The translations under genes were made by a program, and so were the position numbers. Positions 1-61,711 of a DNA stretch of 61,711 nucleotides are shown here, piece after piece. Location: positions 91,465 to 153,175 of the forward strand of contig JAVCCW010000018.1 of assembly GCA_030765235.1 (NCBI GenBank), read 5' to 3'. The stretch is from Candidatus Gorgyraea atricola. Its GTDB lineage: Bacteria > Omnitrophota > Gorgyraeia > Gorgyraeales > Gorgyraeaceae. Positions within the stretch are counted from its first letter, which is position 1. Every line of letters starts with the position of its first letter. The notes beneath the pieces were generated by a model, which worked only from the letters and a program-made list of their open reading frames with translations, did not search any database and was not told where the DNA came from.

Positions 1-584
1 GTATCCCTGGGTATACCATTTTCAGGTCCGCCAAGGCCGATTTTTATCTGGCGCAAGGCCCTATCGCTTATATCAACTACCCTGCGAGTGACAATACTAT
101 CAGGATCAATTTTAAGCAAATTGCCTTTTAGTAAATGATTATCGATAAATGCTGCCAGCAGATTATTCGCCGCGCCCACAGCATGGATATCGCCTGTAAA
201 ATGTAGATTAATATCCTCCATGGGCAGGACCTGCGAGTAACCGCCTCCAGCAGCACCGCCCTTTATGCCAAAAACAGGCCCCATAGAAGGCTGGCGCAAT
301 GTAGTGATAACCTTCTTGCCGAGCTTTGCAAGGCCCAGGCTCAGACCTATAGTAGTAACTGTCTTGCCTTCTCCCAGCGGAGTAGGCGTAACAGCTGTAA
401 CATCTATATATTTTCCCTGGGGTTTATTTTTGAGGCGCTCTAATATTGAAAGGGATATCTTTGCTTTGTATTTACCATATAATTCCAGCTCGTCTTCTCT
501 TATTCCTATGTGACGGGCAATTTTAACAATAGGTTTTAGCTTTGCGGCTTGTGCTATATCGAGGTCACTCGGAACCTTTTTCAT
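1..584 (-). CDS. fhs: formate--tetrahydrofolate ligase, N-terminal part (3' end lies beyond window start)
   Basis: My own translation from ATG at 584-582 gives [19 protein letters not shown]...[16 protein letters not shown]...[14 protein letters not shown], the conserved FTHFS N-terminus. It is absent from the ORF track because it is open at the window edge. Confidence 0.9.
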
Positions 585-604
585 GTATTCTCCTTCTCCA
601 AAGC

Positions 605-648
605 CGAGGTCTAACCTCGGCTTTTTTAAAAAAGCCGAGGTTAGGCCT
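605..648. repeat. GCCGAGG-family palindromic element (fhs-yraN spacer)
   Basis: gaggtctaacctcggctttttt / aaaaaagccgaggttaggcctc has arms that are complementary with one mismatch. It contains the short hairpin AAGCCGAGGT-cta-ACCTCGGCTT followed by T6. Confidence 0.8.
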
Positions 649-1031
649 CAATATCTGTAGCGCAATGCTAATTCAAAGGCATCCTTTATGAGTCTTATGT
701 TTGGCAAAGAGTTTCTGACGCCTTCAACGCACACCACGTCAAATCTACAGTCCTTATCTTCAAGGCCATTACTTTTTATATAGGAAAGAGCTGTTTTCGT
801 GATTTGATCCTGTTTTTTCTTGTTAATGGTATATTCTGGAGATACCGATGTCGCGCTATTTATAGACCGGACTTCGATAAAAGAAATTACATCTTTATCA
901 GTACCTATTATATCTATTTCACCCATTTTTGTCCTGTAATTTTTTCCAATTATCTTATAACCCTGCTTCTTTAAATATAAAAGCGCCAGGTCTTCACCGC
1001 GTTTTCCTGTCGACAATCTCTCAAAAGTCAT
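648..1031 (-). CDS. yraN: YraN-family endonuclease (UPF0102)
   Basis: The 127-aa ORF has the pattern GKRGEDLALLYLKKQGYKIIGKNYRTKMGEIDIIG...FIEVRS typical of YraN. The rnhB-yraN neighbourhood is common. Confidence 0.8.
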   Translation of the reverse strand: MTFERLSTGKRGEDLALLYLKKQGYKIIGKNYRTKMGEIDIIGTDKDVISFIEVRSINSATSVSPEYTINKKKQDQITKTALSYIKSNGLEDKDCRFDVVCVEGVRNSLPNIRLIKDAFELALRYRY

Positions 1032-1680
1032 TTTTCATAGGCGCGAAGCTTTTTCTGTGGATCTGGCACGGGCCATACGTCTTTATTGCCTCTAAATGCG
1101 CCTTTGTGCCATACCCCTTATGCCTCGAAAATCCATATCGAGGGAATCTCCTGTCAAAAAAGTCCATCATCCTATCCCGCGTGACCTTGGCAATAATCGA
1201 CGCTGCTGCTATTGAAAGGCTCTTCGAGTCCCCCTTTATAATGCGCACCGTGCGATACGGGAGTCCTGGGTCCATATTGCCATCGACAAGTACACAAACC
1301 TTCTTTCTTATCTGAGACTCTTTTTTATTATTTACGCGGCAATAGTCCTTGAGAAGATTTTTTACAGCCTCTCTCATGGCTGAAAGAGTCGCAACGCGTA
1401 TATTCTTTTTATCAATGAACTGATGATCCTTTTTACCTATACCAAATACAGCCTTTTTTGAGATCTCGCAAAAACTCTTTTCTCTCTGTCCTTGAGCTAT
1501 CTTCTTGGAATCGTCGATTCTTTCTCTATACTGAGGCAAGCTAAATCTCTTTAGAGGAGATCGCTTCAGACTCACCGCGCCTGCCACTACTGGCCCTGCC
1601 AGAGGGCCGCGGCCCGCCTCATCCATGCCTATTATTAAAGACGCTCCATCAAGAAATGCCTTTTTCTCCCAGAGAAGCAT
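1021..1680 (-). CDS. rnhB: ribonuclease HII
   Basis: It has the [15 protein letters not shown] active-site motif. The longest ORF (to 1731) starts with TTG and overlaps rplS by 83 nt, so the ATG at 1680 is preferred. Confidence 0.85.
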
Positions 1681-2038
1681 CCGCTTTTTTCTCAAACTCA
1701 CGCTCTTCTTCGATCTTCGTGTGCTTTCCAATTCTTTTCCTTAAATAATACAGTTTGGCGCGTCTGACCTTGCCTTTTTTTACTACCTTTATAGAGTCGA
1801 TCACAGGCGAGTGCAATTGAAAAAGCCTTTCTACACCTTCGCCATATGATATACGCCTTACTGAAAAGGTCTCCCTGACTCCAGAGCCCTTCTTTGCTAT
1901 ACACGTGCCCTCATAGGCCTGAAGTCGAGTCTTATCACCTTCTTTTATCTTGATGGATACTTTCAGCGTATCCCCCACATTAAACATAGGCACATTCTTT
2001 TTCATAAAATCTTTTTCTATCTCACTGATCTTGTTCAT
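1649..2038 (-). CDS. rplS: 50S ribosomal protein L19
   Basis: The translation [26 protein letters not shown]...[13 protein letters not shown] matches bL19. The ATG at 2038 overlaps the trmD stop as ATGA, and the longer track ORF is an upstream extension. Confidence 0.9.
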
Positions 2039-2739
2039 AAATCCCCTTTCTTTTTCTTTAGTAAATCCGGTCTTTTTTTCTTCGTTGCTTTTAAAGACTC
2101 TTTTTTGCGCCACTCCTTTATTTTTTCATGATCACCTGACAAAAGCGCATCAGGGACCTTCATGCCTTTATAGTCAGCAGGCCTTGTGTATTGCGGATAC
2201 TCCAATGTTCCCTTTGAAAAGGACTCGTTCTCAGAAGAGTCTTCGTTTCCCAGCGCGCCAGGTAAAAGCCTTGTAACAGCATCTATGACTACCATTGCTG
2301 GAAGTTCCCCTCCGGTCAAAACATAATCTCCTATTGAAATCTCATCATCAACAAGGTGTTCCTGCACCCTCTCATCAATGCCTTCATAATGCCCGCATAG
2401 CAAGACCATATGCTCATATTTAGATAATTTTTTTGCCAGCTTGTGATTAAATGTCTTGCCCTTTGGGCTCAACAAAACAACTCTGGTCTTTAGTCTTTTG
2501 TCTTTAGTCTTTTGTCTTATATAATTTACTACTTCAAAAAATGGCTCGGCGTTCATGACCATGCCAGGTCCGCCGCCGAATGGCTTGTCATCTACTTTCC
2601 TATGCTTATCGCTAGTAAACTCTCTCAAGTCTACTATGTCTATTTCGACAACGCCTTTTTTCTGCGCCCGCTTTATGATAGACTCGCCCAGCACAGCATC
2701 AAACATCTTTGGAAATATAGTGACAACATCTATGCGCAT
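2035..2739 (-). CDS. trmD: tRNA (guanine37-N1)-methyltransferase
   Basis: Full-length TrmD-like ORF ([27 protein letters not shown]). It sits in rpsP-trmD-rplS synteny, with no rimM between. Confidence 0.92.
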
Positions 2740-2750
2740 AAGTTCCGCGT

Positions 2751-2993
2751 TTAAATTACACCTTGCTTCTTAAGCAAGACACGCACGATCTCAGATGGCG
2801 TAGCGCCATTACTTATCCAGTATTTGGCTCTCTCTTTGTCGAGCTTTATGGCTGGCGGCTTCTTTGATGGATCGTAGTAACCTATCTCATCTATTGTCTT
2901 GCCGTCTCTTGCGCGTTTTTTGTCTGCCACAACGATTCTCTGATGCGGCTTTTTCTTTGTACCAAACCTCTTGAGTCTAATTCGTACTGCCAT
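2751..2993 (-). CDS. rpsP: 30S ribosomal protein S16
   Basis: MAVRIRLKRFGTKKKPHQRIVVAD... matches bS16. Its start overlaps the murA stop as TAATG. Confidence 0.92.
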   Translation of the reverse strand: MAVRIRLKRFGTKKKPHQRIVVADKKRARDGKTIDEIGYYDPSKKPPAIKLDKERAKYWISNGATPSEIVRVLLKKQGVI

Positions 2994-4258
2994 TATTCCT
3001 CCTTCTCTCTTTTTATTTTAGCTCCTAATTTTTCTAGCTTTTCTTCGATGTTGTGATATCCCCTGTCTATATGATAGATCCTGGATATCTCTGTCTTTCC
3101 TTTGGCAACCAAGCCCGCGAGTATCAATGCCGCGGACGCGCGAAGATCTGACGCCATTACTGGCGCGCCGCTAAGCCGCGTAGCTCCCTTCACGATCGCG
3201 CTTGGCCCTTCGAGAAATACCTGCGCGCCCATCCTTGCGAGCTCGCTCACGTGCATAAACCTTTCAGGATATATCTTCTCAGTGATGACACTGATGCCCT
3301 TTGTCGCTGTCATAAGCGCCATCATCTGCGCCTGCATATCAGTTGGAAAGCCAGGGTATGGCAGAGTCGCAACATCTACTGGCTTTAAAGAGCGGGACTT
3401 TTTAACGTGCAGACCATCTTTGACACTCGTAACCTTTATCCCAACACTCTTTAATTTATCTACCAAGGCCCCTACATGCTCTATCCTGGCATGCTTTATA
3501 AATATGTCTCCCCCTGTAATAGCGCTCGCTATCATAAAGGTGCCTGCCTCGATCCTGTCGTAAATCACTGAGTGCTCTGCGCCATGAAGCGAGCGTACAC
3601 CATCTATCTCTATGACAGGTGTTCCGTTTCCTTTTATCTTAGCGCCCATCTTAATAAGAAATCTTGCCAGATCATCTATCTCTGGTTCGCATGCAGCGCT
3701 TTCAATCACAGTCTTACCTTTTGCGAGTGTCGCAGCCATCATAAGATTTGCAGTTGCCAGGACACTTGAACCAAAATTTCCACCAAGATACACCCTGCTC
3801 CCTCGAAGCTCTTTCGCATTTGCTACTATATAACCATGTTCGATCTTGATATCAGCTCCTATTGAACGCAACCCTTTTACATGTAAATCAATAGGCCTTG
3901 GACCTATGACGCATCCGCCAGGCATTGAAACTTCTGCATGCTTTAGCTTAGCCAATACAGGGCCAAGCACGCATATAGAAGCCCTCATTGTACTCACCAG
4001 CTTATATGGCGCAGTATAATTGGAATAACCAGCTGGCTCCACTATAACAGTATCGTCTTCCATTGCCACCTTTGCGCCCAGATAACGCATTATCCGAAGC
4101 ATAGTATAGACGTCTCTCAGTGGCGGCACATTTTTTATTATTGATTTTCTGTCTGTTAAAAGTGTTGCTGCCAGAATAGGGAGCGCCGCGTTCTTTGCGC
4201 CGCTTAACTCAACGCTGCCTTTTAACCTTACCCCGCCTTCTACAATAAACTTATCCAT
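2993..4258 (-). CDS. murA: UDP-N-acetylglucosamine 1-carboxyvinyltransferase
   Basis: The 421-aa ORF has the MurA catalytic loop PGGCVIGPRPIDLH and an EPSP-fold repeat pattern. Confidence 0.93.
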   Translation of the reverse strand: MDKFIVEGGVRLKGSVELSGAKNAALPILAATLLTDRKSIIKNVPPLRDVYTMLRIMRYLGAKVAMEDDTVIVEPAGYSNYTAPYKLVSTMRASICVLGPVLAKLKHAEVSMPGGCVIGPRPIDLHVKGLRSIGADIKIEHGYIVANAKELRGSRVYLGGNFGSSVLATANLMMAATLAKGKTVIESAACEPEIDDLARFLIKMGAKIKGNGTPVIEIDGVRSLHGAEHSVIYDRIEAGTFMIASAITGGDIFIKHARIEHVGALVDKLKSVGIKVTSVKDGLHVKKSRSLKPVDVATLPYPGFPTDMQAQMMALMTATKGISVITEKIYPERFMHVSELARMGAQVFLEGPSAIVKGATRLSGAPVMASDLRASAALILAGLVAKGKTEISRIYHIDRGYHNIEEKLEKLGAKIKREKEE

Positions 4259-4902
4259 ACAATCCTATCTATGTCACTAAAGTCCCTTTTTACCCTATAT
4301 ATCCTATATATACTTTTTGCCCCAAATATATCCAATATTGCATCCCTCTGCCCAAAACCTATCTCTAAAAATATAGAGCCCTTCTCTCTTAAATACACTG
4401 GCGCCTCATTCTCTATGCGCCTGTAAAAATCCAAGCCATCCTCTCCGCCATACAGGGCTCTTCTTGGCTCGCAGCGCACCTCTTCCTGCAGCCATTCAAA
4501 ATCAGCCTTTTTTACATACGGCGGGTTGCATACTATTATATCAAATTTCTCTCTTTTTTCCAACGGTAAACCTTTAAAAAGATCGCCTTCGTAAAATGTA
4601 ATGTTCTTCTCAACCTTATGACGCGTAGCATTTTTTCTTGCAATCTCAAGACTTGCCCCTGAAATATCCGTAGCAACGATTTCTGCATCAGGAAGCGCAT
4701 GCGCCAAACTAACAGCAATATTCCCCGACCCAGTACAGAGATCCAACACCCTTGTCCCTTGTCCCCTGCCCCTTGTCCCTTCCAACACCTCCCAAACAAG
4801 CATCTCCGTCTCCGGCCTCGGAATAAACACGTCTTTATTCACGACAAAGTCCAGTCCCATGAAATCAGTACGACCTTCTGTATATTGAATAGGTTCAATC
4901 AT
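4240..4902 (-). CDS. prmC: release factor glutamine N5-methyltransferase, short form lacking the N-terminal helical domain
   Basis: It has the SAM motif VLDLCTGSGNI and the NPPY motif, and sits directly downstream of prfA. It is only 220 aa and carries an in-frame GGGACAAG-type repeat (TRGRGQGTR). Confidence 0.8.
   Translation of the reverse strand: MIEPIQYTEGRTDFMGLDFVVNKDVFIPRPETEMLVWEVLEGTRGRGQGTRVLDLCTGSGNIAVSLAHALPDAEIVATDISGASLEIARKNATRHKVEKNITFYEGDLFKGLPLEKREKFDIIVCNPPYVKKADFEWLQEEVRCEPRRALYGGEDGLDFYRRIENEAPVYLREKGSIFLEIGFGQRDAILDIFGAKSIYRIYRVKRDFSDIDRIVWISLL
4742..4789 (-). repeat. GGGACAAG-type repeat (30 nt) flanked by a 9-bp direct duplication, in frame in prmC
   Basis: On the plus strand, tccaacacc (4742-4750), then cttgtcccttgtcccctgccccttgtccct, then tccaacacc (4781-4789). 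It encodes VLE-GTRGRGQGTR-VLD. Confidence 0.85.
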
Positions 4903-4916
4903 GTCATGTCGAGTAA

Positions 4917-4955
4917 GGCGAAACCTCCGTCATGTTATGTGGCGGAGGTTTCGCC
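4917..4955. repeat. 13-bp-stem palindrome spanning the prfA stop / prmC upstream junction
   Basis: The arms ggcgaaacctccg (4917-4929) and cggaggtttcgcc (4943-4955) are perfect complements. The prfA stop codon (4935-4937) is in the loop. Confidence 0.8.
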
Positions 4956-6023
4956 TTGGGCACCCTGTCCCAGTTTTAATTTTCTCTCTGCCTGCAAAAG
5001 CGCGTCTATGATCTCGTCTATCTCACCTTCCATTACCCTGTCCAGCTTGTGAATCGTAAATCCTATCCTGTGGTCAGTCACGCGCCTATCTGGAAAATTA
5101 TACGTCCGTATCTTTTCGCTGCGATCGCCTGTGCCTACCTGGTTTTTTCTATCGCTTGCTGTCTTTTTTTGCTGTTCCCGCCGCAGATTATCAAGCACCC
5201 TCGCTTTAAGCACCTTCATTGCGGCGGCCTTGTTTTTGTGTTGAGATCGCTCATTCTGACATTGCACCACTGTCCCGGTCGGGATATGCGTGATCCTTAC
5301 AGCAGAATCCGTGACATTCACATGCTGACCTCCTGCGCCACCCGCACGATAAGTATCTATCTTCAAATCCTGCGGATTTATCTGCATATCCACATCCTCT
5401 GCTTCAGGCAAGACAGCCACAGTTACGGCAGAGGTATGTATCCTGCCAGAAGACTCAGTGGTAGGAACGCGCTGCACTCTGTGCGCTCCCTTTTCATGCT
5501 TTAATTTTTTATAGACATTCTTTCCTTTTATGGAAAATATTACTTCCTTGAAGCCTCCAGCCTCTGCAATGTGGCTATCCATCACCTCTATCTTCCAGCC
5601 AGCCTTTACAGCATGCTTGGAATACATTCTGAAAAGATCTCCCGCGAATAACGATGCCTCCGCGCCTCCTGTGCCTGCCCTTATCTCCATAATGACGTCT
5701 TTAGCGGCATCTACATCCTCATCCAGGATCATCTCTTCGAGCTTGAGTTGCAATCCACCCTTCTTCTTTTTCAGCTCGCTGATCTCCTTCTTTGCCATGT
5801 CAATAAGCTCAGCATGCGACTCTTTTTCCAAAAGCCTCTCTGTGTCGCTTATCTCAGCAAGGATCTTCTTGTATTCTTTGTATTTCGCTACGGTATCTTC
5901 CAGGGACGCAAGTTCCTTGGCAAGCTTCTGATATCTCTCCCTGTCAGAAACCACCCCACTATCCATCATAAAACCATGGATCTCTTCATAGCGTTTTAGC
6001 TGAGCATCAAATTTCTCAAACAT
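4935..6023 (-). CDS. prfA: peptide chain release factor 1
   Basis: It has the GGQ motif (AGGAGGQHVN) and RVQRVPTTESSGRIHTS. The last codons and the stop lie inside a 13-bp-stem palindrome. Confidence 0.93.
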   Translation of the reverse strand: MFEKFDAQLKRYEEIHGFMMDSGVVSDRERYQKLAKELASLEDTVAKYKEYKKILAEISDTERLLEKESHAELIDMAKKEISELKKKKGGLQLKLEEMILDEDVDAAKDVIMEIRAGTGGAEASLFAGDLFRMYSKHAVKAGWKIEVMDSHIAEAGGFKEVIFSIKGKNVYKKLKHEKGAHRVQRVPTTESSGRIHTSAVTVAVLPEAEDVDMQINPQDLKIDTYRAGGAGGQHVNVTDSAVRITHIPTGTVVQCQNERSQHKNKAAAMKVLKARVLDNLRREQQKKTASDRKNQVGTGDRSEKIRTYNFPDRRVTDHRIGFTIHKLDRVMEGEIDEIIDALLQAERKLKLGQGAQGETSAT

Positions 6024-6026
6024 AAT

Positions 6027-6227
6027 TTATTTCTTCTTGTATTTCTTCAAGAACTTCTCGACCCTGCCGGCAGAATCAATGAATTTTTGCTTGCCCGTGA
6101 AGAATGGGTGACATTTGGAACATATCTCCACGCGGATATTCTGCTTTGTAGAGCGTGTATGAATAACCTCACCACACGCGCATATAATGGTCGTATCCTT
6201 GTAATTCGGATGTATCTTCTCCCTCAT
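6027..6227 (-). CDS. rpmE: 50S ribosomal protein L31
   Basis: The 66-aa [12 protein letters not shown]...CACGEV...[12 protein letters not shown] matches the zinc-binding bL31 pattern. Confidence 0.9.
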
Positions 6228-6237
6228 GTTCTCCTCC

Positions 6238-7503
6238 TTATTGGTTCATGCTCTCTAAAAATTCCTCGTTCGACTTTGTCCTTCTGAGCTTGCCAAGAAG
6301 AAGCTCCATTGCCTCAATACTGTTTAGCTCATTCAGGACCTTTCTTAATATCCACACCCTCTGCAGTTCTTTCTCGCTCATCAAAAGCTCTTCTTTTCTT
6401 GTGTTTGATCTTTTGATGTCGATCGCTGGGTAGACCCTTCTCTGGAACAGGTTTCTATCCATCTGCAGCTCCATGTTTCCAGTTCCTTTAAATTCCTCGA
6501 ATATGACCTCGTCCATCCTACTGCCTGTGTCAACTAAGGCAGTAGCTATTATCGTAAGGCTCCCGCCCTCTTCTATGTTCCTGGCAGCGCCGAAGAATCT
6601 CTTTGGTTTATGAAGCGCGCTCGAATCCACACCGCCTGAAAGTATCTTTCCAGAATGCGGCACAACTGTGTTATACGCCCTTGCCAAACGCGTTATGCTA
6701 TCGAGAAGTATCACGACATCCTTCTTATGCTCGACAAGCCGCCTTGCCTTCGCAAGCACCATCTCTGCCACCTGCACGTGCCTCTCAGCAGGCTCGTCAA
6801 ATGTCGAACTTACTACCTCGCCTTTTACTGAGCGCTGCATATCCGTAACCTCTTCAGGTCTCTCATCTATAAGAAGTACCATTATAGAGGCATCAGGACA
6901 GTTTATCGCTATGCTATTCGCCACCTTCTGCATGATAATGGTTTTTCCACTGTAAGGCGGGGCGACTATCATACCCCTCTGCCCTTTTCCTATGGGTGTC
7001 AATAGATCCATTACCCGTGTTGAAAGCTCATCCTTTTTTGTTTCCAATTTAAATCTCTCGTTCGGATAAAGAGGTGTAAGGTTATCGAATAATATCTTAT
7101 CCTTTGAGGCCTCAGGCCCTTCAAAATTTATCGCCTCTACCTTAAGGAGCGCAAAATATTTTTCACCCTCCTTTGGCGGCCTTATCTGCCCGCTCACAGT
7201 ATCGCCCGTGCGCATGCTAAATTTTTTAATCTGCGAAGGTGAGACATATATATCATCCGGACCTGGAAGATAATTGTAATTGACAGAGCGCAAAAATCCA
7301 AATCCATCAGGAAGCGTCTCCAGCACGCCCTCGCCAAATATGAGGCCTGCCTTTTCTGTCTGCGCCTGAAGCACCTTAAATATCAGCTCCTGCTTTCTCA
7401 GCCCACTCACACCATTGACCTTTAGATCTACCGCCACCTTGTTCAGCTCTGACACTTTCAAGGATTTAAGTTTTTCAATATCTAATTTCTCTTTTACATT
7501 CAT
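6238..7503 (-). CDS. rho: transcription termination factor Rho
   Basis: It has the Rho N-terminal and cold-shock-like domains (GFGFLR), a P-loop APPYSGKT, and a RecA-type core over its full length. Confidence 0.93.
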
Positions 7504-7504
7504 G

Positions 7505-8047
7505 TCACACTCCTAATTGTTTCCAGATCTTCCTGACCTGGGATAGTGTTTTTTTCTTCGATCCGCTATTATCTATGGTAAAGTCTGCAAGCGTCAGCTT
7601 TTTTTTTAAACTCGCCTGCATCCTTATTCTCTGTAAGCTGTCCTTTTTCCTTGAGTCGGCTTTGACAACGATTATTTTGTCCATATTTTTATAAAAATCA
7701 CTCTCTATCAGAAGCGCGGCATCCACAACAATCTTTCTCTTTTTATTTCTTCGAATTATTTTATTTATTTCTTTTATCGCAGATGGATGTACTAATTTAT
7801 TCAATAGATCCAATCTCGATCTATTACTAAACACGATCTCTGCAAGCCTGTGCCTGTGGATATTCTTTCTCGCATCAAGTATGCCTGCTCCGAAATGCTT
7901 AATGATCTTTTTGTACACTTGTTTAGGGCGCTCCATCAGGGAATGGCAAACCCTGTCAGCGTCGATCACAAAGGCGCCGCACCTCGCAAACATCTTTGCA
8001 ACAGTACTCTTGCCGCTGCCATAATTACCCGTGATTCCTATTAACAT
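7505..8047 (-). CDS. coaE: dephospho-CoA kinase
   Basis: [16 protein letters not shown]-loop at the N-terminus. The ATG at 8047 is preferred over the GTG-initiated extension to 8077 that overlaps polA. Confidence 0.85.
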
Positions 8048-10770
8048 TCTTCCATCTCCAGCCAATTCTTCCCGCACTTCACTGTTACCTTTACAGGCAC
8101 GCGCAATTTTACAGCTCCCTCCATCTTTGTGCGGATAAGCTCCTTCATTGTCTCAAGCTCTTTCTTCGGCGCCTCGAACACCAGTTCATCATGCACCTGG
8201 AGCGTCATCACAGAAGAGAGTTTTTGCTTTTTTATTTCCTTGTGAATATCTATCATTGCGATCTTTATAAGGTCAGCTGCTGAGCCCTGTACAGGCGCAT
8301 TGATCGCTATCCTCTCAGCCTGCTGCTGTTCTCTGGCGCCGCCTGTATTTATCTCAGGGATATATCTTCGTCTGTTAAAAAGCGTTGTTACGTACCCTAT
8401 ATCCCTGGCGCTCTCGATCGTATCCTCCATATAAGTCTTTACGCGCGGATATCTCTCGAAATATGCGTCTATAAACTGTTGTGCGCTTGCCGGATCAATA
8501 GAAAGGCCTCGAGACAAACCAAACGCGCTAATACCATAGACAATACCAAAGTTTACTGTCTTGGCATTCGAACGCATCTCAGGGGTAACGCCCTTTTCAT
8601 CTACGTCAAAGATCAGGGACGCGGTATGCGTGTGTACATCTATGTCTTTTTCAAATGCGTCTACCAGCTCCTCGTCGCCTGATAAATGCGCCAGGATCCT
8701 CAGTTCGATCTGCGAGTAATCCGCTGCCACGATATATCTATCTTTTTCTCCAATAAACGCCTTTCTGATTCTTCTACCCTGCTCTGTCTTAATAGGTATA
8801 TTTTGCAGGTTTGGCTTACTGGAAGAAAGCCTGCCTGTAGCTGTAACTGTTTGATTAAACGACGTGTGAAGCCTCCCTGTTTTTTTATTTATAAGTTCGG
8901 GCAGCGCGTCTATATATGTTGATTTCAGCTTTGACAGTTCTCTATACAGCAAAAGTTCTTTTGGTAATGGATGCACGCTCGATAATCTCTCCAATACACC
9001 TACATCCGTTGAAAAGCCTGTCTTTGTCTTTTTTATCACTGGCAGTTCCAGCTGCTCAAACAGGATCTTGCTCAGCTGCTTTGGTGAATTTATATTAAAT
9101 TCACCCCCTGCCATTTTATAAATATTTTTTACTGTGTCAGCTAAAATCGCCTCTACCTCTTTTGATTCCTTCTTTAATAAGGCAGTGTCTATCTTTACGC
9201 CATTTCTCTCTATCTGCGACAGCACTTCTACCAAAGGCATCTCTATATCATTAAAAAGGCTGGACAGTTCCTTTTTGAAAAGCTCTTTTTCTAAGATCTG
9301 TTTCAGTCTCAACGTAACATCGCTATCCTCGCAGGAATATTCAGAAAGGCTATCCAGGGGCACCTCGTCCATGTTTATCTTTTTTTTGCCAGAGCCTAAA
9401 AGATCTGTCATTGATATCATCTTGTGGTCAAGGTATTCAAATGCAATGTCATCGAGATTATGATTAAGCTTTGAAGGATTTAATAAATACGACGCGATCA
9501 TCGTATCGAACTCGATCCCCTTAAGCTCTATACCCTGCATTGCCAGGATAAGCTTTTCATACTTGATATTTTGCCCGATCTTTTTTATCTTTTCGTCCTC
9601 TAGGATTGGTTTCAGAGCACTAAACGCATACGCCATCCCAACCCCTTGTCCCTTGTCCCTTGCCTGCCCCGTACGAAATCTTTGATTTTCGTATGGGGTC
9701 CCTTGTCCCTTCGCTAACGCCACATAGTATGCCTTGCCTGGTTCCCAGCAAAACGAAACACCAAGTGGCCTTGCCTGCAAAGGATCCTCGCCTGTAGTTT
9801 CGAAGTCTAAGACAAACGAATCCTGCTTCTTCAATTTTTTCACAAGCTCATCAAATTTGGCCTTATTGGTTATGGTCTCGTAGCTGGCCTCTTGCCGCAC
9901 CTGAGAATCTTGAGACGAAAACTCTTTTGCAAAGGCCTTGAATTCCAGGTCTTTAAAGATACCCAAAAGTCTTTGTGTATCAGGTTCACTCAAGCGCATG
10001 GATTCTTCGTCTATATCTATAGGCACAGCGCTATCCAGGATAGCCAGCTCCTTTGACATGTGAGCGCTCTCTTCGCCGTCCTTTAAAGTCTTTCTTTTTG
10101 AATCGCTTTTTATCTTATCAAGATTCTTGTAGAGCATGCCTATATCACCAAACTCCTTTATTAAATCAATGGCTGTCTTTTCGCCTATGCCGTGCACGCC
10201 TGGTATGTTATCTGTCTGGTCCCCTGCAAGCGCCATAAGATCCACGATACTCTCAGGCCCCAGGCCGGAAAACCTCTCTTCCACCTTTTTTCTATCATAA
10301 ATAAGGCCTTCCTTATGCGTGGAACATATCTTTATATTCTCGCTTACGAACTGCAACATATCTTTATCGCCAGTCATTACGTAGGTCATTATGTCTTTTT
10401 TTGAAACCTTTTTGGCGATCGTGGCAAGGATATCATCTGCCTCAAAGCCCTGTTTTTCAAATATCGGAATATTATACGCCGATACTACCTCTTTTATGAG
10501 CGCCATCTGCGAGACAAGGTCATCTGGCATGGGTTTTCGCGTTATCTTATAATCCTTGAATTTCTTATGCCTGAATGTCGGGCCTTTTAGATCAAAGGCT
10601 ATAGCGAGATAATCCGGTTTTTCGCTAGCGAGCAACTTTTTGAGCATCAACACAAATCCGTAGACCGCGTTTGTCGGCATGCCCTTCGAGTTTCTGAGCT
10701 CTTTTATGGCATAAAAAGCCCTGTAACAATAAGAATTTCCATCAATCAAAAATAATTTCTTCTTTTTCAT
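8041..10770 (-). CDS. polA: DNA polymerase I
   Basis: The 909-aa ORF has a 5'-nuclease domain, an exonuclease-like domain and family A polymerase motifs (ADYSQIELRILAH, QVHDELVFE). It contains the in-frame 67-nt repeat element. Confidence 0.93.
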   Translation of the reverse strand: MKKKKLFLIDGNSYCYRAFYAIKELRNSKGMPTNAVYGFVLMLKKLLASEKPDYLAIAFDLKGPTFRHKKFKDYKITRKPMPDDLVSQMALIKEVVSAYNIPIFEKQGFEADDILATIAKKVSKKDIMTYVMTGDKDMLQFVSENIKICSTHKEGLIYDRKKVEERFSGLGPESIVDLMALAGDQTDNIPGVHGIGEKTAIDLIKEFGDIGMLYKNLDKIKSDSKRKTLKDGEESAHMSKELAILDSAVPIDIDEESMRLSEPDTQRLLGIFKDLEFKAFAKEFSSQDSQVRQEASYETITNKAKFDELVKKLKKQDSFVLDFETTGEDPLQARPLGVSFCWEPGKAYYVALAKGQGTPYENQRFRTGQARDKGQGVGMAYAFSALKPILEDEKIKKIGQNIKYEKLILAMQGIELKGIEFDTMIASYLLNPSKLNHNLDDIAFEYLDHKMISMTDLLGSGKKKINMDEVPLDSLSEYSCEDSDVTLRLKQILEKELFKKELSSLFNDIEMPLVEVLSQIERNGVKIDTALLKKESKEVEAILADTVKNIYKMAGGEFNINSPKQLSKILFEQLELPVIKKTKTGFSTDVGVLERLSSVHPLPKELLLYRELSKLKSTYIDALPELINKKTGRLHTSFNQTVTATGRLSSSKPNLQNIPIKTEQGRRIRKAFIGEKDRYIVAADYSQIELRILAHLSGDEELVDAFEKDIDVHTHTASLIFDVDEKGVTPEMRSNAKTVNFGIVYGISAFGLSRGLSIDPASAQQFIDAYFERYPRVKTYMEDTIESARDIGYVTTLFNRRRYIPEINTGGAREQQQAERIAINAPVQGSAADLIKIAMIDIHKEIKKQKLSSVMTLQVHDELVFEAPKKELETMKELIRTKMEGAVKLRVPVKVTVKCGKNWLEMEEC
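9645..9711 (-). repeat. 67-nt GGGACAAG/hairpin element, copy A (in frame in polA)
   Basis: It is 66/67 identical to 24059-24125. It has an internal 12-bp hairpin, ccccgtacgaaa (9667-9678) / tttcgtatgggg (9687-9698), flanked by cccttgtccctt direct repeats. Confidence 0.9.
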
Positions 10771-10817
10771 GGATTGCTGTATGAAATGGAAGGATTTATG
10801 TGCGAAAATTAGTGAAG

Positions 10818-12029
10818 CTATTCCGGCAAAATATTAAGTATTGCCTCGAACTCTTTTCTTGCGCCAGGAAAATCGTCCTTCTGATAGCGCATTATGCCTT
10901 CATTATAATGATCTCCTATCCTCTCCTCCTTCATTTTATTTTTTACTTCCTGTTCCAGCTCCAAAAGCGCTGGATCACTGGGATTATCCTTTTTTGCCAG
11001 CCTTAGTGCATCAAGTGCCCTTGCGTATTCTCCTTTACCCAGATAATTTCGGGCCTTTGAGTAAGAGCTGCTAGCACCACCAGAAGCTGGCCTGGCCTTT
11101 TTAACACTGCTTGAGCGTTTAGCAGTCTTTTTACTCGTAGTAACGGCGGGTGTCTTTTGCTTTTCCTCTCGCAGTCTTTCTTCTGCCAGCCTCAACGACT
11201 CCTCTAGCTCTGCATCAATATCAGATCTCCTTGCCTCTTCCTTTGGAACACCTCCGAGCCTTGTCCATTCATCGCTAGAGGTCTTTTTCTTCTTCGCCTG
11301 CTTTTTCTTAACCCTTTTTCTCTTTACTATTCTTTTCTTTGGCCTGGGTCCTTCGACAAGCTCAGGACTTCGCTTCGCTCGCTTTCTTACTATTTTTTTC
11401 TTTGGCCTTGGTTTTATATCGCTTTTTACTGTCTTCTCTTCTGATTTGCGCTCTATCCTTGTCCACTCGTCCGAGTCTTTTTTCTTTTGCTGTCCTGTTT
11501 CTTCTTCTGGTGCTTGCTGTTCAAAAGTCCTTTCGATCTCTTGTATCTTTTTTGCATCAAGTAATCCTAATTTCTCTAGCCTTTGCCTTGCTTCATTTGT
11601 CCATGCGTCATTGGGCCTGCCAAGCTTATATCGCTTCATCCAGTAATACGCGGCCTTTTCAAGTTCTCCTTTTCTCTCGTATAGAAGCGCTAGATTCGTG
11701 TGGGCCTTTTCATAGCCAGGATCTATTATCAGGGCCTTCTGATATTCTGACTCAGCCCTATCAAGCCAACCCTTGGCCTCAAACAAAATCCCCAGGTCAT
11801 TGTGCGGGGCAGCGTAATCTACATCCAGGGCAATTGACTTTTGATACCAGGAAATAGCACTGTCTATATCGCCTCTTTCCTGTGCCTCATATCCCTTTCC
11901 ACGATAAGATGCAGCCTCATCCTTAAGTACTGCACCATATATATAACTAGTATTTACTAAAGATATAAGTGTTAGATAAAATAATATTATAAGGACTTGC
12001 GAAAAATACCTTCGCATTAATATCTCCAT
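10818..12029 (-). CDS. TPR-repeat protein with N-terminal signal/anchor and a duplicated poly-basic linker
   Basis: It has a hydrophobic N-terminus and TPR-like blocks (GDIDSAISWYQKSIALD, AAPHNDLGILFEAKG, KAHTNLALLYERKG). An internal K/R-rich region contains the duplicated SDEWTR and PRPKK(K/R)IV motifs. Confidence 0.7.
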   Translation of the reverse strand: MEILMRRYFSQVLIILFYLTLISLVNTSYIYGAVLKDEAASYRGKGYEAQERGDIDSAISWYQKSIALDVDYAAPHNDLGILFEAKGWLDRAESEYQKALIIDPGYEKAHTNLALLYERKGELEKAAYYWMKRYKLGRPNDAWTNEARQRLEKLGLLDAKKIQEIERTFEQQAPEEETGQQKKKDSDEWTRIERKSEEKTVKSDIKPRPKKKIVRKRAKRSPELVEGPRPKKRIVKRKRVKKKQAKKKKTSSDEWTRLGGVPKEEARRSDIDAELEESLRLAEERLREEKQKTPAVTTSKKTAKRSSSVKKARPASGGASSSYSKARNYLGKGEYARALDALRLAKKDNPSDPALLELEQEVKNKMKEERIGDHYNEGIMRYQKDDFPGARKEFEAILNILPE

Positions 12030-12069
12030 TTTTCACAAGTGTATCATATGGGCTTTGTTACGTCAAGGG

Positions 12070-13530
12070 CTATTTTATACTTTTGGAAAAATATCCTCCA
12101 GTCATGGCGTCCAGATCTGCAGTGAGTTCTTCTACGCGAAGCGCGCTTTCCATTTTATTCTTTATGTCAGTTGGCGGTGAAAGCTCAAGCTCTATCTGCA
12201 ACCTGCGACGCTCAAAATATGTCCTAGTGATCTCGTCAAGTACATCATCCCTTAGCTGCACCATGAGCTTTGATCTTATGTCTATTGTAGTCTGGTTAGG
12301 ATTCCAGATGATTTCGCCAAGGTCCCATTTAGCAGAAACACCCCAGTCGTGCGGGCCTGTGTAATACCTATCTGCTCCGCTGTCATAATTTATAGTCTTA
12401 TCATAATCCACTGACACTTCCGGCAATAAAGGCTTCATTCTTGCCCCTCGCCTCCAGTTTTTTATTTTATCCGGATGCACCTCTGCGTATTCAATAGCTG
12501 CTTCCTGGATCTCCCTGATCGTAGGCTCATAGTCAAAATCTTCAAACACATCTCCTTCATCAAAAAAGCCGAGGCTGGGCCTCGGCTTTTTTGTATTATG
12601 CAATCCCTTATCTGTTGCGACCCAGATCCTCTTATTGCTGTCGATTGATAAAGAGTAAGCCTTGTTCGCTGACATGCCTTTATATAGCGCTGTCCAGCTC
12701 TGGTCTTTTTTATTGAAAATAAAAATGCCTTTATCTGTTGCCGCATAAAGATCGTCTTTAAATAAAAGTCTTTTTATCTTTTGGGATAATAATCCGCTGG
12801 ATGGAAACACGCCCCATGTTTCTCCTGTATTGCTGCTTGTAAATATCCCTGAGTCGGTCGCGAGATAAATTTTTCCCTTGTCAATCGCGATGCTATTGAC
12901 TGGTTTAGTTGAAGTCGCCGCATAATCTGCTTCATCGCTGTCATATTCTGACTCTTCTACAGCAGTCACAAATACCCTTTTCCATTTTCCCTCTCTTCCT
13001 TTATATACACCTGTTTCTGCCGCGAGAAAATCATGATCACCTAGAAACGCGACCCACTTTACGCTAAGATCCTGATCTTTTTTCCAAGTTGCGCAATTAT
13101 CACTGCTAATAAAAAGACCTCTTCTTGTCCCAAGATAAATATCGCCATTCCGGGAAAAGGCCACATGCGATACATTATTCTCTTTTGCCCCTACACCTTT
13201 AAACACCTTCTTCCATTTGCTTTTTCCATCAATGCTTTTAAATGCGCCTCTTTCCGTGCACACAAACACTGCCTTTCTTGAAACCGCTACGAAATTAATA
13301 CTATTCCCATCCTCTCTTGCGGTAAATACTACGGTCCAACTCTCACCGCTGTTCTCGCTCCTGTACATCTTCTTCTCAGACGAAGCATAAATAACACCCA
13401 CCTTGGTAGGGTCCACCGCGACCTCTTTCATCTCAGCCTCGCTTATTCCCGTTACTATGTCCCATGCGTGGTCGGCGAATACGCTGGAACAGCACAAAAT
13501 TACCGCCAGTAAAATTAAAACATGCTTCAT
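12070..13530 (-). CDS. secreted Asp-box (BNR-like) beta-propeller repeat protein
   Basis: It has a signal peptide and repeated SxDxGxxW-like motifs (SENSGESW, SIDGKSKW, SSDNCATW, SSNTGETW). A GCCGAGG hairpin repeat is embedded in frame (KKPRPSLGFF). Confidence 0.65.
   Translation of the reverse strand: MKHVLILLAVILCCSSVFADHAWDIVTGISEAEMKEVAVDPTKVGVIYASSEKKMYRSENSGESWTVVFTAREDGNSINFVAVSRKAVFVCTERGAFKSIDGKSKWKKVFKGVGAKENNVSHVAFSRNGDIYLGTRRGLFISSDNCATWKKDQDLSVKWVAFLGDHDFLAAETGVYKGREGKWKRVFVTAVEESEYDSDEADYAATSTKPVNSIAIDKGKIYLATDSGIFTSSNTGETWGVFPSSGLLSQKIKRLLFKDDLYAATDKGIFIFNKKDQSWTALYKGMSANKAYSLSIDSNKRIWVATDKGLHNTKKPRPSLGFFDEGDVFEDFDYEPTIREIQEAAIEYAEVHPDKIKNWRRGARMKPLLPEVSVDYDKTINYDSGADRYYTGPHDWGVSAKWDLGEIIWNPNQTTIDIRSKLMVQLRDDVLDEITRTYFERRRLQIELELSPPTDIKNKMESALRVEELTADLDAMTGGYFSKSIK
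12562..12592. repeat. GCCGAGG-family hairpin (A6-stem-loop-T6) inside the Asp-box protein CDS
   Basis: The sequence is aaaaaa gccgaggc tgg gcctcggc tttttt. It has the shape of a perfect bidirectional terminator but is read through in frame as KKPRPSLGFF. Confidence 0.85.
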
Positions 13531-13590
13531 AAAACACCTCCCTTTAGTATATTAGACACATGAGAAGGCGAAATTCTTTCATTTTTTTTC

Positions 13591-13620
13591 AGTATAGTCT
13601 TGCGGAAGGATAAAAGGCAA
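13591..13620 (-). promoter_or_regulatory. candidate promoter for the Asp-box protein gene
   Basis: The minus strand reads TTGCCT, an 18-nt spacer, then TATACT. A strong RBS (AAAGGGAGGTG) lies just before the ATG at 13530. Confidence 0.4.
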
Positions 13621-13667
13621 GCATAAACGGGTCACAAAATAATGCCTGAGAGACAGACCAACCCCTT

Positions 13668-13706
13668 AACTTTATACTTTTGTGACACACAGAAAAGTAT
13701 AAAGTT
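13668..13706 (-). terminator. stem-loop at the end of the receiver gene; carries the conserved 30-nt motif shared with 16861-16890
   Basis: aactttatactttt (13668-13681) pairs perfectly with aaaagtataaagtt (13693-13706). It overlaps the stop codon at 13705-13707. No clear U-tract follows on the transcribed strand, so terminator function is inferred. Confidence 0.5.
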
Positions 13707-14073
13707 AAAGGAGTTGCTTTAGAATTTTTGGGATGACGTTGTTTTCTAGGTTTTCTAGGCTGAAGGGTTTGGTGATGTAATCAGCTGCTCCTGATTCTTT
13801 TGCTAGGTCCATTACTACTTTTTCATCAACGCCTGTCATCATAATGACCTTGATATTCTTATCGATTTCTTTTATCTGCTGTAAAACCTTTATCCCTGAT
13901 GGCCCAGGCATTCTTATATCTAAGAGCACTATGCTTGGCCGCTTTTCTTTTACTATAGCTAAAGCACTCTTCCCTTCATTGGCTACAAAGACTTCGTAAT
14001 CTCTCTTGCTAAAAAAGTTTTGCAGGTAATCACTGGTTGGGAGATCATCATCAACTATTAATAATTTAACCAT
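13705..14073 (-). CDS. stand-alone response regulator receiver (CheY-like)
   Basis: It has the receiver signature IVDDD, LLDIRMPG, IMMTG and ITKPF. There is no output domain. Confidence 0.85.
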   Translation of the reverse strand: MVKLLIVDDDLPTSDYLQNFFSKRDYEVFVANEGKSALAIVKEKRPSIVLLDIRMPGPSGIKVLQQIKEIDKNIKVIMMTGVDEKVVMDLAKESGAADYITKPFSLENLENNVIPKILKQLL

Positions 14074-14090
14074 TGTATATCCTCCGTATC

Positions 14091-14468
14091 TTATTTTCCA
14101 AGCAATTCACAGATCTTGTCCGTAAGAACGTCCCACTTAAATGGCTTTACTATATAGGCGTCTGTACCCACTTCTTCGCCTGTCTTTTTATCTGAATCCA
14201 AAGCTCGGGCTGTAAGCATAACTATAGGAATGTCCTTATGTTCGGAGTCGTATTTTAACATACGGCAGACCTTATAACCGTCCATCTTTGGCATCATGAC
14301 ATCTAATATTATTAGATCTGGTTTTTTGCTGCGTGCCTCCTGGAGGGCCATATGACCATCATAAGCTACCATAACTTCATAGCCATCACTTTCCAGGCGC
14401 GACTTTGTCATGCGCGATATGTCTTTTTCGTCCTCAACCAGTAATATTCTCTTTTTATCCATGATCAA
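14091..14468 (-). CDS. stand-alone response regulator receiver (CheY-like)
   Basis: It has the receiver signature LLVEDE, IILDVMMPKMDG, VMLTA and IVKPF. There is no output domain. Confidence 0.85.
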   Translation of the reverse strand: MIMDKKRILLVEDEKDISRMTKSRLESDGYEVMVAYDGHMALQEARSKKPDLIILDVMMPKMDGYKVCRMLKYDSEHKDIPIVMLTARALDSDKKTGEEVGTDAYIVKPFKWDVLTDKICELLGK

Positions 14469-14530
14469 ACTCCTCTTTCTATACCAATATAGCCTAGAAT
14501 ATCATACTTTTAAGGAAATTCAAGTAAATA

Positions 14531-14920
14531 TTACCAATCCCAGTTTATAAAAGGCTTTGCCTTGGCTTTCTTTTTCCTCTTTTCCGTAGCTATAGCCTTC
14601 TGGATCCTATTTATAAGATGCTCAATAGCGCTTTCATTGACATTAATGAACTCTATACCCATTTTAAAAAGTTTTGCGTCATGCGTTGCTTTTTTCTTTG
14701 CGTACTTAACCTCTCCTTCGCCAGCTATAGTCACGCTGCTTAAATTAGACACTATTTCAAACTTAACCTTACTACCTGGCTTTATCTCCTTATCTGCACA
14801 CACATGCATCCCAGTAAAACTTATATCCTTCAAATCCGCAGCTATACTACAAGATTTGATCTTTAGCGTAACACTCCCCTCAACCAAATACCTCTGATAT
14901 CTCCTGGGTTTATAAGTCAC
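14531..14920 (-). CDS. PilZ-domain protein (putative c-di-GMP receptor)
   Basis: It has an RxxxR motif (RRYQR) near the N-terminus and a DxSxxG motif (DISFTGM). It starts with GTG, preceded by GAGGAG that overlaps the stop of the upstream gene. Confidence 0.75.
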   Translation of the reverse strand: MTYKPRRYQRYLVEGSVTLKIKSCSIAADLKDISFTGMHVCADKEIKPGSKVKFEIVSNLSSVTIAGEGEVKYAKKKATHDAKLFKMGIEFINVNESAIEHLINRIQKAIATEKRKKKAKAKPFINWDW

Positions 14921-14930
14921 AACACTCTCC

Positions 14931-16760
14931 TCAGATAAAGCTTTTCAAAAATCTAAACATCTTTTGTCCTGTCCTTATTATTTGGGTTTTTGCTTCTTTT
15001 GGGTATAAAATATAAAAATCTGAAAAATCAGTTATCCCTCCGTCGCCACTTTCAATTGGATCGAACTCTAATAAATTATCTTTATTGTCCCATCTAAAAT
15101 AAGGAAATCCAAGCTTTTTATGTACCTTGAGTACAGTCTTCTCCTCCCCTTCAATGTTTAACAATCTAGGAGGGCCAACAAAGCAGCCGTTGTTCTGATT
15201 AACCCATAGTTTTATAAATCCTCCTTTTACAATTTCAACCATATGGCTAACCCAAGTCTCAGAATCTTTCATATATACAAGTGTACCTATGGGTAAAGAT
15301 TTTAAATCAACGGATTGCACTTTTTCCCAGTCTTTTTTATCTCCATTATATGACGCAGGATAGGGCTCTCTAGCAACAGCGACCCATTTGTCTGCTTGAA
15401 CTGAAACAAATGAATCAAACTCTGGGTATTCTTTAGGATTATGGAGTCGCTTAAAGACAGGGAATTCAACTTCTTCAATCCATCCTACTGCTGCAAGAGA
15501 AATAAAAATATCAATAATGTCTATCAAAAACTCGTCTATTCTAATTCTATCTTTAACACCTAAGTGGTCTTTTGAATCGACTACAGTACCAAGTACTTCA
15601 TTCTTGCGCTGCAGATAAAGAATCTTTAGTTTATCGTCTGATAAACGCCTCCTAGACTCCTTGACAAAGATAGTGTCTGCAAAATAAAAGTCCTGGCCCA
15701 CTTTAATTCTCTCTGATATATCACTGATTACTTTATAAAAAAGAGGTAAAGCATCCAAAAGGTAACCGCTTGGAACAAGATTTTGAAGATAACAGAGTTC
15801 AATAATGTTCTCAGTAGGAAAATCTATCTTGATAACTTCTTTGCCGTTTATAATATCTTTTGTCACAAAATCATGGTCTGGCGATTTTGCAATTTTCGAT
15901 ATATTATTGATATCCATGTGCAGTAAATCAGTTCCCATTCTGTGATCCAAGTAACCCTTTTTAAGCTTAGCGATCCAACTGAGGATATTTGCAGCTAAAC
16001 TCCCCATGTATCTCTCTTGCAAAAGACGAGGATCTACGCTAAAAGCCTCTTTTTTTAAATAATCAAGAAACTCCTTTCTATCTGATTTTATCCTTACAAT
16101 CTTTGCTTTTGTGCGTTTGCCTTTTGCAAAACAAATGGATGTCCTATTTTGACCTTGAAGTATCCAAAACTTATCGTTACCTAAATCCAAGACATCCGCT
16201 GGATGATCTTCGACAAAATCTTCTATCGACTCATTGTTATCGTCCAGCATTCTTAATAGATCGATCAGTTGCAATACATAAGGAGGGTGAAGAAATACCG
16301 CATTTTCAGGAGAAAGATATACATGTTCATCTGTTGTTTTCCACCATTTTTCTTCTTCGCTCAAGCTGGCTATCTCTTTATTGAAGTCGCTGGCAAACCC
16401 ATAAATCTCTTCCCCCAGGTATTCATTCTTACGCCACCATAAATGAAAATCTAAAGTAGACCCACTAGTTCTGCACATCCTATACGTGTAAAATAGCTGA
16501 TACAATCTCCGATCGATAAGTATTTTCTTATCAAAAAAACTAAGCCCGACATAGTTATCCGAACTTTCATATTGAATCAAATCCCCATCGGAATTCGCTG
16601 CGCGTGCAAGAGTTTCTACTCTTTCTATCTCTTGTTGTGAAATTAAGGGTTTCCTTAGATATCCCACATCAGACCCATACACTAAACCATTAGACAGGCA
16701 CAATGTGGCCATTAAGATAACTGCGATTCCTGCATTATATCCTTTTCCAAACTTTCTCAT
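14931..16760 (-). CDS. hypothetical secreted protein, 609 aa, no recognisable domain
   Basis: This is a long uninterrupted ORF with a signal-peptide-like N-terminus (AVILMATLCLSNGLVYG). A near-consensus promoter lies upstream. I recognise no family motif. Confidence 0.7.
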   Translation of the reverse strand: MRKFGKGYNAGIAVILMATLCLSNGLVYGSDVGYLRKPLISQQEIERVETLARAANSDGDLIQYESSDNYVGLSFFDKKILIDRRLYQLFYTYRMCRTSGSTLDFHLWWRKNEYLGEEIYGFASDFNKEIASLSEEEKWWKTTDEHVYLSPENAVFLHPPYVLQLIDLLRMLDDNNESIEDFVEDHPADVLDLGNDKFWILQGQNRTSICFAKGKRTKAKIVRIKSDRKEFLDYLKKEAFSVDPRLLQERYMGSLAANILSWIAKLKKGYLDHRMGTDLLHMDINNISKIAKSPDHDFVTKDIINGKEVIKIDFPTENIIELCYLQNLVPSGYLLDALPLFYKVISDISERIKVGQDFYFADTIFVKESRRRLSDDKLKILYLQRKNEVLGTVVDSKDHLGVKDRIRIDEFLIDIIDIFISLAAVGWIEEVEFPVFKRLHNPKEYPEFDSFVSVQADKWVAVAREPYPASYNGDKKDWEKVQSVDLKSLPIGTLVYMKDSETWVSHMVEIVKGGFIKLWVNQNNGCFVGPPRLLNIEGEEKTVLKVHKKLGFPYFRWDNKDNLLEFDPIESGDGGITDFSDFYILYPKEAKTQIIRTGQKMFRFLKSFI

Positions 16761-16828
16761 AATCTACCCAAAAAATTAGCCTCCCCTTTTTATAAGGCTA
16801 TATTGCTCCTATACCTATTCTAATGATA

Positions 16829-16857
16829 ATTATACCATATAGATGCGCCATTTTCAA
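16829..16857 (-). promoter_or_regulatory. sigma70-like promoter for the orphan/PilZ/receiver cassette
   Basis: The minus strand reads TTGAAA (16857-16852), a 17-nt spacer, then TATAAT (16834-16829), about 70 nt upstream of the 609-aa ORF start. Confidence 0.6.
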
Positions 16858-16890
16858 CTTAACTTTACATTTTTGTGACACACAGAAAAG
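16858..16890 (-). repeat. second copy of the cttaacttta..ttttgtgacacacagaaaag motif
   Basis: It is identical at 31 of 33 nt to 13665-13697. It lies between the GT2 stop and the -35 of the cassette promoter. Confidence 0.8.
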
Positions 16891-16898
16891 CTGTAGCT

Positions 16899-16924
16899 GT
16901 AGGCCAGGTTTAAACCTGGCCTAC
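16899..16924. repeat. 26-bp perfect palindrome centred on the GT2 stop codon
   Basis: gtaggccaggttt|aaacctggcctac is a perfect palindrome. The stop TAA (16910-16912) lies at the centre. Confidence 0.85.
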
Positions 16925-17662
16925 TAGCCCAAGATAATGCTCACCTTCTTCTTTTTTGCCGTGTTTGAGGCAGCCTTTAGCGTAGATTTGGCATTTGCGC
17001 TGGAGCTCAGCTGCGACGAGATTGCGCTGGCCTGGGGTGAGTGCACTTGAATCTAGTAGTTTGCGAATTGATTGTATACGATATTTGTCGATACCTGTGG
17101 CGTAAATGGACGATAATTGGTCTGGTCTGCCGCCGTCTTTTAAGGTCAGGGGCTTGTCTATCAGCAGGAATTCGTGGTTTACGCTTGTGCGGAGCCAGAA
17201 ATCATAGTCTTCGCAGCATGGGAGGTTTTCGTTAAAGACTCCCACTCTATCAAAAAGTTCACGCCGCACCATTACTGTGGACATGCTTACGACACATAAA
17301 GGCAGACATTTATCAAAAATATACCCAGAATGCTTTTTGTGTTTTTTCTTCTGGTTAAGAAGTTTGCCATTTTTATACCATATCTCTTGCGTGTGTGAAA
17401 TGAGACGCTGGGGGCTTTTCTGCATTGCGTCGATTTGTATGGCAAGCTTATCTTTGTCCCACCAGTCATCTGAGTCGAGAAATGCTATAAAAGGTTTTGT
17501 GGATTTTTCTATTCCTCTATTTCGCGCCCATGCAGGGCCTTTCTGAGCAGTGTCTTCGATAACGATCAACTCAAAATCTTTATATGTCTGGGATGAGACT
17601 GAATCTATGGCCTTTTTTAAAAGAGTTGGGCGATTATAGGTGGGGATAATGACGCTTATCAT
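16910..17662 (-). CDS. family 2 glycosyltransferase
   Basis: MISVIIPTYNRPTLLKKAIDSVSSQTYKDFELIVIED plus a DSDD motif give the GT2 pattern. The stop codon lies at the centre of a 26-bp perfect palindrome. Confidence 0.85.
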   Translation of the reverse strand: MISVIIPTYNRPTLLKKAIDSVSSQTYKDFELIVIEDTAQKGPAWARNRGIEKSTKPFIAFLDSDDWWDKDKLAIQIDAMQKSPQRLISHTQEIWYKNGKLLNQKKKHKKHSGYIFDKCLPLCVVSMSTVMVRRELFDRVGVFNENLPCCEDYDFWLRTSVNHEFLLIDKPLTLKDGGRPDQLSSIYATGIDKYRIQSIRKLLDSSALTPGQRNLVAAELQRKCQIYAKGCLKHGKKEEGEHYLGLVGQV

Positions 17663-17668
17663 GTCTGG

Positions 17669-18166
17669 TCATTCTATTGTGATTTTGCCTGTACTTCCGA
17701 TTATTGAGATGGTTCTGGATTCGCCGCGCTTGTCAGCAATGGTGATGGAGCCGCTTATGCCTTTTATTGCGCCTGTTGAAAAAAAAGTGACTTTGTCCTC
17801 TTCAAAGGTTATAGGGTCGTCCTTCTCGCCTTCTTCAGTCTCTGGGACTTTGAATTCTATAGAACGCGAAAGTCTTCTTTTCTTTTCAAAAATAGCTCCA
17901 GTAGAATCCTCTATCCAGTATTCTCCCTCTTCTATATCAAACACAACTGTATTTTCTTCCCTGTGTGTAATAGCATTGCTTCTTGCAACGCGCAATGTAC
18001 CCATGATAGCCCTTGCAGAAGTTTTTATGCGCAAACCCTTGCCAAATCCAGACGTAAACGGCAAAGAAATCCCAAGAAGCATCGCAATAATAGCCAATAC
18101 AACAAGCATCTCCACTAACGTGAAACCAATTTTACCAATTCGTAATGTCGTCTTTTTCTGTTCCAT
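17669..18166 (-). CDS. minor pseudopilin (GspH-like) with prepilin N-terminal methylation motif
   Basis: It has a G/FTLVEMLVVLAIIAMLLG prepilin cleavage and methylation motif. The start is uncertain: in-frame ATGs lie at 18214, 18178 and 18166. I chose 18166 to minimise overlap with gspG. Confidence 0.7.
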   Translation of the reverse strand: MEQKKTTLRIGKIGFTLVEMLVVLAIIAMLLGISLPFTSGFGKGLRIKTSARAIMGTLRVARSNAITHREENTVVFDIEEGEYWIEDSTGAIFEKKRRLSRSIEFKVPETEEGEKDDPITFEEDKVTFFSTGAIKGISGSITIADKRGESRTISIIGSTGKITIE

Positions 18167-18566
18167 CGCCTTTTCCATTTGGGCCCAGGGAATAAATGTC
18201 GTATGAATATTCATTGTTCACGCCAGGGTTCGTATAAACATAGGGATTGCCCCATGCATCGAGATATGCGCCTTCTTCGTCCCGCTCTTTGTCTTTGATC
18301 TTCATATACGGGCCGCTCCAGTCAAGATCTTCTGGGTCTTCTGTTAAAGCTGCGACCAAATTCACGTTGCCAGATTCAGGATATTCGCCCATGTCTGTCT
18401 CATACATGCTTATGGCTGTCTCCATCGTGGCGATCTGCGCCTTTGCCTTAGTCATGGCGCCACGCTTCCTAGCCTGCTGCGCACCACTAACTACCATACC
18501 AGCAAGAATGGTGATGATTGCTATCACAACTAAGAGTTCGATCAAGGTAAAGCCTTTATTTTTCAT
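18132..18566 (-). CDS. gspG: major pseudopilin, type II secretion GspG family
   Basis: MKNKGFTLIELLVVIAIITILAG prepilin motif plus the GspG-like core (DAWGNPYVY). Confidence 0.8.
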   Translation of the reverse strand: MKNKGFTLIELLVVIAIITILAGMVVSGAQQARKRGAMTKAKAQIATMETAISMYETDMGEYPESGNVNLVAALTEDPEDLDWSGPYMKIKDKERDEEGAYLDAWGNPYVYTNPGVNNEYSYDIYSLGPNGKGDGTEKDDITNW

Positions 18567-18598
18567 AACTCACCTTTCTTCAGCGTATTTCCGCGTCT

Positions 18599-18670
18599 CA
18601 ACTTTACTTGGCAAGGCTGGACCTCGGCTTTTTTAAAAAAGCCGAGGTCCAGCCTTGCCAAGTAAAGTTG
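18599..18670. repeat. 72-bp perfect palindrome of the GCCGAGG family (gspE-gspG spacer)
   Basis: The 36-nt arm caactttacttggcaaggctggacctcggctttttt and its exact reverse complement abut at 18634/18635. TTCCGCG boxes flank it at 18589, 18674 and 18684. Confidence 0.9.
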
Positions 18671-18691
18671 AGCTTCCGCGGGGTTCCGCGA

Positions 18692-20215
18692 TTATACATA
18701 CTCCTTCGTCTCGCGCAAGACCTCTTCCACGCCAGTCTCCCCAGCAATGATCTTTGCTATACCGTCCTGACGCAATGTCTTCATGCCGAGTTGTTGCGCA
18801 GCGATTCTGATCTCTGAGGAACTCGCGCGTTTTACAATGAGGTCTCTTATTTTTTCCTCCATTATAAACAATTCGTATATCCCTACGCGGCCCTTATATC
18901 CTGAACCATTGCATTCTGAACAACCCTTGCCTTTATAAAATTTTACACCTTTTAGCTCGTCCGCTGAAAGGCTTAGTTCAGAGATCTCATTCTTCTGGGG
19001 CTCGTATGGCTTTTTGCATTTCCGGCAAAGCAGTCTCAATAGCCTCTGCGCAATAACTACCCTCACAGTAGATGTTATAAGAAATGGCTCCACGCCCATG
19101 TCCATTAGCCTTGTGATAGCGCCTGGCGCGTCATTGGTATGCAGGGTACTAAAGACCAGGTGGCCTGTGAGCGCGGACTGAATCGCTATTTCTGCTGTTT
19201 CAGAATCGCGGATCTCTCCCACCATTAAGATATCAGGGTCCTGCCTCAGCATATGGCGCAATGTCTTTGCGAATGTAAGGTCTATCTTGGTATTTATTGC
19301 TATTTGTATAATACCCTCTATGTCATATTCAACAGGGTCCTCAGCAGTAATTATCTTGGATTCGATCTTATTTATCTCCCGTAAACACGAGTACAGTGTT
19401 GTTGTCTTTCCGCTACCTGTTGGACCAGTAGTAAGTATTATGCCATTGGGCCTGTCTATTGCCTTTCTGAGCTTAGATTTAACGTCGTCATTCATGCCGA
19501 GCTGGTCAAGCGACAGGCTCACAACACTTTTATCCAATACCCTCAGGACAATGCTCTCGCCATAAAGAGTCGGCAATGTCGAGACCCTCAGATCCACAGA
19601 CTTAGTGCCTATCTCCATCATGATCCTGCCGTCCTGCGGAAGTCTATTCTCTGCAACATCCAGGTTTGCCATGACCTTTATCCTGGAGCTTATGGCAAGG
19701 CTAAGGTCTTTTGGCGGATGCGCGGCATCATAACACACACCGTCTATCCTGTAGCGTATTTTATATTCTTTTTCAAACGGCTCAAAGTGTATATCTGATG
19801 CCTTCTCCCTTATTGCGCGAAGGAGCACCATATTTAATAATTTCACGACTGGCGCCTGCGACGCGATCTCCTTAAGCTTATCTGCATCAGCTGCTGCCTT
19901 GCTCGTGACTTTAGCAGATGTCTTTTTCGCTTCATCAATGATCTCGCCGAGCGACTCTTCTTCCTCGCCATAATAGCGCTCAACTGCCTTTTTTATCTCA
20001 GATTCATCCGCGGCGACCATCTTGATGTTTAATCCTATTACAAAGCGCAGGTCATCCGCCATTTTCATGTTTGACGGATCAGAAACAGCTATAATAATAG
20101 CGCCTTTCTCGATCTTTAGCGGCACAATATTGTAAAACTTCGCAGTGGAGGCTGATATCTTATTGATAGCGGCCCTGTCTATATTAGATAAATTATATTG
20201 CGATTTTTCAGACAT
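18692..20215 (-). CDS. gspE: GspE/PilB-family secretion ATPase (paralogue 1)
   Basis: It has a T2SSE N-terminal domain, Walker A GPTGSGKTTT, Asp and His boxes, and a tetracysteine motif (CRKC...CSEC). Confidence 0.85.
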   Translation of the reverse strand: MSEKSQYNLSNIDRAAINKISASTAKFYNIVPLKIEKGAIIIAVSDPSNMKMADDLRFVIGLNIKMVAADESEIKKAVERYYGEEEESLGEIIDEAKKTSAKVTSKAAADADKLKEIASQAPVVKLLNMVLLRAIREKASDIHFEPFEKEYKIRYRIDGVCYDAAHPPKDLSLAISSRIKVMANLDVAENRLPQDGRIMMEIGTKSVDLRVSTLPTLYGESIVLRVLDKSVVSLSLDQLGMNDDVKSKLRKAIDRPNGIILTTGPTGSGKTTTLYSCLREINKIESKIITAEDPVEYDIEGIIQIAINTKIDLTFAKTLRHMLRQDPDILMVGEIRDSETAEIAIQSALTGHLVFSTLHTNDAPGAITRLMDMGVEPFLITSTVRVVIAQRLLRLLCRKCKKPYEPQKNEISELSLSADELKGVKFYKGKGCSECNGSGYKGRVGIYELFIMEEKIRDLIVKRASSSEIRIAAQQLGMKTLRQDGIAKIIAGETGVEEVLRETKEYV

Positions 20216-21878
20216 CCTGTGTCACCCTTAGCACTTCCTGGATCGTTGTATAGCCTCGCCTTACCTTTTCCAGGCCATCGTCCTTTAAGCCCCGCATGCC
20301 TGCCTCTCTTGCCTTTTGGGCAATCTGAGTGCTGGAGGCATTATTCAATACCATCTCGCGTATCGCGTCAGTCATTGTCAAGAGCTCAAATATACCTATC
20401 CTTCCTTTAAAACCTGTATCACTGCAGGCAGAACACCCTTTACCTTTATAGAGTTCGACCTTTTCGTCTGGGCCTGGCGGCTTTAAACCAAGTAATTTGG
20501 ATTCTTCATCAGAGGGCTTGTAGCCAATCCTGCACGACGGGCATATGGACCTTACTAATCTCTGGGCCAGCACGCCCTGCACTGTTGAAGACGTCAGATA
20601 TGGTTTAATGCCCATATCAACCATTCTCGTAATAGCGCCTGCCGCATCATTTGTGTGTAGTGTGCTGAATATCAAATGCCCTGTAAGAGCAGACTGCACT
20701 GCTATCTGAGCTGTTTCCGTGTCTCTTATTTCTCCGACCATTATAATGTCAGGCGCCTGTCTCAGCATCGACCTGAGACCGCCAGCAAATGTAAGGCCTA
20801 TCTGAGGATGGACCTGCACCTGGTTTATGCCGTCCAGCTGATACTCTACAGGATCTTCTATGGTGATGACCTTGCGTTCTTTCTGATTCACATGACTGAG
20901 TGTTGCATAAAGCGTGGTTGTTTTTCCGCTGCCTGTAGGGCCAGTCACAAGCAGCATACCATTCGGCAGGTTTATCAATCTCTCAAATGCCTTTCGCTGA
21001 TCCGGCATAAATCCCAGGTCCTCAAGCCCGACTAGAAAACTTGATTTATCAAGGATCCTCATGACAACGCTCTCTCCATGTATGCCAGGTAAGCTCGATA
21101 CCCTGAGATCCAATTCCTTTTTATCAATGCCTATTTTTATCCTGCCATCCTGGGGCAGGCGTTTTTCCGCAATATCCATGCCCGCCATGATCTTGAGCCT
21201 ACTTATGATAGAACCCTGCAATCGCTGCGAAGGACCTGGCACCTCATACAAGACCCCGTCTATTCTGTAGCGCACACGAAATTTATGCTCCAATGGCTCA
21301 ATGTGTATATCGCTCGCCCTCTGTTTTACCGCCTCCTGGATAATAAGATTTACCAGTTTTATTATTGGCGCGTCTTCAGTGCTGCCCTTTACAGCCTTTA
21401 TGCCTTCTGAGGCCTTTGCAAAATCAATGCCTGAGGCTTGTTTGGATGCAGGTCCCAGGGCCTTTAGCACTTTATCCAGATCCTTGGTCTGGACAAGCTC
21501 AAACTCAACACTCGCGCCAGTCATCTTTTCCAAGTTTTTCTGGGCTAAAAAATTCAGGGGGTCATCTGTTCCAAGAACAAGATTATTATTCTCTTCTCTT
21601 AGAGGAATCAGTCGATGGGACGGACCAAGATTTACTGGCAGGCGATCCTTAAGCTTATCGTCGATATTCTCGGACTTTATCACTATAGGTAATATGCCTA
21701 TCTGCGGAATAAGGGTCTTGCCTACCTCTTGATTCGACACATAGCCCAGCTTGACCAGAATGCTACTCAGTCTCTGGCCAGTCTTTGCCTGTTCTTCAAG
21801 GGCCTTCTGTATCTTTGCCTCATCCAAAAGCCCGATACCTATCAAAACCTCTTTTACCGCATCCTGTTTTCGTATCAT
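20208..21878 (-). CDS. GspE/MshE-family secretion ATPase (paralogue 2) with MshEN-like N-terminus
   Basis: It has Walker A GPTGSGKTTT and the tetracysteine motif CPSC...CSAC. The N-terminus carries two 24-aa MshEN-type repeats. The ATG at 21878 overlaps the larB stop as ATGA, and the longer track ORF is an extension. Confidence 0.85.
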   Translation of the reverse strand: MIRKQDAVKEVLIGIGLLDEAKIQKALEEQAKTGQRLSSILVKLGYVSNQEVGKTLIPQIGILPIVIKSENIDDKLKDRLPVNLGPSHRLIPLREENNNLVLGTDDPLNFLAQKNLEKMTGASVEFELVQTKDLDKVLKALGPASKQASGIDFAKASEGIKAVKGSTEDAPIIKLVNLIIQEAVKQRASDIHIEPLEHKFRVRYRIDGVLYEVPGPSQRLQGSIISRLKIMAGMDIAEKRLPQDGRIKIGIDKKELDLRVSSLPGIHGESVVMRILDKSSFLVGLEDLGFMPDQRKAFERLINLPNGMLLVTGPTGSGKTTTLYATLSHVNQKERKVITIEDPVEYQLDGINQVQVHPQIGLTFAGGLRSMLRQAPDIIMVGEIRDTETAQIAVQSALTGHLIFSTLHTNDAAGAITRMVDMGIKPYLTSSTVQGVLAQRLVRSICPSCRIGYKPSDEESKLLGLKPPGPDEKVELYKGKGCSACSDTGFKGRIGIFELLTMTDAIREMVLNNASSTQIAQKAREAGMRGLKDDGLEKVRRGYTTIQEVLRVTQDV

Positions 21879-22546
21879 TTGTTTATCATGCTCGCGAAAT
21901 AGCCTGCGCCAAAGCCGTTGTCGATGTTTACGACAGTTACTCCGGGCGAACAACAGTTCATCATGGTCAAAAGCGGCGCAACGCCTTTAAAGCTGGAGCC
22001 ATAGCCGACACTCGTGGGTACTGCTATGACAGGCTTATCTGTAAGTCCTCCCACCACGCTGGCAAGCGCGCCTTCCATGCCCGCGACAACAATAACGACA
22101 TTTGCCTTGGAGAGTTCTTTTACCTTGTCAAGTAACCGGTGTATGCCAGCTACTCCCACATCGTATATCGTCTTTACTTTGTTGCCCATTACCTCCAGCG
22201 TAAGCCTTGCCTCTTCAGCAACAGGTATATCTGCCGTACCTGCTGTCAGGATCAAAACTGTTTTTTTGCTCTTTAACTTTTTCTTTTTCAAATAAATTAT
22301 CCTGGACGCGGCATCATATTTTAAACTGGGACAGTCTATCTTTAGATAATCGTATAATTTTTCATCAGCTCGCGTAAAAAGGATATGCGGATTTCTTTTT
22401 AAAATATCGTTGAGGATTTTTTTCACATGCTGCGGCTTCTTGCCTTCACAATAGACGACCTCGCCAAACCCCTTGCGAAGCAGCCTGTGATGATCGATCC
22501 TGGCAAATCCTAAATTTTTATAAGGAAGATCTTTTTTTGAGCTCAT
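21875..22546 (-). CDS. larB: LarB-like PurE-family protein (nickel-pincer cofactor biosynthesis carboxylase/hydrolase)
   Basis: It has a PurE-like C-terminal domain (LTAGTADIPVAEEA, VVAGMEGALASVVGGL, VPTSVGYG) and the LarB-type N-terminus. Confidence 0.8.
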   Translation of the reverse strand: MSSKKDLPYKNLGFARIDHHRLLRKGFGEVVYCEGKKPQHVKKILNDILKRNPHILFTRADEKLYDYLKIDCPSLKYDAASRIIYLKKKKLKSKKTVLILTAGTADIPVAEEARLTLEVMGNKVKTIYDVGVAGIHRLLDKVKELSKANVVIVVAGMEGALASVVGGLTDKPVIAVPTSVGYGSSFKGVAPLLTMMNCCSPGVTVVNIDNGFGAGYFASMINK

Positions 22547-22836
22547 TTAAAAATAAAATATAAAATGACTACTATTGCTGCGGCTGAATAGATATAAAAA
22601 TCATTGAAATAAAAAAAGTCTTTTATGCCATCGAGGAAGGTGCGAGGTTCTCTTAGTTCACGTCTTCTTGGAGACCTGCGACGATAAAGATTAAGGTCAT
22701 CGACTCTGAATCTAGTGTAAATCCCGCCTATCTTATAGGTAGGCACCTTGCTTCTTTCAGATAGTTTCTGTAATTCAGTAGCAGGCAGACCTAGATAGTC
22801 TGCCGCTTCTTCTAGTGTCAAAAATTTCTTCATCAT
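22543..22836 (-). CDS. excisionase-type HTH (HTH_17-like) protein with C-terminal transmembrane helix
   Basis: LTLEEAADYLGLPATELQKLSERSKVPTYKIGG resembles MerR/excisionase-type HTH domains. The C-terminus is hydrophobic (IYSAAAIVVILYFIF). Confidence 0.6.
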   Translation of the reverse strand: MMKKFLTLEEAADYLGLPATELQKLSERSKVPTYKIGGIYTRFRVDDLNLYRRRSPRRRELREPRTFLDGIKDFFYFNDFYIYSAAAIVVILYFIFK

Positions 22837-22850
22837 AATTTTTTTGCCTG

Positions 22851-23369
22851 CTATCTAGCTTTTTCCTTTGCTATCCACTCATCCACTCTTAGCCTGTCAA
22901 ACCTCCACTCTTTACCGTCTTTAAACGCGGGTATCTTTCCTGAATTTGCCCAGTCCATTATATTTGAGGCCTCTACCTCAAGGTACTTTGCCAGCTCATT
23001 CACGCTAAAGACCCTGCTTCTTTGGCTAGACTGATTGAGCATGCGGCACTTTCCCTGTATAACAGCGCCTGGCTCAACAGCCAAAACAGGTGTTGTCAAG
23101 TCTCCCACAATATGCGCAGTCGAAAGCACCCTTAATTCTTTTGTAGAAGCGATATTACCTGTGATCTTTCCAGCCACCACCACTTCTTCGCCATTTATGT
23201 CCGCGCGAACAGAGGCATTGTCCCCTATAGTAAGAATACCTTTTGTATCCAGCTTCCCTTCAAAGTCTCCATTGATCCTCAGATTTACAGGATCCTTGAA
23301 CGCCAAAGACCCCTGCATACTGGCATCTACATCCAGTATCTTCTCTTCATTCTTGTCTTTTCTACCCAT
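22851..23369 (-). CDS. bactofilin-domain protein fused to C-terminal excisionase-type HTH
   Basis: It has a bactofilin-like beta-helix repeat pattern (LRINGDFEGKLDTKGILTIGDNASVRADINGEEVVVAGKITGNI...VEPGAVIQGKC). The C-terminal segment is SVNELAKYLEVEASNIMDWANSGKIPAFKDGKEWRF. The ATG at 23369 is preceded by AAAGGAGG. Confidence 0.7.
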   Translation of the reverse strand: MGRKDKNEEKILDVDASMQGSLAFKDPVNLRINGDFEGKLDTKGILTIGDNASVRADINGEEVVVAGKITGNIASTKELRVLSTAHIVGDLTTPVLAVEPGAVIQGKCRMLNQSSQRSRVFSVNELAKYLEVEASNIMDWANSGKIPAFKDGKEWRFDRLRVDEWIAKEKAR

Positions 23370-23388
23370 ATCCTGCCTCCTTTCTTTT

Positions 23389-23805
23389 TTACACAACCTT
23401 TCTCAATACATAAAGTGCGGCCAGGGCAATAGCGGTTGTTACATATCCTGCTACATAAAAACCGCAGCCAACTGCCAGGCCTATACCTGCAACAGTCCAT
23501 AAACTCGCTGCTGTTGTAAGGCCCATAACAGATGCGCCCGAACGTATAATCGTGCCTGCGCCTAAAAATCCAATGCCTGTCAGCACCCCAGCAGCTATCC
23601 TTGCCGGATCTGCAGTACCAACACTGCCATACGTCATGGCTATATACAAAGAGGTCAACATGACAAGTGCAGACCCAACGCAAACAAGTATATGCGTCCT
23701 GAACCCGGCAATTTTTTTATTGTGCTTCTCCCTCTCGATACCGACTAAACCACCCAACAGCGCAGCCAACCCCAATCTCACAATCACCTGCATATCTGTA
23801 ATCAT
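23389..23805 (-). CDS. mgtC: MgtC/SapB-family membrane protein
   Basis: RLGLAALLGGLVGIEREKHNKKIAGFRTHILV is the MgtC N-terminal membrane domain signature. Confidence 0.8.
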   Translation of the reverse strand: MITDMQVIVRLGLAALLGGLVGIEREKHNKKIAGFRTHILVCVGSALVMLTSLYIAMTYGSVGTADPARIAAGVLTGIGFLGAGTIIRSGASVMGLTTAASLWTVAGIGLAVGCGFYVAGYVTTAIALAALYVLRKVV

Positions 23806-24788
23806 ACACGCCCTCCTAACCTGTATGCCAGGCCTGCTACCATTGCAGCATTATCTGAGCATAATTGTAGCGGCGGAAAAAAGACCTTAAGGCTTCTAAA
23901 CATCGCCTCTCTCGCAATCATCTCCCTAAATCGAGAATTAGCGCTTACTCCTCCGCCGATGACAAGTGTTTTTAAGTTATGTTTCTCGAGCGCCTTGATA
24001 GTATTATTAACAATAACCTTAAGCGCTGCTTCCTGAAAACTAGCAGCTATATCCTCTTCTTGTCCCTTGTCTCTTGCCTGCCCCGTACGAAATCTTTGAT
24101 TTTCGTATGGGGTCCCTTGTCCCTTAACATAATACAAAACTGCAGTCTTAATTCCACTAAAGCTAAAATCAAGGCCGCCTTTAATTGGCCTACATGTAAA
24201 CTTTATGGCTTTTGCATCGCCTTTTTTCGCGAGCCTGTCTATTATAGGTCCACCTGGATATCCTAATCCTAGAATCTTCGCCACCTTATCATATGCCTCG
24301 CCAATTGCATCATCTAAAGTGTCACCGAGCGTTGTAAAACTGTCAAAGCCCTCCACAAGACAAAGCCTCGTGTGCCCGCCAGATATGATAAGCCCGATAA
24401 AAGGAAACCTCGGCGCATCCTTGCACATCAATGCAGAATAGATGTGAGCCTTAAGATGATCCACAGCAATAAACTCTACACCTAATGCATAAGACAATGC
24501 CTTTGCGCATGAAATTCCACATAGAAGCGCTCCCACGAGCCCAGGCCCTTGTGTCACAGCCACAGCATCCACATCATTTATCTTCAGGCCAGCATTATTC
24601 AAAGAGCGATTTACTACCTTGTCTATATTCTCTACGTGATGCCTTGTTGCGATCTCAGGCACTACACCGCCGAACCTCTTATGCTGTTTCAAGCTCGACG
24701 AAACTACATTGGATAAAATCTTTATGCCATTTTCTACTACACTCGCGGCTGTCTCGTCACAGGAAGTCTCGATGCCTAAAATCAACAT
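23802..24788 (-). CDS. tsaD: tRNA N6-adenosine threonylcarbamoyltransferase
   Basis: MLILGIETSCDETAASVV, GGVVPEIATRHH and GPGLVGALL give the Kae1/TsaD pattern. It contains the in-frame 67-nt repeat element. Confidence 0.92.
   Translation of the reverse strand: MLILGIETSCDETAASVVENGIKILSNVVSSSLKQHKRFGGVVPEIATRHHVENIDKVVNRSLNNAGLKINDVDAVAVTQGPGLVGALLCGISCAKALSYALGVEFIAVDHLKAHIYSALMCKDAPRFPFIGLIISGGHTRLCLVEGFDSFTTLGDTLDDAIGEAYDKVAKILGLGYPGGPIIDRLAKKGDAKAIKFTCRPIKGGLDFSFSGIKTAVLYYVKGQGTPYENQRFRTGQARDKGQEEDIAASFQEAALKVIVNNTIKALEKHNLKTLVIGGGVSANSRFREMIAREAMFRSLKVFFPPLQLCSDNAAMVAGLAYRLGGRV
24059..24125 (-). repeat. 67-nt GGGACAAG/hairpin element, copy B (in frame in tsaD)
   Basis: It is 66/67 identical to 9645-9711, in the same orientation and reading frame. 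It encodes KGQGTPYENQRFRTGQARDKGQ. Confidence 0.9.
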
Positions 24789-24789
24789 A

Positions 24790-26046
24790 CTATTTCTCGC
24801 TGTATATGATGATGCCCTTCAGCACATCTACAGCGCTCATGATCTGATTATCGTATTCTATCTTTTCCTTTTTTTCTTCATCCTCTTTCTTCTCTTGCAG
24901 TTCATCAAATACAGCAAGGGTATCTTCTTCTTTTTCCTCGACCTTTGGCTTTTTCTTGTATTCCACTTCTATGTCCGGCATTATACCCTCGCCATGGATC
25001 GAACGGCCATTAGGCGTAAAATACTTGCTGGTCGTGAGTCGCACTGCTGAACCATCTGAGAGAGGCACTACTGTCTGGACAGATCCCTTGCCAAAGCTCT
25101 TTGTGCCCATGATAAGACCCCTCTTATAATCCTGAATAGCTCCTGCTACTATCTCAGAAGCGGACGCGCTTCCGCTATTTACCAGAATAACCATTGGATA
25201 ATCAAGGTGCTTTTTCCTGCCTTTTGATTTGAATATAAAATTCTGACTTTCAACACGACCTTTTGTTGAAACAACGACCTTGCCTTCTTCCAGAAACTTT
25301 TCTGAGACACTTACTGCGGAATCAAGGAGGCCTCCGGGATTATTCCTGAGATCAAGGATAAAACCCTTCATGCCCTCTTTTTCAAGATCCCTCAAGCCTA
25401 TCTCCAGATCCTTGTGGGTATTTTCCTGAAATTCTATAAGTCTTATATATCCAATGCCGTCCTCTATGATCTCCACCTTCTTGATACTTTCTATTTTTAT
25501 GATAGAGCGGGTTATTGTAAAATCCAGGAGCTTTCTTTCCTCTTCCCGCAGAACAGTCACGCGCACATCTGTGCCTGGTTTTCCACGCAGCTTTTTGACT
25601 GCCTCTATAAGCGTTAGGTCTCTTGTAATCTCGTCTTCTATCTTTACGATCTTATCGCCAGCCTGAAGGCCTACTTCATGAGCAGGTGTGCCATCTATTG
25701 GCGATATTATTGTAAGGAGATTGTCTTTTATGGTGATCACTATACCTATGCCTCCGAACTCGCCCTCAGTCTCTATCTTCATCTCCTGATACATGTCAGG
25801 ATCCATGAACTGACTGTATGGATCAAGTGACGCGAGCATACCCTTCATCGCGCCGTATATAAGATCTTTTGACTTTGCCTCTTCAACATAATCCGAGCGT
25901 ATGAGGCTCATTGCATCTGAGAAAAGCTCTAGTTCCTTGTAGAGATTATCTGAAGTTTCTTCTTTTTCAGCAAAACTAATACTATAAAACAAAGCCACTG
26001 CCAAAAAACCTATCACCATCATCCCTACAGCTATCCTTCTCCTCAT
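24790..26046 (-). CDS. ctpA: carboxyl-terminal processing protease (peptidase S41) with PDZ domain
   Basis: It has a PDZ segment (GLQAGDKIVKIED) and the S41 catalytic region (VNSGSASASEI...GTKSFGKGSVQ), plus an N-terminal anchor. Confidence 0.82.
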   Translation of the reverse strand: MRRRIAVGMMVIGFLAVALFYSISFAEKEETSDNLYKELELFSDAMSLIRSDYVEEAKSKDLIYGAMKGMLASLDPYSQFMDPDMYQEMKIETEGEFGGIGIVITIKDNLLTIISPIDGTPAHEVGLQAGDKIVKIEDEITRDLTLIEAVKKLRGKPGTDVRVTVLREEERKLLDFTITRSIIKIESIKKVEIIEDGIGYIRLIEFQENTHKDLEIGLRDLEKEGMKGFILDLRNNPGGLLDSAVSVSEKFLEEGKVVVSTKGRVESQNFIFKSKGRKKHLDYPMVILVNSGSASASEIVAGAIQDYKRGLIMGTKSFGKGSVQTVVPLSDGSAVRLTTSKYFTPNGRSIHGEGIMPDIEVEYKKKPKVEEKEEDTLAVFDELQEKKEDEEKKEKIEYDNQIMSAVDVLKGIIIYSEK

Positions 26047-26061
26047 ATCTCTCCTTTCGCT

Positions 26062-26100
26062 AAAGTAGACAAAACAGTCAGTGACTGATTTGTCTACTTT
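26062..26100. repeat. 39-nt near-perfect palindrome between gatB and ctp
   Basis: aaagtagacaaa-a-cagtca-g-tgactg-a-tttgtctacttt has 12+6 bp arms. It overlaps the gatB stop, and the ctp RBS follows. Confidence 0.75.
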
Positions 26101-27523
26101 AGGTAATTAACTTGTTTCTTAGAATCTCGTTTACCTTCTTTGGATCCGCCTTGCCCTTTGTCTTTGCCATGACCTTGCCAACCAAGGCCATAATAGCATT
26201 CTCTTTGCCGCTTTTAAAGTCATTGACTATCTTTGCGTTTTCAGCGATGACCTCATCTATTGCCTTTTCTATCGCGCCCTGGTCAGAGATCTGCTCCAGG
26301 CCTTTTTCTTTTACTAGCGCGGCAGGGTCTTTAGCGCTTTCGATCATATCTATTAATAGCGTCTTTGCGACTTTTCCTGTAATCGCGCCGCTATCTATCA
26401 TCTTAAGCATACCCGTAAGATGCTCGACTTTCAAGCTTAACTTGCCAATTGTCAGATTCCTTTCCTTCATGTACGCAGAGACATCTCCCATGAGCCAGTT
26501 AGCCACTATCTTTGGCTTCTTGTATATCTTGACGCATTCCTCAAAATAATCTGCGATTGCTTTTTCGCTGACCATGACAGATGCATCGTACTCAGAGAGC
26601 TTATAATCTGAGACAAGCCTTTTCTTTCTCGGTTCTGGAAGCTCTGGTATATCCTTTCTTATGCCCGCAAGTAGTTTTTCTTCAAAATCAAACGGCACAA
26701 GGTCTGGCTCTGGAAAATATCTATAATCATGCGCCTCTTCTTTTGAGCGCATGGATTCCGTAACATCTCTTGCTGAATCATAGAGCCTTGTTTCTTGCAC
26801 GATTCTTTGGCCGCTTTCCAAAAGCTCTTTTTGTCTGTCGCGCTCGTATTCCAGCGCAGCCTTGACCCCCTTGAACGAATTCATGTTCTTTATCTCTGTC
26901 TTTACGCCAAGCTCTTTGGCGCCTGGCTTTCTCAAAGAGATATTGGCATCGCAGCGTAAACTCCCTTCTTCCATATTGCAATCAGACACGTCTACATACT
27001 CAAGGATTGATTTAAGGACTGTGAGATAGGTGTAGGCCTCTTCCGGAGAATTTATGTCGGGTTCGCTTACGATCTCTAAAAGCGGTGTGCCAGAGCGATT
27101 AAAATCTACGAGACTGTAGTCTTTCTGATGAAAAAGCTTGCCTGTATCCTCTTCCAGATGCACCCTTGTTATGCCAATGCGTTTTTCTTTGCCATCCGCC
27201 ATGATCGGAAGATAGCCATGCGCTGACAGGGGCTGGCTGAATTGGGAGATCTGGTATGCCTTTGGCAGGTCTGGGTAAAAATAATTTTTCCTATCAAATC
27301 GTATCTCTTTGGCGATCTGGCAATTAAGCGCTATGGCTACCTTTGCACCAAGCTTTAGCGCGTCTCTATTCAAAACAGGCAGAGAACCTGGAAACCCCAG
27401 ACACACGGGACAGGTCTGAGTATTGGGCGCAGCGCCAAACTCTGTCGAGCACCCACAAAAGACCTTGCTCTTTGTCTTTAGCTGTAAGTGGACTTCTAAG
27501 CCGATTACTGTTTCGTACATCAT
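26099..27523 (-). CDS. gatB: Asp/Glu-tRNA amidotransferase subunit B
   Basis: YETVIGLEVHLQLKTKSKVFCGC gives a full-length GatB pattern. It lies in gatCAB order. Confidence 0.93.
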   Translation of the reverse strand: MMYETVIGLEVHLQLKTKSKVFCGCSTEFGAAPNTQTCPVCLGFPGSLPVLNRDALKLGAKVAIALNCQIAKEIRFDRKNYFYPDLPKAYQISQFSQPLSAHGYLPIMADGKEKRIGITRVHLEEDTGKLFHQKDYSLVDFNRSGTPLLEIVSEPDINSPEEAYTYLTVLKSILEYVDVSDCNMEEGSLRCDANISLRKPGAKELGVKTEIKNMNSFKGVKAALEYERDRQKELLESGQRIVQETRLYDSARDVTESMRSKEEAHDYRYFPEPDLVPFDFEEKLLAGIRKDIPELPEPRKKRLVSDYKLSEYDASVMVSEKAIADYFEECVKIYKKPKIVANWLMGDVSAYMKERNLTIGKLSLKVEHLTGMLKMIDSGAITGKVAKTLLIDMIESAKDPAALVKEKGLEQISDQGAIEKAIDEVIAENAKIVNDFKSGKENAIMALVGKVMAKTKGKADPKKVNEILRNKLIT

Positions 27524-27529
27524 ATCCTT

Positions 27530-28987
27530 TTATCCAAAAAAGCCGAGGCTGGACCTCGGCTTTTTATTTTTGCCGAGGTCCAGCCTCGGCTTTTTTGTAA
27601 CTTGCTCGTAATTATGCGCTATTCTTAAAATCATCTCTTCGTCAAATGCCTTGCCGAGTATTTGGAGTCCTATGGGCAACTTATTCTTTGTGAATCCGCA
27701 TGGAATCGATATGCCAGGGATGCCAGCTAAATTCGCGGAGATCGTAAATATATCTGAGAGATACATCGTTAGCGGATCTGCTGTTTTTTCGCCTATCTTA
27801 AACGCGGGTGTTGGTGTAGTCGGAGTGACTATGGCATCGTATTTCTTGAACGCGTCCTCAAAATCTTTCTTTATCAATGTCCTGACCTTTAGCGCCCGTA
27901 AATAATATGCATCGTAATAACCGCTGGATAGCGCAAATGTACCTAAGATAATTCTGCGCTTTGCCTCATCGCCAAAACCTTGCGCCCGAGTCTTCTTGTG
28001 CATGTCAATGACTGACTTTGCCTGACTTGCTCTCAGGCCGTACTGCACGCCGTCGAATCGCGCTAGGTTTGAACTTGCCTCAGCTGTTGCCACCACATAA
28101 TACACAGCCACTGCGTATTCTGTGTGCGGCAGGCTTATGTCCTCGCAGATCGCGCCCAGCGACTCAAGTTTCTTTATTGCATCCTGCATGGACTTCTTCA
28201 CCTCAGGGTCTATGCCCTTAATAAAATATTCTTTTGGAATGCCAAGCTTCAGGCCTTTAATATCTTTTTTTATCAATGATGGATAGTCAGGCACGCTCGT
28301 ATCTACAGATGTTGAATCCATAGGGTCATGACCTGATATGATCTTTAAAAGAAGCGCTGCGTCCTCTACATCCTTTGTCAATGGCCCTATCTGATCAAGC
28401 GAAGAACCAAATGCTATAAGCCCGTATCGCGAAACTCGTCCGTATGTTGGTTTTAGACCTACCACTCCGCAAAGCGCAGCAGGCTGTCTGATCGATCCGC
28501 CTGTATCTGAGCCCAGCGCCCATATCGCGCTATCTGCTGCAACAGCTGCCGCAGAACCACCGCTAGAGCCGCCAGGAATGCGCTCCATATCCCACGGATT
28601 CCTTGTAGTGCCATAGCAGGACGTCTCTGTAGAAGAGCCAAATGCAAACTCGTCCATATTGGTCTTGCCCATGAGCACAGCATCTGACTGAAGCAATTTC
28701 TCGATTACTGTAGCATCATAGGGGGGTTTAAATCCTTTTAATATATTCGAAGAGCACGTAGTGAGCTCATCCTTTACACAGATATTGTCTTTGATGAAAA
28801 TCGGCAAACCCTTATGCGTCTTTGCCCTTTCAAGCACCTTCTCTTTATCAAAATTAACTACTGCATTAAGCTTTTTATTCTTTTGTACGACATCTATAAG
28901 ACTATTACATATATCTATATGCGATATGTCGCCTTTATTTAATAATTTAATTAACTCATGCGCAGTAAGTTTATTTAGCTCCATCAT
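27530..28987 (-). CDS. gatA: Asp/Glu-tRNA amidotransferase subunit A
   Basis: It has the amidase signature [12 protein letters not shown]. The last ~22 codons ([21 protein letters not shown]) are encoded by a double GCCGAGG hairpin repeat. Confidence 0.93.
27536..27596. repeat. two tandem GCCGAGG-family hairpins in opposite orientation, forming the 3' end of gatA
   Basis: The sequence is A6-gccgagg-ctgga-cctcggc-T5 a T5-gccgagg-tccag-cctcggc-T6. The loops are reverse complements of each other. Confidence 0.88.
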
Positions 28988-29274
28988 GCCTCTATTATCT
29001 TCTTGACCTTGAAAAGATTATTCTCTTTAGCTGGCGCATTCTTCATGACTTCGTCTACAGGCAGCGACGGTTTTACCTTATCCTCCCTATACACATTCTT
29101 CATCTCCAGCACATGGCTCGTAGGCTCAAGCTTAGCAACATCCAACGCCTTCAGCTTATGAACATACTCCAATATGTTGTCAAGCTGGCCTGTAAAATGC
29201 TCCAGCTCCTTCTCAGACAAACTAATACGGCTAAGCTCCGCCACATATTTGACAGATTCTCTATTTATGGTCAT
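28984..29274 (-). CDS. gatC: Asp/Glu-tRNA amidotransferase subunit C
   Basis: The 96-aa ORF has the GatC pattern ([16 protein letters not shown]...LDNILEYV). It is coupled to gatA. Confidence 0.9.
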
Positions 29275-29282
29275 ATTCTAAA

Positions 29283-29627
29283 TTATGAGTTCTTTTCTGC
29301 TATGTCGCCGGCTATGGGGAGCTTGAACATCTCACCCTGATAAGCCTTTATCATTAAAAGGATCCATAGAACAAGGGCCAATAAAGATAAAAGCAGGCCG
29401 ATTAATGCGCCTATTACAGGCACAACAAGAAGCACGATGTTTATTACAGCCAGTCCTCCAAATACCACTATGGACTGCATCGCGTGAAACCTTACAAACT
29501 TGTTCTTTTTCTCTACAAGGAAAAAAATAAGTCCTGTTATCCATCCCAACAGATAGCATAGAAGCGCTGCCAAATTCGGCTGCATTCCCATGGATGTCTC
29601 GCCTAAATTCTTCTTCTCTTCAACCAT
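29283..29627 (-). CDS. small membrane protein, DUF4870-like
   Basis: LAALLCYLLGWITGLIFFLVEKKNKFVRFHAMQS plus further transmembrane helices resembles the DUF4870 family. Confidence 0.65.
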   Translation of the reverse strand: MVEEKKNLGETSMGMQPNLAALLCYLLGWITGLIFFLVEKKNKFVRFHAMQSIVVFGGLAVINIVLLVVPVIGALIGLLLSLLALVLWILLMIKAYQGEMFKLPIAGDIAEKNS

Positions 29628-29640
29628 ACCTAACCCCCTT

Positions 29641-30459
29641 CTATTTGGTGACTGCCACCAATTTCACAAATTCATCCAATGATATCGTTTCTGGCCTTCT
29701 GTTTGGGGATATGCCGGCCTCGGATAATTTCTCCGAGAGTTCCTGTTTAGAGCCAAATTCCCCGCTTGCAGCCAGCGAATTCAATACAGTCTTTCTTCTT
29801 TTTTCAAACGAGCTCCTTATTATTTTAAACAGTTTTTCCTCGTCAGTCAAGCAAAGACCTTGATTTCTTATAACTACTTTTAAAAAACAGGAATCCACTT
29901 TGGGCATGGGATAAAACGCAGTTTTTTTAATTTTAAATAAAATTTCAGGTTCTGCGTAGAATTGCGTAAAGCACGATATCGAACCATAGTCCCTGGTACC
30001 TGGTTTAGCCACCAGTCTTTCCGCAAACTCGCGCTGGACCGTGATAAATATCGAACTCATAAAGCTTCTATTCTTTAAAAGATATATCAGGATGGGGCTT
30101 GATATATAATATGGTAGATTTCCCAGGACCCTGATCTTTGAATATTTACTAAAATCATGCTGGAGCGCATCGCCTTGTATTAATTCTAGATTTTCAAAGG
30201 AACTGTTCCGCGAAAGAAACTCGTGCAGCCTCTTGTCTTTTTCTACAGCTATGACCTTACTTGCCGCTTCGCAAAGCCCTGAGGTAAGCGCGCCCAAGCC
30301 AGGGCCTATTTCAAGCACTGTATCTTTCTTTTCTATATGCGCTGAGGCAATGATCTTTCTCTGTATATTCTTATCTATGAGAAAATTCTGGCCAAACCGC
30401 TTGCTGGGCCTGATATTATACTCGTGGAGAGCGCATTTTACTTCGCGTAAGCTTAACAT
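29641..30459 (-). CDS. rsmA: 16S rRNA (adenine1518/1519-N6)-dimethyltransferase
   Basis: It has the RFGQNFL, EIGPGLGALT and NLPYYISS motifs. Confidence 0.92.
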   Translation of the reverse strand: MLSLREVKCALHEYNIRPSKRFGQNFLIDKNIQRKIIASAHIEKKDTVLEIGPGLGALTSGLCEAASKVIAVEKDKRLHEFLSRNSSFENLELIQGDALQHDFSKYSKIRVLGNLPYYISSPILIYLLKNRSFMSSIFITVQREFAERLVAKPGTRDYGSISCFTQFYAEPEILFKIKKTAFYPMPKVDSCFLKVVIRNQGLCLTDEEKLFKIIRSSFEKRRKTVLNSLAASGEFGSKQELSEKLSEAGISPNRRPETISLDEFVKLVAVTK

Positions 30460-31267
30460 TTAGTTTTATCGCCTCTTTCATGGAGGTTGGGTTTGCAATG
30501 CCCTTACCTGCTATACCATATGCAGTGCCATGGTCAGGTGAAGTGCGCACAAAAGGAAGTCCCAGGGTCACGTTCACGCCATTATGAAACGCGACCATCT
30601 TAAATGGGGCTAATCCCTGATCATGATACATGGCTATGATCGCGTCCAGGCCTTTATTATACGCCATATGAAATGCTGTATCAGCTGGCAAAGGACCGCT
30701 GATATTCGGGATCTTGGATTTTAGCTTTTTAATAGCAGGCGCTATTACCCTTTTCTCTTCTACCCCTATCATCCCCTCTTCTCCCGCATGCGGATTTAAA
30801 CCACAAACCCCTATCTTTGGATTTTTTATTCTAAAATACGCTTTAAGGGTCTTTTCGGTCAGAATTATCGCGTCTATTATTTTTTCTTTGGTAAGGATCC
30901 TAGGGATATTCTTTATGGGCTCGTGACGCGTGACGAGCGTGACTTTTAAAGATCCGCCGCAAAACATCATTGCAAATTTTTTAGTACGCGTGCTTTTGGC
31001 AAGATATTCTGTATGGCCTTTAAAAGCAATTCCTGATCTATTTATCGCGGATTTATTTACAGGCGCTGTTACTAGACCCTCTGCGCCGCCTCGCTTAAGG
31101 ATCGCGACTGCCTTTTTTATGGCGTCAAAACCTGTCTTATCGCGTGGCTCTATAACAAAAAAATCCGCCATACCTTTAATATGCGGATCCCTTAATGCCT
31201 TTCTCGTAACCTCAGGACCTATGCCCCTGGGATCACCTGTTGTAAGTAGAATCCTCGGCTTTTTCAC
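30416..31267 (-). CDS. pdxA: 4-hydroxythreonine-4-phosphate dehydrogenase
   Basis: It shows the TTGDPRGIGPE, LNPHAGE and SPDHGTAYGIAGKG PdxA patterns. It is short (283 aa) and overlaps rsmA by 44 nt. Confidence 0.85.
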   Translation of the reverse strand: MKKPRILLTTGDPRGIGPEVTRKALRDPHIKGMADFFVIEPRDKTGFDAIKKAVAILKRGGAEGLVTAPVNKSAINRSGIAFKGHTEYLAKSTRTKKFAMMFCGGSLKVTLVTRHEPIKNIPRILTKEKIIDAIILTEKTLKAYFRIKNPKIGVCGLNPHAGEEGMIGVEEKRVIAPAIKKLKSKIPNISGPLPADTAFHMAYNKGLDAIIAMYHDQGLAPFKMVAFHNGVNVTLGLPFVRTSPDHGTAYGIAGKGIANPTSMKEAIKLNVKLTRSKMRSPRV

Positions 31268-32214
31268 TTTATAGAGATATACGCGGACGTCCTTAGCTCA
31301 GTCAGCCAGTCGCTTAATTTCTCCTGGAGTTTTTTCGTGAAGAGCATATCTTTGATGTCTTTCTTTGTATCGTCGAGGCTCAAATAACCGGAATATTTTA
31401 TATCTTCGACTTTTACAATATGATAACCTATTTGCGTCTTTATGGGGCTGGAGAATTCGCCAGACTTTAATGAAAAAATTGCCGCATCCAGATCCTGCAG
31501 CATCTCGTTGCGAGCGATGTATCCCATATCCCCGCCGCGCTCCTTATTGGGTCCTTGTGAATGCTGTCGTGCCAAAGCCCCGAAGTCCTGACCTGCCTCA
31601 AGCCTATCATAGATATCTGTTATCTCTACCTTTGCCAGCTCAAACTCTACATCATCACTTGCCTTTATAAGAATATGCCTGACCTTGTACTTCTCGTCCT
31701 GTTTAAAATCCTCCCTATGTTTTTCATAATACTCGGATATCTCTGATGGAACCACGCTGACCCTTGAACGTACCTCCAGGTTAACAACCTTTCTCATCAA
31801 TATTTGATCTCTATATCTCCCTTTTAAATTCGCGACAGTAATGCCCTGGGTATTAAGCGTATTGAAAAATTCTTCTTCGGAAGGGAAAGCGCTCTTAATG
31901 GACTCGAGCTTATCAAGAATATCTCCTTCTGTAACATTTATCCTTAGTTCCCTTGCGCGGCTTAAAATGAGTTTGTCCTCTATTATCCGCCTAAGAATAT
32001 CCTTTTTTAACTCCTCCATCTTTTGCAGCAATTCGTCACCCGTATATGCCTGCACATGCTGAGCGTACATGACTGCCAAAAGCTGGTCTACATCCTGTCG
32101 AGTCACCACTTCGTCATTCACAACAGCAACGACCTTGTTTACTACCTGAGCCTGGGCGCTAAAAGAGTACATAATAACTAACAATAAAATAATAAAGCCT
32201 TTCAAATTTTGCAT
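31264..32214 (-). CDS. SurA-like periplasmic chaperone / parvulin-type peptidyl-prolyl isomerase
   Basis: It has a signal peptide, a SurA-N-like region and a parvulin domain (GGDMGYIARNEM...IGYHIVKVED). It lies in surA-pdxA-rsmA synteny. Confidence 0.75.
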   Translation of the reverse strand: MQNLKGFIILLLVIMYSFSAQAQVVNKVVAVVNDEVVTRQDVDQLLAVMYAQHVQAYTGDELLQKMEELKKDILRRIIEDKLILSRARELRINVTEGDILDKLESIKSAFPSEEEFFNTLNTQGITVANLKGRYRDQILMRKVVNLEVRSRVSVVPSEISEYYEKHREDFKQDEKYKVRHILIKASDDVEFELAKVEITDIYDRLEAGQDFGALARQHSQGPNKERGGDMGYIARNEMLQDLDAAIFSLKSGEFSSPIKTQIGYHIVKVEDIKYSGYLSLDDTKKDIKDMLFTKKLQEKLSDWLTELRTSAYISIK

Positions 32215-32215
32215 A

Positions 32216-34114
32216 TCAGTCCTTTTCTGCCTTAACCTGGCCCACTATTTCTCTAAGCATCCTGCAATACAGGTCAAACCCAACTGTTGAGATATATCCG
32301 TGTTGCTGCGAGCCAAGCACATTGCCCGCGCCCCTTATCTCCAGATCCTCCATCGCGATCTTAAAGCCAGAGCCCAATTCTCTGTAACGCTCCAGGGCCC
32401 TTAAGCGCTTTTCTGATTCACTGCTTATAACGCGGCCCTTTGGCACTAGAAAATACGCGTATGCCTTGTTCTTAAACCTGCCCACGCGACCTTTTAATTG
32501 ATATAAGTCTGCGAGTCCGAATCGATCCGCTCGATTCACTATCAATGTATTGGCATTCGGTATATCTATACCAGACTCTATTATAATGGTACAGACGAGA
32601 ACGTCAATAGTTCCTTTCATAAAATCCCTCATCACCTTTTCCAGTTCTCTTGAGTGCATCTGGCCATGCGCAATAGCCATTTTCACGCTAGGGACAAGCT
32701 TAGAGAGATTCACAGCTACTTTGTCTATTGTCTCGACTCTATTGTGTATAAAAAATACCTGGCCCCTACGCTTTTTCTCCCTTAAGATAGCCTGCTTCAC
32801 TAAGGCGCTGTCATATTCTGACACAATGACCTCGACAGGCAGCCTGTCTTTGGGCGGCGTCTCTATAATGGACATGTCTTTCACGCCCATAAGAGACATG
32901 TAAAGTGTGCGCGGTATTGGAGTAGCTGTCAATGTCAGGATATCCACAAGCGAACGCATCCTCTTAAGTCTCTCTTTGTCTCTTACGCCAAAGCGCTGTT
33001 CCTCGTCTATAACGACCAGGCCCAGGTCCTTGAATTTCAGATTCTTTCTTAAAATAGCATGCGTACCTATTATCACATCGACGAGGCCTTTTTCAGCTTC
33101 CTTGATGATCTTGGCGATCTCGCCCTGCGTCCTGAATCGACAGACGATCTCCACCTTTATAGGAAAATCTTTCATCCTGTCTTTAAATGTGATCAAATGC
33201 TGTTCAGCAAGCAAGGTCGTTGGTACAAGTATGGCGACCTGTTTATTATCCATGACTGCCTTAAATGCAGCCCGCAGCGCAACCTCGGTCTTGCCATAGC
33301 CTACATCACCACACAGGAGCCTGTCCATTGGCTTGGAGGATTCCATATCTTTTTTTACTTCCTGCCACGAGCGCGCCTGGTCAGGTGTTTCTTTAAAAGG
33401 AAATCTTTTCTTAAATTCGCCCTGCCATTCTGTGTCTTCTGAAAACTTGAATCCACGCAGCTTAAGACGCATTGCGCTCAGTTCAATAAGCTCAAATGCC
33501 ATTGAATATATTCCCTTTTTGACCTTCTCTTTCGCGTTTTGCCATGCCTTTGAGCCGAGCCTGTGCAATTTTGGCGGCCTTTTTTCAAATGCCACGTACT
33601 TCTGTATCAGATTCATCTCTTCTATTGGCACGTAGAGCTTATCACTATCAGCATACTCTATTACAATGTGATCCTTTTCCGCGCCGTTAAAATCTATCTT
33701 TTCAAATCCCCTGAACCGGCCTACGCCATGATCGACATGAACAACATAATCATTCAGCTGTATATCTATAAATGACTCCAGCGGCCTTTTTTCGCCAAGC
33801 TCGATCTCTTTTAATTTTCTCCTCTTTGGATACAGCCCCAGCTTCGGCAGGATAATAACCATGGCATGCTCTTCAAGTGTTTCGCTTGAAGTAATGCTGA
33901 AACTCTTTATTGAAGAAACTTTATTTCCTGAGAGCTCGATCCTTACTGGGCCTTCAAAGGTAGGCGGAAATATATCTATTATGCTGCCGCGCATGCTATA
34001 GTCACCAGGCTCAGAGATCCCCTGGCATCTCTCGTAGCCATACTCAGACAGCTCTTTAGCGAGAGTATTGTAATTTACATCTTCACCTTTGTAGATCTTT
34101 ATAGATTCAAACAT
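32216..34114 (-). CDS. mfd: transcription-repair coupling factor, compact form
   Basis: It has a CarD/TRCF RNAP-interacting domain (YVVHVDHGVGRFRG) and helicase motifs (GDVGYGKTEVA, DEEQRFG, QLKGRVGR). It is only 632 aa. Confidence 0.8.
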   Translation of the reverse strand: MFESIKIYKGEDVNYNTLAKELSEYGYERCQGISEPGDYSMRGSIIDIFPPTFEGPVRIELSGNKVSSIKSFSITSSETLEEHAMVIILPKLGLYPKRRKLKEIELGEKRPLESFIDIQLNDYVVHVDHGVGRFRGFEKIDFNGAEKDHIVIEYADSDKLYVPIEEMNLIQKYVAFEKRPPKLHRLGSKAWQNAKEKVKKGIYSMAFELIELSAMRLKLRGFKFSEDTEWQGEFKKRFPFKETPDQARSWQEVKKDMESSKPMDRLLCGDVGYGKTEVALRAAFKAVMDNKQVAILVPTTLLAEQHLITFKDRMKDFPIKVEIVCRFRTQGEIAKIIKEAEKGLVDVIIGTHAILRKNLKFKDLGLVVIDEEQRFGVRDKERLKRMRSLVDILTLTATPIPRTLYMSLMGVKDMSIIETPPKDRLPVEVIVSEYDSALVKQAILREKKRRGQVFFIHNRVETIDKVAVNLSKLVPSVKMAIAHGQMHSRELEKVMRDFMKGTIDVLVCTIIIESGIDIPNANTLIVNRADRFGLADLYQLKGRVGRFKNKAYAYFLVPKGRVISSESEKRLRALERYRELGSGFKIAMEDLEIRGAGNVLGSQQHGYISTVGFDLYCRMLREIVGQVKAEKD

Positions 34115-34120
34115 ATAAAT

Positions 34121-34218
34121 CGCGGAAATACGCAGAAGCCCGCCTTCGGCGGGACGCGGAACCTACGCGGAAACTCAACTTCAGCGTAGTTCCGCGTTAC
34201 GTTCCGCGTGGTTCCGCG
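34121..34218. repeat. CGCGGAA / TTCCGCG box cluster (argS-mfd spacer)
   Basis: CGCGGAA occurs at 34121, 34155 and 34166, and TTCCGCG at 34190, 34202 and 34212. A GC hairpin cccgcc-ttc-ggcggg lies at 34139-34153. Confidence 0.8.
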
Positions 34219-34223
34219 GTATC

Positions 34224-35855
34224 TTACATTTTCTCAGGAGCATTCACTCCAAGCAGACTCAATCCGCTAAAAAGCACTGCCTTGACTGCTTTTATCAAAG
34301 AGAGTCTGGCCCCAGTAACATTATTATCGTCAGTTACCACTCGATAAGAATTGTAATAGGAATGAAAAAGGCTGGCTAATTCCTGCAGATAAGACAATAA
34401 TATATATGGTTCAAGATTATTTGCAGCTGTCTGGATTATCTTTGGATAGCGCATCAGGTTCTTTATTAAGCTGATCTCTTCTGGCTTATCAAGAAGGTGT
34501 AGATTTCTCACGTCAGGCTTAGCACCTTCTGAAAACTTACCAATGCTGGCGATCCTTGCATGTGCGTATTGGATGTAATAAACAGGGTTGTCCATGCTCT
34601 TGGACTTTGCGAGCTCTAAATCAAAATCCAGGTGGCTATCAGTGCGGCGCATCATAAAAAAGAACCTGCCCGCGTCCTTGCCTACCTCGTCAATCACCTG
34701 CCTCAGGGTTATGAACTCTCCTTCTCTTGTGGACATCTTCATTGGCTTTTTGTCTCTATAGAGCGTGACAAGTTGGGAGATAAGGATCGAAAGGTTGTCC
34801 TTGTCAAAACCGAGCGCCTGGCACGCGGCCTTCATGCGATTCACGTAGCCATGATGATCAGGCCCCCATATGTTTATCACCTTCTTGTATCCCTTTTCAA
34901 ATTTTTCCTTGTGATAGGCAATGTCTGGCGCAAGATATGTGAAACTCCCATCATTTTTTATCACAACTCTATCCTTGTCATCCTTAAATCTGGTAGACGC
35001 AAACCAGGTAGCGCCATCCTTCTCATACAAAAACCCCTTGTCTTTTAAAATCGCAAGGGCCTTTTTTATCTTTCCGGATTCAGAAAGCTTTCTCTGGCTA
35101 TACCATACATCAAAATGTACGCCAAAATCATCCAGGTCCTTTTTTATCGTAGTCATGATCTGCTTATAGGCATAATCAGCAAAAGATTTATCAGGCGTAT
35201 CCTTCTTTGCCCTATCTTTCATCTCTCTCGCGATCTCATATATGTAATCGCCTTTATAGCCATTTTCAGGAAACCCTGAGCCTTCGCCGATCGCCTCCAA
35301 AAACCTTGCCTTGACTGAACAGCCAAGGATATTCATCTGCACGCCTTCATCATTGAGGTAATATTCGCGTGTCACTTTATATCCGCAGTTTTCCATGATC
35401 CTCGCAAGACTGTCGCCAATAGCTGCCTGCCTGCCATGCGCCACAGTCAATGGCCCTGTGGGATTAGCGCTCACGAACTCGATCTGCACCTTCTTGCCTT
35501 TTCCGATAGTGGAGCAGCCAAACTTATTTTTCTGGCCAAGGATATCCTTGAGCTCATCTATTGCTGAACTGCGTGAAAGGTAAAAATTTATAAATCCGGG
35601 TTTCTCTATCTTGATCTGGTCGATATCGTCTTTTGGTCGAACCATCTCTCTTACAAGGTTCGACGCTATCTCCATAGGCGATCTTTTCAGCGACTGTGTA
35701 AGCCGCATCGCTATGTTCGTAGAAAAATCTCCAAACCTGTCTTCTTTCGGGTATTCAAGGTAGACTTCAGGTAAGACCTTGGCGGGACAGTCAGGATATG
35801 ACTTTTTTATGGACTCTTCTATTAGATTTATTATTTTCTCTTCTAGTTTTGACAT
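34224..35855 (-). CDS. argS: arginine--tRNA ligase
   Basis: Class I motifs (SANPTGPLTVAHGR, KMSTREG) and the anticodon-binding C-terminus are present. Confidence 0.93.
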   Translation of the reverse strand: MSKLEEKIINLIEESIKKSYPDCPAKVLPEVYLEYPKEDRFGDFSTNIAMRLTQSLKRSPMEIASNLVREMVRPKDDIDQIKIEKPGFINFYLSRSSAIDELKDILGQKNKFGCSTIGKGKKVQIEFVSANPTGPLTVAHGRQAAIGDSLARIMENCGYKVTREYYLNDEGVQMNILGCSVKARFLEAIGEGSGFPENGYKGDYIYEIAREMKDRAKKDTPDKSFADYAYKQIMTTIKKDLDDFGVHFDVWYSQRKLSESGKIKKALAILKDKGFLYEKDGATWFASTRFKDDKDRVVIKNDGSFTYLAPDIAYHKEKFEKGYKKVINIWGPDHHGYVNRMKAACQALGFDKDNLSILISQLVTLYRDKKPMKMSTREGEFITLRQVIDEVGKDAGRFFFMMRRTDSHLDFDLELAKSKSMDNPVYYIQYAHARIASIGKFSEGAKPDVRNLHLLDKPEEISLIKNLMRYPKIIQTAANNLEPYILLSYLQELASLFHSYYNSYRVVTDDNNVTGARLSLIKAVKAVLFSGLSLLGVNAPEKM

Positions 35856-36975
35856 GTGGGAATCTTTTCTGTTTTTTATTTAACGTGCCCAAGAACACCT
35901 TAGTGATCTTTGGATCAAACTGCTTACCTGCGCCTCTTAAAAGTTCTTGTCTGACCTGTCTATACGACAAGGCCTTTCTGTAGGGTCTATCTGAGACCAT
36001 TGATTCATATGCATCAACTATTGCGAGTATTCTCGCTGCCAAGGGTATCTTATCTTTTTTTAATTTTCCAGGATATCCATTACCATCATACCTCTCATGG
36101 TGACGCAATATTATGGGCGCGAGTTCCTTTAAAAAACCTATCTGCTCTACAATGCCCGAACCCATGACAGGATGCATCACCATTACCTTCCATTCATCCT
36201 GATTTAACTTTGATGGCTTTCTGAGTATACCGACATCTATACCTATCTTGCCTATGTCGTGCAAAAGGCTCGCGTATCTGAGGACCTCCCTATCGTGCTC
36301 CGGGAAATGAAGCGCCTTTGCAACATCCATGCAGTGCTTCATCACACGCTCTGAATGACCATAGGTATGACTATCCTTGGCATCTATGATGTTCGAGAGC
36401 GTCCGGATCGTATTTAAATAACCCTTTTCAGCCTGCTCGTAGAGTCTGGCATTCTCGATCGCTATGGTTGCCTGACCAGCAAGCATTGATAAGAGCTCTA
36501 CATCATGCTTTGTATAGTTGCATATTTTTTTATTGTAAATGCTCAAGGTCCCTATGATCCTGTTTTTCTGCACCAACGGCACTGTCATTAATGAACGCAG
36601 GCCCTTTTGTCTCGCAAGCTGCGGATATTTATAATGTTTCTCTCTGCGTATATCTCTGATTATGTAAGGCTTCCCTTTTTGTACGACTCGGCCTGCAATG
36701 CTCTCGCCGACCTCAAGGCTCTTCTTTATCTTATAAAAACCCTGATCCAGATTATAGGCGCATTTTAATATAAGCAACTGTCTGGAGTGATCCAACAGCC
36801 TCAAAGAACAGGCAGAGGCATTCATGATCCTTGCTGCCTTGCGAGTAATTAATTTAAGGACTTGATCTAAGTGAAGAGTAGAGGTTATGGATTTACCGAC
36901 CTCGTAGAGGGTGGAGAGTTCTTTTATTTTCTTTTGGAGGTTTTTTTCGAGCGTCTTTTCTTCTTTTTTTGACAT
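35791..36975 (-). CDS. GAF-domain HD-GYP phosphodiesterase (c-di-GMP turnover)
   Basis: It has an N-terminal GAF-like domain and an HD-GYP core (LLHDIGKIG, HHERYDGNGYP). The ORF overlaps rsfS by 52 nt and argS by 65 nt. Confidence 0.85.
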   Translation of the reverse strand: MSKKEEKTLEKNLQKKIKELSTLYEVGKSITSTLHLDQVLKLITRKAARIMNASACSLRLLDHSRQLLILKCAYNLDQGFYKIKKSLEVGESIAGRVVQKGKPYIIRDIRREKHYKYPQLARQKGLRSLMTVPLVQKNRIIGTLSIYNKKICNYTKHDVELLSMLAGQATIAIENARLYEQAEKGYLNTIRTLSNIIDAKDSHTYGHSERVMKHCMDVAKALHFPEHDREVLRYASLLHDIGKIGIDVGILRKPSKLNQDEWKVMVMHPVMGSGIVEQIGFLKELAPIILRHHERYDGNGYPGKLKKDKIPLAARILAIVDAYESMVSDRPYRKALSYRQVRQELLRGAGKQFDPKITKVFLGTLNKKQKRFPHVKTRRENNKSNRRVHKKVIS

Positions 36976-37310
36976 ATCCTACTTCTTGGAGCATCGCTCC
37001 ATAGATCTTCCAGGCTGTAAAACTCTCTTACTTCTTTTATAAAAATATGCGCCGCGACATTATAGGCATCTACGAGAACCCAGCTCCCTTCCTGATACCC
37101 TTCGATACCAGAGAAAGATTCGTCTGCTTTTCGTAAACCCTCTTTTATATTATCTGCGATTGTCTGGGCGCGTCTTGTTGAAGCGGCTGTCGCAATGATA
37201 AAGAAGTCTGTGATGTTGGATATCTTTCTCATATCCAACATCGCTATATCTTCTGCCTTCTTTGCCCTTGCAAGATCAACTACCAAGAGCGCCTTTTGTC
37301 TTGATGTCAC
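36924..37310 (-). CDS. rsfS: ribosomal silencing factor RsfS (iojap family)
   Basis: DFFIIATAASTRRAQTIADNI...WVLVDAYNVAAHIF is the RsfS pattern. The nadD-rsfS neighbourhood is conserved, though here it is interrupted. Confidence 0.88.
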   Translation of the reverse strand: MTSRQKALLVVDLARAKKAEDIAMLDMRKISNITDFFIIATAASTRRAQTIADNIKEGLRKADESFSGIEGYQEGSWVLVDAYNVAAHIFIKEVREFYSLEDLWSDAPRSRICQKKKKRRSKKTSKRK

Positions 37311-37331
37311 GTATTATTCCAGGTTAAATCG

Positions 37332-37478
37332 TTATTTGTTTCCCATGATGCAGAACATGTTTGTGCTGCATGAAGGGCATTTTCCCTTCATAGCTTTTCT
37401 ACCATTCTTCATAGTAACTTCCTTTGCATTGTTCATTTCCTTCTTTGCCTTACACTTTACACAATAACCTTGGGCCAT
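37332..37478 (-). CDS. small zinc-ribbon protein (DUF5679-like), 48 aa
   Basis: My own translation gives MAQGYCVKCKAKKEMNNAKEVTMKNGRKAMKGKCPSCSTNMFCIMGNK, with paired CxxC motifs. GGAGGTG lies 5 nt upstream of the ATG. The ORF is below the track length cutoff. Confidence 0.7.
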   Translation of the reverse strand: MAQGYCVKCKAKKEMNNAKEVTMKNGRKAMKGKCPSCSTNMFCIMGNK

Positions 37479-37512
37479 TAGGCACCTCCCTTTGTTTTGC
37501 TAATTGGTGACA

Positions 37513-37541
37513 ACTTTAACACATTATTCCTTGAATGTCAA
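37513..37541 (-). promoter_or_regulatory. candidate sigma70-like promoter for the small zinc-ribbon ORF
   Basis: The minus strand reads TTGACA (37541-37536), a 17-nt spacer, then TAAAGT (37518-37513). Confidence 0.45.
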
Positions 37542-37634
37542 GTCCAACTCTAATGTAATTCTTGTGCAACTTTTGAATGTGAAGGATTTTCCTGTGGAGA
37601 TTTTATCAATTGTTTGGTGGGATAATTATAGAAT

Positions 37635-38141
37635 CTAAATAGAAATTCCTGATTTTAAAGTCGAATCTATGCTAGAATTAATACTGTCTAAAGTAGCATT
37701 AAGCTTCTCTATCTCAATTCCAAACCTCTGAGAGCTCTCCAGAGTCCTTTCCTGGCTCTTCAAGGTACTTTTCTGTACTTTATCAACTTTTTTCAGTTTA
37801 AACACCAAGCTATCCAATGCAACCTTTGCTTTATCTAAAGGCCCTTCTTTTTCTAATATTTTTGGCTGTGGAAGCAACAATATAAAAAACATCAATCCGA
37901 TGATAATAGGTGTCACAAATTTAAATAGCTCGGTACTATGATCTTTGACCTGGTTCTCATTGGATGCTATTTTTGATTGCATTGCTTCATGCCAGGCCTC
38001 TCCTTCCGATGTCGATAATTGCTGTGGAATTCTTAACGCAAGGCTATCTTTTGATGATGCCAAGGGATAAACATTACCTGAGAAAAGAAACACAAATATT
38101 AGTACTATGGGCAGTATTTTTTTAAAAAAGCTCGTATTCAT
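37635..38141 (-). CDS. hypothetical membrane/coiled-coil protein
   Basis: The ATG at 38141 is preceded by AGGAGGT. It has an N-terminal signal/anchor, a second transmembrane helix (IIIGLMFFILLL) and a Ser/Lys-rich helical tail. I recognise no family, and the gene is AT-rich. Confidence 0.55.
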   Translation of the reverse strand: MNTSFFKKILPIVLIFVFLFSGNVYPLASSKDSLALRIPQQLSTSEGEAWHEAMQSKIASNENQVKDHSTELFKFVTPIIIGLMFFILLLPQPKILEKEGPLDKAKVALDSLVFKLKKVDKVQKSTLKSQERTLESSQRFGIEIEKLNATLDSINSSIDSTLKSGISI

Positions 38142-38212
38142 TTTTACCTCCTGAGAAATTCTAATATTGCTTTTATAAACTATTTTAATAGTACCACAAA
38201 AAAATTCTTGTG

Positions 38213-38803
38213 TCAAGTATAATTAATGAGATTGTGTTGATACAGTCCGCGCTTTTCTATATAATTCCTCGCACTTGCAGGCACCAGCCTTGTTATCGAT
38301 TGGCGATCCTTTACCTTTCTGCGTATATCACTGGATGAGACATTTTTTGCATTGATATGGAGAGTTAGAAAACGAGGGTCTATATTCCTCATGCTAAACC
38401 CTGGCCTTTTAACTACTACAAATGTGCACAGCCTCAAGATCTCCTCTATGTCTCTCCACTTATCAATATCCTTTAATGAATCAGAGCCTGTTATGAAGAA
38501 AAACTGTGCCTTTTTGCCATAGCGTCTCTTAAGCTGCCTCAGCGTATCCACTGAATAGGATTTGCCCTTTCTCTTCAGCTCAATGCCGGATAATTCTAAC
38601 TTCTTTGAACGGGCTATGGCCAGTTTCACCATATTATGTCTGTGGGTTCCGCTTGAAATCCTTATGTCTGGCTTATGTGGTGGGATATATGTAGGGATGA
38701 ATATAATCTTTTTTAGAGCAAGTCTCTTGCACAGCTCTCTTGCCAGATGGATGTGGCCATTATGAATAGGATCAAATGTGCCTCCTAGGATACCGATGCG
38801 CAT
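38213..38803 (-). CDS. nadD: nicotinate-nucleotide adenylyltransferase
   Basis: MRIGILGGTFDPIHNGH motif and the ISSSDIR-like SSSDIRRK motif. Confidence 0.9.
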   Translation of the reverse strand: MRIGILGGTFDPIHNGHIHLARELCKRLALKKIIFIPTYIPPHKPDIRISSGTHRHNMVKLAIARSKKLELSGIELKRKGKSYSVDTLRQLKRRYGKKAQFFFITGSDSLKDIDKWRDIEEILRLCTFVVVKRPGFSMRNIDPRFLTLHINAKNVSSSDIRRKVKDRQSITRLVPASARNYIEKRGLYQHNLINYT

Positions 38804-40065
38804 TCTTGGATCGCCTCTGATAATGTGGGGTGGGCGTGTATTACACTTGCTAATTTCTCAGACGTGAGGCCAAACTGGACACATGGAGCGATTTCAGAGA
38901 TCAGCTCAGTTACATGAGGTCCTATCATTTGAGCGCCCAGTATCTTATCAGTTTTAGTATCAACGACTAATTTTATAAAACCTTCTGTCTCGCCTAAGAT
39001 ATGTGCCTTGCCAATAGCTGAAAACAGGAATTTCCTTGAGCGACTACTCTCTGCCTGTCTTTGAGTCAGCCCTACGCTTGCTATTTCTGGATGCGTAAAG
39101 ATGCAGCTTGGTATAACATTGTAGTTAATAGTAGGTTTTTTGCCAGCTATTGATTCAACAGCAGAGATACCTTCTCTTGAGGCTATATGGGCTAGAAGGA
39201 TTCCACCTATGATATCACCAGCAGCATAAACATTCTTAACATTAGTCCTGAAATCTTTATCCACCTTCACCCATCCCTTATCATCCCTTACTATCCCCTC
39301 TAATCCCTTAGAATTAGCTACCCTGCCTACGCTTACCAAAATCTTTTCTGCTACCACTTCAGAACCATTGGATAAAATAGCCTTGCCCTTTTCTACCTTC
39401 TCAACTTTTGTCTTTGTAAATACCTTTATGCCTCGCTTCTTAAAGACTTGTTCGAGCTTTCTTGCGATCTCAGCATCCTCTGTTGGCAATAATTGCTCCA
39501 TCATCTCCACAATGGTCACATCAGCGCCAAATGTCCTGAAGATCGAGGCAAATTCACATCCTACTACCCCGCCGCCTATGATCAGGATGCTTTTCGGCAC
39601 AGACTTTAGATTCAGCATGTCTGTGCTCGAGAGAATCGTCTTCCCATCAAACTCCATGCCTGGTAGTTGAAATGGTGAAGAGCCTGTTGCTATTAAAATA
39701 TTCTTCGCATCTACTGCATCTATTTTTGCCTCGGCCTTTATGAGCTCTATCTTCTTTGTCTTAAATAGCATCTCTATATCAGAGCTAAGCTTTTTTACAA
39801 TATTGTCCTTTCTCTCCTGCGCCTTTACAAAATCCAGCTCATAGCCCTTTACATTAATACCAAACTCTGCTGAACGCTGTACATTAGTCAAGACCGAAGC
39901 CGTAGCAGAAAGCGCCTTAGTAGGTATACACCCCCAATTCAAACAAACCCCACCCACAGCGTCTTTCTCATACACAGCCACGCTCATCCCAAACTGCGCA
40001 GCCTTAACCGCAGCCACATACCCCCCAGGCCCAGCCCCAATTATCCCAACATCATATTTACTCAT
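38785..40065 (-). CDS. lpdA: dihydrolipoyl dehydrogenase-like flavoprotein disulfide reductase
   Basis: GAGPGGY FAD motif, the redox-active GGVCLNWGCIPTK, and a C-terminal dimerisation domain with HAHPTLSE. It is shorter than typical (426 aa), and no E1 or E2 genes are adjacent. Confidence 0.8.
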   Translation of the reverse strand: MSKYDVGIIGAGPGGYVAAVKAAQFGMSVAVYEKDAVGGVCLNWGCIPTKALSATASVLTNVQRSAEFGINVKGYELDFVKAQERKDNIVKKLSSDIEMLFKTKKIELIKAEAKIDAVDAKNILIATGSSPFQLPGMEFDGKTILSSTDMLNLKSVPKSILIIGGGVVGCEFASIFRTFGADVTIVEMMEQLLPTEDAEIARKLEQVFKKRGIKVFTKTKVEKVEKGKAILSNGSEVVAEKILVSVGRVANSKGLEGIVRDDKGWVKVDKDFRTNVKNVYAAGDIIGGILLAHIASREGISAVESIAGKKPTINYNVIPSCIFTHPEIASVGLTQRQAESSRSRKFLFSAIGKAHILGETEGFIKLVVDTKTDKILGAQMIGPHVTELISEIAPCVQFGLTSEKLASVIHAHPTLSEAIQECASVS

Positions 40066-40937
40066 AGTTTTTTTATAGCCTCATGGATTGATTGAGCGGA
40101 TTTTTTTAGGGAGGTTTTTTCGGGTTTGGTTAGGTTGATTTCTATGATTTTTTTTATGCCTGATGCGGCTAATACGATTGGAACGCCTATGTATAGGTCT
40201 TTTTCATTGTATTCGCCGTTTAGGTAGGCGCTGGCGCATAGGGTTTTGTTCTCGTCTTTTATGATTGCCTTGACCATGCTAAAGACTGCTGCGGATGGTG
40301 AGAAATATGCGCTGCCTGTTTTTAGGTGTGAGACGATTTCTGCGCCGCGCTGTTTGGCGCGGTCGGAAGCTTCTTTAAATGCATCGTCTTTTAATTTATC
40401 TGAGCGATTTATGGCGACCATTGTGTCGCCATGGCTGCCCATCATGAAGATCTTATCTTTTTCTATTTTTCCTGGAGCGACATTTGCAAATCTCGCAGAG
40501 TCTAACACACCTGCCATGCCAATGACTTTACGCGGATCAAATCCAGTTTCTTTCATCATGATGTAACTCATTACGTCTAAAGGATTTGTGACAACTATTA
40601 CAATCGCGGAGCTGCATAATTTTTTTATGTGACTAGCTACGTCTTTAATTATTTTTGCGTTTTTCTGTAAAAGATCATCTCGAGACATGCCAGGTTTACG
40701 TGCAAGGCCAGCTGTCATGACTACTATGTCAGAACCTGCGATGTCTTTAAAATCTTCTGAGCCAACAATATTGGACCTTGAACCAGTTATAGGCCTGGCA
40801 TCAGAGATATCAAGCGCCTTGCCTTTTGCAAGACCCGGCACAATATCCACTAACACTACATCGCTAAGATCAGCATCAATAATCCTCGATGCCGTCATTG
40901 CTCCTACGTTACCTGCGCCTATTATGGTTATTTTCAT
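40062..40937 (-). CDS. mdh: malate dehydrogenase (LDH-like family)
   Basis: MKITIIGAGNVGA, the substrate-specifying GLARKPGMSRDDL (Arg) and VTNPLD. Confidence 0.85.
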   Translation of the reverse strand: MKITIIGAGNVGAMTASRIIDADLSDVVLVDIVPGLAKGKALDISDARPITGSRSNIVGSEDFKDIAGSDIVVMTAGLARKPGMSRDDLLQKNAKIIKDVASHIKKLCSSAIVIVVTNPLDVMSYIMMKETGFDPRKVIGMAGVLDSARFANVAPGKIEKDKIFMMGSHGDTMVAINRSDKLKDDAFKEASDRAKQRGAEIVSHLKTGSAYFSPSAAVFSMVKAIIKDENKTLCASAYLNGEYNEKDLYIGVPIVLAASGIKKIIEINLTKPEKTSLKKSAQSIHEAIKKL

Positions 40938-40990
40938 GTCTTATTTTGGCACACTAAAGTGTGCCCTACAGCTGCTATAAGCTGCTTCTT

Positions 40991-42085
40991 TCATAATTTT
41001 TTAATTATCGCATCTGCCATCTGGCTAGTCCCTGCCGCCTTTGGATCGTTGCGATCTGGTTTTAAGTCGTATGTTACGTCTTTGCCCTCTGCTATTACAC
41101 TAGCTACTGCCCTCTCGAGCCTGTTAGCTGCGTCTATTTCGTTTAAATACCTGAGCATCAATACTCCTGAGAGTATTGTAGCAGCAGGATTTACTTTGTT
41201 TAAGCCAGCATACTTTGGCGCGCTGCCATGAACCGGCTCAAAAAGTGCTATACCATTTCCTATATTCCCACCTGCGGCTATGCCAAGTCCACCAACAAGC
41301 CCGGCGCACAGATCAGATAAAATATCACCGTATAGATTCGGGAGCACTAATACATCGTAAAGCTCTGGTTTCTGCACCAGCTGCATGCACATATTATCAA
41401 CGATCCTGTCTTCGAATTCTATTTTGCCCTCGTATTTCTTTGCCACCTCACGCGCCATCTTTAAAAACAGGCCGTCTGTCTCTTTCATGATGTTTGCCTT
41501 ATGAACTGCTGTTACTTTCTTTCTTTTATTCTTTACCGCGTAATCAAAGGCAAACTTTACTATCCTTTTTGACGCGCTGATAGATATCGGTTTTATCCCT
41601 ATCGCTGAATCCTGCTTGATCGTAGAGCCGCTTAATTTCTCGATCTGCTTCATTATCTCTTTTGTGCGTTTCATGCCCTCCGGAAACTCTATGCCTGCAT
41701 ATAAATCCTCGGTATTCTCCCTGACAACAACCAGATCAAGATCCGGATATCTACTCTTCACTCCTTTATAAAATTTGCACGGCCTAAGACAGGCATATAG
41801 ATCTAATGACATCCTTAGTTGAACATTTACAGACCTGAATCCCTTTCCAACAGGAGTCGTAATGGGCCCTTTTATCGCGACCTTGTTCTTTCTCACTGAA
41901 TCCAATACCTGGGTCGGCAGCACTGTGCCAAACTTCTTCATGGCCTCTGCGCCTGCGATTTGTTCTTCCCACTCTATCTTTACACCTGTTGCGTCAATGC
42001 ATCTTTTCGCAGCAAGACTTACTTCTCTTCCAATGCCATCGCCTGGTATCAATGTTACTCTATGTGACAATGTCCAGCCCTCCAT
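40991..42085 (-). CDS. icd: isocitrate dehydrogenase (beta-decarboxylating dehydrogenase family; homoisocitrate activity not excluded)
   Basis: [21 protein letters not shown] (the S-x-N isocitrate-binding pattern), [12 protein letters not shown] and NLYGDILSD. Confidence 0.78.
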
Positions 42086-42560
42086 GTTTTTTATAAAGAT
42101 TAATTATGCCGCCTTCCTTGATCAATGCTGTCTGGAACTTATTGAAAGGCTTTATCTCTAACTCGTATCCTTTATCAATGCTCCTAACCACTCCTTTTTT
42201 CAGATCTACCTCTATCATATCTTCATTTTTTATTTTATCAGTGTTGCATTCTATAAGAGGCAGGCCCAGATTAAACGCGTTTCTGTAAAATATCCTTGCA
42301 AAACTCTTTGCAAGCACTGCCTGGCCGCCAGCATATTTTATTGCAAGCGGTGCCTGTTCGCGGGACGAGCCGCACCCAAAATTCTTCCCAGCAACAGCAA
42401 AAAACGACTGGCCCTGTAAACTCTTATAGAAATCAGGATCTGCATCCTCAAAAACATGCCTTGCAAGTTCATTGGGATCCTGAATAGAAAACTTATACCT
42501 GCCTGAGATGATCAGGTCTGTATTTATGTCATTGCCAAATTTCCGCGCGATTGCTTTCAT
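42060..42560 (-). CDS. aconitase-superfamily dehydratase small subunit (LeuD/HacB-like)
   Basis: The 166-aa swivel-domain pattern is present ([24 protein letters not shown]). Confidence 0.78.
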
Positions 42561-42562
42561 TT

Positions 42563-43612
42563 TTAAAGATTCCTTACTTCGTCCGGATTTTTCATGTATG
42601 TCTTAAAGGTCTGTTCGCTTATCATGCCTCTTTGAAACAATATCTTGAGAGACTTATCCATGGTATGCATGCCATATTGAAATCCTGTCTGGATATGCGT
42701 CAAGAGCTGCTCAGTCTCATGTTCGCGGATCAGGTTTCTTATTGCAGGGGTTGCTACCATTATCTCTGTAGAAAGAGTCCGGCCAGCCTTATCGCTCCTG
42801 GGTAAAAGCTGCTGCGATACAACTGCCTGCAAAGTGCTTGCCAGCTGGATCTTGACCTGCTGCTGCTGGTAAGGAGGAAAAACATCTATGACCCTGTCTA
42901 TTGTCTGCGAGGCATCTGGCGTATGAAGCGTTGCCAGGACTAAATGACCTGTTTCTGCTGCAGTGAGTGCCGTGGAAATCGTCTCCAGATCTCTCAATTC
43001 TCCGACGACTATTACATCAGGGTCTTGTCTTAACGCATGTGTCAATGCTTTAGCAAATGAACGCGTGTCTGAATGCACTTCTCTCTGTTTCACGATACAG
43101 CGTCTATTGCTATGCACAAACTCTATTGGATCTTCTATGACAATAATTATGCCTTGTCTTTCGTTATTTATAAAATCTACCATTGCCGCAAGTGTAGTAG
43201 TCTTTCCAACGCCTGTAGGTCCTGTAATAAGTACAAGGCCCTGTGTTTTTCTGCAAAATTCCTCTATGACACCAGGCAAACTCAATTCCTGAATGCTCTT
43301 TACCCGCAAAGAGACCAGCCTAAACGCAGCCTCAACATTTCCCCTCTGCATATGAGCGTTGACCCTAAATCTATGCAACCCTGGTATCTCTAAAGAAAAA
43401 TCCAGCTCCAGGTCTCTTTCAAAAGTAGCCTTTTGCTTGTCATTTAATGCGCTATACACCAGGCGCTTGCAATCTTCCCGACTCAATACAGGAAAATCAG
43501 AGAGCGGTATAAGACGGCCATCTATCCTCACTACAGGAACTGACCCCACAGTAACATGAAGATCTGATGCCTTTTTCTCACTCGCTACCTTTAATAATGT
43601 CCTGAGGTCCAT
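42563..43612 (-). CDS. pilT: twitching motility ATPase PilT
   Basis: It has Walker A GPTGVGKTTT, Asp and His boxes, and the PilT-specific AIRNLIRE motif. Confidence 0.9.
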   Translation of the reverse strand: MDLRTLLKVASEKKASDLHVTVGSVPVVRIDGRLIPLSDFPVLSREDCKRLVYSALNDKQKATFERDLELDFSLEIPGLHRFRVNAHMQRGNVEAAFRLVSLRVKSIQELSLPGVIEEFCRKTQGLVLITGPTGVGKTTTLAAMVDFINNERQGIIIVIEDPIEFVHSNRRCIVKQREVHSDTRSFAKALTHALRQDPDVIVVGELRDLETISTALTAAETGHLVLATLHTPDASQTIDRVIDVFPPYQQQQVKIQLASTLQAVVSQQLLPRSDKAGRTLSTEIMVATPAIRNLIREHETEQLLTHIQTGFQYGMHTMDKSLKILFQRGMISEQTFKTYMKNPDEVRNL

Positions 43613-43651
43613 TTTTTATCTCCTTAGGTATTCAAAATTCGTCTATCGTTT

Positions 43652-43742
43652 ATCGGTTGCGTAGTTCGAATCGTTGATCGTTATACGGTTGCGTTTTTAC
43701 GATACACGAACAACGATTGCCGTAACGAGTTACGCAACCGAT
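43652..43742. mobile_element. MITE-like element with CGGTTGCGTA terminal inverted repeats, copy 1
   Basis: atcggttgcgta (43652-43663) and tacgcaaccgat (43731-43742) are perfect 12-bp inverted repeats. There is an extra internal tacggttgcgt. It shares a 22-mer with the copy at 61081-61102, in inverted orientation. Confidence 0.6.
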
Positions 43743-45007
43743 CAACGTATAACGAATCTTCTCGGGTCTGTGATTTTTCCTTTAATCGCCGACGCTGCAA
43801 CTGTTGCAGGCGAGGCAAGATATATAAACGCGTCAGGATTGCCCATCCTGCCCTTAAAATTCCTATTCGCTGTTGAGATAACCTTTTCTCCTTTTGATGG
43901 TACTCCATTATGTGTTCCCACGCACGGACCGCATCCAGGCGCAACCACGCACGCGCCTGAAGCAACAAAATCTGAGATAATACCCTTTTTCATTGCCTGC
44001 TTAAATATGGTACTGGAGGCAGGGGCTATTATCATCTTTACATCTTTATGCACGCGCCTTCCTTTAAGAATCGAAACTGCTATTTTCAAATCCTCTAATC
44101 TCCCGTTCGTGCACGTGCCCAAAAATGCCTGATCTATTTTTGTATTCTTTATTTTACTGATAGGTGCAACATTGTCAACTGTATGCGGCTTAGCCACCTG
44201 CGGCGCAATCTTACTAACATCATACTCAATAACCTCAGCATACCTCGCATCTTTATCACTCCTTGTCCCTTGCCCCTTGTTGCTTGTCCCTATAGCTTTA
44301 AGATATCTATACGTCGTCGCATCCGGCTCCATAAGCCCTGCCTTAGCGCCCATCTCAATAGCCATATTAGAAATCGTAAATCTCGCGTCCATGCTGAGTC
44401 TCTTTATGTAATCGCCTGTAAACTCAACTGCCTTATATGTGCAATAACCTGCTCCCAGATCTCCGATTATATACAAGATCACATCTTTGGAATAAACTCC
44501 CTTTTTTGTCTTGCCCTTTAAAATGATCTTAACTGTCTCTGGTATCTTAAACCAATTCTTACCAGAGGCTATTGCTACAGCCAGATCAGTCGAGCCCATT
44601 CCTGTTGAGAACGCGCCCAGCGCGCCATAGGTGCATGTGTGCGAATCAGCGCCTACAACAAGGTCCCCAGGTCCAACAAGCCCTGACTCTGGTATGACCT
44701 GATGACAAACTCCGCACCCTATATCAAACATCTTCACATTCTGTTCCTGCGAAAATTCGCGCATCTTTTTATGGATCTCTGAAACCCCTATATTCGGACT
44801 AGGCGCACTATGATCAATGACCATGCAAAATTTTTTCTTATCAAATACCTTTTTGGCGCCCAATTTTTTAAATGAATCTATAATAAGACTGCTCGTGCCA
44901 TCCTGACCAAAACAGAAATCTACCTTACAGAGGACAGTGTCTCCAGGCCTTACATCCTTATTGCAGTGTGATTTAAATATTTTTTCGGTTATTGTCTTCC
45001 CAGGCAT
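43742..45007 (-). CDS. aconitase-superfamily dehydratase large subunit (LeuC/HacA-like)
   Basis: The 421-aa ORF has Fe-S cluster Cys ligand regions (VGADSHTCTYGALG, GTCTNGR, PGCGPCVG). It carries an in-frame GGGACAAG-type repeat (NKGQGTRSDK). Confidence 0.8.
   Translation of the reverse strand: MPGKTITEKIFKSHCNKDVRPGDTVLCKVDFCFGQDGTSSLIIDSFKKLGAKKVFDKKKFCMVIDHSAPSPNIGVSEIHKKMREFSQEQNVKMFDIGCGVCHQVIPESGLVGPGDLVVGADSHTCTYGALGAFSTGMGSTDLAVAIASGKNWFKIPETVKIILKGKTKKGVYSKDVILYIIGDLGAGYCTYKAVEFTGDYIKRLSMDARFTISNMAIEMGAKAGLMEPDATTYRYLKAIGTSNKGQGTRSDKDARYAEVIEYDVSKIAPQVAKPHTVDNVAPISKIKNTKIDQAFLGTCTNGRLEDLKIAVSILKGRRVHKDVKMIIAPASSTIFKQAMKKGIISDFVASGACVVAPGCGPCVGTHNGVPSKGEKVISTANRNFKGRMGNPDAFIYLASPATVAASAIKGKITDPRRFVIR
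44261..44291 (-). repeat. GGGACAAG-type repeat in frame in the dehydratase large subunit
   Basis: The plus strand ccttgtcccttgccccttgttgcttgtccct encodes NKGQGTRSDK. Confidence 0.75.
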
Positions 45008-45008
45008 G

Positions 45009-46175
45009 CTAATTCTTTCTAAACCAGCCTTCTATCCTGTCCATTCCTTTTTCAATATTTCCCATGCTCGTCGCAAAACTTAGACGGACATGCCTATCTG
45101 AACCAAATGCCTTACCTGGGACCAGAGCGACCCTGGCCTCTTCCAAAAGCCTTTGGCTGAGATCCATGCTCGAAAGATTCTCTTTTTCTATCCTGCAAAA
45201 TACATAAAATGCGCCTTCTGGTTTCACGCAAGAAAGTCCATCTACAGCATTTATCCTCTTAACGATATAATCCCTGCGCTTCTCGAATTCCGCGACCATG
45301 GCATTTACCTCAGAATCGCTTCCTTTAATAGCCTCGAGCGCTGCGATCTGGCTTATAGAAGTAGGATTTGATGTGGAATGACTCTGTAGATTTTTTATGC
45401 TGGACACTGCTTCTTCATTGACTGACGCGATGTAACCGATCCTCCAGCCTGTCATTGAAAAACTCTTTGAAACGCCATTGACCACTATGGTATTTTTAAA
45501 AAGCTCTTTGCCAAGGCTGGCAATAGAGACGTGTTTCTTGCCGTCAAACATGATCTTCTCGTAAATCTCGTCGCTGATTATAGTGATATTGTTACTCGCG
45601 GCGATCTCGCCTATCTCTTTTAATTCCTTCTCACTATAAACACACCCTGTGGGATTTGAAGGGCTGTTTATTATAAGGGCCTTTGTTTTTTTGCTGATCG
45701 CCTTTTTCAGGTCATTGGCCTGGATCTTAAAATTTGTTTTTTCGTCAGTATCTATAAAAACAGGGCTCGCCTCAGCCAATTTTGCCATCTCAGGATAGCT
45801 CAGCCAATAAGGGGCAGGGATCATGACCTCATCACCCCTGTCGCATATCACCTGGATAATATTGTAAATGGAATGTTTTGCCCCGCAGGAAATTACTATC
45901 TGGGAAGGATCATACGAAAGGCCATTATCCTTTTGAAACTTCTCGCATATTGCCTTTTTTAGGACGTCTATTCCTGAGGCAGGTGTGTACTTTGTGAAAC
46001 CGCCGTGGATTGCTTTTATAGCAGCGTCTTTTATATGATTAGGTGTGTCAAAATCAGGTTCGCCTGAACCAAAACCAATTACATCGATGCCCTGTGCCTT
46101 CATCTTCTTGGCCTTGGCTGTAATAGCAAGTGTCAGTGAAGCGCTGACATTTTTTACACGGGCAGAAAGCTTCAT
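45009..46175 (-). CDS. class I pyridoxal-phosphate-dependent aminotransferase (aspartate aminotransferase-like)
   Basis: It has the NPTG motif and the PLP-lysine region VNGVSKSFSMTGWRIGY. Confidence 0.85.
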   Translation of the reverse strand: MKLSARVKNVSASLTLAITAKAKKMKAQGIDVIGFGSGEPDFDTPNHIKDAAIKAIHGGFTKYTPASGIDVLKKAICEKFQKDNGLSYDPSQIVISCGAKHSIYNIIQVICDRGDEVMIPAPYWLSYPEMAKLAEASPVFIDTDEKTNFKIQANDLKKAISKKTKALIINSPSNPTGCVYSEKELKEIGEIAASNNITIISDEIYEKIMFDGKKHVSIASLGKELFKNTIVVNGVSKSFSMTGWRIGYIASVNEEAVSSIKNLQSHSTSNPTSISQIAALEAIKGSDSEVNAMVAEFEKRRDYIVKRINAVDGLSCVKPEGAFYVFCRIEKENLSSMDLSQRLLEEARVALVPGKAFGSDRHVRLSFATSMGNIEKGMDRIEGWFRKN

Positions 46176-46789
46176 TATCCCTCTTTTTTGCGGCCGAATA
46201 ACTTCTTAAAAAATCCGGGCTTTGGCTTCTCCCCTTTTGGTTTCTCAGGCTCTTTTACGGGCTTCGGTGCTGGTGACGACGGCGGTTCAGGCTTAGGCTT
46301 AACTGCCTTCTTGGGTTCTTCCTTTTTTATTGGCTCTTCTTTTTTAAGAGGTTTTTTTGGTTTTGCCTCTGGTTGAGGCGCTGCCTCGACCTTTTTCTTT
46401 TTCTTATCCTCTTTCTTAGGCTCTTCTACCTTTGGTTTCTCAACGAATTCCAGTATTGCCATCTGGGCATTATCTCCTGCTCTTTTGCCAGTCAGCATCA
46501 CCCTGGTATAGCCGCCATTGCGCTCTTTAAATAAAGGCGCGATCTGATTGAATAGCTCTGATACCAGATCTCTATCGCGCAAAATAGCATAGGCATTTCT
46601 GCGACTAGCCACGGTATTCTTTTTAGCAGTAGTAACGAGTTTCTCGGCAAGCCTGGAGGTCTCTTTTGCCTTAACCTTGGTAGTCTTTATGCTTTTATTT
46701 ATGATAAGGCCTGTCACTAAATGGCGCATTGTCGCCTTATAGTGACTGCGCTGCCTGCCTAATCTTACAGTGTGCTTGTGATGTCTCAT
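46175..46789 (-). CDS. rplQ: 50S ribosomal protein L17 with ~85-aa K/E/P-rich C-terminal extension
   Basis: MRHHKHTVRLGRQRSHYKATMRHL... is the bL17 core. It follows rpoA. Confidence 0.92.
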   Translation of the reverse strand: MRHHKHTVRLGRQRSHYKATMRHLVTGLIINKSIKTTKVKAKETSRLAEKLVTTAKKNTVASRRNAYAILRDRDLVSELFNQIAPLFKERNGGYTRVMLTGKRAGDNAQMAILEFVEKPKVEEPKKEDKKKKKVEAAPQPEAKPKKPLKKEEPIKKEEPKKAVKPKPEPPSSPAPKPVKEPEKPKGEKPKPGFFKKLFGRKKEG

Positions 46790-47778
46790 TTTGAACCCTT
46801 TTTCTTCGCCTCTTTAGGAATGTCCATGCCAAAACCCAGCCCCATAGTTTTTAATATCTCTTTTATCTCAGTGAGGGACTTTTTTCCGAAATTCCTATAC
46901 TGCAGCATGTCCTGTTCTGTTTTCTTGACTAGCTCACCTATAGTCTTTATGCGAGCTTCTCTCAGGCAGTTACCGCTTCTTACAGAAAGCTCCATTTCTG
47001 AAACAGGCAGCTTCACCTTCTTTAATAATTCCTGATCCTCTTTGCTCTCCTCTTCCTTGTCCTCTTCGACCTCGACTTCTCCGAGTTTAGAAAATACATC
47101 GAGATGCCGCTGTAATATATGAGAAGAGTAAAGAAGTGCCTCTTTAGGATCCACACTGCCATTAGTCCATATCTCCAGTATCAGCTTATCGTAATCCGTG
47201 ATCTGCCCGACCCTGGAATCATCAACATGAAAATCTACCCGCCTGACAGGCGCAAACACAGAATCCATTGGTATTACACCTATGGCCTGGCCCTCTTTCT
47301 TGTTTCTTTCAGAAGGCACATAACCGCGGCCCTTGCCTATCTCCAGTTCCATATTAAAGGTCGTGTTCTTTGTAAGTGTGGCTATGTGGAGATCGGAATT
47401 TATTATCTCAACAGTATCATCTGTTATGATCTTTTCTGCTGTGACCTCGCCTTTTTTTGAGGCCTTTAGACGCAGCACCTTCGGTGTCCTGGAATGCGAC
47501 CTCAGGACCAGCTGCTTTAGATTCAATATGATCTGCGGTACATCTTCCTGCACCCCTGGTATTGTAGAAAATTCATGCAGTACGCCGTCTATCTTCACAG
47601 ACGTAACAGCAGCTCCTTCAATAGAGGATATCAGGATGCGTCTTAGAGAATTGCCTATTGTTGCTCCAAATCCACGCTCGAATGGCTCAGCTGCAAATTT
47701 TCCATAAAACTGCGTGTAGCTCTTCTCATCCTGCGATAACTTCTTAGGCATTTCAAAGGTTTTCCAGCTTATACCCAT
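46786..47778 (-). CDS. rpoA: DNA-directed RNA polymerase subunit alpha
   Basis: Alpha NTD and CTD patterns are present (FERGFGATIGNSLRR, LSVRSGNCL). The ATG at 47778 is preceded by AAAGGAGGAG, and the track ORF start at 47805 lies inside the repeat block. Confidence 0.92.
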   Translation of the reverse strand: MGISWKTFEMPKKLSQDEKSYTQFYGKFAAEPFERGFGATIGNSLRRILISSIEGAAVTSVKIDGVLHEFSTIPGVQEDVPQIILNLKQLVLRSHSRTPKVLRLKASKKGEVTAEKIITDDTVEIINSDLHIATLTKNTTFNMELEIGKGRGYVPSERNKKEGQAIGVIPMDSVFAPVRRVDFHVDDSRVGQITDYDKLILEIWTNGSVDPKEALLYSSHILQRHLDVFSKLGEVEVEEDKEEESKEDQELLKKVKLPVSEMELSVRSGNCLREARIKTIGELVKKTEQDMLQYRNFGKKSLTEIKEILKTMGLGFGMDIPKEAKKKGSK

Positions 47779-47803
47779 TACTCCTCCTTTTATAAAGTAA
47801 TCC

Positions 47804-47859
47804 AAACTCTAAATCCCAAACTCTAAATCCTAAACTCTAAATCCTAAACTCTAAATCCT
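47804..47859. repeat. four tandem copies of a 14-mer (aaactctaaatcc[c/t])
   Basis: The copies lie at 47804, 47818, 47832 and 47846, in the rpsD-rpoA spacer. Confidence 0.9.
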
Positions 47860-47951
47860 AAACAAACTCAAAACTCCAAATCCCAAACTATACTGTTTTG
47901 AGTTTGTGATTTTGGGTTTTGGATTTGTTTAGAGTTTCGTGTTTAGAGTTT
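47860..47951. repeat. inverted-repeat block related to the 14-mer array
   Basis: acaaactcaaaac (47862-47874) pairs perfectly with gttttgagtttgt (47895-47907). Further tttgggttttgga and tttagagttt segments are complementary to the upstream array. Confidence 0.75.
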
Positions 47952-48581
47952 TTATTTTGAATATAACTCTACAATAAGTTGTTCCTTTATATCCATTCCA
48001 ACGTCGCCTCTGCCAGGAAGACGCGCGATGTCTACCTTAAGGGCCTGCACGTCCTGCTTTAACCAATCAGGCACGCCTCTATCCTTTACCTTCTCAAGTG
48101 TCTCCTTTGTGTTTTTGACGATTTTATCTTTTGGCTTTAGCTGTATGGCATCACCTGTCTTAATAGAATACGAAGGTATATTTACCTTTCTATTGTTGAC
48201 GCGGACCAGTCCATGCATTACCATTTGTCTTGCATGAGCCCTTGACACAGCAAAGCACGAACGAAATATTACATTATCGAGGCGCGTCTCCAGTAACTGC
48301 AATAACTTTTCGCCGGTTACGCCCTTTGACTTTGCTGCGATTTTGAAATACTTACTAAACTGCCTCTCCAATACGCCGTAAATCTTTTTTACCTTTTGCT
48401 TTTCTCTTAACTGCAGGCCATAGTTGGACATCTTAAAGCGCCTGCCTTTTCCATGCTGGCCTGGCGCATAGCTACGCCTGTCAAATGCGCACTTATCTGA
48501 GTAACATCTGATGCCTTTTAGAAAAAGCTTTTCTCCCTCGCGCCTGCAAACCCTGCATGATGAACCTGTGTACCTTGCCAT
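47952..48581 (-). CDS. rpsD: 30S ribosomal protein S4
   Basis: [23 protein letters not shown]... matches uS4. The ATG at 48581 lies 10 nt after the rpsK stop, and the longer track ORF is an extension into rpsK. Confidence 0.92.
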
Positions 48582-48591
48582 TCTTTCTCCT

Positions 48592-48981
48592 TTATACTCT
48601 CCTACGTTTCGGTGGCCTACATCCGTTGTGCGGAATAGGCGTGACATCTCTTATAGCGCTTACACGCAATCCTGCTGCCTGTATCGCCCTGATAGCAGCT
48701 TCCCTGCCAGAACCAGGGCCCTTAACAAAGACCTCTACGTCTTTAAGTCCGCGCTCAAGTGCCTTTTTTGCAGCATTGCTGGCAGTGATCTGCGCAGCAA
48801 ACGGCGTCGACTTCTTTGAGCCCTTAAATCCAGCGGAACCGCAACTTGACCACACAATAGTATTGCCATTCCTGTCAGCTATTGTCACGATCGTGTTATT
48901 AAAAGTAGCTAGGACATGCGCTATGCCACTAGTAATATTTTTCAATGCCTTTTTCTTCGTCGTCTTCTTTTTCTCAGCCAT
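48592..48981 (-). CDS. rpsK: 30S ribosomal protein S11
   Basis: [22 protein letters not shown]...[13 protein letters not shown] matches uS11. Confidence 0.93.
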
Positions 48982-48983
48982 TT

Positions 48984-49382
48984 TTATTCTCCTGCTGGGG
49001 CCCCTTGAACCTTACTTTTTCTCGTTACGCCCACTGTTTTTCTTGGACCTTTTCTTGTTCTTGCATTCGTCTTTGTCCTCTGTCCCCTGACAGGCAAAGA
49101 CCTTCTGTGCCTGAAGCCTCTATAAGAACCAATGTCTATAAGACGCTTTATGTTCTGAGAATTATCTCTTCTCAGGTCACCTTCCACCTTGCATTCCTTC
49201 TGTATGATCGCCGCGATCTTAGAAACATCTTCTTCCTTAAGATCCTTTGCCCTTATGTCAGGACTTACACCTGCAGCCTTTAATATCTTTTGCGAAGAAC
49301 GAAGTCCTATACCATAAATATAGGTAAGCGCCACTTCGATCCTTTTCTCTTTCGGTAGATCTATACCTGAAATCCTAGCCAT
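48984..49382 (-). CDS. rpsM: 30S ribosomal protein S13
   Basis: [26 protein letters not shown]... matches uS13. Confidence 0.93.
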
Positions 49383-49383
49383 A

Positions 49384-49497
49384 TTATCCCTGCCTCTGTT
49401 TGTGCTTCGGGTTTGTGCAAATAACCCGTATTATGCGTTTGCGTTTTATGATCTTACACTTGTCGCATATTAGTTTCACTGATGGTTTCACTTTCAT
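49384..49497 (-). CDS. rpmJ: 50S ribosomal protein L36
   Basis: My own translation gives [37 protein letters not shown]. The ORF lies between infA and rpsM and is below the track length cutoff. Confidence 0.9.
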
Positions 49498-49511
49498 CTC
49501 GATCTCCTAAT

Positions 49512-49730
49512 CTATTTAGACCTATATGTAATCCTGCCTCGCGTCAGATCATAAGGCGAGAGTTCCATCTTCACCTTATCACCTGGCAGGATCTTTATAA
49601 AATACATCCTCATCTTGCCAGAAACATGGGCAAGCACCTTGTGCCCATTCTCTAACTCAACGCGAAACATGGCGTTGGGCAATGCCTCGAGAACTGTACC
49701 TTCTACTTCAATAGCTTCTTCTTTTGCCAT
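49512..49730 (-). CDS. infA: translation initiation factor IF-1
   Basis: [41 protein letters not shown]... matches IF-1. Confidence 0.93.
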
Positions 49731-49733
49731 TTT

Positions 49734-50483
49734 TTAAACTCCTGTCAACACCATTGGGCCGCTGTCTGTCACGGCCACTGTGTGTTCAAAATGAGCTGAT
49801 AATTTCTTGTCTCTGGTAACTGCTGTCCATTTATCTGCGAGGATCTCTATCTCGCACTTTCCTTCATTGACCATTGGCTCAATTGCCAGGACCATGCCTT
49901 TCTTCAGCCTCGGTCCTGTATCTGGTTTGCCAAAATTAGGTATCTCAGGATCTTCGTGCATCTTTTTACCTATACCATGGCCTACAAAATCCCTGACTAC
50001 GGAATAGCCGCTATCTTCCACATATTTCTGAACAGCATAAGATATATCAAAGAGCCTGTTACCCTTGACTGCCTTTTCTGTACCTGCCCGCAACGATTCT
50101 TCCGTGATTCTTATTAATTTCTTTGCGGTCTCAGGTACTGAATCGCCGATCTCTATGGTAATGGCAGCATCACCAAAAAATCCGTTTTTCTCAACCCCGA
50201 CATCCACGCTTAAGATATCTCCCGAAACCAACTTCCTGTTTCCGGGAATGCCATGGACCACCTGCTCATTTATTGAAGTGCATATGTTGCCAGGAAATCC
50301 TCTATAGCCTTTAAAGGCTGACCTTGCATTGGCCACCTTTATCATCTGTTCTGCCTTTTTATCAAGTTCCTTTGTCGCTATGCCAGGCCTTGCAGCCTCT
50401 TTTATCCCCTGCAGCACATCCCTTACTATCCTCGATGCCTCTCCTATAAGAGCTATCTCAGCCTCATTTTTTATTTCTATCAT
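49734..50483 (-). CDS. map: type I methionine aminopeptidase
   Basis: It shows the MetAP metal-ligand pattern (VHGIP, DVGV, GHGIG, EPM, EHTV). Confidence 0.92.
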   Translation of the reverse strand: MIEIKNEAEIALIGEASRIVRDVLQGIKEAARPGIATKELDKKAEQMIKVANARSAFKGYRGFPGNICTSINEQVVHGIPGNRKLVSGDILSVDVGVEKNGFFGDAAITIEIGDSVPETAKKLIRITEESLRAGTEKAVKGNRLFDISYAVQKYVEDSGYSVVRDFVGHGIGKKMHEDPEIPNFGKPDTGPRLKKGMVLAIEPMVNEGKCEIEILADKWTAVTRDKKLSAHFEHTVAVTDSGPMVLTGV

Positions 50484-51120
50484 TTAAAATTCCGGAGAGT
50501 TTTTCGTAAACCACTTTTGCATCCAAATCGCCTGAAATCTCTTTGAGTATACCTTTTCCTTTATAGTAATCGATAAGATCTCTAGTCTGATTATTGAAAA
50601 CCTCAAGCCTCTTTTTTATTGTCTCTTCATTATCGTCTTTTCTCTGGTAAAGCTCGAGCGCGCACTTGTCGCAAATACCTTGTTTTTTCGGCGGCATATT
50701 TATAATATGATAATTCGCGCCGCATTTGGGACAAAGCCTTCTTCCTGTAAGTCTAAATACGACTGTCTTCAGGCTCGTCTCAAAATATACGACGAGATCT
50801 ATGGACAATTTTAATTTATCGAGCGCAGCGTCTATCTTTTTTGCCTGATATGTTGTCCTTGGAAAACCGTCTAGTATAAGATCCTTACCTACGGTATCTT
50901 TATTGATCTTCTCTAGCATCATCTCGATCACGATGTCATCAGGCACCAGGTCGCCCTTATCCATAAAGGACTTTGCCTTTTTACCCACCTCAGTGCCATT
51001 TTTTACATTTTCTCTCAGTATATCACCTGTTGAGAGATGCGAATATCCTAGTTTTTCAAAGAGCATTACTGCCTGTGTTCCCTTGCCTGCGCCTGGCGGA
51101 CCCAGCAGCACCATCCTCAT
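50464..51120 (-). CDS. adk: adenylate kinase
   Basis: It has the P-loop GPPGAGKGTQ and a zinc lid (CPKC...CDKC). Confidence 0.92.
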   Translation of the reverse strand: MRMVLLGPPGAGKGTQAVMLFEKLGYSHLSTGDILRENVKNGTEVGKKAKSFMDKGDLVPDDIVIEMMLEKINKDTVGKDLILDGFPRTTYQAKKIDAALDKLKLSIDLVVYFETSLKTVVFRLTGRRLCPKCGANYHIINMPPKKQGICDKCALELYQRKDDNEETIKKRLEVFNNQTRDLIDYYKGKGILKEISGDLDAKVVYEKLSGILNDRNKK

Positions 51121-52466
51121 TACCTGCGCCCCTTAATCCTACCCTTTTTCATGAACCCCTCGTAATGCCTCATCAGGAGCTGCGATTCTATTTGTCGCAT
51201 AGTATCGAGCATTACACCGACCACGATCAAAAGAGCCGTGCCTCCGAAAAAGCTTGCTACTAAATACGGCACCTTTAACCATGCGCCCAGCATATCAGGA
51301 AAAACAGCTATAAAGGCCAGGAATACTGCGCCCGGCAAAGTAATCCTCGTCATAATAAAATCAAAATACTCAGCGGTCTTACGGCCCGGTCTGACACCTG
51401 GCACAAATCCGCCGTACTTCTTCATGTTGTCAGCAACATCAGCAGGGTTAAATGTTATCGCAGTGTAAAAATAAGCGAAAAATATAATTAAAAGACTGTA
51501 TACGATCGTGTAGAGCCATTGCCCCCTTACAAGCGACTGTGCTATGCGCTGCAGGCCTGCGTTTGGCATAAAACCTGCTATTGTCGCAGGAAACAGTATT
51601 ATGGATTGGGCAAATATAATGGGTATAACGCCTGCCTGGTTTACTTTTAAAGGTATGTATGTACTCTGCCCGCCATAGACCTTCCTGCCTATGATCCTTT
51701 TTGCGTACTGGACCGGTATCTTGCGCTGGCCCTGCGTAATTAAAATAACTGCCACGATTACAGCTACACCAATAGCTGACATCAGGGCAATCGTAAAAAA
51801 GCTGATCTGTCTCTTCTCTGGAGAAAAAGGAGAAGCTAGAGCAAAAAGCTGATACAATGCAGATGGAAGTCTTGAAATTATACCGGCTGTGATTATCAGG
51901 GAAATCCCGTTTCCTATACCGCGCTCCTGGATCTGCTCGCCCAGCCACATAATAAAGGCCGTGCCTGTTGTAAGAGTGATCACCGTCAGAAACCTAAACC
52001 CTAATCCAGGGTTATCGACTATTGTAAGTCCCTGAAACCTTGCTGGATTTTCCAGCCACAGGCTTATGAAAAATGACTGTATGATCGCCAGCACTACTGT
52101 ACCATAACGCGTGTACTGGATTATTTTTCTCCTGCCTGCCTCACCTTCCTTTGATAATTTTTCAAGATGCGGTACTACAGTGATCAAAAGCTGCAGTATG
52201 ATCGAAGCGGATATGTACGGCATAATGCCCAGCGCAAATATCGTCAATCGCGTGAGCGCACCGCCTGAAAACATATTCATGATGCCAAAGAGCGTACCAC
52301 CCTGTGAACGCGCTACACTGTCAAAAAACTGCACAAGCGCCGCGCCATTCACGCCAGGAGTAGGTATGTAAGCGCCTATCCTGTAGACACTGAGGAGCCC
52401 GAGCGTTATGAGCAACTTTCTTCTGAGATCCGGTATCTTAAGAGAATTCGCTAATGCCTTTAACAT
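51120..52466 (-). CDS. secY: preprotein translocase subunit SecY
   Basis: This is a 448-aa polytopic membrane ORF with the SecY pattern, positioned between rplO and adk. Confidence 0.93.
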   Translation of the reverse strand: MLKALANSLKIPDLRRKLLITLGLLSVYRIGAYIPTPGVNGAALVQFFDSVARSQGGTLFGIMNMFSGGALTRLTIFALGIMPYISASIILQLLITVVPHLEKLSKEGEAGRRKIIQYTRYGTVVLAIIQSFFISLWLENPARFQGLTIVDNPGLGFRFLTVITLTTGTAFIMWLGEQIQERGIGNGISLIITAGIISRLPSALYQLFALASPFSPEKRQISFFTIALMSAIGVAVIVAVILITQGQRKIPVQYAKRIIGRKVYGGQSTYIPLKVNQAGVIPIIFAQSIILFPATIAGFMPNAGLQRIAQSLVRGQWLYTIVYSLLIIFFAYFYTAITFNPADVADNMKKYGGFVPGVRPGRKTAEYFDFIMTRITLPGAVFLAFIAVFPDMLGAWLKVPYLVASFFGGTALLIVVGVMLDTMRQIESQLLMRHYEGFMKKGRIKGRR

Positions 52467-52467
52467 T

Positions 52468-52911
52468 CTATTTAATCAGCTCGCACTTTCCGCCTGCTTC
52501 TTTGATCTTAGCAAGCGCGCTTTTCGAAAATGCGTGGGCCTTTATATTTATAGGTATGTCTATCTTACCGTTTCCCAGGACCTTTAAAAAATTTACTGAG
52601 CCCTTTATCATCTCTTTTTCTTTCAATAACTCAGGAGTAATGGACGTCTCTTTTTTTAGCGTTTCAAGAGTATCTAAATTTATAACGCAGTATCCCTTTT
52701 TAGGCCTCTTGTTAAAACCTCTTTTAGGCAGCCTTCTTATCAAAGGCATCTGGCCTCCCTCAAAACCAGGAGTAGTGCCTTTACCTGTGCGGGACATTTG
52801 ACCCTTATGTCCTCTGGTAGAAGTCTTACCATGACCTGAGCCAGGACCTCTGCCCACTATCTTTCTTCTCTTTTTCGCGCCCCTTGCAGGCCTCAAATCC
52901 TCTATCTTCAT
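52468..52911 (-). CDS. rplO: 50S ribosomal protein L15
   Basis: RVGRGPGSGHGKTSTRGHKGQ matches the uL15 pattern. Confidence 0.92.
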   Translation of the reverse strand: MKIEDLRPARGAKKRRKIVGRGPGSGHGKTSTRGHKGQMSRTGKGTTPGFEGGQMPLIRRLPKRGFNKRPKKGYCVINLDTLETLKKETSITPELLKEKEMIKGSVNFLKVLGNGKIDIPINIKAHAFSKSALAKIKEAGGKCELIK

Positions 52912-52924
52912 CTCCGCTCCTATA

Positions 52925-53455
52925 CTATTCTTCGCTTGAATCGTCTGAATCGCTGGTGTCGCGCTCGAGTCTTAGGTGTTGGAAACCGTTTATGGTCGCC
53001 TTTATGACATTAATAGGGTTCTGCGTGCCCAGCGATTTCGTAAGTATGTCTTTTATGCCTACAGCATCACAGACCGCCCGCACAGTACCCCCGGCAATAA
53101 CACCAGTACCTTCAGATGCAGGTTTTAAAAGCACCTTTCCCGCGCCAAAGCGCCCCATTATCTCATGAGGAATGGTCTTTCCTCTTAACGGAACAGTGAA
53201 AAAGTTTCTCTTTGCATTCGAGAGCGCCTTGCGTATTGCATTCACGACCTCGTTTGCCTTTCCGTATCCGCAACCAACCTTGCCTTTGCCATTTCCTACA
53301 GCTACAAGGGCAGTGAACGAAAACCTCTTACCGCCTTTTACGACCTTTGACACCCTGTTAACAGCAATAACCTTTTCTATGTACTGTTCTTCTTGCGCAG
53401 CGTCTATTTTATTTATTACCCTATCTTTTGCCTGCTTTTGCTTCTGATCCACCAA
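52925..53455 (-). CDS. rpsE: 30S ribosomal protein S5
   Basis: [30 protein letters not shown] matches uS5. Only 13 nt separate it from rplO, so there is no rpmD. Confidence 0.93.
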
Positions 53456-53474
53456 AACAAACCTCCGATTTTAT

Positions 53475-53858
53475 TTAAAGTTTCAATCCACCTTCTCTTG
53501 CTGCATCAGCCAGGGCCTTTATGCGGCCATGATATAAATAGCCGCCCCTGTCAAATACAACTTGTGCTATGCCTTTTTTCTTCGCCTCTTTTGATATATA
53601 GGCACCTAACTTCTTAGCTGCATCTACGTTGCCGCCCCATTTACAATCCTTCTTGAACTCCTTGTCATTCGTAGAAGCATAAAGGAGTGTCTTACCTTCA
53701 AGGTCATCTATAAACTGCACAAGCAAATTCTTGTGGCTCCTGTGAACGCACATCCTCGGCTTATCTTTTGTGCCAGAAAGTTTCGCCCTTATCCTGTAGT
53801 GCCTCTTTATCCTGCCCAGTTCTGCTTTATTTTTATATTTTTTTCTCATAATCCTCAT
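53475..53858 (-). CDS. rplR: 50S ribosomal protein L18
   Basis: RIRAKLSGTKDKPRMCVHRSHKNLLVQFIDD...FDRGGYLYHGRIKALADAAREGGL matches uL18. An alternative ATG lies at 53849. Confidence 0.9.
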   Translation of the reverse strand: MRIMRKKYKNKAELGRIKRHYRIRAKLSGTKDKPRMCVHRSHKNLLVQFIDDLEGKTLLYASTNDKEFKKDCKWGGNVDAAKKLGAYISKEAKKKGIAQVVFDRGGYLYHGRIKALADAAREGGLKL

Positions 53859-54394
53859 TATGCGACCGCCTTGCCTGCCTTTTTCCTCACGTACTCGCCT
53901 ACGTATCTTATACCTTTACCTTTATAAGGCTCTGGTTTTAAAAAATCCCTTATCTCAGCTGCTGCCTCTCCAACCTTTGCCTTATCAATGCCCTCGACAG
54001 CTATCTGGGTTTGCTTTGGTGTCTTTATGCTAATGCCTTCTGGTACTGTATATACAACAGGGTGGGAAAAACCCAGTTGAAGATTTAAGGTCTTGCCCTG
54101 TGCCTGAGCGCGATAGCCTACACCATGAAGCTCAAGATTCTTCACATATCCCTCGCTCACGCCTTTTATCATGTTGTTTATATGGGCCCTTGTCAGGCCG
54201 TGCATAGAATAAGAGATCTTATCCTCTGCCAATCTTTTTACAATAAGCTGATTCTTATCTGTGTGCACCTCTACACCCTGCGGAAAAACCCAATCCAGCT
54301 TACCCTTTGGTCCTTCTACAAGGATCTTGCCTGCATCTATCTTTATCTTAACCTTATCTGGAATCTGTATTGGTCTCTTACCTATCCTTGACAT
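53858..54394 (-). CDS. rplF: 50S ribosomal protein L6
   Basis: MSRIGKRPIQIPDKVKI... matches uL6. Confidence 0.93.
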   Translation of the reverse strand: MSRIGKRPIQIPDKVKIKIDAGKILVEGPKGKLDWVFPQGVEVHTDKNQLIVKRLAEDKISYSMHGLTRAHINNMIKGVSEGYVKNLELHGVGYRAQAQGKTLNLQLGFSHPVVYTVPEGISIKTPKQTQIAVEGIDKAKVGEAAAEIRDFLKPEPYKGKGIRYVGEYVRKKAGKAVA

Positions 54395-54400
54395 ATAATT

Positions 54401-54799
54401 TCACCAAATGTAGCACAGGACTTCGCCGCCTGTTTGCATTTCCTTTGCCTGCACGTTTGTTACAATGCCCCTGGAGGTCGACAATACTGCCACGCCTATG
54501 CCTCCCAGCACCACAGGTACCCTGTCTTTTTTTACATACCTTCTTAAGCCAGGCCTTGAAATCCTCTTCAGACCTTTTACTGCAGGGTCGCCCGTACTCA
54601 TATATTTCAAATAAACTCTCAATAAGCCCTGTTTTTTATCGTCTATAAACTTGAAATCTTTTATAAACTTCTCCCTCTTGAAGATACCAAGGATCTCCTG
54701 TGAAATCTTTGAAAACGGCACGTCCACCTTTATCTTGTGTGACGAAAATCCGTTTCTAACTATAGTTAATGTATTCGCAATCGGATCTGTCATTGACAT
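54401..54799 (-). CDS. rpsH: 30S ribosomal protein S8
   Basis: MTDPIANTLTIVRNG... matches uS8. Confidence 0.93.
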   Translation of the reverse strand: MSMTDPIANTLTIVRNGFSSHKIKVDVPFSKISQEILGIFKREKFIKDFKFIDDKKQGLLRVYLKYMSTGDPAVKGLKRISRPGLRRYVKKDRVPVVLGGIGVAVLSTSRGIVTNVQAKEMQTGGEVLCYIW

Positions 54800-54828
54800 C
54801 GTTTGTCTCCGTATCCTGTGTAATGTTA

Positions 54829-55014
54829 CTACCAGCTAGCCTTAGTGACTCCGGGTATCTCTCCGCGCGAAGCCATTTCTCTGAAACATATGCGGCATAC
54901 ATGAAACTTTCTCATATACGCGCGTCGCCTGCCGCATAACTGGCATCTATTGTACCCTCTTACTTTAAACTTAGGAGTCTTTTTTTGTTTTGCTATTAAA
55001 CATTCTTTTGCCAT
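54829..55014 (-). CDS. rpsZ: 30S ribosomal protein S14, zinc-binding type Z
   Basis: The 61-aa ORF has CQLCGR...CRIC zinc-ribbon motifs. Confidence 0.92.
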
Positions 55015-55016
55015 CT

Positions 55017-55580
55017 CTATTCCTTATCTTTGCCTTTTTTCTGTGCGAACGGCATGCCAAGAAGTTTCAATAATTCGAATGATTCTTCTTTTGAGTTCGA
55101 CTGTATATTTATTATTACATCCATGCCCTGTGTCCTTGGCATCTTATCAATATCTATTTCAGGAAATATCGCCTGCTCTTTTAACCCCAGAGAATAGCTA
55201 CCTTTTTGGTCGAACGAATTAGGGTTTACTCCTCTAAAATCCCTGATCCTCGGTAACGCCACATTCACAAACCTATCCAAAAATTCATACATCCTTGCCC
55301 CGCGCAGAGTAACCTTACAGCCGATAGGAAGGCCTTTGCGTATCTTAAAATTTGCTATCGCCTTCCTTGACCTTGTAATAGCAGGCTTCTGACCGACTAT
55401 AGTAGCCAGCTCTTTCATGGCCTGCTCAAGGATCTTTATGTCCTGACTCGCAACGCCCACGCCCATATTCAAAACGATCTTTTTAATACAAGGTGCCTGC
55501 AATGGATTCGTGTAGTTAAACTTCTTGCCAAGCTCTGGGACGATCTCTTTTTTATATCTCTCTAATAGTCTTGGTATCAT
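55017..55580 (-). CDS. rplE: 50S ribosomal protein L5
   Basis: It shows the uL5 pattern ([10 protein letters not shown]..., [12 protein letters not shown]). Confidence 0.93.
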
Positions 55581-55582
55581 TG

Positions 55583-55894
55583 TTATATCAGTTCCTTACA
55601 TTTTTTGCAGATCCTGACCTTTGTGCCGTCGGAAAGTATGCTGAAGCCAATGCGCGTCGGCTTATTACACTTTTGGCAAACCACCATCAGATTAGAAATA
55701 GCTATCGTGCTCTCTTTCTGTATGATGCCGCCCTGCTGATCTTCTTTGGTCCTGCGTGCATGCTTCTTTACCAGATTAAGACCCTGAACAAGCGCCCTGC
55801 CTTTATCAGGAAAAACTGCCAGCACTTTACCGGTCTTTCCGCTGTCCTTGCCTGTTATGATCTTTGCTGTATCGTTCTTCTTTATCTTTGACAT
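55583..55894 (-). CDS. rplX: 50S ribosomal protein L24
   Basis: It has the KOW motif ([21 protein letters not shown]). It matches uL24. Confidence 0.92.
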
Positions 55895-55899
55895 GTCTT

Positions 55900-56268
55900 C
55901 TATATTACCTCAGGTGCCAGCGATACTATCTTCATAAAATTCTTATCTCGCAGTTCTCTTGCAACAGGTCCAAATATTCTTGTGCCGCGAGGATTCATCT
56001 GAAGATCTATGATCACAATAGCATTTGTGTCAAATCTCAGGTAAGAGCCGTCTGGCCGCCTGATAGAATTGACACTTCTGACTATAACTGCCTTAACGAC
56101 TTCACCTTCCTTGACCACGCCATCAGGATTTGCCTCTTTTACGTTGGCAGTTATAATATCTCCTACCTCAGCAGTAGCCTTACCATGTCTGCCGATAACA
56201 CCAATACACGAAGCGCGTTTCGCCCCTGTATTATCCGCTACATCTAAAATCGTCTGCATCCTAATCAT
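55900..56268 (-). CDS. rplN: 50S ribosomal protein L14
   Basis: [17 protein letters not shown]... matches uL14. Confidence 0.93.
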
Positions 56269-56274
56269 AAACTT

Positions 56275-56529
56275 TTATACCTTTTTTACGACCTCTACGA
56301 GACGCCACCTTTTGCTCTTTGAAACTGGCTTTGTCTCCTGGATCTTTACTTTGTCTCCGGTCTTAGCCTCATTCTTCTCATCGTGCGCCATGATCTTGCC
56401 GGATTTCTTGATGATACGCCTATATATAGGGTGTATGGTCGTGCGATCCAAGCGGACAATAATACCCTTGTCCATCTTATCGCCTATCACAACCCCTACC
56501 CTTTCCTTACGATTTGCTCTCGCTTCCAT
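56275..56529 (-). CDS. rpsQ: 30S ribosomal protein S17
   Basis: It shows the uS17 pattern (GVVIGDKMDKGIIVRLDR...YRRIIKKSGKIMAHDE). Confidence 0.92.
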   Translation of the reverse strand: MEARANRKERVGVVIGDKMDKGIIVRLDRTTIHPIYRRIIKKSGKIMAHDEKNEAKTGDKVKIQETKPVSKSKRWRLVEVVKKV

Positions 56530-56531
56530 GA

Positions 56532-56726
56532 TTACCCCTTCTGCTTCTCGTTCAATACTGTTAAGATCCTGGCAACATCACGCCGCGCATCCTTGATCTT
56601 ACTCGGTTTCTCCACGCGTCCTGTTGAGCGCTGCGACAGCATTTCAAAAAGAGCCTTTTTCAATGCCACCATTTTCTCGTTCAATTCCTGTTTTGATAAA
56701 TTTCTAAGTTCTTCTGTCTTTAACAT
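56532..56726 (-). CDS. rpmC: 50S ribosomal protein L29
   Basis: The 64-aa helical ORF (LRNLSKQELNEKMVALKKALF) lies between rplP and rpsQ. Confidence 0.9.
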   Translation of the reverse strand: MLKTEELRNLSKQELNEKMVALKKALFEMLSQRSTGRVEKPSKIKDARRDVARILTVLNEKQKG

Positions 56727-56730
56727 GTCT

Positions 56731-57150
56731 TTAACCGCTTGTCTTTCTTGTCACAAACCTCGTCTTAAAAGGCAGTTTTGAGGATGCGTATCTCATTGCA
56801 TTTTTAGCAAGGTCTTCGCTGACTCCTCCGAGCTCAAAGATTATCTTGCCTCTCTTCACAGTAGCAACCCAGTACAAAGGTGCGCCTTTTCCTTTTCCCA
56901 TCCTTGTCTCTGCAGGCTTTTTGCTGACAGATTTGTCAGGAAATGCCCGTATCCACATCTTTCCAGCGCCCTGCAATGACCTCATGACTGTAACCCTGCA
57001 AGCCTCTATCTGTATATTGGTAAGCCAGTCATTCTCCAGGACCTGCAATCCGCAATCGCCAAACGCAAGCGTTGCACCGCGAGTAGCAACACCCTTTCTT
57101 CTGCCTCTCTGGTACTTTCTATATTTGACCCTCTTTGGCATTAATACCAT
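56731..57150 (-). CDS. rplP: 50S ribosomal protein L16
   Basis: [17 protein letters not shown]... matches uL16. Confidence 0.93.
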
Positions 57151-57152
57151 GA

Positions 57153-57812
57153 CTAAGCCTCTACCGGTTTCTTTTCTTTTTTACCGACAATAATATCGCC
57201 TTTATATATCCAGACCTTGATGCCTATAAGACCAGCCTGTGTATGTGCTTCTGTAAATCCATAATCCACATCAGCCTTTATGGTCTGCAAAGGCACCTTG
57301 CCCACTTTATATGACTCTTTTCTTGCTATCTCAGCACCATCCAGCCTGCCGCGACATCGTATCTTTATGCCGCCTGCGCCTGCTTGAGTCGCCTGCTGCA
57401 CTGCTCTTTTCATTGCCCTTCTAAACGCTATTCTCTTCTCGAGCTGGAATGCAATGTTTTCTGCAACAAGCTGCGCTGACAGCGCCACCCGCTTTATCTC
57501 TTTTATGTCTATCTGAAGCTCTTTATTGACAACGCCCCTAAGCTCGTCTCTTAATCTATCTATCTCTGAACCTTTTCTGCCTATTATTACGCCAGGTCTG
57601 CCGCTGTGTATGATTATGCGGATCCTATTAGATGCTCTCTCTATTTCTATCTTTGCAATAGCAGCCTGCATCAAATTCTTTTTTATGTGCTTTCTTATCT
57701 TGGAATCCTCTATAAGTAAACCGCCAAAATCCTTTTTATTGGCAAACCATCTCGAGGTCCAATCTCTTATATAACCTAATCTAAAACTATACGGATGTAC
57801 TTTCTGCCCCAA
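57153..57812 (-). CDS. rpsC: 30S ribosomal protein S3
   Basis: [18 protein letters not shown]... matches uS3, with a KH domain. Confidence 0.93.
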
Positions 57813-57814
57813 AA

Positions 57815-58270
57815 TTATCTCCTTTTGCTTGTAGTAGCCTTTTGTTTTTTAACTGGTGCTTTGGCCTTCCTTGTCACTTGTCCCTTGTCACTTGTCCCTT
57901 TTTTCGCCGCAGCTTTCTCCGTCTTCGCCTCCGGCCTCACAATCTTGCTCAACTCCAGCGTAATATGCGCTGTCCTATGTTTGATCATAGTTGCCCTGCC
58001 CATTGAAGCAGCCCTGAACCTCTTTAGCATCGGCCCCTTGTCTGCCTTTATTAAAGAAATATAAAGATCTGCTGGCAATAGATGCGCCTTTTTATCCGCG
58101 CTATCAATAGCTGAGTTCAAGAGCCTCTTTATGTAAATAGTGGGTCTCTTCTCAATCACATCCAAAAGCAATGACGCCTTTACAACGCCCATACCTTTTA
58201 TAAGATTTGTGACATTGCTCGCTTTTCTTGGCGAAACCCTTAAATATCGCGCTATGACTCTAGTTACCAT
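57815..58270 (-). CDS. rplV: 50S ribosomal protein L22 with basic C-terminal extension
   Basis: The ATG at 58270 gives [17 protein letters not shown]..., matching uL22. The C-terminal tail (about 35 aa) contains a GGGACAAG-type repeat, and the longer track ORF extends into rpsS. Confidence 0.9.
57869..57900 (-). repeat. GGGACAAG-type tandem repeat (2 x cttgtcacttgtccct) in the rplV 3' extension
   Basis: The plus strand ccttgtcacttgtcccttgtcacttgtccctt encodes [13 protein letters not shown]. Confidence 0.8.
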
Positions 58271-58280
58271 GATCCTACCT

Positions 58281-58565
58281 TTAAGTCTTTGCCTGTGACT
58301 GTTCTGTGTGAGCGCTGTGCTTTTTAAATATCCTTGTTGGCGAAAACTCCCCGAGCTTATGACCAACCATATTCTCTGTTATGAAAACAGGTATAAACTT
58401 TCTGCCATTGTAGATAGAAATAGTCATCCCCACAAATTCAGGAGCTATTGTGGACCTGCGAGACCATGTCTTTAGAGGCGACCTGTCTCTCGTATCCTTC
58501 ATTTTCTGAAGGCGTTTCAACAACTTCTCGTCTATAAAAGGACCTTTTTTTAGTGATCTTCCCAT
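58281..58565 (-). CDS. rpsS: 30S ribosomal protein S19
   Basis: [16 protein letters not shown]...GHKLGEF matches uS19. Confidence 0.93.
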
Positions 58566-58572
58566 TTTAACC

Positions 58573-59415
58573 TCACCCTGTGGCTATCTTGCTCTTTCTT
58601 CGTTTAACGATATATTTATCTGACAGCTTTGTCTTTCTTGTCTGCAAGCCTTTTGACTTCTGTCCCCATGGTGATGTCGGATGTCTTCCACCAGAAGATT
58701 TACCTTCTCCACCGCCCATAGGATGATCAACAGGGTTCATGACAACGCCCCTTACGCTGGGTTTACGTCCAAGCCATCGCGACCTGCCTGCCTTACCAAT
58801 AGAAATTGCATCGTGTTCAATATTGCCGATCTGACCTATAGTCGTCATGCAATCCAAATGGATCAGCCTTACCTCACCTGAAGGAAGCTTTACATGCGCG
58901 TATGGCTCTTCCTTTGCCAATATCTGAGCATAGCCTCCTGCGCTTCTAACGATCTTTGCGCCCCTACCCTTTGTCAATTCAAGATTATGCATAGGTGTAC
59001 CTGGCGGTACATTCCTTAAAGGCATTGAGTTCCCAGGTTTTATCTCGATCTCATTCTTGCTGGATATCACTGCATCGCCCACAGACAAGCCAGCAGGCCA
59101 TATTATATATCTTCTTTCTTTATCATCGTATTCCACCAGGGCGATCCTTGACGAGCGATTCGGATCATACTCGATAGATATTACCTTTGCAGGCATGTCT
59201 ACTTTATCCCTTTTGAAATCTATAATTCGATATCTTTGTTTGTGGCCGCCGCCTATCCATCTGGATGTAATACGTCCATGCGAATTGCGGCCTCCTGTTC
59301 TTTTCTTAGGCTCTGTAAGAGACTTCTCAGGCTTGTCAGTCGTGATCTCCTTGAAATCAGAAAGAGCTGTCCATCTTAGTGAGGGCGTTGTTGGCTTATA
59401 TTGTTTAATTCCCAT
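58573..59415 (-). CDS. rplB: 50S ribosomal protein L2
   Basis: [14 protein letters not shown]...[13 protein letters not shown] matches uL2. Confidence 0.93.
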
Positions 59416-59423
59416 ATCTGCCT

Positions 59424-59708
59424 TTAAGTAGTTGCCATCTCGATACGATCGCCTGTTTTAAGCGTCACAATGGCCTTTTTCCAATCCGGGGTTTTACCGA
59501 CCTGGTACCTGAGCCTCTTCCATTTACCCCGCATCTTTACAGTATTCACTTTTAACACCTTTACATTGTAGACAAATTCCACTGCCTGTTTTATCTCTAT
59601 CTTGTTTGCGCAAGGCGCAACGCGAAAGAGATACTTATTCCCTTCAAGCATCTGGCTGCCTTTTTCCGTACGCAATATATTTTTTAAGATATCGTATGGT
59701 GTCTTCAT
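59424..59708 (-). CDS. rplW: 50S ribosomal protein L23
   Basis: It shows the uL23 pattern ([20 protein letters not shown]), and lies between rplD and rplB. Confidence 0.92.
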
Positions 59709-60388
59709 TTCTTTAGTCTCTTTACTATGCTATCGTGCGTTTCCTTTGAAAATAAGACCTTTGTGTTGGAAAGTATATCATGCGTATTAAAATCATCACA
59801 CAGCCTCAATGTCAGCTTCTTTATATTTCTGCATGAGCGTATCAGATTCTCGCATCTCTTTGAATACACAAAAAGGTTTTTCTTATCGGAGATCTTTAAT
59901 GCCGCCAATATCTTTGCTATGTCTTTTGTCTTGGGCTGTTTTAATTCAAGCTCTTTTTCCAGAACCACTATCTCTTTGTCTTTTGTCTTTGCGCTCAGAC
60001 TTGAGATGATAGCCAGCCTCTTCATCCTCTTTGGTATGCTGTAACTAAAGTCTCTTGGTACTGGTCCGAAAACAACGCCTCCACCTCTCCACAGAGGAGA
60101 TCTTATGGAGCCGACCCTTGCCCTGCCAGTGCCTTTTTGCCTCCATGGCTTTTTTCCGCCGCCTCTGACATTCGCCCGAGTCTTTGTCGAAGCTGTGCCC
60201 TGCCTTTTATTGGCCTGGTACATGCGGATGCTCTGATGCAAAAGACCTTTACGTACCTCGGCGTTAAATATCTCTGGATTCAGCTTAAATTTATCCAGCT
60301 TCTTGCCAGAAAGACTATACACGTCTACGACTGGTATGTCGGTTTTATTTTCAGCCTTTTTTCTTGTCTTTTTCTTTGCCTGTACCAT
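59705..60388 (-). CDS. rplD: 50S ribosomal protein L4
   Basis: It shows the uL4 pattern (GGGKKPWRQKGTGRARVGSIRSPLWRGGG). It has a basic N-terminal leader, and its start overlaps the extended rplC by 38 nt. Confidence 0.92.
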   Translation of the reverse strand: MVQAKKKTRKKAENKTDIPVVDVYSLSGKKLDKFKLNPEIFNAEVRKGLLHQSIRMYQANKRQGTASTKTRANVRGGGKKPWRQKGTGRARVGSIRSPLWRGGGVVFGPVPRDFSYSIPKRMKRLAIISSLSAKTKDKEIVVLEKELELKQPKTKDIAKILAALKISDKKNLFVYSKRCENLIRSCRNIKKLTLRLCDDFNTHDILSNTKVLFSKETHDSIVKRLKK

Positions 60389-61043
60389 CTTTTCCCTTGT
60401 CGCTTGTCACTTGTTGCTTGTCCCTGACCAAAAGCCTCTTTTTCGCCGCGCGTATCTCCAGGTACCCATTCTTCGAGCCCGGCACTGCGCCCTTGACCAA
60501 TAATATATTCTTTTCCTTATATACCTTAATGATCTCAAGATTCTGAACTGTCCTTCTCTTGTTGCCCATACGGCCAGGAAGATGTAAACCCTTCCATACC
60601 CTGGAAGGATAAGAGCTGCCTCCTATAGAACCTACTCTTCGATGATGCATTCCACCATGGCTCTTTGGACCGCCAGCCCAACCCCATCGCTTTACACCAC
60701 CTTGAAACCCCTTACCTATAGAAGTGCCTGCTATATCAACAAAATCCTTTTCCTTAAATATATCCACCGTGACTTTCTTACCAACGCTGACACCTTCGCC
60801 AGCATCAAAAGGCAGCTCCTTGACAAAGGCATTTGGTTCTGCATTTGCCTTTTTATATAGACCCTTTTCTGAACGAGAAGTATTCTTTGCCTTTTTCTTG
60901 CCAAACCCAAGCAAGACCTTATTTTCAAGCACATTTAAAACCGTGCAAGGACCTGCCTCTATCACAGTAACAGGTACAAATACCCCATCTTCTGTAAAAA
61001 CCTGCGTCATCCCTAATTTTTTACCTAATAAACCTAGTTTCAT
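60351..61043 (-). CDS. rplC: 50S ribosomal protein L3 with repeat-derived C-terminal extension
   Basis: MKLGLLGKKLGMTQVF... matches uL3. The tail RDKQQVTSDKGKDGTGKEKDKKKG runs through a GGGACAAG-type repeat. Confidence 0.92.
   Translation of the reverse strand: MKLGLLGKKLGMTQVFTEDGVFVPVTVIEAGPCTVLNVLENKVLLGFGKKKAKNTSRSEKGLYKKANAEPNAFVKELPFDAGEGVSVGKKVTVDIFKEKDFVDIAGTSIGKGFQGGVKRWGWAGGPKSHGGMHHRRVGSIGGSSYPSRVWKGLHLPGRMGNKRRTVQNLEIIKVYKEKNILLVKGAVPGSKNGYLEIRAAKKRLLVRDKQQVTSDKGKDGTGKEKDKKKG
60394..60425 (-). repeat. GGGACAAG-type repeat at the rplC/rplD junction
   Basis: The plus strand cccttgtcgcttgtcacttgttgcttgtccct lies just upstream of the rplD ATG (60388). It is read through by rplC as RDKQQVTSDKG. 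Confidence 0.8.
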
Positions 61044-61060
61044 TCTTGTCTTTCGCTATT

Positions 61061-61142
61061 CGGTTGCGTATATCGAAATGTTATACGTTGATCGGTTGCG
61101 TTTTATTACGGTTGACGATCAACGTTTCGATCTACGCAACCG
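61061..61142. mobile_element. MITE-like element with CGGTTGCGTA terminal inverted repeats, copy 2 (rpsJ-rplC spacer)
   Basis: cggttgcgta (61061-61070) and tacgcaaccg (61133-61142) are inverted repeats. There is an internal atcggttgcgt, and the 22-mer gttatacgttgatcggttgcgt is shared with copy 1. Confidence 0.6.
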
Positions 61143-61160
61143 TACAACGTGTACCGAGCA

Positions 61161-61481
61161 TTACTTGATCTCGACGAAAACGCCTGCCGGTAGATCTAGT
61201 TTTCTAAGAGCGTCTATTGTCTTCGCAGTAGGACTGATGATGTCTACAAGCCTCTTGTGTGTCTTCATTTGAAACTGTTCCCTGGATTTTTTATCTACAT
61301 GAGGACCTCTTAAAACAGTAAAGATCTCTCTCTTTGTAGGCAAAGGCACTGGTCCTGAGACCTTTGCGCCTGTACGCTTTGCAGTGTCAACTATCTCTGC
61401 AGCTGACTGATCCAGGAGCTTGTAATCATATCCCTGCAATCTTATGCGAATTTTTTGAGCCTGAACTTGTGGCTGTGTCAT
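61161..61481 (-). CDS. rpsJ: 30S ribosomal protein S10
   Basis: [30 protein letters not shown]...HKRLVDI matches uS10. Confidence 0.93.
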
Positions 61482-61495
61482 TTTCTCTTCCTCGC

Positions 61496-61573
61496 CAAGG
61501 CTGCTGCTTTGGCAAGGCTGGACCTCGGCTTTTTTAAAAGCCGAGGTCCAGCCTTGCCAAAGCAGCAGCCTTG
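61496..61573. repeat. 78-nt palindrome of the GCCGAGG family (tuf-rpsJ spacer)
   Basis: It has 38-nt perfect arms (61496-61533 and 61536-61573) with a 2-nt centre. The core ttggcaaggctggacctcggctttt is identical to that of the 18599 copy. Confidence 0.9.
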
Positions 61574-61575
61574 AA

Positions 61576-61711
61576 TCATGCTGTTATATCTGCTACAACC
61601 CCAGCACCTACTGTGTGGCCTCCTTCGCGGATAGCGAAGCGAAGCTCTTTTTCAAGTGCGATAGGGGTTATGAGTTCGATTTCCATTTCTACGTTATCGC
61701 CTGGCATTACC
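61576..61711 (-). CDS. tuf: elongation factor Tu, C-terminal end (5' part beyond window end)
   Basis: My own translation of the minus strand gives [44 protein letters not shown]-stop, the conserved EF-Tu domain III terminus. Confidence 0.9.

Follow-up and report, generated by a model that had tools for sequence, protein, structure and literature searches.

The analysed stretch of DNA (61,711 nucleotides of Candidatus Gorgyraea atricola, hereafter the window) contains the genes for DNA polymerase I (polA) and TsaD, and both genes carry nearly the same 67-nt sequence at positions 9645 to 9711 and 24059 to 24125, respectively. The earlier note had reported this repeat and its twin, and the sequence is as quoted there; the copies are 66/67 identical on the same strand (repeat family D6, 99%), the one differing base being a C to T at 24072 in the tsaD copy. 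Its claim of a shared orientation, reading frame, and peptide holds as well, with both copies lying in minus-strand genes and being read as KGQGTPYENQRFRTGQARDKGQ, of which the stretch GTPYENQRFRTGQA is encoded by the insert. The motif GGGACAAGG is seen 8 times in the window, with 0.34 occurrences expected, and the 32-nt palindrome within the repeat is found in 0 of 100 shuffles versus two occurrences in the window. The features are listed in Table 1.

Table 1. Host genes, 36-nt cores, and heptamer arrays in the window
Feature	Coordinates	Strand	Description
prmC array (gene 4240-4902, minus)	4749..4781	+	4.7 units, in frame, read GTRGRGQGTR
polA, DNA polymerase I, 909 aa	8041..10770	-	NF004397, 1153 bits
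Heptamer array, tag side of polA core	9643..9662	+	(CCCTTGT)x2.9, TRF, 100% matches
36-nt core, polA	9663..9698	+	tag CCTG 9663-9666, then 32-nt imperfect palindrome 9667-9698
Heptamer array, other side of polA core	9699..9711	+	TCCCTTGTCCCTT
tsaD, 328 aa	23802..24788	-	TIGR03723, 408 bits
Heptamer array, tag side of tsaD core	24059..24076	+	one variant unit CTCTTGT
36-nt core, tsaD	24077..24112	+	identical to polA core
Heptamer array, other side of tsaD core	24113..24125	+	
leuC/hacA-family large subunit gene array (gene 43742-45007, minus)	44261..44291	+	in frame, read NKGQGTRSDK
rplV array, ribosomal protein L22 C-terminal tail	57869..57900	+	CTTGTCA/CTTGTCC, beyond family profile end
rplC array, ribosomal protein L3 C-terminal tail	60395..60425	+	CTTGTCG/CTTGTCA/CTTGTTG, beyond family profile end

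Judged from sequence comparisons, the 67-mer is a composite of a 36-nt core, CCTG followed by the 32-nt imperfect palindrome CCCCGTACGAAATCTTTGATTTTCGTATGGGG, and a host heptamer array. It is not the basic unit, because the tsaD gene of a relative keeps the array without exactly the inner 36 nt and because the core is found in other arrays and in array-free intergenic DNA. Joining the two array pieces around the polA core restores a perfect 33-nt array of 4.7 units in register, and the variant unit in the tsaD array accounts for the sole mismatch between the two copies. The architecture proposed in the earlier note, in which GGGACAAGG direct repeats flank a 12-bp hairpin with one G.T pair, is right for the hairpin, whereas the flanks are pieces of an independently existing array; we therefore rejected them as terminal repeats or target duplications. 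A 7-bp target duplication was also rejected as the source of the array, since an insertion of 36+7 or 27+7 nt would not preserve the frame and the difference between the tsaD alleles is exactly 36 nt.

The plus strand, on which the polA core is given, carries the G.T wobble and has the tag on the 5' side; it is antisense to polA. Here, the hairpin has 12 bp with the one G.T pair and an 8-nt loop (DNA, -10.2 kcal/mol, z = -6.2), and the stem can be extended to 14 bp with a bulge. On the gene-sense strand an A.C mismatch takes the place of the G.T pair, so that the hairpin is weaker (-8.1 kcal/mol) than on the tag strand. Across the core family, the tag C[C/A]TG (observed as CCTG, CATG, and, in one copy, CACG) precedes an imperfect palindrome whose outer stem is CCCCGTAC...GTAYGGGG, and the opposite end abuts the host sequence directly. 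The TTT-loop form, which is that of the window, is stop-free in five of six frames and a GAA-loop variant in all six; the two frames used in the nine genic copies have no stop codon, and frames with a stop are not observed in use. Rfam gave no meaningful match, either for the whole window at the gathering threshold or for the locus at E values up to 10, so the hairpin is not a known RNA family.

Both insertion sites are permissive loops according to the structure models, which assign them low confidence. The PolA insert (residues about 354 to 376) lies in the 3'-5' exonuclease domain between Exo I (DFETT) and Exo II (GQNIKYE), a spacing that ranges from 47 to 74 aa across 113 orthologues. The PolA AlphaFold model has a mean pLDDT of 86, and its only long segment below 50 is 356 to 373. 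In TsaD, for which a sequence look-up found no exact entry, the insert (residues about 223 to 244) lies between two helices, with pLDDT below 50 only at 221 to 239, and this loop is hypervariable across 119 orthologues, showing many different 7-aa-periodic peptides. Both sites are gaps in alignments to solved structures, namely, T. maritima TsaD (6nak) and, for PolA, the Klenow fragment (1dpi); the earlier note had proposed to map the site on a Pol I structure. The orthologue alignment proposed with it shows that the closest PolA orthologues (94 to 90% aa identity) are without the segment.

Heptamer arrays without a hairpin outnumber those with one in the window (at least four, in prmC, the leuC-like gene, rplV, and rplC, versus two). 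The arrays have about 4.3 to 4.7 units (31 to 33 nt), are in frame with the unit GGGACAA in the gene sense (CCCTTGT on the plus strand), and encode a hydrophilic loop of the GQGTRDK type. Different heptamers replace one another at the same site in related lineages; for example, the array that a relative carries at the prmC site is made of TCGATAC.

The earlier note had called for a search for further copies, and more were found, both in another assembly and in MAGs of other projects. Seven window-type copies lie in seven unrelated genes (polA, tsaD, hisH, tgt, ligA, and genes for an Fe-S protein and a membrane protein), five of them on five independent contigs of one other metagenome, and they use two reading frames, the second of which gives DPIRKSKISYGAG from the same DNA. 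They are 56-65/66 identical to each other, or 63-65/66 without L005, which has a second hairpin nested in its array, and all seven have 18 to 21 nt of array on one side of the core and 12 to 13 nt on the other. In other Omnitrophota genomes the core is found inside different heptamer arrays and in either orientation, including one reverse-orientation copy inside a YfhO-like gene and two intergenic copies. Our census, based on exact-match scans that diverged copies would escape, gave one match per GTDB representative genome and at least seven in the population of the window, with no dimers. Since all genes of the window are on one strand, orientation to the gene is inseparable there from orientation to replication. 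Selection at the peptide level was rejected, as two frames and two orientations occur among the copies. Together with the orthologues lacking the segment and the gaps relative to solved structures, the second frame bears out the earlier view that a DNA element spread and that protein homology is not the cause.

The alleles of relatives are filled, empty, or otherwise filled. At tsaD, relative L011 (85% nucleotide identity) has (AGGGACA)x4+AG, an array that recurs in the window with exactly 36 nt added. In L012 and L013 (88% identity) a different hairpin, likewise CCTG-tagged, occupies this nucleotide of the array, and in L019 the site holds three copies of a shorter CCTG-CCCCGTAC hairpin. Read from these sequences, independent insertion events have taken place at this one tsaD site. 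The core lies in a CGGATCA array in L018 and in a GTCGTTC array in L001, and in both cases removing 36 nt restores the register. Core insertion is thus clean by this comparison, neither duplicating the target nor removing host bases, and different bases stand 5' of the insertion (CTTG, TTCG, AACC, GGAT, and TCTG). At polA, 57 nt (36 plus 21, i.e., 3x7) are absent from L015 and L017, where only the seed GAGGGACAAGGGG or GAAGGAACAAGGGG is left. In an independent parallel case, L020 and L021 polA differ by 48 nt (a 27-nt tagged hairpin plus 21 nt), built on the local seed GGTTCAAGG; variant hairpins are 27 nt long versus 36 nt for the core. The direction of change at polA is ambiguous: an empty allele may be ancestral or may have arisen by in-frame loss of 57 nt.

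No transposase, integrase, or HUH enzyme was found with Pfam and NCBIfam among 20 window genes or beside the copies, and no mobilising enzyme in the 61.7-kb window or adjoining any copy (about 190 kb in all). Scanning viral contigs for the core gave no match and hence no sign of a phage vector, and a plasmid blastn search with the 67-mer gave no match either. A protein-database search with three translated frames of the composite yielded 13 candidates and one hit, a 64-aa ORF (P0244) carrying GHGTPYENQRFRTGQARDKG.

The core resembles several known classes of small repeats. Tetranucleotide-tagged REPs of the GTAG and CGTC families are associated with RAYT transposases (PMC3733652; PMC3116915), and these units are sometimes intragenic, with replication and repair genes and, among species, the PVC bacterium Opitutus terrae as notable cases (PMC3733652). 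Like the core, REPs are units of 20 to 40 nt with a tetranucleotide at one end and a short imperfect palindrome (stem 5 to 13 bp, loop 2 to 20 nt), dimensions within which the core falls, and their families are species specific and regarded as non-autonomous mobile DNA. REPs number tens to thousands of copies per genome and often form inverted dimers; in the exact-match scans, the core had a low copy number and no head-to-head dimers (REPINs) were seen. The core differs from REPs in the tag, which is CCTG or CATG (CACG once) and not GTAG or CGTC, and in the embedding of the units in heptamer arrays. No RAYT was found in the window or beside the copies.

The second close parallel is with the small dispersed repeats (SDRs) of cyanobacteria, which Elhai and colleagues reportedly described in 2008 as 21- to 27-nt elements in hundreds of copies, nested in tandem heptamer repeats (STRR); some are said to have central palindromes and to occur also inside genes. 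We know of no transposase for them. SDR5 insertion is described as precise (PMC4390886, PMC5861425). The core shares with SDRs a length below 40 nt, precise insertion without target duplication, nesting in heptamer repeats, and occurrence inside genes. It differs in phylum, in its apparently unrelated sequence, in its length of 36 nt (27 nt in variants), and in its few copies, nearly all genic ones being in frame in housekeeping genes.

The precedent named in the earlier note, the Rickettsia palindromic elements (RPEs), is a fair functional analogy, although tagged REPs and cyanobacterial SDRs are closer. RPEs of about 100 to 150 bp (RPE-1 type) lie in frame in many unrelated housekeeping genes and are compatible with fold and function (Ogata et al. 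2000, summarised in PMC10969869), and short RPEs of the RPE-4/6 type are CGTC tagged (PMC3733652). In-frame insertion into unrelated conserved genes is common to RPEs and the core, whereas the core is set apart by its tag CCTG and by its length (36 nt, or 67 to 69 nt for the composite), and RPEs are without heptamer arrays and occur in Alphaproteobacteria. The arrays have counterparts in the GGGNATC repeats of Xanthomonas and Nostoc (PMC4692102) and the TAACTGA repeats of Beggiatoaceae (PMC4679880), which share a genome-specific heptamer at many loci and a preference for about four units; those are mainly intergenic, however, and here the arrays are in frame in conserved genes and host hairpin inserts. 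A MITE would have terminal inverted repeats and a target-site duplication, whereas the filled and empty tsaD alleles differ by exactly 36 nt without any duplication, and the same is true of L018 and L001. An IS200/IS605-derived, PATE-like element would have two different subterminal hairpins and insert 3' of a fixed tetra- or pentanucleotide, which does not fit the single hairpin and the varying bases 5' of the insertion.

We consider it probable that the 67-mer is a nested composite, in which a non-autonomous REP/SDR-like mini-element sits in a heptamer array and is tolerated in permissive loops. The arrays probably arise by slippage that extends a short seed three units (21 nt) at a time, which would keep the reading frame. 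The tetranucleotide-tagged, 36-nt mini-element would then be inserted cleanly into the array. Its survival in essential genes may be due to its length, a multiple of three, to its few or no stops, and to the surface loop being already disordered. Most likely the insert is present in the mRNA and, as we assume, in the protein as an additional loop, and it would be neutral or slightly deleterious. New insertions, we infer, would be made from the single-stranded hairpin by a trans-acting HUH/tyrosine-transposase enzyme (RAYT/IS200-like) or, alternatively, by replication template switching. Within one genome, the whole composite may be copied via array homology to sites with the same heptamer or a 9- to 12-nt seed, which would explain the near-identical 67-mers in polA and tsaD. 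Against this explanation stand the failure to find a mobilising enzyme in the roughly 190 kb covered, the ambiguous direction of change at polA, the low copy number (with almost no protein-database matches to the encoded peptides), unlike that of classical REP or SDR families, and the fixed position of the core in the array, which free insertion does not predict and which fits composite copying or a measured insertion.

The stereotyped architecture of all seven copies could also mean that mobility belongs to the whole 67- to 69-nt composite alone, as a MITE-like element ending in direct repeats, with the array-only sites and the tsaD allele lacking 36 nt being secondary deletions. The polA relatives that lack the array as well as the core agree with this, as do composites that are 56-65/66 identical (63-65/66 without L005) while the flanking genes differ by 10 to 15% from relatives. 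We nevertheless regard it as unlikely, given that exactly 36 nt separate the L011 tsaD allele from that of the window, the junctions offering no direct repeat through which a deletion could have occurred, that copies of this core are found within GTCGTTC and CGGATCA arrays as well as in intergenic DNA with no array, that L012 has a different hairpin at the same array position, and that hairpin-free arrays are the more numerous in the window. Similarly improbable, and drawn by analogy with the STRR/SDR pair of Nostocales, is the idea that the arrays and the C[C/A]TG-tagged hairpins are two products of one dedicated Omnitrophota DNA-writing system. Such a system would write a lineage-specific heptamer into many seeds of a genome, then add hairpins at a fixed array position, and would repeatedly rewrite the same essential-protein surface loops.

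Less likely still, the hairpin and arrays may be kept for a benefit to the host, either as variation of a protein surface loop or as a DNA or RNA structural signal, possibly in replication or translation pausing, in mRNA stability, or as a G-quadruplex formed by (GGGACAA)4. In favour of this, the palindrome hardly varies between genomes with TsaD proteins of only about 74% identity, the same loop still carries arrays across long evolutionary distances, and four-unit G-rich heptamer repeats form quadruplexes in other bacteria (PMC4692102). However, the hairpin is found in both orientations to genes and in intergenic DNA, close relatives are without it, the heptamers of many lineages are not G-rich, and no Rfam family matches. 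Small hairpin inserts can be skipped by the ribosome in programmed translational bypassing, as in T4 gene 60 and the mitochondrial byp elements, and a stable hairpin between identical repeats would here offer possible take-off and landing codons. The length is a multiple of three, though, and none of the nine genic copies has a stop in either of the two frames used, so nothing forces or requires bypass; a mature protein lacking the segment, through bypassing or through its removal from the mRNA, is hence very improbable. Least credible of all are an assembly artefact, a local mis-join, or an ancestral protein segment. Repeats are in general prone to mis-assembly in metagenomes, whereas both genes are in frame with full-length family scores, the same structure recurs in another assembly (five independent contigs) and in MAGs of other projects, and orthologues and solved structures are without the segment. 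A sequencing adapter or other technical artefact was rejected, as the core recurs in independent assemblies, always in frame; to our knowledge, it is unlike the common Illumina, Nextera, or PacBio adapter sequences.

If the nested-composite explanation is correct, mobile or copied DNA of the smallest class (below 40 nt) is not restricted to cyanobacteria, and it is able to settle in essential genes of a phylum that is streamlined and uncultured. The finding would place very small selfish DNA within essential genes of an uncultured Omnitrophota bacterium. The matched alleles, filled, empty, and differently filled at tsaD and filled and empty in two polA lineages, provide material for studying how such elements move, a question dating from the description of REPs and SDRs, and the rule of a hairpin of 3n nt plus three heptamers gives a further handle on it. 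Should the DNA-writing system exist, very small elements would move without a conventional transposon and would be a steady source of new disordered loops. In practical terms, the inserts inflate and diversify loops of the phylogenomic marker proteins PolA, TsaD, L3, and L22, and, in MAGs, they can mislead gene calling, the trimming of alignments, and searches for homologues.

As a side observation, relatives of about 90% identity differ in the presence or absence of many other small palindromes.

The 67-nt repeat at plus-strand positions 9645-9711 has the sequence given in the earlier note, as checked directly, and the copy at 24059-24125 differs from it by a single base (99% in the repeat finder). 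Both copies are read in one frame and place the same peptide, KGQGTPYENQRFRTGQARDKGQ, in PolA and in TsaD, and the claimed 12-bp stem with a single G.T pair is present on the plus strand. The finding stands and shows more structure than was first seen, the element being a small tagged palindrome that is nested in heptamer arrays and has spread at the DNA level. The 32-nt palindrome CCCCGTACGAAATCTTTGATTTTCGTATGGGG occurs twice in the window and in none of 100 shuffles, and GGGACAAGG is found eight times, with 0.34 occurrences expected. The plus-strand hairpin has a folding energy of -10.2 kcal/mol (z = -6.2); its gene-sense counterpart has an A.C mismatch in place of the G.T pair and folds more weakly.

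Positions of the repeat core, its host genes and heptamer arrays, in the window unless a locus from a relative or metagenome contig is named
Feature	Coordinates	Strand	Remark
DNA polymerase I gene (polA)	8041-10770	-	score far over NCBIfam cut-off
TsaD gene (tsaD)	23802-24788	-	score far over NCBIfam cut-off
36-nt core in polA	9663-9698		CCTG + palindrome
36-nt core in tsaD	24077-24112		CCTG + palindrome
Hairpin-free heptamer array, prmC	4749-4781		in frame
Hairpin-free heptamer array, leuC/hacA-family gene	44261-44291		in frame
Hairpin-free heptamer array, C-terminal tail of L22	57869-57900		in frame
Hairpin-free heptamer array, C-terminal tail of L3	60395-60425		in frame
Threefold 34-nt unit, tsaD of L019	10670-10775		102 nt, in frame
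GAA-loop core, L003 (= L006)	12155-12186		intergenic, array-free

The direct repeats, which the earlier note took as the flanking architecture of the element, are instead parts of heptamer arrays: at both copies, Tandem Repeats Finder and the repeat finder identify CCCTTGT as the unit, which is GGGACAA in gene sense. Without the 36 nt, the polA and tsaD sites are perfect in-register arrays of 4.4 to 4.7 units, and hairpin-free arrays exist elsewhere in the window, so the flanks are not the ends of the element. Three heptamers make up 21 nt, or seven codons, and yield GQGTRDK-type peptides. In the prmC array (4763-4775), the third unit is CCCCTGC, giving the octamer CCTGCCCC, which is the same as the initial 8 nt of the core (tag plus CCCC) and could be chance or the trace of a lost hairpin; the related locus L015 reads CCCATGT there. 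The rpsD-rpoA intergenic region (47802-47960) is taken up by a (CCAAACTCTAAATC)x6.5 array and, after it, a GTTTTGA-type array that is roughly inverted, so heptamer-based repeats are also found outside genes. The ribosomal proteins L17 (46175-46789), L22 (57815-58273) and L3 (60351-61043) have long lysine-rich C-terminal extensions past their family profiles, the tails of L22 and L3 being those with heptamer arrays.

The tsaD alleles of relatives, all written in gene sense, comprise empty, filled and alternatively filled sites. The L011 allele (85% nucleotide identity to the window) is an array without hairpin, gtta(AGGGACA)x4 AG, and the window has the same array plus exactly 36 nt, placed after AGGGACAAGGGA, showing a clean insertion. 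L012, L013 and L014 (88%) carry another hairpin at the same nucleotide, TCCCTCGACTTCGCTCGGGA and then CAGG, which is the CCTG tag on the opposite strand. With L011 as their outgroup, the window and L012 are most simply explained by an array-only ancestor and two subsequent, independent hairpin insertions. In L018, whose TsaD is 74% identical in amino acids, the insert is again exactly 36 nt, a core with a GAA loop and a perfect palindrome that lies in a CGGATCA array. L019 has a shorter relative, CCTG-CCCCGTACCCTTGCGGTACGGGG with one heptamer, as a 34-nt unit in three copies. This unit consists of the heptamer AGAGGAC and a 27-nt CCTG-tagged hairpin; its copies are read in three different frames, and three copies restore the frame by the same logic as for heptamers. 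The same arrays have thus been struck repeatedly and independently by hairpins. Across 119 TsaD orthologues the insert loop is hypervariable, many having 7-aa periodic peptides of varied sequence (KDQRPKT, NHESRIT, RQETRDK, GHGTRDA and others) and several having hairpin-type peptides. The 43-aa loop of the orthologue P0012, from VLYY to ASFQE, seemingly contains three hairpin-type peptides in series (PLDFARDR, TPYHSLRSGMGQ, PSASLGTG), suggesting multiple nested insertions.

The comparison of PolA with its orthologues, which the earlier note had proposed, shows the nearest ones (94%, 93% and 90% amino acid identity) to be 19 aa shorter. The polA DNA of L015 and L017 has 57 nt (36 + 21) fewer, with only GAGGGACAAGGGG / GAAGGAACAAGGGG at the site; the element probably postdates the split from relatives with ~90% identity. 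The L020 site reads GGTTCAA GGTTCAA [CCCCATACCACAAGGGTACGGGG CATG] GGTTGAA GGTTCAA GG, and L021 (84% nucleotide identity to L020) has GGTTCAAGG, a difference of 48 nt (27 + 21). This pair is an independent parallel, in another lineage, to the window versus L015 and L017, and the repeated pattern is a tagged hairpin of 3n length plus three heptamers on a local seed. Among 113 PolA orthologues, Exo I and Exo II are 47 to 74 aa apart, and the window, with 72, is one of those with the widest spacing.

Further copies were also found. An exact-pattern scan over one genome per species placed the core in three further Omnitrophota MAGs and one MAG labelled Planctomycetia. In L001 it lies in a GTCGTTC array inside the gene of an RluD-type pseudouridine synthase; in L004, in a YfhO-like gene, oriented in sense; and in L002, in array-free intergenic DNA. 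The Planctomycetia-labelled copy (L003, identical to L006), beside a nucleotidyltransferase/HEPN gene pair, points either to spread past Omnitrophota or to a fault in binning or labelling. A metagenome scan gave five further window-type array-core-array composites on Ga0075122 contigs, in hisH, tgt, ligA, an Fe-S protein gene and a membrane protein gene, four of the five being read in a different frame, as GTRDPIRKSKISYGAGKGQGTR, and one in the frame of polA and tsaD. The seven composites are identical at 56-65 of 66 positions pairwise, or 63-65 leaving out L005, which has a second hairpin nested inside, and in all seven the core is flanked by 18-21 nt of array next to CCTG and by 12-13 nt at its opposite end. 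Membership of the family rests on the tag C[C/A]TG together with the outer stem CCCCGTAC...GTAYGGGG; the inner sequence varies, giving the variants A, A', B and B'. The same niches are occupied by a second family (TCCCGAGCGAAGTCGAGGGA), whose members also often have the CCTG tag. Its hairpins, at L015 ~7460, L017 250-269, L018 5412-5431, L001 4036-4055 and L005 284-303, have a loop near the stable GCGAAGC mini-hairpin motif and occur in several Omnitrophota genomes, in and between genes.

Copies in two frames, two orientations and intergenic DNA rule out protein homology as the source of the shared peptide and bear out the spread of a DNA element. An ancestral protein segment is ruled out by relatives and solved structures without the insert, the polA and tsaD sites being gaps against the Klenow fragment (1dpi and others) and Thermotoga maritima TsaD (6nak), respectively. 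An assembly artefact or mis-join is likewise ruled out, because independent assemblies repeat the element, always in frame. The best TsaD and PolA matches are Candidatus Omnitrophota/Omnitrophica MAGs, and housekeeping DNA, all co-oriented and with a GC skew of about -0.2, makes up the whole 61.7 kb.

The element sits in disordered loops. In the PolA model (mean pLDDT 86), the only long low-confidence segment is residues 356-373, between a strand (346-353) and a helix (379-390) of high confidence; the TsaD model is weaker (mean 70), with the insert again in coil (pLDDT <50). The design is frame-neutral: on direct translation, five of six frames of the TTT-loop core are stop-free, and the sixth has TGA in the loop, a frame in which no TTT-loop core was observed. 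The GAA-loop variant is open in this frame, which L018 uses (PVRNRRFSYG).

Small non-autonomous palindromic repeats inside genes are already known; unusual here are the nesting in in-frame heptamer arrays, the new tag, the new phylum and the occurrence of clear empty, filled and otherwise filled alleles. Cyanobacterial small dispersed repeats (SDRs), which nest in heptamer repeats and insert precisely, are close to the element. Passages of two studies describe their insertion as precise (PMC4390886, PMC5861425). The Rickettsia palindromic elements, named as the closest precedent, are functionally alike as in-frame palindromes in housekeeping genes (PMC10969869), but the element fails their size, and tetranucleotide-tagged REPs are structurally closer (PMC3733652). 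Such REPs are occasionally intragenic, including in replication/repair genes and a PVC bacterium (PMC3733652), although the element has neither the GTAG nor the CGTC tag; unlike MITEs, it has no target duplication. Heptamer repeats that prefer four units are known from other bacteria, mainly between genes (PMC4692102, PMC4679880), whereas those here are in frame within genes. Literature searches found no description of such repeats in Omnitrophota.

For the copying mechanism, we infer that arrays would extend by slippage in 21-nt steps out of 9-13-nt seeds. New hairpin insertions may make use of the single-stranded hairpin and either template switching or an HUH/Y1-type enzyme acting in trans, the route suggested for REPs (PMC3733652, PMC3116915). 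No mobile-element gene was found in the 61.7-kb window, and no REP-associated tyrosine transposase in the window or the genes next to copies. Within one genome, array homology may copy the composite to sites with the same heptamer or seed, which would explain the constant core position, the 57-nt polA difference and the reuse of one heptamer per genome; extrapolated to an assumed 2-Mb genome, about 10 chance occurrences of a 9-nt seed are expected. The proposed mechanism does not account for the wholesale swap of one heptamer for another at a site between lineages, as at prmC, which has a GGGACAA array in the window and TCGATAC in L017.

The window holds other palindromes and repeats. Long near-perfect palindromes built on AAAAAAGCCGAGGTCCAGCCTCGGCTTTTTT (600-650, 12548-12596, 18595-18674, 27533-27599, 61496-61573) all lie between genes and look like bidirectional terminators; they vary in presence among close relatives, the window having 59 nt more than L012 at ~18696, and a 93-nt copy of this type is found in L017 only. 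The intergenic palindromic repeat ACTTTATACTTTTCTGTGTGTCACAAAAGTATAAAGTT occurs at 13663-13711, as a 38-nt insertion relative to L015, and at 16858-16896. The prfA-prmC spacer (4914-4958) has a palindrome with a 21-bp stem that is absent from L015 and L017, one more small hairpin presence/absence difference. A repeat of ~57 nt, which contains CGGTTGCGT motifs and has inverted symmetry within it, lies upstream of the leuC-like gene (43634-43760) and of rplC (61048-61149) and could be a regulatory or repeat element shared by both.

Follow-up and report, generated by a model that had tools for sequence, protein, structure and literature searches.

A hairpin repeat lying in frame in tsaD is apparently a member of a hitherto undescribed family of tiny selfish repeats in the Omnitrophota

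Very small repeats of two kinds are said to occur side by side in cyanobacteria. Elhai and colleagues reportedly described in 2008 the 21-27-nt 'small dispersed repeats' of Nostoc and the cyanobacterial heptanucleotide repeats (STRR); the small hairpin-like modules are said to be inserted in one strain and missing from its relative, to be able to nest and, in some cases, to lie inside heptamer arrays. The Rickettsia palindromic elements (RPEs) are palindromic, lie in frame in many unrelated housekeeping genes, add a peptide at fold-compatible sites and encode no transposase (PMC10969869, PMC3733652). REPs are dispersed imperfect palindromes of 20-40 nt with a short tail, whose irregular hairpins are recognised as single strands (PMC3733652; REP/RAYT, REPIN PMC3116915), and some of them, GTAG- or CGTC-tagged, are intragenic, especially in replication and repair genes and in Opitutus terrae of the PVC group (Di Nocera et al. 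2013, PMC3733652). MITEs, which are non-autonomous and sometimes form in-frame fusions, carry terminal inverted repeats of 15-30 bp around a variable interior, have a total size of 70-300 bp and show clear target duplications (PMC10969869). Finally, the G-rich heptameric repeats GGGAATC of Xanthomonas and GGGGAYT of Nostoc favour four units (Rehm et al. 2015, PMC4692102). The survey paper on the Omnitrophota mentions neither repeats nor transposases nor hairpins.

The window, i.e., the whole stretch of DNA that was analysed (61,711 nt), holds in its tsaD gene a 67-nt element at positions 24059-24125, which recurs in polA at 9645-9711. Sequence comparison within the window showed 66/67 identical positions, bearing out the claim of an earlier note on this DNA that tsaD carries a second copy of the polA element with a one-nucleotide difference, and the shuffled sequence gave 0 matches to the element (chance expectation 0). 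The copies differ only by a T at 24072 where polA has a C (9658), a synonymous change (AGA versus AGG). The element seems to represent a family of tiny selfish repeats of the Omnitrophota that has so far gone undescribed. More precisely, we give about an even chance to the reading that it is a selfish, non-autonomous REP/RPE-like micro-repeat, copied from one heptamer array to another and tolerated in disordered loops, rather than a functional motif encoded by the host. The two copies and their parts are as follows, L011 being a locus with an 87%-identical TsaD.

23802..24788, minus strand: tsaD ORF of 328 aa, which looks intact (Pfam, orthologues, AlphaFold model)
24059..24125, minus strand: composite 67-nt element in tsaD, encoding KGQGTPYENQRFRTGQARDKGQ (direct sequence reading)
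24113..24125, minus strand: heptamer units 1-2 (AAGGGAC AAGGGA on the mRNA strand), the last C being common to the hairpin (same units as in the bare array of L011)
24077..24112, minus strand: 36-nt hairpin module (32-nt hairpin plus CAGG tail), encoding PYENQRFRTGQA (exact segment missing in the orthologue L011; residues 227-238 at pLDDT <50)
24081..24112, no strand assigned: hairpin core with a predicted 12-bp stem and 8-nt loop (fold prediction)
24059..24076, minus strand: heptamer units 3-4 plus AAG (CAAGAGAC AAGGGAC AAG on the mRNA strand), holding the sole difference from the polA copy (sequence reading)
9645..9711, minus strand: sister copy in polA, in a loop of the 3'-5' exonuclease domain (hairpin at 9667-9698)

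The earlier note had treated the element as one block and counted an insertion of 22 aa; both statements have to be revised. On the mRNA strand the element is a composite of (AAGGGAC)x2, the 36-nt module, and (AAGGGAC)x2 plus AAG, the hairpin module (24077-24112) lying within a heptamer array (24059-24076 and 24113-24125), and against the closest hairpin-less orthologue only 36 nt (12 aa, PYENQRFRTGQA) are inserted in tsaD. The module itself consists of the 32-nt hairpin, CCCCATACGAAA-loop-TTTCGTACGGGG, and then the CAGG tail. The hairpin core is fully paired on the plus strand with one G.U pair (G.T in DNA), has one A.C mismatch on the mRNA strand, and contains one extra A (AAAA facing TTT). 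The array, which had been overlooked, is a constant feature of the TsaD loop across the clade.

The host gene was identified as TsaD by Pfam (PF00814, E=1e-93), and the element lies in its ORF between FSFSGIKTAVLYYVK and EEDIAASFQE. The ORF is kept open, as had been claimed, and both copies in the window keep long ORFs open. The site is indeed a length-variable region of TsaD, where the loop spans 8-41 aa in 115 orthologues between invariant flanks. A 7-aa-periodic peptide is found at these loops in nearly all TsaD and HisH orthologues, the periodicity being present in >100 orthologues, with a lag-7 residue identity of 0.17-0.18 versus about 0.06 at other lags. The earlier note had held that its reading would fail if orthologues universally carried a loop of similar length and sequence, and this turned out to be half the case, in that the loop of hairpin-less TsaD orthologues is presumably about as long as that of E. 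coli TsaD.

The catalytic residues and metal ligands H111, H115 and D312 are invariant in 107 TsaD orthologues and correspond to His111, His115 and Asp300 of E. coli (PMC4330362). The AF2 model of TsaD, obtained with a 107-sequence alignment (pLDDT 90.9, pTM 0.88), supersedes a run with 26 sequences (pLDDT 70.5, residues 167-246 <50); it adopts the ASKHA fold and matches the solved TsaD structures 4YDU/6Z81 at TM 0.9. The only segment of this model below pLDDT 50 is residues 227-238, the 12 hairpin-coded residues, and the hairpin-coded peptide is accordingly predicted to be disordered. A tsaD pseudogene was rejected, given invariant catalytic residues and a good AF2 model, and the insertion falls in a low-pLDDT loop, not in the buried or catalytic region that the earlier note had named as the mark of a pseudogene. 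Its suggestion of selection for harmless surface loops fits these data, i.e., a hypervariable, predicted-disordered loop in a gene that looks intact.

The tsaD site exists both bare and filled. In L011 there is a bare (AAGGGAC)x4 AAG array, and the window has an additional 36 nt at 24077-24112, which is the presence/absence polymorphism at this exact site that the earlier note had proposed to look for among relatives. A different 26-nt module stands in place of the hairpin in a 91%-identical TsaD, such a module lies at the same tsaD place in L008, L009 and L010, and L002 carries the hairpin at the TsaD site in the opposite orientation. Likewise, hisH has a bare array in L030, and the same array with both modules in L012. 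At polA, 57 nt (9655-9711; 19 aa) are missing from 90-94%-identical orthologues: at the very position of the additional 57 nt of the window, three independent assemblies (PolA 90-94% identical) show the native AAGGAACAAGGGG or GAGGGACAAGGGG. Since the closest PolA orthologues have only the native AAGGAACAAGGGG, polA gained the 57 nt. A simple target-site duplication at polA was rejected because the gain holds three heptamers. The 31-aa polA peptide, searched against 1.84 billion representatives, gave one match, the 64-aa fragment P0361.

The AAGGGAC lineage holds seven copies in seven different genes, five of them beyond tsaD and polA (in hisH, ligA, a tgt-like gene and two others). All seven are flanked in the same way, by exactly 2 units and by 2.4 units on the two sides, and all are sense-oriented and in frame, using two different reading frames which turn the element DNA into two unrelated peptides, TPYENQRFRTGQA and DPIRKSKISYGA. 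The ORFs that host the element in frame belong to unrelated genes (tsaD, polA, hisH, ligA, tgt-like, rluD-like and others), and the 32-nt hairpin lies inside long ORFs at 10/15 distinct loci, a count that includes the two window copies and takes L005/L015 and L002/L016 each as one sequence. All three sense frames of the element are stop-free and hydrophilic; on the antisense side one frame has a stop and all three are more hydrophobic than the sense frames. The Omnitrophota copies share constant termini, CCCCRTAC(C)...(G)GTAYGGGG, and a constant CANG tail, but vary in their interior (5 to 32 nt). The same termini are found in other Omnitrophota MAGs inside arrays of CGAACGA, CACGGAT and CAGAGGA, some copies being tandem or nested. 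In L021 the left units are AAGTGAC and the right units AAGGGAC; therefore, the flanks are not always copied along with the module. The viral contigs searched for the hairpin held no copy.

Four further genes of the window, namely prmC, an aconitase-family gene, rplV and rplC, share the array without the hairpin.

4749..4781, minus strand: hairpin-less array in a prmC-like methyltransferase gene (AAGGGAC AAGGGGC AGGGGAC AAGGGAC AAGG; sequence, Pfam)
44261..44291, minus strand: hairpin-less, partly decayed array in an aconitase-family (LeuC-like) gene (sequence, Pfam)
57869..57900, minus strand: hairpin-less array (AAGGGAC/AAGTGAC x4.4) in the C-terminal tail of ribosomal protein L22 (sequence, Pfam)
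60396..60424, minus strand: hairpin-less decayed array in the C-terminal tail of ribosomal protein L3 (sequence, Pfam)

In the window and the loci the commonest tandem-repeat period is 7, and nearly all coding arrays have 4.1-4.7 units, about 4.4 whatever the unit sequence, a preference for four units that also holds for heptamers without G-tracts. The prmC site has AAGGGAC in the window versus (ATACTCG)x4 in L025, with flanks about 88% identical, and the tsaD of L031, with 68% nucleotide identity to that of the window, yet has a perfect (AAGGGAC)x4 AAG. Such swaps of heptamers at orthologous sites with length and periodicity kept, together with an identical array in 68%-identical genes, indicate a homogenising or overwriting process at the DNA level, and the perfect L031 array and the lag-7 identity of the loops likewise argue for a DNA-level rather than a protein-level process. 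'One heptamer per genome' was rejected as a general rule: L025 has arrays of ATACTCG in prmC and of ACTCCGA in prfA, L030 has AAGGGAC-type arrays and CAGAGTA, and in TsaD/PolA pairs that apparently share a contig (the pairing is indirect) the loop peptides mostly differ.

In the reading that we favour, the repeat is built in two layers. The first is a tandem array of about 31 nt, with 4.4 heptamer units (here AAGGGAC), in a disordered loop on the TsaD surface; essentially all Omnitrophota TsaD orthologues have this loop filled by such an array. The second is a 36-nt REP-like module at the exact middle of the array; a variable interior lies between its inverted termini, CCCCRTAC...GTAYGGGG, and the module also has a CANG tail. 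This anatomy, the insertion polymorphisms, the several host genes, the position in loops and the intactness of the host gene are shown by the data, whereas the way of copying and the neutrality are inferred. The module, usually with two flanking heptamers per side, would be copied from array to array, or alternatively into a native sequence that resembles about 1.5 heptamers by chance. The most likely route would be copying primed by heptamer homology (replication template switching or short-tract gene conversion), perhaps triggered by replication stalled at the hairpin; template switching is suggested by the geometry and by the single seed-like target in polA. Selection would then purge the copies that are out of frame, contain a stop codon or lie outside a tolerant loop, and, the three sense frames being open and hydrophilic, the survivors would therefore be sense-oriented, in frame and in loops of core genes (tsaD, polA). 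The repeats would survive inside core genes because they are in frame, and would presumably be neutral to the host.

Some copies (L003, L005, L014, L019) have no obvious flanking heptamer arrays, which speaks against this reading, as do the unlike flanking units of L021. Furthermore, lineages with differing heptamers have the same termini and the same irregularities (bulged A, A.C/G.T asymmetry), which speaks against template switching and is more typical of recognition by a protein, e.g., a transposase.

It is possible, though on the whole unlikely, that the 36-nt module is a true miniature transposon moved in trans by an enzyme that recognises the hairpin or the inverted termini. The enzyme could be a HUH tyrosine transposase of the RAYT/IS200-IS605 type, working on single-stranded DNA, or else a DDE transposase that produces a short target duplication, and the heptamer arrays would be either the preferred target or the product of repeated insertion and excision. 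This would agree with the invariant termini and CANG tail around an interior of 5-32 nt, with the conserved bulged A and the strand-specific A.C/G.T irregularity, with the copies outside arrays and with the cleavage of REPs by RAYTs in vitro (PMC3733652, discussion). Direct repeats of 4 nt border the class II copies (CACG and CACG twice in L007, CAAG and CAAG in L014, CGTG and CGTG in L002), and the arrays that lack the hairpin, constant at 4.4 units, could have been left behind by excision, with GGGGCAGG- and GGGGCAAG-like remnants in prmC and the aconitase-family gene. However, no transposase-like ORF was seen by inspection within 3.5 kb of six copies or by Pfam in 10 window ORFs, no autonomous parent element was present in about 330 kb of fetched loci, the RAYT-associated REP tag GTAG/CGTC is missing, and the polA gain (57 nt, three heptamers included) exceeds the module. 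The window copies also have no target-site duplication, although inside arrays one would be hidden by the array repeat.

More daring, and in our opinion doubtful, is the thought that Omnitrophota may have phylum-wide heptanucleotide cassettes of about 31 nt in the same disordered loops (TsaD, HisH, PrmC, PolA, ribosomal protein tails), repeatedly overwritten by active, array-targeted copying with the hairpin module as vehicle or recognition site. If true, this would be a previously unknown, possibly enzyme-driven rewriting of loop-coding DNA in essential genes, and it would explain the constant length of 4.4 units, the differing heptamers at orthologous sites and the perfect arrays at 68% gene identity. 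That a dedicated templated activity (a reverse transcriptase or polymerase with a short repeat template, or array-specific gene conversion), directed at arrays already present, writes or overwrites arrays as well as modules, and thereby continually renews the loop DNA of core genes, we consider improbable. It would account for an array length that stays at 4.4 units regardless of the unit, for different heptamers at orthologous sites such as prmC (AAGGGAC versus ATACTCG), for the identical perfect array in 68%-identical genes and for a periodicity retained in >100 orthologues, but frame selection, slippage and copy-paste together can account for most of this pattern, no candidate enzyme or template was found, and heptamers are mixed within a genome (two types in L025; most apparent TsaD/PolA pairs differ).

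Distinctly improbable is a hairpin kept by the host as a functional nucleic acid, whether it acts as RNA, in the mRNA or in an antisense transcript (processing, stability, translation pausing), or as structured DNA (G-quadruplex, protein-binding site). The fold is significant, with a z-score of -3.3 on the mRNA strand and of -6.5 to -7.4 on the plus strand; the hairpin persists in the predicted fold of a 211-nt mRNA context, and its sequence is conserved across lineages. Nevertheless, the function of the hairpin within the mRNA which the earlier note had offered finds no support, since the predicted fold is weaker on the mRNA strand (-14.7 kcal/mol, with the A.C mismatch, versus -21 kcal/mol with G.U on the opposite strand), two reading frames are used in seven functionally unrelated host genes, the orientation is reversed at the same site in L002, the closest relatives lack the hairpin at tsaD and polA, and an unrelated module takes its place in the 91%-identical TsaD; of that interpretation, the tolerant variable surface loop and the polymorphism stand. 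An Rfam scan of the whole window returned 0 families at or above the gathering threshold, and a promoter/terminator scan of 23300-25300 returned no promoter or terminator-like site at the element. The hairpin tail, which reads CAGGCAAG or TCCCTTG depending on the strand, lacks the T-run of an intrinsic terminator, and in L013 the same stem is followed by a T-run and looks terminator-like. As for G-quadruplexes, (AAGGGAC)x4 is a G3N4 quadruplex motif with a known precedent in four-unit G-rich heptamer repeats (PMC4692102), and a G4 pattern is present in the polA copy and in the prmC array, but the tsaD copy does not conform to it and the heptamers of other lineages have no G-tracts. A G-quadruplex was rejected as a general explanation, four G-tracts being absent from the tsaD copy and most other lineages.

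We regard it as very improbable that the inserted peptide is adaptive, e.g., that several enzymes have been selected to carry it as a flexible, charged linker or as a motif for interactions. Although the peptides are hydrophilic and Gly-rich, and although the same loops hold arrays across the clade and ribosomal proteins L22 and L3 have array-coded C-terminal tails, one DNA gives the two unrelated peptides, the arrays are DNA-perfect, including synonymous positions, between genes only 68% identical, the closest relatives are without the peptide, and disorder is predicted for the peptide. That the feature arose by misassembly or as a chimera in a metagenome-assembled genome, which might be thought of as the window apparently comes from an uncultured Omnitrophota genome, has a negligible probability, given that the element recurs with unchanged geometry in independent assemblies of other samples (L012, L017, L018, L020, L021) and in the NCBI MAG protein P0241, and given the long ORFs that stay open at both window copies.

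If the preferred reading of a selfish micro-repeat copied between arrays is right, these would be among the smallest mobile or copy-pasted repeats known (36-nt module, 67 nt with array), hosted by essential, universally conserved genes of an uncultured phylum. They provide a natural tolerance experiment that reveals protein loops accepting 10-40 extra residues. The repeats distort orthologue alignments, phylogenomic markers and gene-length statistics in Omnitrophota, and could act as fine-scale strain markers.

Compared with the described systems, the Omnitrophota heptamer arrays share with the repeats of Rehm et al. the preference for about four units, AAGGGAC x4 being also a G3N4 quadruplex motif, but differ in that the four-unit rule holds without G-tracts and the tsaD copy is off the G4 pattern. 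The module resembles MITEs in its constant termini, CCCCRTAC(C) and (G)GTAYGGGG, around an interior of 5-32 nt; unlike MITEs, it measures 23-50 nt with termini of 8-12 bp, its window copies are without duplication, although 4-nt direct repeats accompany the class II copies, and no related autonomous IS was found (about 330 kb). As in REPs, the hairpin is an imperfect palindrome with a 12-bp stem, an 8-nt loop and a short tail. Unlike REPs, it has no GTAG/CGTC tag, its ends being CCCC... and ...GGGG-CAGG with only CGTAC inside the stem; most of the copies seen are coding (10/15 loci in long ORFs), whereas REPs are mostly extragenic; neither the 3.5 kb around each of six copies nor 10 window ORFs revealed a RAYT gene; and a hairpin nested in heptamer arrays and conserved across genera is atypical for REPs. 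With RPEs the element shares the in-frame position in functional ORFs of unrelated genes and the fact that no transposase is encoded, but RPEs of the RPE-1 type measure about 100-150 bp versus the 36 nt of the module (67 nt with array), are not embedded in heptanucleotide arrays, belong to another phylum and have no sequence similarity to it. The combination of tandem heptamer arrays with very small hairpin-like modules resembles the reported STRR and small dispersed repeats of cyanobacteria, from which the present repeats differ in phylum and sequences and in having arrays in frame, in core-enzyme loops and at orthologous positions across the clade. As the host is an Omnitrophota bacterium, we therefore claim only an analogy here; the long unexplained heptamer and very small dispersed repeats of cyanobacteria may belong, together with these, to a more general phenomenon.

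The sequence at 24059-24125 is a composite repeat. It lies within the minus-strand ORF 23802-24788 (328 aa), which is TsaD (Pfam PF00814, E=1e-93), flanked by FSFSGIKTAVLYYVK and EEDIAASFQE, and codes for KGQGTPYENQRFRTGQARDKGQ; the second copy (9645-9711) lies in polA (8041-10770), in the part that encodes the 3'-5' exonuclease domain. The two 67-nt copies are separated by a single, synonymous mismatch, and no such match arose in 100 shuffles, which bears out the earlier note's claim of a repeat shared by the tsaD ORF and polA and differing at one nucleotide. In mRNA sense (minus strand) the element reads AAGGGAC AAGGGAC, then CCCATACGAAA-ATCAAAGA-TTTCGTACGGGG CAGG, then C AAGAGAC AAGGGAC AAG, that is, two heptamers, a 36-nt module, and two heptamers plus AAG. 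The module consists of a 32-nt hairpin (12-bp stem, 8-nt loop), whose first C is common to the preceding heptamer, followed by the CAGG tail. The stem pairs fully on the plus strand, one G.U included (RNA -21 kcal/mol, z -6.5 to -7.4; as DNA, -10.4 kcal/mol), and contains an A.C mismatch on the mRNA strand (RNA -14.7 kcal/mol, z -3.3); an A is bulged, with AAAA on one arm vs TTT. All three sense frames of the element are open and hydrophilic, while one of the three antisense frames has a stop and all three are more hydrophobic than the sense frames.

TsaD is otherwise intact, the element being accommodated in a disordered, hypervariable loop. H111, H115 and D312 are invariant in 107 TsaD orthologues; in E. 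coli YgjD the equivalent residues, His111, His115 and Asp300, are ligands of Fe (PMC4330362). The offset of the aspartate relative to E. coli is 12, the length of the hairpin-coded peptide. Alignment with T. maritima TsaD, known from the solved TsaB2D2E2 complex, leaves a gap of 16 residues exactly at the insert. In the AlphaFold2 model (107 sequences; pLDDT 90.9, pTM 0.88; TM about 0.9 to solved TsaD structures), residues 227-238 (PYENQRFRTGQA), flanked by helices 211-223 and 241-269, are the only segment with pLDDT <50. Loop length ranges from 8 to 41 aa, with a mode of 12-13, among 115 orthologues at least 69% identical.

Homologues assign the window to Candidatus Omnitrophota, and at three loci close relatives differ in having or lacking the hairpin module. 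In tsaD, one relative (L011, TsaD 87% identical) has GTT (AAGGGAC)x4 AAG, to which the window adds exactly 36 nt (24077-24112), and three others from three samples (L008, L009 and L010, TsaD 91% identical) have a different module, ATCCCTCGACTTCGCTCGGGACAGGC, in the same place; the site therefore exists in three allelic states. Since a more distant TsaD (P0021, from locus L031) also has a bare array, parsimony places the gain of the tsaD hairpin in the window's lineage. In polA the whole composite was gained recently: the closest three orthologues (94, 93 and 90% identical; 890 vs 909 aa) are without it, as seen in the independent assemblies L022, L023, L024, L025 and L026. The empty site, GCG^AAGGAACAAGGGGTTGAG or ACTG AGGGACAAGGGGTTGAG in DNA, is native sequence already like 1.7 heptamers, to which the window adds 57 nt (two heptamers, module, one heptamer). 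The hisH gene of L030 contains ATAGGGAC (AAGGGAC)x3 AAGGG, and that of L012 the same array with the hairpin module past unit 2 and the second conserved module (see below) past unit 3; the element-bearing HisH is 99% identical to an NCBI protein named Candidatus Gorgyraea atricola.

Further copies were sought with the stem pattern CCCCRTACGAAA-N8-TTTCGTAYGGGG in one scan each of GTDB genomes and JGI metagenomes, which returned 17 loci: seven genome records (six titled Omnitrophota MAGs, one labelled Planctomycetia) and ten metagenome contigs without taxon label. At least seven unrelated genes have been colonised in one lineage. AAGGGAC-flanked copies occupy five loci and five genes in one sample:

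hisH, in frame, sense
membrane-protein-like ORF, in frame, sense
tgt-like gene, in frame, sense
Fe-S protein gene, in frame, sense
ligA, BRCT region, in frame, sense

Exactly two units precede the module and 2.4 follow it in all five, and two reading frames are used, giving ...GQG-TPYENQRFRTGQA-RDK... or ...GTR-DPIRKSKISYGA-GKGQ.... Other lineages have this hairpin between different heptamers: with CGAACGA flanks it occupies the same site of an rluD-like gene in two MAGs; with CACGGAT flanks it lies in the tsaD of MAG JAHJHC01, in the same loop as the window's, with its bulge on the other arm, which implies the opposite orientation. Over more tsaD and polA loci, two parts of the family stay constant, its termini, CCCCRTAC(C)...(G)GTAYGGGG, and its tail, CA[G/T/C/A]G. 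The interior may be CGAAA-loop-TTTCG, ATTCGCTTCGCTCA (L028), ACTCGCTTCGCTC (L029), a 32-nt sub-hairpin (L007) or GCAA alone (L027, 10671-10772). In this last case three tandem 34-nt copies of the short unit CCCCGTACC-GCAA-GGGTACGGGG-CAGGC-AGAGGA share one TsaD loop and are read in three frames, the trio restoring frame; in L028, one TsaD loop holds three nested modules. The module's 12-bp stems (CCCCATACGAAA/TTTCGTATGGGG) also occur with another loop and a subsequent T-run at L013 1836-1867. The hairpin there resembles an intrinsic terminator, and the module hairpin may have evolved from it.

The heptamer is not private to the tsaD and polA sites: AAGNNAC-type arrays of about 4.4 units stand without a hairpin at four further window sites (13 matches to the heptamer pattern in the window vs 0.11 expected):

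4749-4781, sense strand, prmC-like methyltransferase gene
44261-44291, sense strand, aconitase-family gene
57869-57900, sense strand, L22 C-terminal tail
60396-60424, sense strand, L3 C-terminal tail

Whichever the unit, coding arrays almost always comprise 4.1-4.7 units in DNA, and over all fetched DNA tandem repeats most often have period 7. TsaD loops are often visibly 7-aa periodic (e.g., NHESRITNHESR, DQRPKTKDQR, RQETRDKRQ, AQGSRLKAQG), as are many of the ~10-aa segments found at the hisH site in 119 of 119 parsable HisH orthologues; lag-7 residue identity is 0.18 (TsaD) and 0.17 (HisH), most other lags giving ~0.04-0.08. Arrays at orthologous sites may have nothing in common: those of prmC are of AAGGGAC type in the window and L022 and (ATACTCG)x4 in L025, between flanks ~88% identical. 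The L031 tsaD, with 68% nucleotide identity to the window's, yet has a perfect (AAGGGAC)x4 AAG, when ~10 differences per 31 nt would be expected at this divergence. Such patterns speak for a process at the DNA level (homogenisation, copying or replacement) and not for peptide selection. The constant array length, the heptamer replacement at orthologous sites and the identical arrays in divergent genes could prove the more novel part. A separate array inside TrmD (window 2486-2518; AAAGACT/AAAGACA x4.7, coding for KTKDKRLKT) is conserved in L022 and L025 apart from minor differences, and is therefore an older or constrained one.

We infer that the element is selfish DNA, tolerated rather than used, and that it is copied from one heptamer array to another or onto heptamer-like seeds. 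The favoured route is homology-primed, through template switching or short-tract conversion, because AGGGACAAGGGG was present beforehand at the polA target, because the recipients at tsaD and hisH were pre-existing arrays, and because a 2 + 2.4-unit donor, together with reading-frame selection, reproduces the invariant 2 + 2.4 geometry. Its main rival, transposition by a hairpin-specific enzyme, is favoured by invariant termini that enclose a changing interior, by the conservation of the bulge and of the strand-specific mismatch, by the copies outside arrays, and by the 4-nt direct repeats bounding the class II copies (L002, L007, twice, and L014), but no candidate gene was seen within 3.5 kb of six copies or among the 10 window ORFs scanned. 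The regulatory RNA role once suggested for the hairpin is unlikely, given the weaker fold on the mRNA strand, the two frames, one reversed relative and the absence from close relatives. A G-quadruplex role was rejected as a general explanation, four G-tracts being absent from the tsaD copy and from most of the other lineages. The minus strand carries every one of the 51 long ORFs taken as genes, and the window shows negative GC skew from end to end, so that, for the element's strand bias, gene orientation is inseparable from replication strand.

Other small repeats accompany the element. Near-identical terminator-like hairpins, AAGCCGAGG...CCTCGGCTTTTTT, are intergenic and often back to back, with indels of +27 nt at 18626-18652 vs L008 and +31 nt at 611-641 vs L025. 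A second conserved module, (C/T)CCCTCGRCTTCGCTCGGGA, often followed by CAGGC, occurs in both orientations in several lineages, codes for LDFARD or PSTSLG-type peptides, takes up the tsaD site of the relative with a 91%-identical TsaD, and forms an indel in the TPR gene adjoining polA (L022 and L025); no copy was found in the window. Their positions are:

terminator-like hairpins, spacers: window 601-654, 12548-12596, 18608-18661, 27522-27600, 61509-61560
second module: L008 8438-8463, L012 284-303, L001 4036-4055, L007 7097-7116, L025 250-269, L028 761-780 and 835-854, L029 5616-5635

The rpsD-rpoA spacer (window 47802-47960) holds a long (AGGATTT AGAGTTT)n array and then its inverted copy, making a large hairpin; this array type recurs downstream of ligA (L021 451-543), and indels of 141 nt (L008, upstream of tsaD) and of 137 and 114 nt (L025) consist of similar heptamer-built palindromes. 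Two spacers, one downstream of the aconitase-family gene (43641-43697) and one upstream of rplC (61048-61104), share a 57-nt repeat with 75% identity. A 33-nt palindromic repeat, 94% identical, sits in two spacers (13665-13697 and 16858-16890), and a 25-nt indel vs L022 at 13678-13702 suggests that it is another small mobile palindrome.

Elhai et al. (2008) reportedly found very small hairpin repeats inside the heptamer arrays of Nostoc. Rickettsia RPEs are in-frame palindromic repeats in housekeeping genes, and so are intragenic GTAG/CGTC REPs, which often lie in replication or repair genes and occur in a PVC-group bacterium too (PMC10969869, PMC3733652). Xanthomonas and Nostoc have heptamer arrays that favour four units (PMC4692102). 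For Omnitrophota, no account of repeats of this kind was found in the literature. The present family is without the defining tag of REPs, differs in size from both RPEs and MITEs and, unlike G4 repeats, does not avoid the coding strand. We class it as an Omnitrophota variant of the known in-frame palindromic and heptamer repeats.
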